Shown here piece by piece: positions 1 through 35,367 of a DNA stretch of 35,367 bases. The stretch is from Bacteroidota bacterium (lineage in GTDB: Bacteria; Bacteroidota; Bacteroidia; Bacteroidales; UBA1402). A program made the position numbers and the translations under genes. Where the stretch lies: the NCBI GenBank assembly GCA_030706285.1, contig JAUZOU010000003.1, positions 1 to 35,367 on the forward strand, in the 5' to 3' direction. How positions within the stretch are numbered: the first letter of the stretch is position 1; each line of letters opens with the position of its first letter. A model generated the notes under the pieces. The model did not search any database. It was not told where the DNA came from and saw nothing but the letters and a program-made list of their open reading frames with translations.

Positions 1-704
1 CGATCACGCAACCATTGCTTGTGTGTCCCGGCATAGAAATGCATCGTGTACATGATGTTGGTCTGGTTCCGGAGCGGATCGGCCGCCACCAGCTGTATTT
101 CCTGATCCCAACGCGGACAACCCACCAGAATGATGTTGTCGGGATCGATGGCACGTATCGTGGAGATAACCTCTTCGGAATACCTCTTCACGGCCTTCCA
201 AGTGCAAGAATCATCCGGTTCGTTGAAAATCTCATAGATGACGTTCGGGGAATCCTTGTATTTGTTGGCCATTAGCGTAAAAAATGCCTTAGCTTCGCGG
301 GTATGGATCTTGTGACTGTGGAAATCGATGAGGACATAAATGCCGTGTTTGATGGCTGCATCCACCACCGTCGTTATGCAGTTGACGCTGCCTTTGGGAT
401 CGGTCCGGTAGCCCAGGTCGAGATCGACACCCATAGCCGCCCGCACCACATTACATTTCCAGTCGTTGGCTAAAAAGCCTACACAGGAATCGTTGTAAAA
501 CCGGGGATGGAGGCAATGCCATCCGAAGCTGACGCCCCGGAGCACCATGGTATCACCGTGCTCGTTCATGAGCTGTGTACCAACCACTTTGAGTTTTCCG
601 TTGACTTCGACAGGGGTTTTCACTCGCACGGGAGCTTCTTTTTTCTTGCAAGCGGTCAGGCCCAAAATCAGGGCAAAGGCGACCAGTAATGTCATGTTCT
701 TCAT
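1..704 (-). CDS. GH5 subfamily 2 endoglucanase, lipoprotein (3' end beyond the window; not in ORF track)
   Basis: Translated by hand from the ATG at 704: MKNMTLLVAFALILGLTAC-KKKEAP...LRGVSFGWH...NVVRAAMGV...GIYVLIDFH...VIYEIFNEP...YTMHFYAGTH, open to the edge. It has a lipobox (LTAC), the GH5 acid/base NEP motif and the GH5_2-type HFYA motif. Confidence 0.9.
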   Translation of the reverse strand, partial: MKNMTLLVAFALILGLTACKKKEAPVRVKTPVEVNGKLKVVGTQLMNEHGDTMVLRGVSFGWHCLHPRFYNDSCVGFLANDWKCNVVRAAMGVDLDLGYRTDPKGSVNCITTVVDAAIKHGIYVLIDFHSHKIHTREAKAFFTLMANKYKDSPNVIYEIFNEPDDSCTWKAVKRYSEEVISTIRAIDPDNIILVGCPRWDQEIQLVAADPLRNQTNIMYTMHFYAGTHKQWLRD

Positions 705-715
705 GGGAAAAGTAT

Positions 716-1939
716 CTATTTAAGTTGTTGTATCCGTTCCAACAGTTCCAAACACATGCGGCCGTTGTGGTAGGGACATTTCCAGAAACCGGCCTTGTCG
801 TTGATGCGATCGGGCATTCCTTGCGAAGACACCGACCAAAACCACTCGCCGGTATCTGCATCGATCAGCTTGGTCCGGATGAAGCTCCAGCCTTGGAGTA
901 CCGACCGGCTGTATCGTTCATCACCCGAGAGTCGCCAGGCATTGAAAAAACCGACCATCGCTTCCGCCTGTGGCCACCAGTCGCGGTTGTCGTCCACGTG
1001 TCCGGAGACGGAGTCTCTCTCGTTGATGATGGAGCCATCCGGCTGAACACCTTCAAAGGCGGCCTCCGCCATTCGTACAGATTCTTCCCGAACCATGGTC
1101 AAGAGATCTTCGTCTCCCAGCATTTCGGCGGCTTCCAGCAAGAGCCAGGAAGCCTCAATGTCGTGGCCATACGAAATCAAGGAAGACCTGCATACCCAGT
1201 TTTCATCGAAGAACAGATCCAAATGATGGGTTTGCGGCTGGATAATCTTTTCAAGAAAAAGCAGAATAAGATTTCGAAGCTGCCTTGCCAACAACGGCGT
1301 CCGATAAACCCGGTAGAGGTTGGTATAGGCCTCCAACACGTGCAGATGCGTGTTCATGGTTTTCTTCTCGTTGGCATCTTTTTCACTGAGGCGAAGATCT
1401 TCCAACAAATTCCACCGGCGGTCAAAAGCTTCCAGATAACCGTTCTTACCGGAATCGAAGCTGTATTTTTCGATCAGCTCGAACAATTCGACGGCCTTGT
1501 CCAGCGAGGCTTTGTCACCGGTGAGGCGGTAATACTCCACCAACGCATAGATAAAGAAAGCCTGGCTGTAAACCTGCTTCTTGGTATCCGCCGGTGAGCC
1601 GTCGGCATTCAACATCCAATAGGTCCCGCCATGGGTTTCATCGAAAAAATGGTCGAAAATGTAGTCTCTGGCTCTATCGACGAATGGTCTTATCTGAAGA
1701 GGCCCTAAATGCCGCGCGGCCGCTGAAAATGTCCAAAGAATACGGGCGTTCAGGATGGCCCCCTTGGGCGCTTGCTGAACCAGCTCATTCTGGCCGTTCA
1801 TCCGGCCAAAGTAGCCACCGTGCTGCCCATCAACCATCCGTTCCATCCAAAACGGCAGGATATGTTGTGTCAGCTCGTACTGCACTTCTTCTTTGAGTTT
1901 GTAAAAAGACGGTATCATCAAGGATTCTTTCACGGTCAT
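716..1939 (-). CDS. Cellobiose/mannobiose 2-epimerase (AGE superfamily)
   Basis: Motifs LNARILWTFS, KKTMNTHLHVLEAY, SYGHDIE, WWPQAE and WKCPYHNGR. No signal peptide. The start is probably ATG 1939 or 1918, not 1999, which would overlap GH94. Confidence 0.93.
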   Translation of the reverse strand: MTVKESLMIPSFYKLKEEVQYELTQHILPFWMERMVDGQHGGYFGRMNGQNELVQQAPKGAILNARILWTFSAAARHLGPLQIRPFVDRARDYIFDHFFDETHGGTYWMLNADGSPADTKKQVYSQAFFIYALVEYYRLTGDKASLDKAVELFELIEKYSFDSGKNGYLEAFDRRWNLLEDLRLSEKDANEKKTMNTHLHVLEAYTNLYRVYRTPLLARQLRNLILLFLEKIIQPQTHHLDLFFDENWVCRSSLISYGHDIEASWLLLEAAEMLGDEDLLTMVREESVRMAEAAFEGVQPDGSIINERDSVSGHVDDNRDWWPQAEAMVGFFNAWRLSGDERYSRSVLQGWSFIRTKLIDADTGEWFWSVSSQGMPDRINDKAGFWKCPYHNGRMCLELLERIQQLK

Positions 1940-1979
1940 TTCAGTTAGGTAAAAGTTTCGGGTCACTCCAGCTGACCTT

Positions 1980-4415
1980 TCAAAGTGTCGCCACCACATG
2001 GCAGATACTACCGGCCGGCTTCAGTGGAATGCGGTTGCCCTGCACAGGCTCTCCGTCTACCGTCAGGCTGCGGAGGCCTTTCATACGCCCATCCGGATTG
2101 TTCACCCGGATGTGGTAGGTTGCTCCGCGAAATTTCCTTGTGACGGTGTATCCTTTCCAATCGGGAGGAATGCAGGGATTCACTTCCAGACTTTCGTAAT
2201 CGGGTTTAATACCCAGGATATACTGGGAAATAGCATAGTAATTCCACGCAGCCGTACCGGTGAGCCAGGAGTTCTTAGCCTCACCGGGCCGAAAAGCATC
2301 TTTTCCGGCTATCATCTGGGCGTACACATAGGGTTCAACTTTATGTAGGTCGCTGTGAGCCTCGGTATAGGAAGGGCATATCTTGCGGAAGTATTCCCAG
2401 GCGCGGTCTCCCCTGCCCTGCATTGTTTCACCGATGATGATCCAGGGATTGTTGTGACAGAAGATGCCGGCGTTTTCTTTATACCCGCCTGGATAGCTGG
2501 ATATTTCTCCGTATTCAATGTAATAACGGGTATATGGGGGATTGTTGAGCACGATGCCGTGCTCACAGTCCAGACGTTTCTTTACGGCATCGAGAGCCTT
2601 GGAGACCATACCTTCCTCCATTCCGATACCAGCCATGGTACACCAGCCATTTGATTCGATGAAAATCTGACCTTCCTCGTTTTCCTTCGATCCGATCTTG
2701 TTGCCGAAATAATCGTAGGCCCGGAGAAACCATTCGCCGTCCCAGCCATATTGCTTAATCGCTTCGGTCATAGCATAGACCTGACGCTGGGCACGTCCGG
2801 CTTCCCCGTTCTTGCCCAATTGAAGGCAAAGCCCGGCATATTCACGTCCGTAAAGCACGAATTGGCCGGCAATCATCAAACTTTCGGCCTGACTACCTTC
2901 CGTCTTGTTTTCAGTCGTCTGAAAACTCTCGTCAGGGTCATTCGAAAAGCAGTTCAGGTTGAGGCAGTCGTTCCAATCGGCCCGGCCGATCAAAGGCAAA
3001 CCGTGTGGGCCAAGATGATTCGGCACATAGTCGAAAGAGAGCGTCAGGTGCCGGAAGAGCGAAACCTCAGTGCCAGGTGTGTTGTCGAAAGGGACAGGTT
3101 CATTCAGAAGGCTGAAATCACCAGTTTCCTTGATGTAGCTGATGGTGCCGATGATGAGCCATAAGGGGTCATCGTTGAATCCCTGTCCGATCTCATTGTT
3201 GCCTTTCTTGGTCAACGGTTGATATTGGTGATAACATCCTCCGTCCGGAAATTGGGTGGAAGCGATATCGAGGATTCGTTCCCTGGCACGCTCTGGTATT
3301 TGATGGACAAAACCGATCAAATCCTGGTTGGAATCGCGGAATCCCATGCCACGTCCGATACCACTTTCGAAAAACGAGGCGGAACGGGAAAACAGGAAGG
3401 TAATCATACATTGGTATTGATTCCAACAATTGACCATCCTGTCCAACCTGGGTTCATCCGATTGAAGCGTAAAGACAGTCAGCAGCTTGTTCCAATAGGC
3501 TTTCAGTTCCTCAAAGGCTGAAGTCACTTTCTCAACCGTATCAAACGCCTCGATGAGTGCCTTAGCCGGTTTTTTATTGATGACATTCTGATGCTCCCAC
3601 TTCTGTTCGTCTGGGTTTTCGACGTAACCCAACAGAAAAATCAGGTCCTTGCTTTGACCGGGAGCCAGCGTCACCTCCAGGCAATGCGAAGCGATGGGGG
3701 ACCAACCGTGAGCTACGCTGTTCCTCGGTGTACCATCCAAAACCACCTGAGGTTCATCAAAGCCGTTGTATAGGCCGAAAAACGTTTCCCTGTCCGTATC
3801 GAAGCCTTTCACCGGCTTGTTCACCGAATAAAAGGCATAATGATTGCGCCGTTCCTTGTATTCGGTCTTATGGTAGATGACGGAATCTTCCGTCTCAACC
3901 TCGCCGGTGGAAAAGTTGCGCTGGAAGTTTTCCATATCTGTGGCGGCATTCCACAAGCACCATTCGATGAAAGAGAAAACCTGAATGGTCTTGGTTGAAG
4001 TTCCCAGGTTCCGGAGCGTCAGGTGTTGCACCTCCGCTCTGGTTTTCAAGGGAACGAAATACAGCACCTTGGCCTCGAGTTCATTTTTGACACCCTTGAT
4101 GATCGTATAGTTCATCCCGTGCCGGCACTCATAACCGTCCAAGGGCGTCTTGCACGGTTTCCAGCCTGGGTTCCAGACATTTTCACCTTCCTTGATGTAG
4201 AAATACTTGCCGCCGCTGTCCATGGGCACGTTGTTGTACCGGTAACGGGTAATACGCCGGAACTTGGCGTCTTTATAGAAGGAATAGCCCCCGGCCGTGT
4301 TGGATATCAGGCTGAAGAAGTCTTCCGTACCCAGATAGTTGATCCAGGGCCAAGGCGTCTTCGGATCGGTGATGACATACTCCCGTCTTTTGTCGTCAAA
4401 ATGTCCGTACTGCAT
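1980..4415 (-). CDS. cbp: GH94 cellobiose phosphorylase
   Basis: 811 aa. The N-terminus [35 protein letters not shown] and [11 protein letters not shown], together with [12 protein letters not shown], catalytic ADWNDCLNL and [12 protein letters not shown], match characterised cellobiose phosphorylases. Cytoplasmic. Confidence 0.92.
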
Positions 4416-4425
4416 AATCCATCTT

Positions 4426-5835
4426 TTAGCTATTTCTGTCTTTGGTTGTCATTTGTCTGGCTTCGGTAAGTTCCGAGCTGATTTTCTTCAAACGCTTTTC
4501 ATTGAGCGGATACAGGGCCATACACAAGACACCGATGGCGGCTCCGGCTGCCGGGAAAAAACTCAACATCATACGAATTCCTTCCTGTGCAAACTCGGTC
4601 TGGGCCACATTGGCCTTAAATCCGTAATAGCCTAGCAACCAGCCACACATGGCGCCACCGATGGTCCAACCGAATTTTTGGGACATGGAAGAAGCGGAAA
4701 ATACAAGCCCGGTGGCACGATGTTTCGTCTTCCATTCGGAATAGTCCGCCGAATCGGCATACATGGACCAGATGAGCGGTAACGTGGTGCCGACACTCAG
4801 GCTGATGAGGAATTGGAGAACGTATATTTGGGTGACATTTCCACGATCAATGAAATAGAAGAGGATGCTCAATGCCCCGCAGACAACCATGGCACTCAGG
4901 TATGTTCCTTTTTTGCCGATGCGGTTGGCAAACGGTACGGCCAACATAACGCCGATGATGCTGGCGGCCTGGCCGATGACGAAATACAGCGTACTCAGGG
5001 TGATGGTGAGGTTGAAGGCGGCGATGTGGAAAGCATCCTGCGTAAGCACGTAATATTTGAAGTAGTAGATTGCCGCCCCGTCACGGATGGAATTGAAGAA
5101 AATGACGGCGATGCCGGCTCCCAGTAAAATCCACCACGGCGAATTTTGCAGCAGGTCTTTCAGGTCTTGCCTAAGTGAAGTCTTTTCTTTCATGGGCCGG
5201 ATGCGCTCCTTAGTCCAGGAGAAGCAAAGGAAGAAGAACAAGATAGCAACCAGCGCAAACAGGACGGCAGCCAGCTGCCAGCCCAACCGTGGGTTGTTTC
5301 CTCCTCCCAGCTTGCTGAAGATACTGACGACGGGCTCCGCAGCGGCCAACACCAACAGGCTTCCTCCGTAGGCAAACACCATACGGTACGTGGACAACGA
5401 TGTCCGTTCCTTGCCGTCGTCGGTCATAACGCCCATCAACGAAGCGTAAGGCACATTGATGAGGGAATAGACCATCATCATGAGCGAATAGGTAACATAC
5501 GCGTAAAGGATCTTTCCGGTAGGTTCCAGGTCGGGTGTAGAAAAGGTAATTACTCCGATGATACCGAAGGGAACCATCACCCACAGCAGATAAGGACGAA
5601 ATTTACCCCATTTTGTTTCTGTACGGTCTGAAAGCACGCCCACGAAAGGGTCGAAGGCGGCATCCCAGATACGGGTAACCAAAAACATGGTGCCTACTAC
5701 GGCAGCGGAGATTCCGAATATATCGGTATAGAAAAACATGAGATACATGGAAAACAATTTCCAGAACATGGAAGCGGCAGCATCACCGAATCCATAACCG
5801 ATTTTTTCTTTCAAACGAAGCTTGGGAACTACCAT
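4426..5835 (-). CDS. GPH-family (MFS) glycoside:cation symporter
   Basis: [45 protein letters not shown] and [10 protein letters not shown], with many hydrophobic helices. Likely start ATG 5835 (MVVPK). Confidence 0.92.
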
Positions 5836-5920
5836 AGGTCTAGTCGAATAGTTGTGTTTATTTTCTAACAAGAACAGCTTAATTGATTGATCGTTGTAAA
5901 ACAATCCAAAAGGGGACACT

Positions 5921-7129
5921 TCATGGTATCAGTTTCAAACAAAGCACGTCATGAGCCGGGATGATCGCTTTCAGCTGTTTACGGGTGCCGCCGGCGTTTT
6001 TCTTCCTCCAGACATCGCGGGCCTTGTAAAGGGTTTTCCCCGTATCAAGCACTCTTCCGGAAAGAGAGTCGGTCACCGAAAATGTTTTCCAGTCAAGCTC
6101 CCAATTTTTTGGCGACGTACTACGATTCAGGAAGCAAATAGCCCATTCACCGTTAGTCAAGGGTTTCAGCCAGGTTTCCACACTGTCTTTCACCTGATGG
6201 CGGAATCCCTGGATACCCAAAGAATCCTGGTCAATGGAGATCAAATCTTTGTTGGACAAGATGTCGTAGGTCTCGATGGTCATGTTCCGAAGGTCGTTGC
6301 CTGCCATCAGAGGGGCAGCCAACAGGCACCACAGAGTGAAATGGGCCCGGTCTTCGTTCACAGGCATGCCGTTTCCGACTTCAAGCATGTCGGGATCGTT
6401 CCAGTGCCCGGGGCCGGCATAGACGCGCAAGCCGTCCTGCATGTCCACTATTTGCATGACACCCCAGGAATTCCAGGTGTCCCATTTTTTCACACAATCG
6501 AAGCAGTTGTAGATGTCACCGGTGGTACGCCACAGATGGCCTACGTCCCTGGCCCAGGTCCAAGGCTTGCTTCCTCCCCACTCACATAGGCTGAACACGA
6601 TGGGGCGGCCGGACTCTTTCAGGGCCCTGCTCATGGTGATGTAGGCTCCTTCCGCATTCAGCTTTTCGGTGAAACACCAATCGTATTTGAGGTAATCCAC
6701 TCCCCATTTGGCATACATGAGCGCATCCTGGCATTCATGCCCGCGACTGCCGGGATGTCCGCCGCACGTCTTGTCACCGGCACACGAATAAAGGCCAAAT
6801 TTCAGCCCTTTCGCATGGATGTATTCGGACAAAGCAGTGATGCCTGAAGGAAAGCGTTCGGCATTCGCGGTGATGAAACCTTGTGCGTCCCGTTCTCCTT
6901 GCCAACAGTCGTCAATCACGATGTATTCATACCCGGCATCTTTCAGGCCGGAGGCAACCAACGCATCTGCCACTTCCCGGATCTTGGTCTCGTTGACATC
7001 GCAGCCGAACTTATTCCAGCTGTTCCACCCCATAGGAGGAGTTAGCGCAAGGCCTTCGGATTTTTGAGCCTGCAACGGCATTATAAGTAAAAAGAATAAA
7101 ACGGAAGTTATTATTCTTTGTTTTTGCAT
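5921..7129 (-). CDS. GH27 alpha-galactosidase, Sec signal peptide
   Basis: TPPMGWNSWN, IDDCW, YLKYDWC (nucleophile), WRTTGDI (acid/base) and WNDPDMLEVGNG. Signal peptide ends LQA|QK. Confidence 0.95.
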   Translation of the reverse strand: MQKQRIITSVLFFLLIMPLQAQKSEGLALTPPMGWNSWNKFGCDVNETKIREVADALVASGLKDAGYEYIVIDDCWQGERDAQGFITANAERFPSGITALSEYIHAKGLKFGLYSCAGDKTCGGHPGSRGHECQDALMYAKWGVDYLKYDWCFTEKLNAEGAYITMSRALKESGRPIVFSLCEWGGSKPWTWARDVGHLWRTTGDIYNCFDCVKKWDTWNSWGVMQIVDMQDGLRVYAGPGHWNDPDMLEVGNGMPVNEDRAHFTLWCLLAAPLMAGNDLRNMTIETYDILSNKDLISIDQDSLGIQGFRHQVKDSVETWLKPLTNGEWAICFLNRSTSPKNWELDWKTFSVTDSLSGRVLDTGKTLYKARDVWRKKNAGGTRKQLKAIIPAHDVLCLKLIP

Positions 7130-7140
7130 GGCATCAGGTA

Positions 7141-8316
7141 TTAGAGATGGAGTTGCTTATTTTTGGCTATCAAAGCCTTGACGGATGCCACCGAAGCAGC
7201 GGAACGAAAACCGTCGGCCGGTGTATTCAGACAATAGTCCAACAGCTTTTCCACGGTAGAGGTGGCCACATGCATGCGGGTATCGGAAGAGGCATAATAA
7301 ATGAAGACTTTCCCATCTTCGTCCGCTATCCATCCGTTGGAAAACAAGACGTTGGACACATCCCCGGTACGTTCGTCACCCTCTGGTGCCATTAAGTATC
7401 CGGCCGGTTCCGCCAACAACTTGGCCGGATCCTGCAAATCCGTCAGATAAAGATACAATACATATCGCAATCCTGCAGCACAATTTCGCACCCCATGCGC
7501 CAAATGCAGCCAACCTTGGTTCGTCCGGATGGGATGAGGTCCCTCCCCGTTTTTCAATTCCTTTATTGTGTGATAGTTACGATGATTGATAATGATTTCC
7601 TCATTCACGGAAGCATGGCTGATGTCATCTACCAGCGCCCAGCCGATGCCGCCACCTTTCCCTGTTTCGATGAATCCTTCCTGTGGACGGGTGTACAGTG
7701 CATACTTGCCGTCTACGAACTCAGGATGCAACACGACGTTCCGTTGTTGGCTGCCGGAGATCAGGTCAGGCAGCCGATGCCACGTTTTCAGGTCTTTTGT
7801 GCGGACGATGCCGGCAGCAGCCACGGCGGAGGACAAGTCGCCCGCCGGAGCGGCAGGGTCTTTGCGTTCGCTGCAGAACACGCCGTAGATCCAGCCGTCC
7901 TCGTGTACGGTCAGACGCATGTCATACACGTTCGTATCTGGATTTTCGGTCTCGGGTATGGTACAGGGTTCATCCCAAAAGCGAAAGTTGTCGATGCCAT
8001 TGGGACTTTCGGCCACGGCAAAAAAAGATTTGCGGTCATAGCCCTCCACTCGCACCACTAACAGATACTTTCCTTGCCATTTGACAGCTCCGGCGTTTAG
8101 GGTAGCATTGACTCCGATGCGTTCCAATAAATAAGGATTGGTCTTCGGGTCAAGATCGTATCGCCATTCAAGGGGGACATGCGCTGCAGTGATCACCGGA
8201 TGTTCATACCGTTCGAAAATACCGTTTCCGGCTGTTTCTACAGGGCTATTTTTTCTGGCGATCAAGCGTTCGTGGTCAGCTTTCAATTTTTCCAAAGCCA
8301 TCTTGAAGTCTGTCAT
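7141..8316 (-). CDS. mgp: GH130 4-O-beta-D-mannosyl-D-glucose phosphorylase
   Basis: 391 aa. [24 protein letters not shown] (catalytic Asp), [17 protein letters not shown] and [12 protein letters not shown] match the GH130_1 type. No signal peptide. Confidence 0.93.
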
Positions 8317-8334
8317 ATTGTTCTGTTTTTAGGG

Positions 8335-11300
8335 TCAATATTGGATATCAGCCGTCGAGTAAAGATCTGGCAGATCCTCACTCAGCCAAATTTTACGGGA
8401 TTGAGTGAATCGTTTAAAATCGTTCGCTGCCGGATGTCCGGCATAAGGCACATAAAAATGATGTTTCAGGGAAGCGGCATACGCATTTCTCCAAAGCAGG
8501 ATATAGCTGATATCGAACGGCTCGATCAAAGGAGCCAGCACATTGGTGTAAAAGTCAGGGATCAGAATGCCTTCCAGACCGGTCTCGGCCAGGACGGGTA
8601 TTTTTCCGGTTTTGCGTGCATAATCGGTCACTGTCCGAAGACCTTCGCTCATTCGTTGACGATAATCAGCCACGGACCGGTCCGTCTTGTCCCAATGCAG
8701 GTAGAAATCAAAACCGACCACGTCGACCCACTTGTCTCCAGGATAATAAGTCAGGAAGTCGGCCTCTTCTTTTACGTCGTTCGGCGAAAAGGCATACAAG
8801 AGTTGATGCACCTGCCGGACATCGCGCAGATACGCCTCGGTCATGCGGTAAAGGGCCTTGTATTCTTCGGGCGTGCATTGACGGGAGCCCCACCAAAACC
8901 AAGTCCCGCTCATTTCGTGATACATCCGGAAAATGACAGGGATGGGCTTTCCGTCGGCCGCTTTAAGACTGAAGAAAAAATCGGCTAGCCGGTCAAGCCT
9001 TTTCAGATAAGCCTCATGATGTACACCTCCTGGCAGGATACTCCGAACAACAGTATCCTGGGCACAGTCCCAGGCATCTTTGCCGGTGGCGATGTTGAAG
9101 GCATGGAAACTGACCGTATTGACCGAACCCCGGTCGTAGACTTCGCGCATCAGGCGACGCATGTCGGTAAAGGCAACAGAATCCAGATTCCTGCCGGCAC
9201 CTACGTCCAGACCACCCAACTCCCAACCTACAACGGCCGGATAGTCACCTGCCGTCTCCTTAACATCAGACCGTCCGGATTCGTTGAACCAGTTGTGTCC
9301 ATAGGCCGGATCGTCCTGATGGCCAAATAGGATGCCCTTGCCCAGGCTTTTTCGAAGATTCGCAAAAAGCGCTTTGGTCCGGTCCGTGGCCAATGAGTCG
9401 GCTATAACAGGTTCCTTTGAAAGCAAAGAGGCATATTTTTTGATTAACGGCACGGTCTGATCGACGTTAAAGACCGAATTCAGCCCTTGTTCTTCTTGCG
9501 CCGGGTCTCCCAGATAATCGTCGCCGGGTTGCCAGTACAGATGGCGGGGTCGCCCAAACCCACCCCAGGCCCAAATGTTGCAGCCTGCCAAAACGCCGTC
9601 TGTGGCAGATGACCGGAGAATGCGTTCAAAAGCGGACTGATAATAGGCATCCCGGCAAACCGTCCCATCCGTCGGTTCGTACCGGTGATGATCTCGCGGG
9701 AAGCCGAATTCTTCGAGGACGATGGGCTTTTGAAGTTTTCTGGCCACCGCTTCATGTTCTTCCATGTAGGCAACGGTGCTGTCCACGCTTTTTCCCAAGG
9801 AACCCGGAATGTCTTTCACGTCAAGCCAGCTCCAGTTTTTGGGCCAGATGTGCATGACCAAGTAATCGATGTTCGGGTCGGCATGGGTCTCTTCAAACAG
9901 CTTGAGGTCTTCCTCGCAACCGTGTTTTCCTTCGGTCCCGATCGTGACCAGGTGATGGCAGTCGAGCGATTTGATGTAGGCGGAAATGTCGCGGAGCCAA
10001 CGAGAAAATGCCGGTTTGCCCTCTTCCGAAAAAGCACGCGGCTCGTTACCGATTTCCCAGGCAAAAATAGCCGGGTCTTCCGTATATTTCCGGCCATTGT
10101 AGCAGTTTTGGCGCTCCAGAACATGACGAATATGATGTTTCAATAATTCCGTGCAGCTGTCACAAAAGGCATATTGTTTGACAAAATTCAGGTAGGCCGG
10201 CCAACCATCAATATTGGGGATGGGCGCTTTTCCCTTGCCCGCCCATTCCAGGTATTGCCCGTATCCACCGGACCATTCCCAGGCATTGGTAAAAAAGAGC
10301 ACCGCCTTCATGTCGCGTTTTCCCAGTTCCGACAATAGAAAATCGAGTCCGTCAAAAATGGAATCGTTGTACACACCTGGTTTCAGCTGCAGGGTCGGCT
10401 CTACTTTCGTCGGCACTCCATTGGGACCGTCCGCCCCGATGAGCACGCGCAGGTTGGTGATGCCGTTCGCCTTCATCAGGTCTAGTTCCCGCAGCAACCG
10501 GACACGGTCACCTCCTCTCCCCGGCGAACCGAGGATGGCGCCATACCAGAAATTGGCACCAATGAAGCGATACGGCCTTCCGTTAATTACAAAATGGCAG
10601 CCTTGCTTCTGGACAATGCCTTGGGGCTTCTTCGCATCGTTTTCGGAGGCAATCACGGTAAACCTCGCAATCAACGAGCCTGTCCGAACCTCGAAATCAC
10701 CGGGTTCAAGCGTCTGACGGTTTTCGGAGTCGATGAAGCTCATCTCTTTCGGAGTCAACGTAAAGGTGACAGTCTTGGTTTCTCCCGAATTCAGACTGAT
10801 TTTGTCAAACCCTTTCAACCTACGCTTATCGGGAGCGAGGGAAGCCACCAGATCGGATAGGTAGAGCAGGACGGCCTCCTTGCCTTGGAGCTTCCCCGTA
10901 TTGGTGACGTCCACCGACACCTCCAGATTGTCCCCGGCCCGCACAGTCGTAGAAGACAGCCTCAGCCGGTCATAGCGGAAACTGGTATAGCTCAGGCCTG
11001 TCCCAAACTCCCATTGAGGAGAATAATCGGATTCATAGTTATACATACCTTCGGCCTTTAGTTGTTCCTCTGCATATTTATGCCAATCCGGAATGAGAGA
11101 CTGCGGATAGCGCGGATAGTTAAACGGAAGTTTGCCACTCGGATTCACAGCTCCGCACAAAAGGTCAGCCAAGGCATCAGCCCCATAATTTCCCGGAAGA
11201 TAGGTCATTAGAACGGCTTTCATATCCTTCTCGAAACGGCTGATGATGCGCGGACGTCCTTCGTTAAGCACCAGCACGATAGGCTTGCCTGTAGCAACCA

Positions 11301-12912
11301 ATCGCTGCGCCAACTGTGTCTGCAGGTCCGAAAGATAGAGGTCCTGCAAATCGCCGGGCTTTTCCGCGTAACTGTTCTCACCGAGGCAAAGCACCACGGC
11401 ATCGACGGAAGCGGCAGCTTTGACGGCTTCATCCATGTTATCTACCGTTTCCTCCCAATACTTGCCACCTTCCACATAACGGACGCCCGGCACGTAGGTC
11501 ACCCTGTCGCTCCCGAATGTCTGTTGCAACGCTTCGAGTATGGTATGATAGGGTTCCGTAAAACGGGGCGCTTTCTCACCTTGCCAAGAGTAGGACCAAC
11601 CGCCGTTGAGGGCACGCATGGAATGGGCATTCGGACCGGTCACCAACAAACGAATCCCTTTTTTGAACGGCAGCACACCATCCTCGTTTTTTAAAAGCGT
11701 AATGGCTTCTGCTGCGGTTTCACGGGCTTTCGCCTGATGGGCAGCACTGGCAAATTCCGGATAATCCTTTCGGTCATCCCAAGCCTTGTCAAAAAGGCCA
11801 AGCCGCTGTTTTAGCTTCAGTATACGCCGTACGGCATCGTCGATACGCGTCATGGAGACACTTCCTTCGTTGACTAGTTCGATCAGATCGTCACAGAACC
11901 GGAAGTCGTAGGGTATCATGGACATGTCAATCCCTGCATTGACGGCCAAACGGACAGCATCCTTGCGAGAGGAAGCCACGCGATCTCTCCGGTAAAGATT
12001 CTCAATATCGTTCCAATCGGTGACGACCACCCCTTCAAATTTCAGCTCATTTTTGAGCAAATCAGTTATGATGCGTTTGCTGGCATGAACCGGTTCACCA
12101 TTGATAAGGCCGGAATTGACCATAATGGAAGAAAGACCGGCATCGACAGCCGCTTGAAAAGGAGGCAAGTGATATTCCCTAAGTACAGGATCCGGAATGC
12201 TGGCCGGAGTCCGGTCTTTGCCCGAAACCGGCACAGAATATCCCAGATAATGCTTGGCACATGCCGCCAGATGCAGACCGTCGATGTCAGGTCCCTTCGA
12301 GCCCTGATAACCGTGTACCATTTCGGTACCCAAAGCTGACACCAAGTACGGATCTTCCCCGAAAGTCTCCCACAGACGAGGCCAGCGGGGATCCACTCCA
12401 AGATCCAATACCGGTGAAAAGTTCCAGGGTAAGGAACATGCACGGGTTTCATAGGCAGACATTTCAGCGCAAGCTCTCACTAACTGACGGTTAAAAGTGG
12501 CCGCCTGTGCTATTTGTTGTGGAAACATCGTCGCACCTTTAGTATAGGTCGCCCCATGGATGGCGTCGACCCCATAGATCAACGGAATTGTCAACGGTGT
12601 CTTCCGTGTCTGTTGTTGAAGTAATTTCACCATCCGGTTCCATTCTTCCGGGCTATGGGCCACATTGTCCCATGTGTTCAGCACCGATCCGATGCGATAG
12701 TCCACGATGCCTTTTCTGATCATGGAATCAACCGGCTGATAAGTTTTCTGGTCCACAAAAACATCAATGGTCACCTGAGCCATCTGTCCGACCTTTTCCT
12801 GCAGACTCATCCGTTTCAGCAACGCCTCAACATCCACTGATTGCTGAGCAGACACCATAATGGGCGTCCATAGAACCGCCAACAAGGAGAGCATATGAAT
12901 AGGGTTTTTCAT
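8335..12912 (-). CDS. Trimodular glycoside hydrolase: GH3 (+Fn3-like) - GH5_7 - GH26, Sec signal peptide
   Basis: GH3 at about aa 25-755 (GVDAIHG, ETFGEDP, KHY, VVTDW, PSGKLP). GH5_7 at about aa 765-1165 (GANFWY, WEIGNEPR, LEEFG). GH26 at about aa 1170-1520 (FGHQDD, RMYHEMSGTWFWWG, YYPGD, LAETG). One continuous ORF. Confidence 0.92.
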   Translation of the reverse strand: MKNPIHMLSLLAVLWTPIMVSAQQSVDVEALLKRMSLQEKVGQMAQVTIDVFVDQKTYQPVDSMIRKGIVDYRIGSVLNTWDNVAHSPEEWNRMVKLLQQQTRKTPLTIPLIYGVDAIHGATYTKGATMFPQQIAQAATFNRQLVRACAEMSAYETRACSLPWNFSPVLDLGVDPRWPRLWETFGEDPYLVSALGTEMVHGYQGSKGPDIDGLHLAACAKHYLGYSVPVSGKDRTPASIPDPVLREYHLPPFQAAVDAGLSSIMVNSGLINGEPVHASKRIITDLLKNELKFEGVVVTDWNDIENLYRRDRVASSRKDAVRLAVNAGIDMSMIPYDFRFCDDLIELVNEGSVSMTRIDDAVRRILKLKQRLGLFDKAWDDRKDYPEFASAAHQAKARETAAEAITLLKNEDGVLPFKKGIRLLVTGPNAHSMRALNGGWSYSWQGEKAPRFTEPYHTILEALQQTFGSDRVTYVPGVRYVEGGKYWEETVDNMDEAVKAAASVDAVVLCLGENSYAEKPGDLQDLYLSDLQTQLAQRLVATGKPIVLVLNEGRPRIISRFEKDMKAVLMTYLPGNYGADALADLLCGAVNPSGKLPFNYPRYPQSLIPDWHKYAEEQLKAEGMYNYESDYSPQWEFGTGLSYTSFRYDRLRLSSTTVRAGDNLEVSVDVTNTGKLQGKEAVLLYLSDLVASLAPDKRRLKGFDKISLNSGETKTVTFTLTPKEMSFIDSENRQTLEPGDFEVRTGSLIARFTVIASENDAKKPQGIVQKQGCHFVINGRPYRFIGANFWYGAILGSPGRGGDRVRLLRELDLMKANGITNLRVLIGADGPNGVPTKVEPTLQLKPGVYNDSIFDGLDFLLSELGKRDMKAVLFFTNAWEWSGGYGQYLEWAGKGKAPIPNIDGWPAYLNFVKQYAFCDSCTELLKHHIRHVLERQNCYNGRKYTEDPAIFAWEIGNEPRAFSEEGKPAFSRWLRDISAYIKSLDCHHLVTIGTEGKHGCEEDLKLFEETHADPNIDYLVMHIWPKNWSWLDVKDIPGSLGKSVDSTVAYMEEHEAVARKLQKPIVLEEFGFPRDHHRYEPTDGTVCRDAYYQSAFERILRSSATDGVLAGCNIWAWGGFGRPRHLYWQPGDDYLGDPAQEEQGLNSVFNVDQTVPLIKKYASLLSKEPVIADSLATDRTKALFANLRKSLGKGILFGHQDDPAYGHNWFNESGRSDVKETAGDYPAVVGWELGGLDVGAGRNLDSVAFTDMRRLMREVYDRGSVNTVSFHAFNIATGKDAWDCAQDTVVRSILPGGVHHEAYLKRLDRLADFFFSLKAADGKPIPVIFRMYHEMSGTWFWWGSRQCTPEEYKALYRMTEAYLRDVRQVHQLLYAFSPNDVKEEADFLTYYPGDKWVDVVGFDFYLHWDKTDRSVADYRQRMSEGLRTVTDYARKTGKIPVLAETGLEGILIPDFYTNVLAPLIEPFDISYILLWRNAYAASLKHHFYVPYAGHPAANDFKRFTQSRKIWLSEDLPDLYSTADIQY

Positions 12913-12918
12913 AACAAC

Positions 12919-14670
12919 TTACATTCCGAGTTTCTTTTTGAAAAAATCCATGTGCAGATCGTTCCATTCCACCGGGGTTCCGTGTCCCTGTTCACGGTAT
13001 ATCCGGTACTGTTTTTCCGATCGGATCAGATTATAACCGACAAAATTGGTGTGATTCGGACAAACCTCATCCTGCAATCCGGCAGCCATCAATATGGGAC
13101 ACTGGATCCATCCGGCCAGGTTCTTGATGTCGAAGTAGGTCAGTATGTCGTATACCTGTTCCCAAGTCTTGTCCGGATGAAGGGCGAGATAGGTTTCGAA
13201 GGCGCTGCGGGGCCAGCTCACAATCCGGAAATAGTCGCGGTAATCGGACAGGAACGGTACGGCCGGAGCAGCAGCCTTGATGCGATGGTCCAGAGCACAG
13301 GCAGCCAACGTGAAGGCTCCACCTTGGCTTCCACCTTCGGCAACAATCCGATCGGCGTCCACTTCAGGACGAGAAACTAGGAAATCCACTCCACGCACCA
13401 GATCCATGAAGGCTCCACGGTAGTAGTAGTTTTCCTTGCTATCCAGCCCCCAAATGAGCCAATCGCCCCAGAAATCTTTCTGGATGGCCTTCTGGATACC
13501 CTGCCCACGCACGGAAAGCACAAAGCTGGCAAAGCCGGGTTCACCGTCGGTGAGCGGATACCAAGGTTCGGAACCATACCCCATATAATAGATGATGGCC
13601 GGATACTTGCCGGGAGTCTTGGGCACAGCGTAAAAGCCTTCGATGGTGAGCTCCCCGAACGACTTCATCCACACATGATAGATGTTTCGGGCACCGGTGG
13701 ACCGTTCCGGAATGAGTTCCATCCGGTATTCCGGATTCACTTTTTTCAGTTCGACCAGCGATTGCTTCCAGAAGGCTTCAAAATCGGGCTTGGCATCGAC
13801 GGGAGAGACAATTTTTTCAGGTTCGTATCCGATGTTGAATTTTTCGACGTTGCCGATGACCCCCTCTTTCTCAACAAACAGGGTACAGCGGTAAAAACCG
13901 GGAGTGGGCAAATGGAAAGGCACGTTGGCGGAAAGACTGGCTCCTGGTTTCAGCGTAAAGGACCGGACGATACTGTCCACCGGTGCATACATGTCGGTCT
14001 TCAGCACCAGCACCACATTGAATCTGGCATTCTCCCGAACCGTATTTTTCAACGACAACGTCATTTCCTGTTTTTGGCCCTGCATGAATACCCATTGGTC
14101 GGCCGGAAAATCCCATTGCAGCTTGATGGCATCTGTAACACCCAAAGGACGCACCAGCGTATGGTCCGTTATCAGGCCGCCCCCTCCTACTCCGTCGTAG
14201 ACACGAACAGCCATGACATTGGGCCGGCCGAAAAGGACATAGCCGGCAGGGACGACATACACTCGCTTCTGACCGTATTTGCTGACATATTCCGGCGGCA
14301 TTCCACCCGTTACTCCGATGCGACGGCCATTGAAATAAAATTCATCGGCATCGTCCGCATTCGTATACCGTATCATGATGCCACCATATTTCTGAACCTG
14401 TGCTTTCAACGTCTCAGGCAAGACGACTTGCTTACGGTACCAACCGAAACCGTCCCGGTCTGGAAAGCCTTGGTCCTCCCAACATTTGGAGGAGCTGATG
14501 ACCTTCCATTCACGATCGTCCAAACTGGGAGAAGCGCCATCCGGCTGGTCACCGATGGCGAACTTCCATTGGTCGTCAAGCACCAGTTCGGAAAATTGTG
14601 CCTGCGCTTCCAACGTCTTTCCGACATTAAGCAAACAGACGAAAGAAAGTAGTATGAGCATTCGTTTCAT
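12919..14670 (-). CDS. CE7 acetyl esterase with an N-terminal jelly-roll (GH2_N/galactose-binding-like) domain
   Basis: CE7 hallmarks RGQ, GGSQGG (Ser), GLQDEVCP (Asp) and EQGH (His). The N-terminal WKF..GD...DD.EW...GWYRK...DDADEFYFNG..IG...N..AVRVYD domain is extra. Likely start ATG 14670 (MKRML). Confidence 0.88.
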   Translation of the reverse strand: MKRMLILLSFVCLLNVGKTLEAQAQFSELVLDDQWKFAIGDQPDGASPSLDDREWKVISSSKCWEDQGFPDRDGFGWYRKQVVLPETLKAQVQKYGGIMIRYTNADDADEFYFNGRRIGVTGGMPPEYVSKYGQKRVYVVPAGYVLFGRPNVMAVRVYDGVGGGGLITDHTLVRPLGVTDAIKLQWDFPADQWVFMQGQKQEMTLSLKNTVRENARFNVVLVLKTDMYAPVDSIVRSFTLKPGASLSANVPFHLPTPGFYRCTLFVEKEGVIGNVEKFNIGYEPEKIVSPVDAKPDFEAFWKQSLVELKKVNPEYRMELIPERSTGARNIYHVWMKSFGELTIEGFYAVPKTPGKYPAIIYYMGYGSEPWYPLTDGEPGFASFVLSVRGQGIQKAIQKDFWGDWLIWGLDSKENYYYRGAFMDLVRGVDFLVSRPEVDADRIVAEGGSQGGAFTLAACALDHRIKAAAPAVPFLSDYRDYFRIVSWPRSAFETYLALHPDKTWEQVYDILTYFDIKNLAGWIQCPILMAAGLQDEVCPNHTNFVGYNLIRSEKQYRIYREQGHGTPVEWNDLHMDFFKKKLGM

Positions 14671-14677
14671 AGCTGAC

Positions 14678-16411
14678 TTATTTAAGATTGGGCATTTGAT
14701 CACGAGTCACCACATAATCGTAGCTGAAGAACTTGTTCCACCAAGCCGCGCCGTTATGGCTGTCCGACTCCGTGTAATAGCCGTTCCATGGCATAAAGTA
14801 CGACCACATGTCACCATAGGCTTTCATGGACGCCGGATCAGGCACGGAACCACATTCGCTGAGCGTGATCAGCTTTCTGCCTCCGAATAGTTTCCGGATC
14901 CGGTTAAAAGAATAATACTGTGAACCGTGTTGATTTTCACCGGGATAGATATCCATACCGATCAAGTCTACATACTCGTCACCCGGATACCAATCGACAG
15001 TAGAAGCATTCGCATCACTAGTCCAGACCCAAATCAGATTGTTGAGGCCATGCACGTTGGTGAAGCGATTGAACATTAGTTTCCATAATGTCTTGAAGGG
15101 AACCGGACCTTTGGCACCCCACCAGAACCAGGTACCAGATGCCTCGTGCAACGGCCGCCAGAGCACCGGTATGCCGGCATCGCGAAATTGTTTCAGGTAA
15201 CCGGCTATCACATCAAGGTCAACGATCATAGCCTGGTACTCATTGGACGTCGTATCCGTCACATTGGACACGTCGAACGTGGTTCCGGATGGCTTCGAAG
15301 AGGAATACGTGTACATCGAACCCGATTTGGTGAGCGGATCGCGCCAATGCCACATCAGCGCTACCAGGCCGTTGTTGTTCCACCAGTCGGCGCCCAGCGT
15401 GAATGGAGCGGAATAGTTCACCCAATTCTGGTTCGGATTGGTATGGTCAACGAAGTCGAAGCAAGTCAGCGCCGGCCATTTGCCGGTATGCTCATGTACC
15501 CAAGTGGCTTCCGTAATATTGGTGCTGTATGCCGCCATCGTCCCAGAAAGTACCTTGCTCCCAAAATTTCCCTTCAGAAAATCGTAGACTCGAACAGCCT
15601 GTGACGATGGATTCGGGGTGACCAACGATGCGGCAATCCGGAAGGGAGTCAATCCGGCTGAGTCGTAGGCCAACGTCACGTAATCATAGTTGGTCCACCC
15701 CCAGTTCTTGACCAATGACAAACTATGGACGCCGGCGGTGAGGTAGATCTCACCCGCAGAAAGGGTCGTCCAGAAAGACACCGCCTCAAAGGACAATGTG
15801 CAGATCAAACCATCATCCACATACAGATCGTTTTGCTTTGCACTGGACATGGTATGGTAGCGCACCGTCAACCGATAATAGCCGTCTTGGTCAGCCTGGA
15901 CGCTAAAGGTCACATTCCCGTCTCCTGAGCTGACGTATCCAGTTCCGGAATAGCCGTTCAGGCTGGTTGCGACAGCGGCAGAGCCTGTCAACGTCGCCTT
16001 TTCCGCTTCAAACACAGTTCCTTCCGGAGCAATGCCTTTGACGGTCTTGAACGGCAGTAAAAGGCTTTTGTTGTAATTTCCGGCATCGTCGTAAAGAGTT
16101 CCGGCCGGAATTTCAAGGATATACGAAGTGTTGCCCGTCAACTCCGTGTCGATGGTCAGCTTTTGGTAAGAAAGTGCCGCCTTCACGACCTTTCCGTTTA
16201 GGGTAATCTGAGGATTGTCTATAAGATAAAATTTTTCGGAGAATTTCAATTCCAGGATCGTGCCTAAGGCTACGGCTGTGTCGCCCGGTTCCGGTGTACT
16301 GCTCGTCAAGGCTGGGCCCTCTTTGTCGCCGTCATTTTCAGGCTTGCAGTTGGTTAAAAAGAGCACCAAAACAAACAGGAAACCCCATCGGAAGGCTTGT
16401 TTTTTGAACAT
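14678..16411 (-). CDS. Lipoprotein endo-beta-mannanase: Ig-like (Big_5-like) - CBM35-like - GH26
   Basis: Lipobox LTNC. Ig-like ELKFSE...Y.LEIP. CBM-like FEAEKA..GYSGTGYV..NWGW..YDY. GH26 motifs WHWR, WRPLHEASGTWFWWG, WYPGD and LSECG. Likely start ATG 16411. Confidence 0.9.
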   Translation of the reverse strand: MFKKQAFRWGFLFVLVLFLTNCKPENDGDKEGPALTSSTPEPGDTAVALGTILELKFSEKFYLIDNPQITLNGKVVKAALSYQKLTIDTELTGNTSYILEIPAGTLYDDAGNYNKSLLLPFKTVKGIAPEGTVFEAEKATLTGSAAVATSLNGYSGTGYVSSGDGNVTFSVQADQDGYYRLTVRYHTMSSAKQNDLYVDDGLICTLSFEAVSFWTTLSAGEIYLTAGVHSLSLVKNWGWTNYDYVTLAYDSAGLTPFRIAASLVTPNPSSQAVRVYDFLKGNFGSKVLSGTMAAYSTNITEATWVHEHTGKWPALTCFDFVDHTNPNQNWVNYSAPFTLGADWWNNNGLVALMWHWRDPLTKSGSMYTYSSSKPSGTTFDVSNVTDTTSNEYQAMIVDLDVIAGYLKQFRDAGIPVLWRPLHEASGTWFWWGAKGPVPFKTLWKLMFNRFTNVHGLNNLIWVWTSDANASTVDWYPGDEYVDLIGMDIYPGENQHGSQYYSFNRIRKLFGGRKLITLSECGSVPDPASMKAYGDMWSYFMPWNGYYTESDSHNGAAWWNKFFSYDYVVTRDQMPNLK

Positions 16412-16450
16412 AAAGGAATTGAATGAAAAAATGATAAACGAATCCTTTTC

Positions 16451-16485
16451 GAATGAGGAGCGTTCCGAAGAACAACTCCCCATTC
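16451..16485 (-). other. Intergenic RNA hairpin with cUUCGg tetraloop
   Basis: The mRNA-strand sequence GAAUGGGGAGUUGUUC-UUCG-GAACGCUCCUCAUUC forms about 15 bp including two G-U pairs and one bulge. No U-tract follows directly. Confidence 0.7.
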
Positions 16486-16524
16486 TTTACTAACCTAAGT
16501 ATAGAACTAAAAAATAAAAGGCTT

Positions 16525-18633
16525 TTATTTCGGATCAAAGCGCATGTTGTCAAAACACAGCCCTGCAAAATCCGTTCCGGCATCCGAAGAATTCAGGACG
16601 ATACCAAAATTACCGCTGCTAAGGGTCGGATTCGAAAGCTTTCCGGCTATAGGTATGGTTAATGTAGCCCATTCTCCACCTGTCGTGATGTAGTCTCCAT
16701 TGACGATAAGCTGAGAAGAAAGGGTCTCGCCGCCGATCATGAACTGAAACTCATAATTGCCCGTGATCTTGATGGGCGTCGTTGTCTTGATATCCACTTT
16801 GAACACATAATTGTCAGAGTTTACGGAAGGCCAGCCACCGTTCGGATCAGGATGGTTGCATCCAAGCACCCACCAACCCGGATGTGAGACCAAAACGATA
16901 TAGCCAAGGGCCTTACAAGCGGCAGCATCATATGAACTGCCCCAGTTATCCCAATCGACAGCGTGCCAATCGGTGGTACGTACGTTGAAATCATAAATCA
17001 TCTTGGTGTCAGCCGTTATCGGATCCGTACCGGACACGGTAAATTCCGGAGAAACGACTTCGCTCCCGTCATACGCTTTCAACGTCAAGGTAACCTTGCC
17101 GTTTTTCGCATTCGTCGGGACATACACTTCCAGTTTGGTAGAGGTACGGTCACCATAGTCGGTTGCTGTGACGCCATTCTGGAATACGACATCCCTGACC
17201 AGATGGAGCTTGGTGCCGGTGATGGTCAACAATGCTCCAGGTTTGACAATAAATGTGATGCTAGTAATAACGGGTTTGTTGGCTGCCGAGAGCGTCAATT
17301 CGTCGGTCGATTCCACCAGATCTCCGTTCTTTGCGACCAAGGTGATCTTGCCGGAAACGGCCGCTGTCGGAGTCGTCACTGTCAGTGAGGTAGAAGAGGC
17401 CGGAATCGCGTCAACGGAAAGGCCACCGCCAAATATGACTTGCTTGACAAGGTCCAGATTAGTACCGGTGATGGTAATATCACCTCCCGCGGTCAAAGAA
17501 AGCGGAGCAATAGTTGCAATGGCCGGCTTAATAAAGGTCAGGTTGGCACTTTCAGCCGTTTGACCGGATTTGGTACTGAGGACGACTTTGCCCTCAACCG
17601 CTGTTTCGGGAACCGTGACACTAATGGAAGTGGCTGTCTGAGTCGTGATGTTTCCCGTTTTACTTCCGCCGAACGTCACGGTAGTGGCCAGATCGAGGTC
17701 TGTACCGGTGATCGTCAGCGTTTGTCCGCTCTTGACCGGATTCGGAGCTATGCCAGTGATGACGGGAGCCACTAGTTTCAGATCTTCTGATGATTGTACT
17801 TCCACTTGAGAATAAGCCACCAGCTTGAACCTTCCCACTTTGGCAGCAGCCGGGACCTTCACCGTGAACGACGTGTTCGACCTGGAAACAAAAGTCGAAT
17901 CCACCAGGTTGTCTGCGAAAATCACCGATTTGATCAGCTGAAAATCGGTACCAGATACCGTCAGGTTCTCACCCGGTTTTACAGGATTGGGGCTCATGCC
18001 GGTCAAGGCCGGCAGCGTAACGGCGACGATCGTGTCTGAATAGACCAGAATGGGTATTTCCTGCCCATTGGAAATGATAATCTTGCCGCTCTGTGCTTCC
18101 TTGGGCACCGTCACCTTGATCTGGTAGCGGGTCTGGCTGTTGAAACTGGAGCTATCTACAACGATGTTGTCGTTGAAAATCACCTGTTTGATGAGGTTCA
18201 GATAATCACCATTGATCGTAAACTCATCACCGGCCTTGATGGTAAGTGGGGTAATACTGCCAATGGAGATTGGCTCGGAAAACGATAAATCGGTCTTTGT
18301 CAAAATATCCCCGTCGGGGGTTTTCAACGTGATTTTGCCAGGCTTGGCATCCTGCGGAATCACAATCTTGATCGTGGTAGGACTGATGACTGTGATGACC
18401 GTCACTTCGATGTTTTCGGGTAGAATAATGGCCGTCACCTTGTCCAGGTTCAAGCCGATGAATTCCAATTCTCCTCCGCGCAAAGCCGGACTCGGACCGA
18501 ACACCTTGAGCTCCACTTTCTCGGAAGCTTCATTCGTGGTATCGCACGATGTGAGGGTCAAACTGCCCAGCAAGAGGCAAGCCATGAGACCTGCCGTCAT
18601 ATATTTCAAAAATAGTTTTCGCATAATGGTCAT
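16525..18633 (-). CDS. Surface glycan-binding lipoprotein with six IPT/TIG repeats and a C-terminal binding domain
   Basis: Lipobox LTSC. Six ~83-aa repeats with a core like T(I/V)xGx(D/N)LxL..V.F. Trp-rich C-terminal domain ending CFDNMRF. Second gene after susD. Confidence 0.85.
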   Translation of the reverse strand: MTIMRKLFLKYMTAGLMACLLLGSLTLTSCDTTNEASEKVELKVFGPSPALRGGELEFIGLNLDKVTAIILPENIEVTVITVISPTTIKIVIPQDAKPGKITLKTPDGDILTKTDLSFSEPISIGSITPLTIKAGDEFTINGDYLNLIKQVIFNDNIVVDSSSFNSQTRYQIKVTVPKEAQSGKIIISNGQEIPILVYSDTIVAVTLPALTGMSPNPVKPGENLTVSGTDFQLIKSVIFADNLVDSTFVSRSNTSFTVKVPAAAKVGRFKLVAYSQVEVQSSEDLKLVAPVITGIAPNPVKSGQTLTITGTDLDLATTVTFGGSKTGNITTQTATSISVTVPETAVEGKVVLSTKSGQTAESANLTFIKPAIATIAPLSLTAGGDITITGTNLDLVKQVIFGGGLSVDAIPASSTSLTVTTPTAAVSGKITLVAKNGDLVESTDELTLSAANKPVITSITFIVKPGALLTITGTKLHLVRDVVFQNGVTATDYGDRTSTKLEVYVPTNAKNGKVTLTLKAYDGSEVVSPEFTVSGTDPITADTKMIYDFNVRTTDWHAVDWDNWGSSYDAAACKALGYIVLVSHPGWWVLGCNHPDPNGGWPSVNSDNYVFKVDIKTTTPIKITGNYEFQFMIGGETLSSQLIVNGDYITTGGEWATLTIPIAGKLSNPTLSSGNFGIVLNSSDAGTDFAGLCFDNMRFDPK

Positions 18634-18642
18634 TGTTTAAGG

Positions 18643-19881
18643 TTATTCAGCAGGTACCACACGAATGTTGTCAATGCAGATGTTCGGGGTACAGTCCGTA
18701 CCTTTCACACCACCATTGAAAACGAAGAAGGTCAAACCGCCGCAATTTCCGGCCGTGAGTTTACCGACTTCTGCTCCAGAAGCATTATACTTGAAATTTT
18801 TGAGAGGAATGGATACGGTGATCCAACCATTCGTCGTATAAGAGCCAGATCCTTCCCACGGGATCCATAGGCCTCTCGGATAAGTGGCATCTCCGACGTA
18901 ACCGTTCGTACCGGAAGTACTCCAAGACGTAAAAATCATCTGGAGGGCTCCGGCAGACCAGGCCTGCGTCACATTCACCTCAAATTTCAGTACGGCATTT
19001 TCCACCGGAATGGAGAAAAGGTCTCCTTCCGGACGTCCGTTGGATGTCCCCCATAGGTTGAAAGCAAAAGCATCCTCATTCCAGGTTTCACCGGCACCAC
19101 CTTTCATCGTTCCTGTAAAGCGTACGTAGTTTCCGGTGATGCCCGTCGGATTGGTATTGGCAATGACACCGCTACGCCAACCACCTGAGGCATTGGTATT
19201 GTCCCAATCCAAAATCATTCCTCTGGAATCACGGAAACGGAAGGTAGAACGCGTGGAGCCATAACGGCTTTTCATGGTGATGGGGCCTTCGGTAGCGGCA
19301 GCCGGAACCTTGACGTTCAGTTGGGTTAACGTGTAAGACACGACTTCCGCCTTGATGTTGGGAGTAAAATAAACTTCCGGCACGTCAGAACCTGCTACGG
19401 AAAGGAAGTAATTGCCATTGATGGTGATGATATCTCCTGCATTGGCATATTCACACGTCAGGGTATTCAAGATCGGAGAAGGAACATCCACACCAAAATG
19501 ATAGGTCACGGTATCCTTATTCTTGTTGATCAGATAGATCTTGTTCGTCACATTGGTCGGGATGGTACTGGGTACGCTCAAAATCAAGACATCCGATTTG
19601 ATGAGACTGGAATTGAGTGTAGCCTGCACGTTGTTAAACCAAACTTCCTTCACACTGGTCATATTTTCACCAATGAGCGCAATAGTGGTTCCCATGAAAG
19701 CATGTGTCAACAGAGAATCGGAACTGAGAGCATCGGGCAGGCGGATATAATCCACCGTTGGTTCGCCACCCGTAATGACATATTCATCCGGATTATCGTC
19801 GCAAGCAGGCAAAGCGAATAACGTCAGCAAAGCCATCGCAGAAGCAACGATTTTCATGGTTGATTTCAATATATTTTTCAT
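18643..19881 (-). CDS. SusE-positioned surface glycan-binding lipoprotein (SGBP-B-like)
   Basis: Lipobox LPAC-DDNPDE. Two Ig/IPT-like domains, then a Trp-rich domain (LKFEVNV, GWITVSIPL, IDNIRVVP). Directly after susD. Confidence 0.85.
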   Translation of the reverse strand: MKNILKSTMKIVASAMALLTLFALPACDDNPDEYVITGGEPTVDYIRLPDALSSDSLLTHAFMGTTIALIGENMTSVKEVWFNNVQATLNSSLIKSDVLILSVPSTIPTNVTNKIYLINKNKDTVTYHFGVDVPSPILNTLTCEYANAGDIITINGNYFLSVAGSDVPEVYFTPNIKAEVVSYTLTQLNVKVPAAATEGPITMKSRYGSTRSTFRFRDSRGMILDWDNTNASGGWRSGVIANTNPTGITGNYVRFTGTMKGGAGETWNEDAFAFNLWGTSNGRPEGDLFSIPVENAVLKFEVNVTQAWSAGALQMIFTSWSTSGTNGYVGDATYPRGLWIPWEGSGSYTTNGWITVSIPLKNFKYNASGAEVGKLTAGNCGGLTFFVFNGGVKGTDCTPNICIDNIRVVPAE

Positions 19882-19905
19882 ATGATCGTATTTAATTTTT
19901 TTACA

Positions 19906-19980
19906 TTAAAGCCATATGTAACACCGCATGCCCAGATTAGCACTTACTTGGACGCTTTATACAAGCATGCTCGTTTCATA
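19906..19980 (-). repeat. Structured intergenic repeat, copy A (homologous to 35002-35074)
   Basis: Hand alignment to copy B gives 23/27 and 26/34 identity in two ungapped blocks. It contains inverted GCATGC-based arms. Confidence 0.8.
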
Positions 19981-19992
19981 GTGTTACTCGTT

Positions 19993-21699
19993 TTAATATC
20001 CAATGGAACTAAAGTCAAATGCAACAGGGGCTTCGCTCAAATGCGGATTCATAGCCAAGTCTGTGTCCGGGAACGGTATGGTGAATTCAATGTCGCTGGC
20101 ATTGACCTTCCAGGATCCGATGGTCACGGTGGACTTGTCGGCCAGCTGGCCTTTATACCAAGCTTCCAGATTGTTCCAATAGCCACGTTCCTGTGCGGCC
20201 AGGCGTGCTCTTGCATCGTCCGGTTTGTAATAACTCAAACGGACAAAATCGTACCAGTTGTCCCCTTCTCCGGCCAATTCGAGTCGACGTTCTTTGAAGA
20301 TATCGTCAAACGTGATGGATGTCTTGTCAACATAGTTTTTTACACTTCTGCCACGAACGGCATTAAATGCAGCTAAGGCCTTGGCATCTGAGGTGGAGGC
20401 GTTGTTGCCCAACACCGCTTCTGCGTAGATCAGGTAAACGTCAGCCAGACGAAGGATATGAGTACTCAACGCCGTGGCCATACGAGCCATGCCCATACCG
20501 GATCCCAGTTCATGATCGTAGTTGTTGCCGACGATATGCTTCACGCAGTTGGAACCGGTACCGCTGCCATATGTGACTCCTTGAGTTGCCGCCTTGGTCC
20601 AGTCGTAGTCAAAACCGCCTTTATCCTGCCAGAAATACTCGTAATGATCACCCTGCATCATCATCGTTGCCTTGCGACGGGCGTCGGTGTTGTTGCGAGT
20701 CAGGCTGGAGGCATCTTCGCCGAAAGCTTGTTCCAAATCGATGGATATTCCAACCCAAGTACCCCAGGTATCAGCAAATTCCGAAAAATTATTCAGAGCA
20801 AGGTCAGACTGAAGGGTATTCTGCGAAGTCCACTGGGCTCCCACCGTCCATCTCCAGGCTATCAGGCTTTCATCGTTGAAGTTGTTAGCCAGGCGAAAAA
20901 TATCCGAATACTTCGGAACCAGCACTCTGCCGCTCTTTTCGATGACATAGCCGGCATATTCAGCCGCTTTTTCCAAATCGTTCTCATCCCGTACACCGGC
21001 GTCGGAATGACCCAATCCGGAACGAGTGAGATAGACCTTGGAAAGCAATCCGTAAGCCCCATATTTATCGATGCGTCCCGGATCATTCTTTTCTGGCAAA
21101 AGTTCGATCGCTTTTTCCAACGTCTTGATGATATAGGTGTAAACGTCTGCTTCAGGGGCCTTGTACACTCCATTATAATTTTTATCAGAAATCATCTTCG
21201 CATTGTCGTGGATAATGGGCACAGCGCCAAAACAACGAACCAGAAAGAAATAAGCCATGGCTTTCCAGGTCATCGCTTCACCCTTTACCGTATTTTTGGC
21301 GTACGTTGTGACATCCGGACCGGCTTTCATGTCAATATTCTGGATGACACTGTTGCAATAAGCATTGACAGACCACAGGGAAGCCGAAGCATTCCGCAAG
21401 GCATCGTCGCTCGATTTCAGTACAAAAGACTGATAGGCATCGTCAGTGCTGTAATACATGTTACCGGCCAAAACATCGCCGATCTTCACAAAGCCACGTT
21501 GAAAGTCGTACCAAGGTGAATTATAGATCGGATTCACAGATTGGAAACACTGTTCATCCGTCTGATAAAAACCATCAATGGAATAACTGTCTTCCGTAGG
21601 GCGGTCCAGAAAATCTTCGCAGGAAGAAAATCCGGCCATCAGGACGGTGGCTATCGCCAAACTCTTTATCGTCAGATTTTTCATATATTTTCCTTTCAT
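19993..21699 (-). CDS. susD: SusD/RagB family lipoprotein
   Basis: Lipobox FSSC-EDFLD, plus GEA...A.AYFFLVR.FGAVP, LRLADVYLIYAEA and ERRLELAGEG..WYD..R. Directly after susC. Confidence 0.96.
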   Translation of the reverse strand: MKGKYMKNLTIKSLAIATVLMAGFSSCEDFLDRPTEDSYSIDGFYQTDEQCFQSVNPIYNSPWYDFQRGFVKIGDVLAGNMYYSTDDAYQSFVLKSSDDALRNASASLWSVNAYCNSVIQNIDMKAGPDVTTYAKNTVKGEAMTWKAMAYFFLVRCFGAVPIIHDNAKMISDKNYNGVYKAPEADVYTYIIKTLEKAIELLPEKNDPGRIDKYGAYGLLSKVYLTRSGLGHSDAGVRDENDLEKAAEYAGYVIEKSGRVLVPKYSDIFRLANNFNDESLIAWRWTVGAQWTSQNTLQSDLALNNFSEFADTWGTWVGISIDLEQAFGEDASSLTRNNTDARRKATMMMQGDHYEYFWQDKGGFDYDWTKAATQGVTYGSGTGSNCVKHIVGNNYDHELGSGMGMARMATALSTHILRLADVYLIYAEAVLGNNASTSDAKALAAFNAVRGRSVKNYVDKTSITFDDIFKERRLELAGEGDNWYDFVRLSYYKPDDARARLAAQERGYWNNLEAWYKGQLADKSTVTIGSWKVNASDIEFTIPFPDTDLAMNPHLSEAPVAFDFSSIGY

Positions 21700-21702
21700 A
21701 GT

Positions 21703-24700
21703 TTAAAACGTGAGATTGAATCCGAAGGAATACACCTGTGGGGAAGGATAACGTCCATTATCCAATCCATAGACATTTGGACTGGCAGGGCTGGCCCCGA
21801 TTTCAGGATCGAATCCGGAGTACTTGGTCCACGTCAGCAGATTTTGGATGTTGGTATATACTCGCAAAGCCTCGATATTGTATTTCCGAAGCATGTTGGC
21901 CGGCACATTGTAACCGAATACGATGTTCTTGATGCGCAGGTAGGAACCGTCTTCAATATAGCGATCGGAAATGCGGTCGTTGTCATTCGGATTTTGCTGA
22001 ATGGCACGAGGCACATTTGTACCGGAATTGGACACCCGGACATTGTCGATATCATCAAACCAATTGTAGATGGTATTGCCTGTCGAATTGACACGCGGAT
22101 AGGTAATGGTCTCATCGATGGCCACCAGTTTGGCACGCCTGTTCACAACAGACAACTGATTGTTCCACAAGGATTCCATATTGGAAAGGTTGCGTGACAT
22201 GTAGTTGAACACCTTGTTTCCATACGACCCGTTCACGAAGACATTCAGATCAAAATTTTTGTACCTGAAGGTATTGTTAAGACCAAATGTAAACTTGGGC
22301 ATCGGAGAACCGATGTTGGTTCGGTCATATTCGCTGATTACTCCATCCGGTTTTCCATCCGGACCACTGATATCCTTGAACTTGATATCGCCGGGATACA
22401 CGGTGCCGGTACGACTGTATTTTCCATCGGCAAGTACTGCCGGGCTGTTTTCGATATCTTCCTTGTCCTGGTAGATACCATCGGTTACATAACCATAAAA
22501 ATTGTACATAGATTCGCCGATTTCCGTTCTGGAAACCACGTCGCTCCATTGGCCGTAGCCTTCGATGGCAGCATTGTCCGTACCGTCCAGGGCTATCAGT
22601 TTGTTTTTGTTGAAAGACAGCTGAGCTTCCGTATCCCAGAGGAAATTGCCCTGGAAGTTGTGCGTATTCAGACTGATTTCAAGACCTCTGTTCTCAATGG
22701 TCCCGTAATTTCCATAAGGTGCCGCCAAGGCGCTGGAGACATTGCCTCGCGTTCCCATGTAGGAAGGAAGCTGGGCCTGCATCAACATGTCTTTAGACAT
22801 CTTCTTATATAAATCCAATGTCAGGTCGATGCGTTTGTTCAGGACAGAAAGATCCAACCCGAGGTTGTATTGTTCCTGGGTTTCCCATTGGATGTACGGA
22901 TTGGCGATTCTGCTCTGTCGATAACCTTCTCCCAATCCTGTATCCATATTGGAAATGGAAGCGCCCCACAAATAGCTGCCGATGCTTTGGTTTCCGGTCT
23001 GTCCCCAACCGAAACGCAATTTGGCGTCATTGATGGTTTCCTTGATACTGCCCCAGAAGTCTTCATTGCTCATTCTCCAGGACACTGCCATGGAATGGAA
23101 CGGAGCCCAGCGGTTCTTTGGACCGAAATTGGAAGATCCGTCCCGGCGGAACGTGTAAGTGGCATAATATTTATCGGCGTAGTTCCAACTGCCACGAGCG
23201 AAAGCTGAAACCATGGCCCAGCTTCCCATACCGGAAGTAATGACCGGATCGGTACCCAATTGAGGGCTGTGGACGGAATTGTCGGGCAGATTCGTCGCCG
23301 TGATGCTCTGATATTCATAGCTGGACTCAGACGTTTCTTGCCCCAACATGAGGGTGGCTTTGTGCAATCCGAATTCCTTATTATACGTCAGGTAATTTTT
23401 TAATTGCCAGTAATTGTCGCTGTTGGTCTGCCAAGCATCGCTATTGATGGTTCGTTTCCACGTGCCGTATGTGGCGGTAGGCCTGAACCGTTCCGCCTTG
23501 GAACCGCCCAAGCTGGTGGCATATTCGGAATGCAACACCAGACCTTGCATCAAGTTGATATCCAAATAAATATTTCCAAGCAAGTTATTACGGTCCAACA
23601 AATTGTCTTCATCCAATGCCTTCGCAATGGGATTGATGCGGGAAGCCACTCCTTCGCGCGACACGCTGGTGTAATGGCCTTCCAGGTCGTAAATAGGCAC
23701 ATCAGGCGTAGAAAGCAATGCCGTATTGATGATGCCTTCGTCACTGTCGGCAAGCCCTAACCGTTCGTGGGTTTTGGAATAACTGAAATTCATACCCAAC
23801 TTGAGCCATTTCTTCATCTGGGCATCCAGATTGGCACGGAAGGAAGACCGGTTGAACGTCGTACCGATAACCGTTCCGTCTTGATCCATATACGAACCGG
23901 CCACGAAATAACGGACGGCTTCGGTACCTCCCGATGCGCTAACAGTATGTGATTGCATCGGAGCAATCTGAAAAACGGCATCCTGCCAATTGGTTCCATG
24001 CCCCAACAAAGAAGGATCGCGGAATTCGTCCCGCATATCCCGGCCGGAAGTTTCAGAGGCAATTTCGTTGCTGTATTCTGCAAATTCTTTCAGGTCCATG
24101 ACTTCCATGCGCTTAGCTTGGCGCTGTACACCGTACAATCCTTCATAAGAAAATTTAGCTTCACCCTTGTTGCCCCGTTTGGTGGTAATGAGAACCACTC
24201 CGTTGGAACCGCGCGAACCATAAATGGCCGTTGCGGAAGCATCCTTAAGAATTTCCATGGAAAGGATGTCAGCCGGGTTGATGGTGGAAAGCGGAGAGAT
24301 AGTGGACGTCGTACCGTTTCCAAGTGCATCTCCCAATCCATATTCGGCACCGCTGTATTCTCTGACATAGACGGGCACTCCGTCAATGACATACAACGGC
24401 TCGGCATTGGAATTGATGGTGTTTTGTCCGCGCACGCGGATGGAAACGGAAGAGCCGGGCTGCCCCGAGGTATAGACCGCCGTCACACCGGCGACACGCC
24501 CTTGCAGCGCCTGGTCCAGGTTGGTGATGACTGACCCCTTCAATTTCTCGACGGTTAGAGAAGTAGAGGCACCTGAGAGATCACTCTTGCGGGCAGTACC
24601 GTAACCAATGGCCACTACTTCCGATAACATCCTGGTGTCTGTCTTCATCTGTACGTTGATCACGTTTTTCTGAACAATGACTTCTTGCTTTTCCATACCG

Positions 24701-24930
24701 ATGTACTTAAACACCAAGGTCTTCCCTTGACTTGTGTTCACCACATACTTACCGTTGGCATCCGTCACTGTTCCTTTGGAAGAGCCTTTGACCATGACAG
24801 ATACACCAGGTATGGGATTGCCATCGCTGACATCTGTCACAACTCCCGAAACAGAAAGACTCTGTGCAGTCACCGTGCATACTCCCATGAGGAGCAGAGC
24901 CGACAATAGAGATAGGATTTTTCTTTTCAT
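21703..24930 (-). CDS. susC: SusC/RagA TonB-dependent transporter
   Basis: Signal peptide, N-terminal carboxypeptidase-regulatory-like domain, plug motif ILKDASATAIYGSRGSNGVVLITTKRG, RDGSSNFG, IEDGSYLRIKN and a C-terminal Phe. Confidence 0.97.
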   Translation of the reverse strand: MKRKILSLLSALLLMGVCTVTAQSLSVSGVVTDVSDGNPIPGVSVMVKGSSKGTVTDANGKYVVNTSQGKTLVFKYIGMEKQEVIVQKNVINVQMKTDTRMLSEVVAIGYGTARKSDLSGASTSLTVEKLKGSVITNLDQALQGRVAGVTAVYTSGQPGSSVSIRVRGQNTINSNAEPLYVIDGVPVYVREYSGAEYGLGDALGNGTTSTISPLSTINPADILSMEILKDASATAIYGSRGSNGVVLITTKRGNKGEAKFSYEGLYGVQRQAKRMEVMDLKEFAEYSNEIASETSGRDMRDEFRDPSLLGHGTNWQDAVFQIAPMQSHTVSASGGTEAVRYFVAGSYMDQDGTVIGTTFNRSSFRANLDAQMKKWLKLGMNFSYSKTHERLGLADSDEGIINTALLSTPDVPIYDLEGHYTSVSREGVASRINPIAKALDEDNLLDRNNLLGNIYLDINLMQGLVLHSEYATSLGGSKAERFRPTATYGTWKRTINSDAWQTNSDNYWQLKNYLTYNKEFGLHKATLMLGQETSESSYEYQSITATNLPDNSVHSPQLGTDPVITSGMGSWAMVSAFARGSWNYADKYYATYTFRRDGSSNFGPKNRWAPFHSMAVSWRMSNEDFWGSIKETINDAKLRFGWGQTGNQSIGSYLWGASISNMDTGLGEGYRQSRIANPYIQWETQEQYNLGLDLSVLNKRIDLTLDLYKKMSKDMLMQAQLPSYMGTRGNVSSALAAPYGNYGTIENRGLEISLNTHNFQGNFLWDTEAQLSFNKNKLIALDGTDNAAIEGYGQWSDVVSRTEIGESMYNFYGYVTDGIYQDKEDIENSPAVLADGKYSRTGTVYPGDIKFKDISGPDGKPDGVISEYDRTNIGSPMPKFTFGLNNTFRYKNFDLNVFVNGSYGNKVFNYMSRNLSNMESLWNNQLSVVNRRAKLVAIDETITYPRVNSTGNTIYNWFDDIDNVRVSNSGTNVPRAIQQNPNDNDRISDRYIEDGSYLRIKNIVFGYNVPANMLRKYNIEALRVYTNIQNLLTWTKYSGFDPEIGASPASPNVYGLDNGRYPSPQVYSFGFNLTF

Positions 24931-25008
24931 GGAATTAATTTTAGTATTAGAAAGGTAACTTAAGGTTTCTCGAACGTGTCATTTTCGAAATTGTGCTTTT
25001 CGACAGAA

Positions 25009-25016
25009 CAAAAATA
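25009..25016 (-). promoter_or_regulatory. Candidate Bacteroidetes primary-sigma -7 element for the PUL
   Basis: Minus-strand TATTTTTG matches TAnnTTTG about 80 nt upstream of the susC ATG. A TTTG also lies at 25031-25034. Confidence 0.55.
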
Positions 25017-25588
25017 AGACATAGATAATGCAAATAAATATATTTTTTTATCTTAAAGTGATACTTTTCCAACACCTATTTCGATGTATTAAGTATTAGA
25101 TCAACCATTTATCTTGTAAAAAAGGTATTGGGACACCTTTCATTCTATACCTTTCGATCTCTTTCAAATCAGTACGCAAAAAGCCTGTTCACCGAGATTT
25201 CAGCTATAGTGTCCGATAACTATTTTTTCATTGTTATCCGACTAAAATTCGAGAACTAGTCATCACGCAAAAGGGAGCCTTCCAAAATGAATTGGAAAAC
25301 TCCCCGATATGGCGAATTTGTTGTACCACCAACATTTAACCATTTGGACAAAAAAAGTGAAACAGCGTTTGCCGGACAGTAGTAATAAAGTATGCCAACC
25401 AGATAATCCTCTCCTTCTTTCTCTTGATAATAGCCATTTTCCGGTTTATAACCATTACCCGCAAACAAAGCCAATCAAAATTTGGATTAAGATATATTAA
25501 TAATTATCTATTATTAAATATACTTATAACTAATTCATGTAGGAAACCAAAGGAAAAAATTGCAGTTAAGGTCAAAGGTTGTCAGGCA

Positions 25589-28500
25589 TCACCTTGTCAG
25601 TGAGAACCTAATACTGACCCCAAAGTCGGAACTTCTCACCGGGTAGGAAGATACCAACGGCACACTCGATTCCAGATCATAAAACAGGACTAAATTCATG
25701 TTCTTGCTCATCGTATAATCGCCGGAAAGCTCGACAACAAATGTCTTATTACCCGAAGATGCCTGCGTATAGTCGCCTTCAATCTTCCTGAGCAACGCAT
25801 GCATATCCTTATATTTCAGATTACCGGTCAGATTCAGGTCATTCTTAACCTTCGAGCCTTTCATAAAACCCCACGGATGGAAATCGCTCAATTTGTAGCC
25901 TGTCCCCGCTCCAATCTGATTCTGATCGGTCTCAATAATCTGTCCGCCACTGATGCTCAGGCTTAGAGCACGTGTCTTTGTTATCTCGGTATTCAATGTC
26001 AAACCGCTATTCAGGGTCCCCTGGATTCGCAGCAACGGATTGAACGATTCAGTCAATGTTACAGCAGAAATGTCATACATCGAAGACGGGACAGCACTAT
26101 TGGTCAAAACGTCACGAACAAAGCCCAATCCATCGCCGGCGTTCTGCCAGGTACTGTACGTTGAGAAGGATGAAACGCCGTATGTGCACGTGTAGTTATG
26201 GTTGAGTGTGACGCTCTTGAAGTATTTCCTGATAAATTCCAGTTTGGATAGACCATCGTACGAAATACTCCAGTTCGGCAGCATGGACAGTAACCCAGGA
26301 AAGAGGTCCAGGCTGGAAGTTCTGGCGTCCTTGCCCGAATAAGCGGCCAAAAATGCAGGGATCAGCACATCGGCCGAATTCAGATCGAAGGCACCATTGG
26401 ATTTATTGTACACACTGCCAGCCAAAGGAGTATCTTTCAGGAAGCCGGTCGAAGGATACAGTTTTCCAGCCATCTTCTCTTCCAGTCTGCTGGCGATCAT
26501 CGACCGGTTTGCCAAAAACGTTTCAAAGGCCTTCGACCGGTATCCGTTTGATGCTTTGGACGATTCAAATGCAGTAGACAGTGCGATGGTGGTCATGGTA
26601 AAATTACCTGTCCTGGTTTCAGGCATGCCATCATACATATACTGAATTTCCGTATTGAAATTCCACGCCCTGGCTCCATTGAATTCAATCTTCAGGCTTG
26701 GTAAAATTTCCAGCGAAGCTTTCACTCGTAAATCGGTATTTTTCGTCATGTACGCCGGCGTCATCACCGTATCCAGCACCAACCAATTCTTGTCCAGCGC
26801 TTTCTGCAGATAATCCGAGCCCTGAAAGCCCAACGCGTAGTCCCAACCTGGAGCCGTTCCATAATCCGTCTGAGAAATCAAGCCTGTTTCAGGTTTAAAA
26901 CCCGGAATGGTCAACCCGTCAGATTGCTTGTATATAACTGAAACATTCCGGACAGACATCAATGTGCGGGCAATAAAGCTGACCGGCTTATACCAGTCTT
27001 CCTCTTCCAACTCCGGCTTTTGCAGGACTGTTATCTTTACGGTGCCATCTTTGGGGCCTTTGACAGCCAGGCTGTTTTCGTCTTTAATGTGATAATCCAA
27101 CTGGACTTTCTTCCCGGCAGAATCGACGGCTACGGCAAACACCCGTTTGTTTTTCAAGCCGTGTTTGATCAGTATGGCAGAATCCGCAAACAGATTCACT
27201 TCCTTTTCAAATTTTCTGGAAGTCTTGACAGGCGTTGCCGGTACGGCTCCGGGTGTTTTCTTGTCCTGTGGTTTGACCGACTTGTCGTCCGGCGCTTTTT
27301 TACCGGCTGTTTGTTTCTCTGTTTTCTTGGTCGTAACAGGCCGTTGTGGGGTGGGTTTGTTTGCCTGGGCGAGTATCTTTTTAAGGAAAGCCGACTTATT
27401 GTACAGGGTCGTCATATTGGCAGAAGCTGTCATACTCATGGTTCGCTGGTTGGATATCTGGTTTCCAAGGTCGTTGTCTGTGCCTGACGTCGTACTGCGT
27501 TCCCAATTATAAACGGCATTATACTGGGAATTCAGCGTCAAGAAATCAAAGGCTGGGAGCCGGTTCAACGGCACTTGCCACGTCAGATTGACGGTCTGGG
27601 AATAATTCAACGGTGTTCCGAAACTTCTCAGGCTCCGGCTCACCGTATCTTTCCAATTTTCATACTCAGTTGCATACAGTGCTTTGTTCACCGGTGCATA
27701 ACGGGTCTCTTCCACTTCTGCCTGATTATTGACAGAGGCGTTGAGTTTCAGATTTTTGGTCAAGTTCCAGTTGACAACCAAATCAGAATTCCATAGGAAA
27801 TTCTTGCTGACAGTCAGAGGCGTTGCCAACTCTTCGGCCGAGGTGGTCGACAGATTTCTGGACTGAAGCTCATAATAATAACGGGTCAACTTCGAACTGG
27901 CCGTCACTGAATTCGGCAGGAAATTCAAATTCAATTCTTTCAGCAGTTTGAGCCAGGATGAAGTCATCTTCTTGTCGTTGGCAAACGGTTGCCAGGGTTT
28001 CAACGGTGAAGCATAATTGTAGTTGACACCACCCTGATAATTCTGGGTAATTTCATATTCGGTTGTCGGATCGTGTTCATCCGACTCCGTGGAATTGTAA
28101 TTGAACGAGAAATTGGCCGGGTCGAACGGCATTGGCGTTTTGCTTTTCAGATTAATCCTGACATTCGAGAAGTTCATACTCTTGTATGTTTTCAGCGTCT
28201 GACTGTAATTCAGGATGGAATCACGAACAGCCTTACTTTTAGTTGACTTCAGTACATCTTTCAAAAGCAGGTCTTCATTGAGCGGATCATATTTCGGAAG
28301 CGTGCGTTCCTTCGAAATGGAATAATAGAACGGGAAGTTCACTTTCGCCTTTTCAGGAAACAAACGCCCAAGATCGGTATTGAAGGAGATATTGTATTGG
28401 CTGTACGTATCCTGCCTGCGCTGTGAAACACTTTCTTCCAGCCCTCCGAAACCGTCGGTGATGTATTTTCCGCTGGCTGTCACCGTCCCCAAATCCGATA

Positions 28501-31500
28501 CATTGAGCACGGCACTTCCCAGTGCAGCCCAGCCCCCGTTGTCCTTAAATCCTGAAAGCCGCAATTCATCAGCCCAGATTTCCAGCGATTTAACCGTACC
28601 GCTTTTGTTCCGGATCCCGATCATGATGGTTTCCACATCTGAGAGCGTCGGATTTCCTTTTATTTTGACCTTGTTTTGTTCATTATCAGGATCATATTCT
28701 GAATATTCGGTTGTGTAGTTTCCTCCTGAGACTGCGTTTCGTTTGGTCTTGAGTTTGGTAAACAAATCAAACGGGATGTCAAGATAATTATTCTCTGGCC
28801 AGATAGAACGTGCCGTGTTTACATAAAAGGGTGAGATTTCCAATGGCACTTCATATTCATAATAGTTGCTCTGGTTGTCGGAACCTAAGCGAATAAACAC
28901 TGTTGTTTCATAATTCTTCGGCGGATTCAGGTCATTCTGAAGCGCCTCGGCATGAACAAACAGTTGAATCCGTTTATATTGTCTAAAATCGTATGACGTG
29001 TTTTTATAAATCGCCCTGGCGTCATTCGGCGACAGATTGTTTACCCGTAGAGCCAGGGATTGTTCATCTTCCAGATAGACACCAGGCTGGCTGGGATCCG
29101 TTTCCTGTTCAACACCAGGTGGCAACTTATAGTTGATGGGGCTTCTTCCGGAATTTTCCTCCAGACTGACGGTCGATACATCCATCGTCGCATCGGAAAT
29201 CGGTACCGATCCGGCTGTATAAAGATCTTTCGTATACGAGCGCCAGTCTCCGCGTACCAATTCCAACGTACCGAACCTCAGAATCACACTGTCCTGAAAA
29301 CCGGTCAGAAACAGGCGCATAAACCGGATGCTGCTGAACCCGTTTATGGTACCTACTTTCTTTTCGTAGTCTGTAATGGGCACTTTAAACTGATACCATT
29401 TCACCTTGGCGGTTTTGCCGTTTTTCAAGGTAACGGTAGCAACTCGCTTATCATTGATAAAATTCTGCCCGACGATGGTATCGGACGGCCTTAATGAAAC
29501 CCGGTATTGATAATACCGTTCCGATTCATTCAGCGTAAAATCGAGGTTGATATCCTCGACATTGGGCAAGGTCGTAGCTGCTGTAGAATAGGTCTCATTG
29601 GTATATTCTGGGGGTAATGAGTTGCCTTCTGTTCCGTTGTAATGTTTGTAACGATCCAGAATGTCCGTTTTTTTACTGTCAAAATCAGAGCCTCTGAAAT
29701 AATGGTAATCATCCCCGGCCGGGTCATTCAACGGAGAGAATTTATCGTCTGTCATTTCTTCCAGCGCTGTCGGGTTTAATTTGGCTTTGACTCCTTTTAC
29801 ATAATCCGAAACGCCAGGCCAGGTTGCTTCTTCTTCGTCCGACAAACCATCCAGACCGACATCCTGTTTAACCCTGACACCTGCGGTATTGTCAAACGAA
29901 TAGGCCGTTGATGATTTGCTGGAAACCTTTCCCCAGGCCGTTTCGCTGACAAGCGATGCATCCGACGCATTCGTCGGCAGTCCATTTTCAAACGAGCGTT
30001 TGCCATCTTTCAGCACATCTTCTGATATCTCGCCCAGGTCAAAGTAGAGATCACCGCCAGTGGCCACATCCGTTGAGTCGTATACAAACGGGTCCATCAG
30101 CCAGAACTCTATGTATTCGACATTATTGGATTCGAAATTCGTATAGCCGGACTCTATCTTGCGCATGATACCGCCCCAGCGTTTTTCAGGATGAGACAAT
30201 GTTCCATCCGCTTGCATGCCATCCACATCATAATTATATGGGCCACGCTGTTTGGGATAAAAAGCAAGGTTCATGACTGGCAAAATGCCAACCTGGTTAA
30301 ACGCAATGTCCCTGTCCGGAAAGATTTCTTTTTCATTGACAACACGGACATAATGGTTGGAGAGTTGGTCGACATCGTTGCGCAGATGACTCGGTGTCTG
30401 TGAACTGTTGTTGTAGTTTAATGTTCCGTCAATGGAATACCAGGCCAGCAGGGCACGGTTGTAGCCATAGGCCAGATCGTTTGATTTGGCGGCCTCCGGG
30501 AACAGCCCCCCGGAAGGATCGTAAGGCGTACTGGCCAAGAACCATTGCGTCATATCCTTCAGGTTATACGTCTTTTTGGCTGATTCAAAATCATCCACGT
30601 AAGAAACATTTTTCAGTTCGCTGGATGTTCCGGCTACCAGTTTGGCATATTCTGCGCTGACAGTCAAACTTGAAGGCTTGGTTGCTTCAATCAGCGGAAG
30701 CTTGTCCACCAGATTGGTCAGCAATTGCGATTCTGTCTTGAAGGATGTGTTCACTCCGAAAATGGTATTCGAAACAGATTCATAACCCATATCGACCTTG
30801 GTGGTTAGCGGTGTTTCAGACAGATGCATCATGGTACCGCCCAAACTGAAATTATCATTGAACTTATAATTCAAGGCGAGCCCGGTCATGGTTTTTCGAA
30901 CCATACTGTAGGTGGACTGATCTTCGCAAGTCGCATTAATCGCTGTTCCGGAGGTAATCAGGTCGGAATTCGTAATGGTCACCGTTCCGGAAATATAATC
31001 CACGGTATAATCGACATTCTCCGTCAACTTCTGACCTCCGGCCGTAACAGTCACAGATCCTTGAGCCACATTGGTCGCACCAAGGGATATGGTGGCGCCC
31101 GAAGAAGCCTTGTATTCACCGGTGATCCGGAACTTATTCTTCTCAGACAATTGCTGAGCCACCGTCAACGTCGAATCATAAAGTTCCTCGAACACATATT
31201 TGTCTGCCAATGCATCATCGCCGATCGCCTGGCGCAAATGGGATCCGAAGGGCTCCAGCACCGGAAATATGATACGGCCATACGTGGACTGAACGGTATA
31301 ACCCTCCACAAAGTCGAACAATCCGTCCGGATAGGCTTGTTGTTTGGAGTTCAGCCTGTCCAGTCCCATCACTTTCAGCAGCAAGGTGTTTTTGATTTTC
31401 CCTTCCGTCAGGTAAGTCATATCTGTCCCTACAGAATCACTCTGATAAACCACATTCAGTTTAAAACCATCCGATTGAAGGTTATAGGCATCGCCAAGGG

Positions 31501-33052
31501 TATATACGTTTTTCATCATCAAATCCCAAGTCGGTGCTGATGGTGAACAATTGGTTCCTTTCAACAACTTCAGAAACAAGGTTTGGGGTGCCTGGATGCC
31601 ATCAGTGGAAAATTCTCCGACTTGATACGTCTGCCCACCTTTCGAGTATTCATAGGCCACGGCCAAAATTTCATCACTGTTGAGCGCCTGCTTGAGAGAT
31701 ATATAGCCCAATGTACTGTTCAAGGTATATTCAGACGCATCCAAACGCCGGGCACTTTCCAGCCGTTCGTAATCTTCTCCTACCGCAAGGCCGATTGGTG
31801 AAAGCGTAGAATTGACATCGCTGAACGTACGGGCGCCCGCATATTGATTGGTAATTTCGGAATAAAGGCTGTTGCTTCCGTTGGATGGATAGGTTCCGGT
31901 CGAGGTCCAGTGTGAATTGCTGATGTATGCAGGTTCAGCCAGATCGGCAAAAGCGACAATGTTTCTGGCATTGTCCAATGTACTGGTTTTGTTGGTGACC
32001 CAGACTTCAACCTTCGTAACGGTCATACCGGAAGAGACATACGGTAATTTACTCATCCAGGTATCATAATGATCGCGAAAATAATGAGACAGGAAAAAAT
32101 GCCTGTTCTCATCATAGTTATCGACTGCCAGGTCAAATTTTCTGGACTGCGCACCGCCTTCGAGACTGACCGATTTTGTCTGTGAATTTTGTTGGGATAC
32201 CACCGTTGCCACAGATAACTTTCCGAACTGCAACTCGGTCTTGACTCCAAATAACGATGAACCGCCTGTGATCAGGGAACTGTTCAATGGCATGCTGACA
32301 TTACCGGCCTCTATCGACTTAATGATATCGTCCTCTTTGCCATCATAGTGTAATTTGACAGACTTGGCATCATAATTGAAGGTGGCCTGTGTGTCATAAT
32401 TCATGTTGACATCGATCTTGTCTCCCACTTTTCCATTGACACTCATCTGAATCTGAGGGTCAAAATTGAACATCGTTTTGTTTCGTGCCGTTTCAGATAA
32501 AGAGGGATTGTCCACTTTATTGGTTTTTAAGCCGAATTTAGTTTCAATGGATCCCTGCGTTTTAAGCCGGACGCCTCCTTCACCAAAAATTTTGTCACCG
32601 AGCCCAAGATCAAACTGCATATCCGTCAGGGAAAAATCCTGACCCTTTTTCGTATAATCAACCTTGTTTTTTTCTTTCCAATAAGCGGCAGAAGACTGTT
32701 GTTGCTGGTACTTCAGGTATTCCTGCTGGGTCAGGTTGATCGGGGTCCCGATTTTAGTATCGCCCAGGTAGGTGACCAGAGAATACAGTCCGGTTTCCGG
32801 ATCATATTCCACTTTAGACTCAATGTTCGATGGATTTTTCAAGTCTCCGGTTTTACTTTCCGTCAGGTCTTCCATCGTTTCCGGGATCGTTTTCGATACG
32901 GGATGAACCGGACGTTTGGCTTCTGCCAAGGCACTGTCTTGCTGTCCGGCAGCCATATTCACCTCAGTTTGTGGTGACGCCGCTGAAAAGATACTGAATG
33001 CACCGGCCAGTGAAAACAGTAAAAATAGCAGGATGGACAGTGGACGTTTCAA
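25589..33052 (-). CDS. sprA: Type IX secretion system outer-membrane translocon SprA (Sov)
   Basis: 2487 aa with signal peptide and TTG start. Motifs include IEAGNVSMPL..SLITG..SLFG, ENRHFFL, RWGGIMR, EYIEFWLMDP, WYQFKVP and WADELRL. Follows ruvA, as in other Bacteroidetes. Confidence 0.95.
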   Translation of the reverse strand: MKRPLSILLFLLFSLAGAFSIFSAASPQTEVNMAAGQQDSALAEAKRPVHPVSKTIPETMEDLTESKTGDLKNPSNIESKVEYDPETGLYSLVTYLGDTKIGTPINLTQQEYLKYQQQQSSAAYWKEKNKVDYTKKGQDFSLTDMQFDLGLGDKIFGEGGVRLKTQGSIETKFGLKTNKVDNPSLSETARNKTMFNFDPQIQMSVNGKVGDKIDVNMNYDTQATFNYDAKSVKLHYDGKEDDIIKSIEAGNVSMPLNSSLITGGSSLFGVKTELQFGKLSVATVVSQQNSQTKSVSLEGGAQSRKFDLAVDNYDENRHFFLSHYFRDHYDTWMSKLPYVSSGMTVTKVEVWVTNKTSTLDNARNIVAFADLAEPAYISNSHWTSTGTYPSNGSNSLYSEITNQYAGARTFSDVNSTLSPIGLAVGEDYERLESARRLDASEYTLNSTLGYISLKQALNSDEILAVAYEYSKGGQTYQVGEFSTDGIQAPQTLFLKLLKGTNCSPSAPTWDLMMKNVYTLGDAYNLQSDGFKLNVVYQSDSVGTDMTYLTEGKIKNTLLLKVMGLDRLNSKQQAYPDGLFDFVEGYTVQSTYGRIIFPVLEPFGSHLRQAIGDDALADKYVFEELYDSTLTVAQQLSEKNKFRITGEYKASSGATISLGATNVAQGSVTVTAGGQKLTENVDYTVDYISGTVTITNSDLITSGTAINATCEDQSTYSMVRKTMTGLALNYKFNDNFSLGGTMMHLSETPLTTKVDMGYESVSNTIFGVNTSFKTESQLLTNLVDKLPLIEATKPSSLTVSAEYAKLVAGTSSELKNVSYVDDFESAKKTYNLKDMTQWFLASTPYDPSGGLFPEAAKSNDLAYGYNRALLAWYSIDGTLNYNNSSQTPSHLRNDVDQLSNHYVRVVNEKEIFPDRDIAFNQVGILPVMNLAFYPKQRGPYNYDVDGMQADGTLSHPEKRWGGIMRKIESGYTNFESNNVEYIEFWLMDPFVYDSTDVATGGDLYFDLGEISEDVLKDGKRSFENGLPTNASDASLVSETAWGKVSSKSSTAYSFDNTAGVRVKQDVGLDGLSDEEEATWPGVSDYVKGVKAKLNPTALEEMTDDKFSPLNDPAGDDYHYFRGSDFDSKKTDILDRYKHYNGTEGNSLPPEYTNETYSTAATTLPNVEDINLDFTLNESERYYQYRVSLRPSDTIVGQNFINDKRVATVTLKNGKTAKVKWYQFKVPITDYEKKVGTINGFSSIRFMRLFLTGFQDSVILRFGTLELVRGDWRSYTKDLYTAGSVPISDATMDVSTVSLEENSGRSPINYKLPPGVEQETDPSQPGVYLEDEQSLALRVNNLSPNDARAIYKNTSYDFRQYKRIQLFVHAEALQNDLNPPKNYETTVFIRLGSDNQSNYYEYEVPLEISPFYVNTARSIWPENNYLDIPFDLFTKLKTKRNAVSGGNYTTEYSEYDPDNEQNKVKIKGNPTLSDVETIMIGIRNKSGTVKSLEIWADELRLSGFKDNGGWAALGSAVLNVSDLGTVTASGKYITDGFGGLEESVSQRRQDTYSQYNISFNTDLGRLFPEKAKVNFPFYYSISKERTLPKYDPLNEDLLLKDVLKSTKSKAVRDSILNYSQTLKTYKSMNFSNVRINLKSKTPMPFDPANFSFNYNSTESDEHDPTTEYEITQNYQGGVNYNYASPLKPWQPFANDKKMTSSWLKLLKELNLNFLPNSVTASSKLTRYYYELQSRNLSTTSAEELATPLTVSKNFLWNSDLVVNWNLTKNLKLNASVNNQAEVEETRYAPVNKALYATEYENWKDTVSRSLRSFGTPLNYSQTVNLTWQVPLNRLPAFDFLTLNSQYNAVYNWERSTTSGTDNDLGNQISNQRTMSMTASANMTTLYNKSAFLKKILAQANKPTPQRPVTTKKTEKQTAGKKAPDDKSVKPQDKKTPGAVPATPVKTSRKFEKEVNLFADSAILIKHGLKNKRVFAVAVDSAGKKVQLDYHIKDENSLAVKGPKDGTVKITVLQKPELEEEDWYKPVSFIARTLMSVRNVSVIYKQSDGLTIPGFKPETGLISQTDYGTAPGWDYALGFQGSDYLQKALDKNWLVLDTVMTPAYMTKNTDLRVKASLEILPSLKIEFNGARAWNFNTEIQYMYDGMPETRTGNFTMTTIALSTAFESSKASNGYRSKAFETFLANRSMIASRLEEKMAGKLYPSTGFLKDTPLAGSVYNKSNGAFDLNSADVLIPAFLAAYSGKDARTSSLDLFPGLLSMLPNWSISYDGLSKLEFIRKYFKSVTLNHNYTCTYGVSSFSTYSTWQNAGDGLGFVRDVLTNSAVPSSMYDISAVTLTESFNPLLRIQGTLNSGLTLNTEITKTRALSLSISGGQIIETDQNQIGAGTGYKLSDFHPWGFMKGSKVKNDLNLTGNLKYKDMHALLRKIEGDYTQASSGNKTFVVELSGDYTMSKNMNLVLFYDLESSVPLVSSYPVRSSDFGVSIRFSLTR

Positions 33053-33057
33053 TCGAG

Positions 33058-33648
33058 TTACAGCAATTTAAGCGCAGCCTTGACAACCTGCTCAACAGGC
33101 ATATCAGGAGCCTCAACCATTAATTTGTTAACCGCTTTTTGTGAAGCGGACAGAGGAAATCCAAGCATCTGCAACGCAGCCAATGCTTCCGAACGGACCT
33201 GGTTGCTGGTCGAAGAAACAAGTGGCATATCGGATTGCAACAGTTTCGATTTTTGAATTTTATCCTTCAGATCGACCAGAATGCGCTGAGCTGTCCTAAT
33301 CCCGATACCCTTGACGGACTGCAACATGGATACATTTTCACTGACGATGCCTTGTTTCAATTCCTCTACCGTCAACGAAGACAGGATCATACGGGCTGTA
33401 TTCGCCCCCACACCGGAGACGCCTATCAGCAGCAGAAAGATATCCCGTTCTTCCATTTTTGAGAAACCGAACAACAAATAGGCATCTTCCCGGATGGCTT
33501 CATACACATAAAGTTTGCACTCGGATTGCGATTGGATCGCCGTATAGGTATTCAGGCTGATTTGCAGAAGGTACCCTATTCCATGGTTGTCCAATACCAC
33601 TGATGTTGGCGTCAGTGATTCCACGTTTCCTTTAATATATTCGATCAT
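33058..33648 (-). CDS. ruvA: Holliday junction branch migration protein RuvA
   Basis: MIEYIKG, IREDAYLLFGF, HhH motifs VSGVGANTA and VKGIGIRTAQRI, and C-terminal EALAALQMLGF. Start at ATG 33648. Confidence 0.97.
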   Translation of the reverse strand: MIEYIKGNVESLTPTSVVLDNHGIGYLLQISLNTYTAIQSQSECKLYVYEAIREDAYLLFGFSKMEERDIFLLLIGVSGVGANTARMILSSLTVEELKQGIVSENVSMLQSVKGIGIRTAQRILVDLKDKIQKSKLLQSDMPLVSSTSNQVRSEALAALQMLGFPLSASQKAVNKLMVEAPDMPVEQVVKAALKLL

Positions 33649-33651
33649 AGC

Positions 33652-33764
33652 TGAGTCTGTTGATGGCACCGGCAGCCATACCGCCGGTTTTTTATAAACG
33701 GAAGAATGGCTGAAAACGTATGTGGTGTAGTAAAATATTGTCCGGCGGCACCATCAACAGCTCA
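33652..33764. other. Structured intergenic element with long terminal inverted repeat upstream of ruvA
   Basis: CTGTTGATGG (33657-33666) and CCATCAACAG (33751-33760) are a perfect inverted pair, extended by TGAG/CTCA. Inner inverted pairs are CAGCCAT/ATGGCTG and CCGCCGG/CCGGCGG. Confidence 0.7.
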
Positions 33765-33826
33765 AACTGTTCACTTGAGTAAATTTACCGCTTGTTACTT
33801 TTGACGTTGAAACACGTTATACTGAT

Positions 33827-34981
33827 TCACCGGTTAAGTTCGAGGCAGGCCATGATAAAAACGCCGGTGGCTTTGCCATCATCACTCCGGACCGGGGTAT
33901 GAATGTAATAATCGTAACTGCCGTCACGGTAGGGCGTTCCTCCCAAACCCGCCACTTCACAGCAATGAGTGATTGAAATGGTTCCATTTGGATTGGTTAC
34001 AATCAGGTGCTTTTTAATGCCTTTAAAGGCTTTCAACGCTATCTTCCTGTAACCGGCAGGCAAATAGCCCTTGTTCGTCGCTTTAGCGTAGAAATACATC
34101 ATCATGGCTGAGACAGAGCCTTCGAGAAAATTACCGTTCCTGTTTCCCTGATCGACGACCTGATACCAAAGGCCAGTTTGTTTATCCTGATACTTGAGCA
34201 TACCGTCAGCCAACGTTCTGACCAATTTAATCACGTCAGCCCGTTGAGGATGTGTGGCTGGAATGTAGTCCAGGTTATCCACCAATGCCATGGCATACCA
34301 ACCGATGGATCTGCCCCAGAAATTGGGAGACGTACCGGTTACCGGATTGGCCCATTTTTGAGAGCAGCTTTCGTCCCAGCCATGGTAAAACAGGCCGGTT
34401 TTCTGATCATAGGTATGTTTGGCTACCGTTATAAGCTGATGGATGGCCTCATCAATGCAGGCAGGCTGATTGAATGTTGCCCCGTATTGGGAAAGGAAGG
34501 GAGAAGCCATGTACAATCCGTCCAGCCACATCTGATGAGTGTAGACTTTCTTGTGCCAGAATCCACCGTCAGCTGTCCTTGGTTGTCCTTTAAATTGCTG
34601 AAGCAAAGTATCCATGGCCATCCGGAATCGTTTTTCACCTGTCGCTTCATACAGATAAAACAACACTTTACCCGAATTGATGAAATCCAGGTTATAGTTA
34701 TCCATTTTATAGAGATAAATTGAACCGTCTGAACCGATCAGGCTGTCTCCCCATTGATAGACATAATTGAAATACGTTTTGTTGCCTGTCGCTTTCCACA
34801 ATTTCATAAAGGCACATCCCCCAAGCCCTTGGGTATAGCCTGGAAACAAACGCGTTCCATAATCATACTGGTAAAGATGTGGAAAACGCACCATCTCAGA
34901 CTCCGCCATCCTGACAGACATTGTTGCCTGGATACCACCCAGCAGGCAAAGAAAAACAACTGTAAACATCAGTTTTTTCAT
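33827..34981 (-). CDS. GH105 (GH88/105) unsaturated uronyl hydrolase, Sec signal peptide
   Basis: YNLDFIN.GK, GGFWHKKVY, QMWLDGLYM, GLFYHGWDE, FWGRSIGW and CEVAGLGG. Likely start ATG 34981 (MKKLMF). Confidence 0.93.
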   Translation of the reverse strand: MKKLMFTVVFLCLLGGIQATMSVRMAESEMVRFPHLYQYDYGTRLFPGYTQGLGGCAFMKLWKATGNKTYFNYVYQWGDSLIGSDGSIYLYKMDNYNLDFINSGKVLFYLYEATGEKRFRMAMDTLLQQFKGQPRTADGGFWHKKVYTHQMWLDGLYMASPFLSQYGATFNQPACIDEAIHQLITVAKHTYDQKTGLFYHGWDESCSQKWANPVTGTSPNFWGRSIGWYAMALVDNLDYIPATHPQRADVIKLVRTLADGMLKYQDKQTGLWYQVVDQGNRNGNFLEGSVSAMMMYFYAKATNKGYLPAGYRKIALKAFKGIKKHLIVTNPNGTISITHCCEVAGLGGTPYRDGSYDYYIHTPVRSDDGKATGVFIMACLELNR

Positions 34982-35001
34982 CTGATAATCATTTTTTTTG
35001 T

Positions 35002-35074
35002 TTAAGGACAGATGCAACACCGCATGCCGATGATCCTCTGCTTGAGTGCCTGGTACAGGCATGCGCGTTTCATA
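35002..35074 (-). repeat. Structured intergenic repeat, copy B (homologous to 19906-19980)
   Basis: Shares AACACCGCATGCC and TACAnGCATGCnCGTTTCATA with copy A. Perfect 8-bp inverted arms CGCATGCC (35021-35028) and GGCATGCG (35058-35065). Confidence 0.8.
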
Positions 35075-35100
35075 AAAAATGTTCAATTTCCGTATGGTAA

Positions 35101-35108
35101 CAAAGTTA
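35101..35108 (-). promoter_or_regulatory. Candidate -7 promoter element for the GH105 gene
   Basis: Minus-strand TAACTTTG matches TAnnTTTG, 120 nt upstream of ATG 34981. Confidence 0.6.
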
Positions 35109-35142
35109 AAAAAAAGCAGAGAATCTTCCGACTTTCTGCTTC
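35108..35142 (-). terminator. Intrinsic terminator after the partial susD-like gene
   Basis: Minus strand AAGCAGAAAG-TCGGAAGAT-TCTCTGC followed by T8, about 40 nt after the stop at 35183. Confidence 0.75.
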
Positions 35143-35182
35143 TTTATTCAATGATAGACACTATCTATCGTATTTGTCCGGA

Positions 35183-35367
35183 TTAATTGGCTGACACCAG
35201 TTTCCAAGGGACAAAATAACCTCCGGCCAGAATCTTGGCCCGTATGGTTGCGGCATTGCCTTCATACTTCGGGCAAACCCGGTCTGCGACGATATTATAG
35301 TCGTTCCAGCGTTTGGCAACCCGGATCAATGCCGGATAAATTTTGCCCTCGCAGGGAAATTCAAGCA
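35183..35367 (-). CDS. 3' end of a probable SusD-family protein (partial; not in ORF track)
   Basis: Hand translation: LEFPCEGKIYPALIRVAKRWNDYNIVADRVCPKYEGNAATIRAKILAGGYFVPWKLVSAN*. LEFxxEGxxxxxLxR resembles the SusD C-terminal motif. Only 60 aa are visible. Confidence 0.6.
   Translation of the reverse strand, partial: LEFPCEGKIYPALIRVAKRWNDYNIVADRVCPKYEGNAATIRAKILAGGYFVPWKLVSAN

Follow-up and report, generated by a model that had tools for sequence, protein, structure and literature searches.

A single gene in the genome of an uncultured sludge bacterium encodes three glycosidase modules, of families GH3, GH5_7 and GH26, in one chain of 1525 residues. The gene lies at positions 8335..12912 on the minus strand of the window, which is the whole stretch of 35,367 nucleotides that was analysed, and it is real and intact. 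It probably produces a periplasmic enzyme with three active sites that would finish degrading the (galacto)glucomannan oligosaccharides brought in by the adjacent SusC/SusD pair, and that would have originated stepwise. What are two or three separate sugar-trimming proteins in related bacteria are here one protein, and the fusion is rare.

Reading frame, domains and junctions

The reading frame starts at an ATG and has 0 internal stops, in agreement with an earlier note on this DNA that had described one open reading frame with three enzymes. Its parts are listed below.

8335..12912 (-), whole open reading frame, GH3-Fn3 / GH5_7 / GH26 triple fusion, 1525 residues and a stop (reading frame, Pfam and solved-structure comparison)
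12847..12912 (-), signal peptide, residues 1-22, predicted SPI cut after VSA (VSA/QQ) (read from the sequence; aligned with signal peptides of stand-alone GH3 orthologues)
11812..12804 (-), GH3 N-terminal (beta/alpha)8 domain, residues 37-367 (Pfam GH3_N, E 1e-71; alignment to 5jp0)
10987..11703 (-), GH3 C-terminal alpha/beta sandwich, residues 404-642 (Pfam GH3_C; alignment to 5jp0)
10675..10878 (-), Fn3-like domain of the GH3 module, residues 679-746 (Pfam, E 6e-18)
10621..10656 (-), linker 1, residues 753-764, ~12 residues (alignment with split orthologues)
9433..10620 (-), GH5 module, subfamily 7-type, CmMan5A-like, residues 765-1160 (1uuq and 4lyp matches; Foldseek)
9412..9432 (-), linker 2, residues 1161-1167, ~7 residues (alignment with relatives)
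8350..9411 (-), GH26 module, BoMan26A/CjMan26C-like, residues 1168-1521 (Pfam E 4e-43 over residues 1172-1440; 4zxo, CjMan26C)

The nucleotide ranges of the earlier note correspond to residues 25-751, 765-1165 and 1168-1521 and agree with these boundaries. The middle module was missed by Pfam, which gave a sub-threshold GH2_C match only, and was found by comparison with solved structures (residues 764-1160). The C-terminus coincides with the ends of BoMan26A and CjMan26C in alignment. Since three families are matched at E <= 1e-85 and there are four full-length homologues, the reading frame is not a chance product.

The junctions, put at about 10 residues in the earlier note, measure about 12 and about 7 residues. 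Linker 1 stands where the split orthologues have the GH3 stop codon, a stretch between the genes and then the GH5-GH26 signal peptide. Its sequence and length are poorly conserved among the fused proteins, and it is modelled with a pLDDT <50. This would suit a chain that is made as one and then cut at the linkers after export, with the fusion serving only co-translation and co-export. Such processing is very unlikely, given that both linkers are very short and that neither a protease site nor a processing signal can be made out; furthermore, linker 2 is conserved, is common to stand-alone GH5-GH26 fusions, and is modelled confidently (pLDDT 82-90).

It could also be argued that two or three genes have been joined by mis-assembly or an indel error, as the source genome (G000) is a draft MAG of 639 contigs with 5.26% estimated contamination and the closest relatives of the same genus, G001 and G005, carry separate genes. 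This explanation is largely refuted and scarcely credible. Sequence spanning the junctions is provided by independently assembled contigs from other studies. A 2099 nt contig from run X3 covers window positions 9320-11415 without a gap (113 mismatches), crossing both junctions, and a contig from run X1 covers positions 10544-10760 with 2 mismatches and crosses junction 1 gaplessly. In addition, the internal signal peptide is entirely missing rather than simply read through, and the same architecture, with different linkers, is present in another genome (G008) and in four metagenome clusters. In the X3 strain, 16 of the 40 listed differences alter the protein, and thus constraint is moderate; 177 further differences lie beyond those listed. 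Among the runs listed as holding the gene, none is an RNA run.

Catalytic modules and their nearest characterised relatives

All six catalytic residues match those of solved enzymes and are conserved in 6 out of 6 fused proteins and throughout the aligned split homologues. The motifs named earlier are all found: VTDW (D299), NEP (E957), LEEFG (E1068), HE (E1333) and AETG (E1443).

The solved enzyme nearest to the GH3 module is BoGH3B (5jp0; E 1.7e-237 over residues 28-746), described as a beta-1,4-glucosidase of the Bacteroides ovatus xyloglucan locus, with Asp314 as nucleophile, Glu534 as acid/base, and Trp315 and Trp458 narrowing the +1 site. By alignment these are D299, E517, W300 and W443 of the fusion protein, so that the three-domain layout, the catalytic pair and both tryptophans are shared. 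BoGH3B is, however, a stand-alone enzyme of a xyloglucan locus, whereas the module of the fusion makes up the N-terminal third of a longer chain and is encoded in a mannan locus. The module scores under every NCBIfam equivalog cut-off (for BglX, 453 bits versus 666), and a beta-1,4-glucosidase specificity is therefore tentative.

The best solved match to the GH5 module is CmMan5A (1uuq; E 9e-101 to 5e-100), followed by the Rhizomucor miehei exo-mannosidase (4lyp; E 4e-73 to 9e-73), while the best endo-acting GH5 match is at E 5e-38. CmMan5A of Cellvibrio mixtus is described as an exo-acting member of GH5_7, a subfamily made up mostly of endo-mannanases. The alignment to CmMan5A has three small gaps only. 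In it the acid/base E957 and the nucleophile E1068 fall on residues 215 and 330 of the 1uuq chain; we take the catalytic residues of CmMan5A to be E215 and E330, which agrees with the chain numbering. CmMan5A and 4lyp, which match best both in sequence and in fold, share both glutamates, although they are stand-alone enzymes, and exo action of the fused module is what we infer from them.

For the GH26 module (residues 1168-1521) the best matches are BoMan26A (4zxo; E 1.2e-86) and CjMan26C (2vx4; E 1.2e-78), with endo enzymes of the CjMan26A type at about E 4e-54. CjMan26C is an exo-mannobiohydrolase. Both best matches are stand-alone enzymes and share the catalytic glutamate pair, E1333 (acid/base) and E1443 (nucleophile) being equivalent to Glu-188 and Glu-292 of BoMan26A. 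The literature on BoMan26A gives this pair as catalytic and describes a periplasmic enzyme that prefers oligosaccharides, has only two glycone subsites, releases mainly mannobiose and keeps some endo activity.

A structure prediction, also proposed in the earlier note, supports the fold assignments of the GH5 and GH26 modules. The AlphaFold model covers residues 753-1525 only and is moderately confident (pLDDT 80, pTM 0.72). A Foldseek search with it returned the same top three entries as did the sequence, with TM-scores on the target of 0.84 for 1uuq and 0.93 for 4zxo. Gaps against CmMan5A and BoMan26A are small, at 1-6 residues, which suggests that the loop lengths of an exo-type cleft are kept. 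Drawn solely from the closest relatives and from the lengths of the loops, the exo assignment is tentative.

It is possible, but unlikely, that one or more modules of the real fusion deviate from these relatives, acting as an endo GH5_7 or GH26 or on some other beta-glycoside through GH3, in a general enzyme cocktail rather than as three exo-acting trimmers of a single chain end. The endo-acting majority described for GH5_7, the residual endo capability described for BoMan26A, the GH3 scores under the cut-offs, and the joining of the same GH5 module elsewhere to GH28, GH31, GH16, GH20 and GH29-GH3 partners are in keeping with this. Against it, exo members clearly lead endo-mannanases by sequence and by fold, the alignments to them are nearly gap-free, and an endo GH26 with CBM35 is already encoded by a separate upstream gene. 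With BoGH3B, CmMan5A and BoMan26A as nearest characterised relatives, the protein most likely trims glucomannan oligosaccharides in the periplasm, and the removal of glucose, mannose and mannobiose proposed in the earlier note is consistent with their activities and with the conserved catalytic residues.

Locus and cellular location

The gene is inside a tight SusC/SusD (galacto)glucomannan locus, with the upstream genes at 12919..24930 (-) and the downstream genes at 3..8316 (-).

21703-24930 (-), SusC, upstream
19993-21699 (-), SusD, upstream
18643-19881 (-), lipoprotein surface glycan-binding protein, upstream
16525-18633 (-), lipoprotein surface glycan-binding protein, upstream
14678-16483 (-), Big_5-CBM35-GH26 mannanase, upstream
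12919-14703 (-), AXE1/CE7 esterase, upstream
7141-8316 (-), GH130 without signal peptide, downstream
5921-7129 (-), GH27 alpha-galactosidase with signal peptide, downstream
4426-5919 (-), MFS_2 sugar transporter, downstream
1980-4415 (-), GH94, downstream
716-1999 (-), 2-epimerase family, downstream
3-704 (-), GH5 lipoprotein, truncated at the edge of the window, downstream
25589-33052, SprA of the type IX secretion system, elsewhere in the window (Pfam)

The downstream neighbours are spaced by -20 to 11 nt, with 18 nt to the fusion gene. The gene content agrees with published mannan and glucomannan loci. Within this set the GH3 module would take terminal glucose from the non-reducing end as a BoGH3B-like beta-1,4-glucosidase, the GH5_7 module would remove terminal mannose as a CmMan5A-like exo-beta-mannosidase, and the GH26 module, with a short glycone cleft like those of BoMan26A and CjMan26C, would release mainly mannobiose. 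GH27 may take off galactose and the CE7 esterase acetyl groups. The disaccharides would pass through the MFS transporter to the cytoplasm, where the 2-epimerase and the GH130 and GH94 phosphorylases would act on them. The substrate, like any benefit of the fusion, is presumed.

The claim that there is a single signal peptide is borne out, with one N-terminal signal-peptide-like segment ending VSA/QQ. The first 30 residues contain no Cys, and therefore the protein is not a lipoprotein. Neither Pfam nor NCBIfam shows a CBM or a T9SS C-terminal domain in it, in line with the earlier note. The periplasmic location suggested in the earlier note is thus probable, resting on an SPI-type signal and the absence of other targeting signals. 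A surface-exported or released enzyme that attacks polymeric glucomannan might be envisaged, since the genome encodes type IX secretion (SprA lies inside the window), secreted multi-catalytic GH5-GH26 mannanases are reported from a rumen Bacteroidetes, and some stand-alone GH5-GH26 relatives have a Cys-containing, lipoprotein-like signal. This is highly improbable in a chain that lacks a T9SS C-terminal domain, a lipobox Cys and a CBM, that stops where the GH26 fold stops, and whose closest characterised relatives work on periplasmic oligosaccharides.

Relatives and origin of the fusion

Four full-length triple-fusion homologues (61-66% identity) were found as four metagenome protein clusters, and one other species genome (G008) has the architecture. 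The earlier note did not recognise it from characterised enzymes. This holds in that neither a GH3-GH5-GH26 architecture nor a chain of three glycosidases was found described in the literature searched, although this genome is not alone in having the architecture. Multicatalytic CAZymes are already known as a kind, of which this combination is a variant. PbGH26A-GH5A of Prevotella bryantii (6d2w), the Segatella copri GH26/GH5_4 enzyme and the GH5-GH26 of 'Ca. Paraporphyromonas polyenzymogenes' also have both modules in one chain in Bacteroidota mannan systems; however, these are endo-acting, either surface-bound or T9SS-secreted, and without a GH3 module. In the S. copri enzyme the partner of GH26 is GH5_4, while endo-mannanase/endo-glucanase is the title of entry 6d2w. 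The fused acetyl-feruloyl esterases and the CE15-GH8 of B. eggerthii likewise have several catalytic modules per protein in Bacteroidetes PULs, but the modules number two, in most cases an esterase joined to a GH or to a second esterase. S. copri PUL7/8, the dromedary fosmid CE7-GH5-GH26-GH130 cluster and B. ovatus BoManPUL share the order of surface endo cleavage, periplasmic trimming to disaccharides and cytoplasmic epimerase and phosphorylase action, and share the list of parts (CE7, GH5_7, GH26, GH130, epimerase, transporter, alpha-galactosidase and GH94, and GH3 close by). These systems have one protein per activity, whereas here three periplasmic activities are in one.

In the genus of the window, 2 of 14 genomes have the fused form and 2 of 14 the split form. 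The latter, G001 and G005, encode GH3 and GH5-GH26 separately at orthologous, syntenic loci, the second gene with its own signal peptide and beginning 7 to about 100 nt past the GH3 stop. In 6 out of 6 aligned fused proteins this signal peptide is lost at junction 1, leaving 5-13 non-conserved residues, which upholds the earlier reading of a trimmed fusion rather than loss of a stop codon. Across 90 loci of related genomes, GH5 and GH26 are separate and adjacent in 31, in many Bacteroidales, and one reading frame in 26; GH3 adjoins GH5-GH26 in 9, and the triple fusion is found in 3 (2 proteins). In MAGs labelled Paludibacter, GH5 and GH26 are fused into a protein that has a signal peptide of its own.

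Neighbouring GH5 and GH26 genes probably joined first, and a later deletion would have taken the stop codon of GH3 together with the short spacer and the signal peptide of GH5-GH26. The GH3-joining step probably occurred more than once. P0005 is inside a clade of stand-alone GH3 genes (99% SH-aLRT), apart from the other fused proteins, and the split G001 and G005 genes are nested among fused ones in both trees; these placements indicate recurrence, with at least two independent fusion events in the trees. The partners to which the same GH5 module is fused in other proteins (GH28, GH31, GH16, GH20 and GH29-GH3) are not obviously mannan enzymes.

Structure and integrity of the fusion gene

The fusion gene occupies 8335-12912 on the minus strand as a single frame of 1525 codons that runs uninterrupted from its ATG to its stop codon. 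It had been read in the earlier note as one ORF encoding three enzymes, and the frame, the Pfam domains and the matches to solved structures agree with that reading. Every catalytic motif that was quoted is found in the protein, and the junctions, which were said to be short, measure about 12 and about 7 residues. The protein starts with one signal-peptide-like segment without a Cys, and its C-terminus is the end of the GH26 fold.

Layout of the fusion protein (residues) and its junctions (window positions)
Residues 37-367: GH3_N (Pfam PF00933, 242 bits, above cut-off)
Residues 404-642: GH3_C (Pfam PF01915, 144 bits, above cut-off)
Residues 679-746: GH3 Fn3-like domain (Pfam PF14310, 65 bits, above cut-off)
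10621-10656 (-): junction 1, between GH3-Fn3 and GH5, ~12 residues
Residues 765-1160: GH5 module, by match to solved GH5 exo-mannosidases
9412-9432 (-): junction 2, between GH5 and GH26, ~7 residues
Residues 1172-1440: GH26 (Pfam PF02156, 148 bits)

The source genome (G000) is a draft MAG of 639 contigs, and a check for an artefact was therefore made. Contigs from public sequencing runs of other studies, with sample labels of sludge and bioreactor metagenomes, were compared with window positions 8000-13200. A 2099 nt contig from one run (X3) spans 9320-11415 with 113 mismatches and no gaps, crossing both junctions, and a contig from a second run (X1) spans 10544-10760 with 2 mismatches, crossing junction 1. 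The continuity of the gene across its junctions, a point raised in the earlier note, is thus upheld. Of 40 differences listed for X3 (177 more are unlisted), 24 are silent and 16 alter a residue, while no stop is created, a weak indicator of selection. No RNA run carrying the fusion gene was found among the public sequencing runs listed.

The same triple architecture is present in four metagenome clusters (P0002-P0005) of 1502-1526 aa, which have 61-66% identity at 98-99% coverage in a word-indexed protein search. A second genome of the genus, G008, has an intact 1502-aa orthologue flanked by the same neighbours, a CE7 esterase and GH130. One TAA was flagged in the match to G008, but a stop inside this orthologue is ruled out by the ORF list, which gives the intact frame; the TAA may be the gene's own stop codon. 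The triple glycosidase fusion is real, intact and rare.

Within the window's genus the locus is present in 4 of 14 genomes, fused in G000 and G008 and split in G001 and G005, and the family's remaining 15 genomes have no match to the query at E <= 1e-60. Residues 401-1525 were also searched against 1.84 billion cluster representatives (50% identity). There was no GH3-GH5-GH26 representative in the best 150 of 29,488 matches, the top one being a 753-aa GH26-GH5 protein at 712 bits. The known fused proteins are themselves absent as representatives from these best 150, presumably because shorter cluster members represent them, so the search does not count them. The scan suggests that no divergent family of fused proteins has a high rank, and it argues against a large one.

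Predicted activities and location

The GH3 module and BoGH3B can be aligned over their full length (E 1.7e-237). The nucleophile D299 and acid/base E517 of the module correspond to Asp314 and Glu534 of that enzyme, and each of the 14 aligned GH3 rows keeps both. The counterparts of W300 and W443 are Trp315 and Trp458, described as constricting the +1 site of BoGH3B, a beta-1,4-glucosidase. With the NCBIfam BglX equivalog the score is 453 bits, short of the cut-off of 666, which leaves the GH3 family in no doubt but does not fix the specificity. No NCBIfam equivalog is above its own cut-off for the fusion protein.

A Pfam search of the GH5 stretch, using a local copy, returned only GH2_C at 19.4 bits, below cut-off. 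Homologues carry the precomputed Pfam accession PF26410. Residues 765-1160 match CmMan5A (1uuq; E 9e-101) and the Rhizomucor exo-mannosidase (4lyp; E 4e-73). The module is a clan GH-A barrel with acid/base E957 in the NEP motif and nucleophile E1068, whose counterparts in the CmMan5A chain are positions 215 and 330, the catalytic pair of that enzyme. The alignment of the module to CmMan5A has gaps of 1, 4 and 2 residues only, the loops being compared by gap length. Published excerpts ascribe the exo action of CmMan5A to the lengths of three loops and place the enzyme in GH5_7. The module would likewise belong to subfamily 7, judging from its nearest solved relatives.

The catalytic pair of the GH26 module, E1333 and E1443, lines up with Glu-188 and Glu-292 in BoMan26A. 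The first ~205 aligned residues are gap-free and should include loop 2. BoMan26A is described as a periplasmic enzyme with two glycone subsites and mannobiose as its main product.

The six catalytic residues are kept in all six fused proteins, as they are in each aligned split homologue. Residues 753-1525 were modelled with AlphaFold from a 22-sequence alignment (pLDDT 80, pTM 0.72); the model consists of two barrels, with the connecting linker modelled with confidence. CmMan5A, BoMan26A and CjMan26C take the top ranks in Foldseek, where the GH5 fold has a TM of 0.84 to 1uuq, and an entry titled BlMan5_7 is also among the structure matches.

In agreement with the earlier note, neither Pfam nor NCBIfam finds a CBM or a T9SS C-terminal sorting domain in the fusion protein, and residues 1-30 contain no Cys. 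It thus lacks the marks of T9SS cargo and of a surface lipoprotein, unlike the SGBPs and SusD of the same locus, which have a lipobox Cys. The fusion is probably a periplasmic trimmer of glucomannan oligosaccharides, with its activities, exo mode and location all being predicted.

Split and fused relatives

The ORFs of 90 related loci were classed by BLAST, using the three modules as queries. A GH5 gene followed by a separate GH26 gene is found in 31 of the 90, labelled Rikenellaceae, Rikenella, Lentimicrobiaceae, Tannerellaceae, Tenuifilaceae and unclassified Bacteroidales/Bacteroidetes. In another 26 loci, mostly from MAGs titled Paludibacter sp., GH5-GH26 is a single ORF of ~780-830 aa with its own signal peptide. 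A GH3 gene lies directly 5' of the GH5-GH26 fusion in nine loci. Three loci are triple-fused, these being the window and G008, which was retrieved twice.

The genus itself contains the split state. In G001 there are 7 nt between the GH3 stop and the following ATG, and in G005 there are ~100 nt; an apparent fused gene in G005 ('open frame 1541') is ruled out by this stop and spacing. In all of the fused proteins the signal peptide of the second gene has been lost, leaving 5-13 poorly conserved residues, and linker 2 is common to the triple fusion and the two-module proteins. The loss of the signal peptide, together with the split relatives, bears out the earlier suggestion of a trimmed fusion.

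In some of the stand-alone GH5-GH26 proteins the signal peptide ends with a Cys, as in a lipoprotein (L011, L012 and L016, and also L013-L015, L023 and L048), while those of G001 (locus L021) and L017 lack it. Lineages may therefore differ in whether the two-module enzyme is anchored to the membrane or soluble. In a Dysgonomonas MAG (L037; see also L040), an orthologous GH3 gene with 53-54% identity is directly upstream of a separate GH26 gene, with the GH5 gene a few kb off. The association of this GH3 with mannan genes therefore extends outside the lineage of the window.

In the GH5-GH26 tree, P0001-P0004 group with the split G001 gene in one clade (98% SH-aLRT), within which G001 is nested, and P0005 is outside this clade on a long branch. 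In the GH3 tree, P0005 groups with stand-alone GH3 genes of Paludibacter-labelled MAGs in a clade with 99% support, and split genes of the G005 type are nested among the fused ones. The placement of P0005 apart in both trees indicates that fusion took place independently at least twice. The nesting of split genes in the genus clade may represent a single fission or additional fusions. When a single origin was put to an AU test, with P0001-P0004 kept together against split G001, delta lnL was 15.6 and p was 0.040, which is marginal for a group chosen post hoc. The window copy has a terminal branch of 0.64 in the GH5-GH26 tree, against a median of 0.13, and its amino acid composition is significantly different from that of its relatives.

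It is conceivable, though rather unlikely, that the fusion has been selected and is not accidental, with the three exo sites relaying the same non-reducing end of a Glc/Man oligosaccharide without release. The protein would then be a periplasmic 'disassembly line' for a heteropolymer in which the next sugar is unpredictable. An advantage of linkage would have as its signature that related lineages lost the intergenic region and signal peptide repeatedly and independently, and that elsewhere the GH5-GH26 core was fused in parallel with GH27 or an esterase. If fusion brings no kinetic gain, this is an ordinary fusion event between operon neighbours.

The main value of the system is as a natural experiment, since closely related genomes have the same locus as three, two or one gene, and the final fusion appears to have taken place at least twice. 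The series of split and fused orthologues makes the effect of physical linkage on heteropolymer breakdown directly testable, and those within one genus are a ready test of whether covalent linkage makes glycan breakdown faster. The question bears on enzyme cocktails designed for mannan-rich biomass and on prebiotics.

The locus and comparable systems

The fusion gene is part of a tight minus-strand operon, with SusC and SusD 7-12 kb upstream on the same strand. From susC to the final gene of the locus, neighbouring genes are separated by -26 to 111 nt, and by no more than 18 nt for the fusion gene and all of the genes downstream of it.

Gene order of the locus (minus strand)
Up to the fusion (-): SusC, SusD, two lipoprotein glycan-binding proteins, Big_5-CBM35-GH26 mannanase, AXE1/CE7 esterase, fusion
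After the fusion (-): GH130 (without signal peptide), GH27 alpha-galactosidase (with signal peptide), MFS_2 transporter
Last genes (-): GH94, 2-epimerase-family protein, GH5 lipoprotein truncated by the window edge

With three modules in one ORF at a SusC/SusD locus, the fusion is a multicatalytic PUL-encoded CAZyme, a kind that is established in the Bacteroidota according to published abstracts. The two-module catalytic fusions known in this phylum are mostly esterases or surface endo-enzymes. The GH26-GH5 pairs PbGH26A-GH5A (6d2w), S. copri GH26|GH5_4 and rumen GH5-GH26 differ in being described as endo-acting and surface or secreted. Among published systems for glucomannan and galactomannan, Segatella copri PUL7/8, the B. 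ovatus BoManPUL and a dromedary-gut fosmid (CE7-GH5-GH26-GH130) are reported to have the same list of parts as separate proteins. For PUL7/8 and BoManPUL the order described is surface endo cleavage, then periplasmic trimming to mannobiose and mannosyl-glucose, then a cytoplasmic epimerase and phosphorylases. No GH3-GH5-GH26 protein, GH5_7-GH26 fusion or chain of three apparently periplasmic oligosaccharide-trimming glycosidases was described in the literature searched; the architecture had not been recognised from characterised enzymes in the earlier note either.

The CmMan5A-like GH5 is a frequent fusion partner. Three further metagenome clusters are also three-enzyme chains with these GH5 and GH26 modules, but in another order. 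P0027 (1149 aa) is GH26-GH5-GH27 (alpha-galactosidase). P0031 and P0032 (~1145 aa) are esterase (PF00756)-GH26-GH5 proteins, the latter with an added CBM48. Other fused proteins with GH5 or with the GH3-GH26 set are P0021, P0025, P0024, P0052, P0058, P0059, P0061, P0063, P0076, P0139 and P0213; in the eight of these compared by BLAST, the GH5 identity is 40-58%. The layouts with GH5 include GH5-GH3, GH28-GH5, GH5-GH31, CE7-GH5, GH16-GH5, SASA-GH5 and GH20-GH5, as well as a GH29-GH3-GH5 chain of 1557 aa, and several of these partners have no obvious role with mannan. There are also GH3-GH26 chains without GH5. In P0245 (1282 aa) a sodium:solute symporter domain (36-440) precedes a full GH3 that includes an Fn3-like domain (569-1270); this protein is either a transporter-glycosidase fusion or an artefact of gene calling or assembly.

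No regulator gene of the locus is present within the window. A 658 nt non-coding gap (24931-25588) separates susC from the gene for a 2487-aa SprA (T9SS). The GC content there is 0.38 (24931-25588 / 25001-26000) against ~0.50 elsewhere, and the gap is probably the promoter region of the locus. Some ORFs overlap, by 20 nt for GH94 and the epimerase (1980-1999) and by 26 nt for CBM35-GH26 and the CE7 esterase (14678-14703). The ORFs of the latter two have long N-terminal extensions ahead of their signal peptides, and their true starts are therefore probably further downstream.

Follow-up and report, generated by a model that had tools for sequence, protein, structure and literature searches.

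The structured stretch that lies twice between a susD-like gene and the following gene in the analysed window, which is the whole piece of 35,367 nucleotides from the Bacteroidota contig JAUZOU010000003.1, belongs to a large family of dispersed repeats. This repeat is probably a non-autonomous element which targets start codons, provides the gene with a new leader while keeping its start codon, and resembles in this the MIRU elements. As one folded repeat is found before the ATGAAA starts of genes of any kind, it behaves like a mobile insert which spares the genes and not like a regulator of sugar loci.

Both window copies read on the minus strand, which is the mRNA strand. Copy A (19882..19980; 5' TATGAAACGAGCATGC ... 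GATCAT 3') begins with T19980 of TATGAAAC, and its last base, 19882, adjoins the ATG at 19881-19879 of a surface glycan-binding protein gene with SGBP_B_XBD and TIG domains (18643..19881, minus strand, start ATGAAAAAT). It is preceded by a susD-like gene (19993..21699, minus strand, SusD_RagB 3.5e-25), the stop codon of which (19995-19993) lies 12 nt before the element. Copy B (34982..35074; 5' TATGAAACGCGCATGCC ... TTATCAG 3') runs from T35074 to 34982 and is directly followed by the ATG at 34981-34979 of a gene (33827..34981, minus strand, start ATGAAAAAA) matching Glyco_hydro_88 (1.2e-107), a Pfam family which includes GH105 enzymes as well. Nhmmer matched copy A at 19980-19898 with 72.2 bits and copy B at 35074-34994 with 74.8 bits. 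The covariance model matched copy A at 19982-19873 with 93 bits, and copy B was its top match in the genome (108.6 bits). In a MAFFT alignment of 137 columns, the two copies had a mean column identity of 81% through and beyond the start codons, a similarity far above chance which is due to their belonging to a large repeat family. The earlier note had located both stretches and their strand correctly and had seen the similarity reach the start codons. The 3' end it gave for copy B, 35002, had to be moved to 34982, and its statement that the element occurs twice applies to the window and not to the genome.

The open reading frame upstream of copy B (35183..35365, minus strand) is the 3' end of a gene truncated by the contig end and had no Pfam match on its own. 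In a congener the orthologue is full-length and 83% identical over the 60 residues; it reached 26.3 bits for SusD_RagB against a cut-off of 23.1, which agrees with the former reading of 35183-35367 as SusD. As the orthologue passes the cut-off, both window copies follow susD-like genes, copy B by way of this orthologue. Between this gene and copy B lies a hairpin resembling an intrinsic terminator with a U8 tract (35108..35145, minus strand, -15.9 kcal/mol, z -3.3), which was missed by a simple terminator scan and became visible on folding; a terminator-like hairpin is found at the matching place of the susD-GH88 junction in a congener. Copy B is thus possibly not on the susD transcript at all.

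In the 3.6-Mb genome to which the window belongs, an iterated nhmmer search (E<=1e-3) yielded 86 copies of the repeat and the covariance model 74 matches. Behind 66 of the 86 copies an open reading frame of at least 100 amino acids, or open to the contig end, started on the same strand within 0-20 nt; 65 of these frames started with ATGAA and 56 with ATGAAA. On the opposite strand, taken as control, none of the 86 copies faced a gene start. An upstream stop codon on the same strand overlapped the element in 15 copies and lay 0-20 nt before it in 24 (39 in total), the gap between two operon genes often being filled entirely by the unit. About ten copies had no usable reading frame behind them. 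The 68 downstream genes scanned had housekeeping, envelope, regulatory and glycan functions and included leuB, proC, fmt, lptF/G, and hydrolases. Pairwise identity among the copies had a median of 64% and a maximum of 88.9%; since the copies have diverged and no near-identical pair was found, they are old, and there is no sign of current mobility in this genome. A viral contig collection contained just one match to the element. The sequence was present in seven DNA sequencing runs, from sludge, bioreactor and wastewater metagenomes, and no RNA run was among those listed as containing it. Contigs from four metagenome runs contained no joint that skips copy A or copy B, and the loose ends at the element borders 19980 and 35073 in these runs were other copies of the repeat.

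The unit has a length of about 95-105 nt. It consists of a 5' (N)ATGAAAC-GAGCATG, a variable hairpin region, CATGCG, 1-3 nt, GTTNCAT-NNN-GNCC, an A-rich tract, and NNN at the 3' end, directly followed by ATGAAA; its border sequences are ATGAAACGAGC... and ...NNNATGAAA. Conservation is at least 90% in the blocks ATGAAACGAGC and CATGCG, other columns being variable, and columns 4-14 of alignment A2, which contain the 5' ATGAAAC, are near-invariant. In copy A this look-alike of a gene start, likewise at least 90% conserved among copies, is found at 19973..19979 (minus strand) and can pair with GUUACAU at 19922-19916. The pairings named in the earlier note were borne out by 60 genomic copies, in which 82.9% of the cells were paired for AUGAAACG with CGUU.CAU and 87.9% for the long-range stem of GCAUGC with GCAUGC. 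Another stem, formed by CAU-NNN and NNN-AUG, takes in the start codon itself (columns 78-84 with 113-118). Its pairing came to 81% in the 60 copies taken from the window's own genome, where the pair 82-115 was AU in 25 and CG in 15 copies, and to 93.5% in 77 copies belonging to other genera, where one pair occurred in four Watson-Crick types (CG 30, AU 15, UA 11, GC 7). In the minimum free energy fold of copy A the 5' arm of this stem is CATATG at 19913..19918 (minus strand), which can pair with CATATG at 19884-19879; this 3' arm (19879..19884, minus strand) contains the ATG (19881-19879) of the SGBP-like gene. Judged from the alignments the start-codon stem appears to covary strongly, with counts that lean towards the fitted structure; the A3 loci had been chosen by a pattern fixing part of stems 1 and 2, and their covariation counts favour the structure of the model, as it had guided the fit of the alignment. 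As RNAalifold suggested no consensus structure for the 60 copies, the helices were named by hand and the pairs counted. The minimum free energy of the window copies was no better than that of shuffled sequence (z -0.63 and -1.65), and mutual information revealed chiefly subfamily structure and not new helices. The two arms of an inverted repeat lie at the 5' end (columns 3-17) and in an internal segment (columns 66-82), with agreement at 12 of 15 bases when counted by hand on the consensus; a conserved tail of about 35 nt is left outside. The short reading frame which opens at the 5' ATG has 2 to 63 codons. In 13 of the copies which have a 5' ATG its stop comes at codon 24, past the 5' arm of the start-codon stem; it ends as an ATGA on the real start in about seven copies and 4-20 nt before the real start in many others; in at least six copies it runs on into the downstream gene, in many it is broken or very short, and in about a dozen the 5' ATG is mutated.

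When orthologous gene junctions were compared for presence or absence of the element, a comparison made without a rooted tree in which gain and loss look alike, five junctions, including both window sites, had a short spacer and no element in most congeners. The leuA-leuB junction is filled here and was without the element in nine of the ten congeners listed, with empty spacers of 7-36 nt in eight congeners and of 67 nt in G005 and a leuB start of ATGAA(A/G). The tgt-lptF/G junction was empty in 11 of 11 congeners. The argD-proC junction was empty in seven of nine congeners; some version of the element was found there in G000, G006, and G009 despite a coding identity of only about 70%, which could reflect long retention under selection and not repeated insertion. 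At the site of copy B, between susD and GH88, G008 and G005 were empty. The site of copy A, between susD and SGBP, had 16-nt spacers in the same two species. These spacers end with TATCAT|ATG, resembling the tail of the element, and could be remnants of it instead of virgin sites. For the reverse comparison 20 copies were fetched from the congener G006; five of them had a clear, assessable orthologue here, and none of these five was filled. A gene-specific leader resembling a riboswitch was rejected because the downstream genes are unrelated, the five junctions are empty in most congeners, and none of the five genes filled in G006 is filled here.

Two Anaerophaga genomes which are about 91% identical differ by a block of units of 388 nt, present in one and cleanly missing in the other, which ends exactly at ..ACGG|ATGAAAC; at another site one of them has one unit and the other three unlike tandem units. 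Such tandem arrays are made of unlike units with a common ATGAAAC boundary. Apart from ATGAAA(C), which repeats at both borders, no general target-site duplication was found. Identity of flank and tail was 4.44 of 12 positions within a copy compared to 4.31 of 12 between copies (p 0.21; p 0.027 for positions -6..-1), and repeats of 12-18 nt were seen at a few sites.

Matches were found in six of 13 congeners, in none of 11 genomes from two sister genera and, as weak matches, in three of 16 other families. A pattern scan yielded at least 123 loci, in Anaerophaga, Thermophagus, Marinilabilia, Draconibacterium, Paludibacter, Prolixibacteraceae, and others, and the model was matched from end to end 77 times in the 80 loci listed. 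The same architecture was seen in Anaerophaga, Thermophagus, Marinilabilia, Paludibacter, and Prolixibacteraceae. Five carrier genomes contained 86, 14, 47, 19, and 21 matches, respectively, and cultured carriers are Anaerophaga thermohalophila, Thermophagus xiamenensis, and Marinilabilia salmonicolor. In the parts of the literature available on start-codon MITEs of Bacteroidota and on repeats of Anaerophaga thermohalophila, no published account of such an element was found.

The Y1 transposase (PF01797) was found in none of 14 genomes of the genus, the control genomes giving matches. Among five other carriers it was present in three and missing in two, and where it was present (Anaerophaga, Marinilabilia) the Y1 genes were flanked by G+C-rich hairpin repeats of their own and not by this element. 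An element of the REP/REPIN-RAYT type or one derived from IS200/IS605 was therefore rejected. The Y1 scan of the genus and of the five other carriers revealed no transposase or other mobilising gene linked to the element, and among the partial matches of the window's own genome there was no longer element with the same ends. Rfam had no match at gathering score in the whole window. Around copy A (E<=10) it yielded only SNORD72, with 19.2 bits where the gathering score is 43, and in six loci with copies (E<=1) only mir-3618, with 30.9 bits against 99, in agreement with the earlier statement that the element is not a known family.

As a dispersed repeat targeting start codons, the unit would have spread by insertion at sequences like ATGAAA(C), of which gene starts (Met-Lys) would be the commonest tolerated kind. 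In Bacteroidota translation is initiated with A-rich leaders and not with Shine-Dalgarno sites. After each insertion the unit would be followed by an ATGAAA start and would bring along its own A-rich leader; the host gene would stay expressible, and a fresh target would be made. The pairings of the 5' AUGAAAC and GCAUG with CAUGC..GUU.CAU and of CAU-NNN with NNN-AUG may be required for insertion as a folded single strand or for translation of the host gene. Ribosomes which start at the 5' AUG after the native leader might read the short frame through the stem and so free the real AUG.

A different explanation, which we consider unlikely, is that the repeat is, or has turned into, an RNA leader useful to the host. 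It would hold the start codon in the CAU-NNN/NNN-AUG stem, and the translation of dozens of unrelated genes would be tuned together, for instance through temperature, an RNA-binding protein or a coupling with translation from the 5' AUG, while dispersal would only distribute the module. It would suit such a leader that the start-codon stem is preserved by compensatory changes, both between genera and among genome copies which are about 64% alike, that ATGAAACGAGC and CATGCG are conserved among variable columns, that three species retain a version at argD-proC, that the short frame ends at codon 24 after the 5' arm in 13 copies and overlaps the real start as ATGA in several others, and that 66 of 86 copies lie on the mRNA strand. 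However, the genes behind the element have no function in common and the congener orthologues manage without it, the window copies fold like shuffled sequence, RNAalifold gave no consensus structure, and the 5' frame is broken, very short or deprived of its ATG in many copies. The same covariation would be expected if the transposition of master copies needed the pairing.

REP/REPIN-RAYT and IS200/IS605 elements work as folded single strands, and those of the IS200/IS605 type insert beside a short specific sequence which is read by pairing with an internal guide. Similarly, the internal GTTNCAT-NNN of the repeat can pair with the ATGAAAC of the 5' border and with the NNN-ATG of the 3' border. 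It is rather improbable, although conceivable, that the repeat is in this manner a self-guided mobile unit seeking start codons, the pairing of nucleic acids on a folded single strand selecting its ends and its target, and an enzyme other than Y1 carrying out the reaction. The internal segment would then have two pairing partners, the target ATGAAAC of the 5' border and the NNN-ATG in which the unit itself ends on its 3' side, a logic shared with the guide sequences of IS200/IS605 and the bridge RNAs of IS110. Each insertion would remake a gene start and a new target, from which tandem arrays of unlike units and a wide spread in Bacteroidota would result. The difference from the REP and IS200/IS605 systems is that no Y1 transposase was found in any of the 14 genus genomes.

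The earlier note had proposed a cis-acting RNA motif specific for polysaccharide utilization loci (PULs), i.e. a processing, stability or sRNA-target site behind susD. A shared, structured, strand-specific element reaching the start codon was indeed found in the window and genomic copies, both window copies follow susD-like genes, and two further genome copies follow SusD. Enrichment behind susD was not seen, however: among 68 upstream reading frames scanned only three were SusD and three SusC-like, and the downstream genes are of all kinds. Copies also lie in the junctions leuA-leuB, argD-proC, tgt-lptF/G, glycogen synthase-phosphorylase, and one resembling NuoE-NuoF, the same PUL junctions including those of the window are empty in congeners, and copy B stands behind a terminator-like hairpin, perhaps off the susD transcript. 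The PUL-specific reading is thus very improbable; it is not supported and is contradicted by the distribution, and the window copies say nothing specific on PUL biology. The alternative of a reusable leader or junction came close to the data. A generic repeat scattered regardless of PULs, which had been named as a refutation, describes the placement but not the orientation, the strand being consistent (66 of 86 copies face a start on the same strand, none of 86 on the opposite one). A small gene opening at the 5' ATG (MKRACLYQ...) and coding for a functional peptide can hardly be assumed, for although the first eight codons are highly conserved and two subfamilies have a frame of 23 codons in common in spite of two indels which compensate each other, this reading fails because neither the length of the frame (2 to 63 codons, at least six copies reading into the downstream gene) nor its start is conserved, early stops or a mutated start occur in many copies, in other genera, as judged by reading the sequences, there is a different frame or a stop at codon 11-12, and conservation tracks base-pairing and not codon positions.

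Among known systems the dispersed repeat is best compared to MIRU, which according to the available parts of two papers is mobile and inserts at start codons with a coupled internal reading frame and little cost to the gene (PMC12548453; PMC3184786). As far as these descriptions go, both are small (40-100 bp) and are present dozens of times in the intercistronic gaps within operons, with empty and filled orthologous sites. MIRU contains an internal frame which touches its neighbours; here 15 copies have an upstream stop which overlaps their 5' ATG, and several frames end with ATGA on the start, while the length of the frame varies. The single orientation with the operon (66/86 compared to 0/86) and the 39 upstream stops which overlap or lie within 20 nt are further common features. 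In contrast to MIRU the repeat is found in another phylum, the likeness being one of behaviour and not of sequence family, an A-rich leader plus ATGAAA stands behind the unit, and there is a start-codon stem. It has neither a frame coupled at a fixed -4 position nor a conserved short frame, and no tetranucleotide direct repeat besides ATGAAA.

In the integron attC sites RYYYAAC and GTTRRRY cores are found in arrays beside an integrase. By reading of the consensus, ATGAAAC and GTTNCAT resemble these cores only in AAC and GTT, and the copies here lie inside housekeeping operons, unlike cassette arrays. Classical MITEs carry terminal inverted repeats at both ends, have a fixed target duplication, TA for example, and occur in either orientation. 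Correia/NEMIS, ERIC, and other MITEs are described, in the part of the source available, as foldable, non-autonomous elements of about 100-150 nt which are co-transcribed with their neighbours (PMC3184786). The repeat does not agree with a classical MITE, since in its inverted repeat the partner of the 5' end is an internal segment and not the other terminus, the tail of about 35 nt lies outside it, and the orientation to the gene is fixed, which distinguishes it from Correia/NEMIS and ERIC as well. Neisseria REP2 and Borrelia IR, by the same partial source, are located directly upstream of genes and include a ribosome-binding region, an ATG, internal stem-loops, and a promoter (PMC3184786). 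Compared by description, they share the position directly upstream of genes; unlike them, the repeat has no promoter-like signal visible by eye, and the susD stop and the beginning of copy A are 12 nt apart. The FopS/GibS RNAs of Bacteroides form a multicopy family tied to translation-initiation regions of PUL genes, FopS comprising 14 free-standing sRNAs of 65-70 nt with own promoters which act in trans, as far as the available part of the paper describes them (PMC11697453). Identity with these was set aside on that description, as the leader here is fused to the start codon, occurs in up to 86 copies and is not PUL-specific.

As cultured carrier strains exist, mobility and the effect on translation can be tested at the bench, for which the strongly covarying start-codon stem, as it appears from the alignments, would be a clear handle. 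For annotation the finding means that the "conserved structured RNAs" which stand by the dozen between the genes of Bacteroidota genomes, including those in PUL spacers, would be copies of one repeat and not locus-specific regulators, and that the 5' ATGAAAC can mislead the calling of start codons. The repeat would probably also be a second, independent case of the strategy described for MIRU, in which a small element settles on start codons and leaves the gene usable.

The two examples of the repeat in the window lie on the minus strand, as do all the genes surrounding them. Copy A extends from 19980 to 19882, has T19980 as its 5' end and reads TATGAAACGAGCATGC... It starts 12 nt behind the stop codon of a susD-like gene (19993-21699, minus strand, Pfam family SusD_RagB) and directly adjoins the ATG (19881-19879, minus strand) of an SGBP-like gene with the domain SGBP_B_XBD. 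Copy B runs from 35074, again a T, to 34982 and abuts the ATG (34981-34979, minus strand) of a gene assigned by Pfam to the Glyco_hydro_88 family. On its 5' side come the 3' end of an ORF truncated at the contig end, then a hairpin resembling a terminator and carrying a U8 tract (35145-35108, minus strand, -15.9 kcal/mol, z -3.3), and then copy B. This hairpin was seen by folding and is absent from the output of a simple terminator scan. As it is strong and follows the susD-like gene, the GH88-family gene may have its own transcript. Pfam gave no match for the 60-residue piece of the cut ORF; its congener orthologue of 559 amino acids, 83% identical across this piece, scores 26.3 bits for SusD_RagB (cut-off 23.1). 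The two copies align with 81% column identity over 137 columns, start codons included. From their positions, this alignment and the susD-like genes upstream, the observation in the earlier note of two similar structured stretches behind susD genes was correct. That it belonged to no recognised family agrees with an Rfam scan of the whole window, which gave no match at the gathering score; searches at permissive thresholds brought up only noise. Between the window's two PUL-like (polysaccharide utilisation locus) gene groups lies an ORF of 2487 amino acids (25589-33052, minus strand).

What had been described as a pair is a large family. BLASTN with word size 7 gave dozens of matches in the genome to which the window belongs (G000; 639 contigs, 3.60 Mb, 44.8% G+C), and iterated nhmmer converged at 86 copies (E<=1e-3). 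Sixty of the 70 full-length copies were aligned (alignment A2), and a covariance model derived from A2 found 74 copies. Near-duplicate contig pairs (C84/C354, C185/C91, C517/C487, C144/C155), besides contig C485, a near-duplicate locus overlapping the window's end, indicate a strain mixture in the assembly (contamination estimate 5.26%), so that the count of 86 contains a few double-counted loci. Pairwise identity between copies has a median of 64%, rises to 88.9% in the best pair and has a nearest-neighbour median of 81%; judged by their sequences, the copies are old.

In 66 of the 86 copies an ORF of the same strand, with at least 100 amino acids or open to the contig end, starts 0-20 nt past the model end; 65 of these ORFs start with ATGAA and 56 with ATGAAA. 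As a mirror-image control, gene starts on the other strand beyond the 5' end were sought, and none of the 86 copies had one. Among the remaining 20, three copies stand at the end of a contig and about ten have no usable ORF; also included are the leading unit of each of two tandem pairs and variants, long or truncated, whose ATG falls beyond the search range. An upstream ORF of at least 100 amino acids on the same strand is present for 76 copies, and its stop codon overlaps the element in 15, as TGA in aTGAaac or as TGATG, and lies 0-20 nt before it in 24. By these distances on both sides a unit typically spans the entire gap between two operon genes.

The earlier note had suggested a PUL RNA motif or a reusable leader behind susCD pairs. 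Specificity for PULs or susD is not supported, as SusD makes up only 3 of 68 upstream ORFs and the downstream genes have many functions. Among 68 downstream ORFs examined with Pfam were housekeeping genes (leuB-type dehydrogenase, pyrroline-5-carboxylate reductase, formyltransferase, cytidylate kinase, LptF/G, a NuoF-like protein, cobalamin adenosyltransferase), genes of envelope and secretion (signal peptidase, a LolA-like protein, MMPL, PPIases), histidine kinases, many glycoside hydrolases, two SusC-like and two SusD proteins, and 17 without a Pfam family. Upstream ORFs include three SusC-like proteins, leuA, a class-III aminotransferase, tgt, glycogen synthase, a NuoE-like ferredoxin, IMPDH and regulators.

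The 5' half of a unit reads (N)ATGAAACGAGC(A/C)TG and continues into a variable hairpin region. The 3' half consists of CATGCG, 1-3 bases, GTT(N)CAT-NNN, G(N)CCTT(A/G)AAC and an A-run, and about 10 bases finishing with ATCA(T/G) then lead to the ATGAAA of the gene. Copies A and B are not unusually stable when folded (z -0.63 and -1.65). As RNAalifold predicted no consensus structure for the copies, named helices were tested one by one on A2, and the pairings which had been proposed from the two copies were borne out. The long-range stem GCAUG(Y)(Y)/(R)(R)CAUGC (columns 13-20 with 64-70) is 87.9% paired (pair 15-68: AU 40, CG 5; pair 19-65: CG 24, UA 16), the outer pairing AUG.AAC/GUU.CAU (columns 3-10 with 74-82) 82.9%, a local hairpin (columns 17-22 with 29-34) 79.9% (pair 19-32: CG 22, UA 17), and a stem over the start codon, CAU-NNN/NNN-AUG (columns 78-84 with 113-118), 81% (pair 82-115: AU 25, CG 15). 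Slid controls were only 20-42% paired. The outer pairing and the start-codon stem are mutually exclusive because they have the CAU in common, and the local hairpin and the long-range stem have three columns in common.

Two variants were seen. A long one of about 190 nt, in which an additional structured block of some 90 nt takes the place of the ATGATCAT region, occurs in G000 (C104:5878, C421:808, C155:53) and between argD and proC of the congener G006 (locus L168); contig C144 resembles the C155 locus minus the extra block. A second repeat type, which shares the ends of the first but has another interior (ATGAAACGAGCC..., ...GCGAGTT..., ...AAAAAAATAATGAGATGAAA), stands in tandem behind the first type in G006 at leuA-leuB (locus L157) and at argD-proC.

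Among congeners the model, run with stricter filters which missed at least one diverged copy (G009, argD-proC), matched in 6 of 13 genomes (7-40 matches each, one congener having a single match). The seven without a match include a 97%-complete genome of 9 contigs. None of 11 genomes from two sister genera matched, and weak matches were obtained in 3 of 16 other families of the order. At five junctions filled in G000 most of the congeners compared lack the element. Between leuA and leuB eight congeners have spacers of 7-36 nt and G005 one of 67 nt, all without the element, and in these element-free congeners leuB starts with ATGAA(A/G); G006 carries a partial copy there, followed by the second repeat type. 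The G005 spacer (locus L158) holds a small G+C-rich hairpin, CCGGTTTCGCCGG, which may be another small insert. At argD-proC the element is absent from 7 of 9 congeners, the exceptions being G006 (long variant and second type) and G009 (a short diverged copy), and at tgt-lptF/G from 11 of 11. At the susD-GH88 site of copy B, G008 has a terminator, 18 nt and ATGAAC, and G005 also lacks the element. At the susD-SGBP site of copy A, G005 and G008 have 16-nt spacers ending in TATCAT followed by ATGAAAAAT; as this tail resembles the element's own, these sites could be remnants. In the reverse direction 20 copies of G006 were fetched, five had a clear, assessable orthologue in G000, and none of the five was filled there. 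Metagenome contigs gave no joint skipping copy A or copy B, and a sequencing-run search yielded no RNA run containing the window stretch.

An exact-pattern scan with one genome per species yielded at least 123 loci. Those listed come from Anaerophaga thermohalophila (two genomes, many loci), Thermophagus, Marinilabilia salmonicolor, Draconibacterium, Mariniphaga, Maribellus, Tangfeifania, Prolixibacteraceae, Paludibacter, Microbacter, and one genome each of Flavobacteriaceae and Saprospiraceae; only one viral contig carried the pattern. Within 80 listed loci (of at least 123) the model matches end to end 77 times, and five carrier genomes gave 86, 14, 47, 19 and 21 matches. ATGA(A/G) follows 75-128 nt downstream, mostly at 90-97 nt, in 77 of 89 pattern occurrences among the loci listed. 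In these loci the triplet preceding the ATG varies in step with the triplet that follows the internal CAT (CATCAG/CTGATG, CATCCG/CGGATG, CATACG/CGTATG, CATTAG/CTAATG). On the model-fitted alignment, which is fitted to the same structure, the start-codon stem is 93.5% paired, with one pair as CG 30, AU 15, UA 11, GC 7 and the adjacent one as CG 34, AU 15, UA 12; the search pattern itself fixed parts of the other stems.

Two Anaerophaga genomes, whose flanking DNA is about 91% identical, are not alike in what their element sites contain. At one site, one genome carries a 388-nt block of two and a half units which is cleanly missing from the other; the right-hand border of the block falls exactly between ...ACGG and ATGAAAC. 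At another, one unit stands against three unlike units head to tail, with CAT-NNN and NNN-ATG matched within every unit. Tandem pairs with a common ATGAAAC boundary occur in G000 on C166 and C57. Such heterogeneous arrays are expected if each unit recreates the target at its end. Duplication beyond ATGAAA at the element borders was looked for and not found.

A classical MITE, a REP/RAYT element, an Rfam family and a FopS-type sRNA were rejected as identities of the element. None of the genus's 14 genomes and neither of two other carriers has the Y1 transposase PF01797; in carriers which have it, the Y1 genes have their own G+C-rich repeats, and this search identified no mobilising gene for the element. 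RAYT-like Y1 genes flanked by G+C-rich hairpin arrays of the GGGCTTTCAGCCC and CGCCCCTTTGGGGC types were seen in Marinilabilia (locus L318, 1000-2480) and Anaerophaga (locus L319, 1250-2120), and are a separate REP-like system of these genomes. By behaviour the nearest known system is the mycobacterial interspersed repetitive unit (MIRU), described as mobile and intercistronic, inserting at start codons and having a coupled ORF (PMC12548453, PMC3184786). Neisseria REP2 and Borrelia IR repeats likewise carry an ATG ahead of genes (PMC3184786). The literature listings searched yielded no description of such a start-codon element.

The repeat is dispersed and strand-specific, abuts start codons, has conserved pairings and is polymorphic between filled and empty sites. 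It would insert at ATGAAA(C)-like sequences, where the border ATGAAA together with the unit's A-rich tail would supply a working gene start and the native leader would come to sit 5' of the unit's 5' AUG. Ribosomes initiating there would translate a short frame across the 5' arm of the start-codon stem, which could expose the real AUG. This frame is 23 codons long in 13 copies, ranges from 2 to 63 codons in the others, and is fused to the downstream gene in six copies or more. Within Bacteroidota the element forms a lineage-wide, MIRU-like repeat associated with start codons. As a small dispersed repeat it belongs to an ordinary class; what sets it apart is the target, the strict orientation and the covarying stem over the start codon. 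As far as sequence can tell, the conserved pairings may serve transposition, translation or both.
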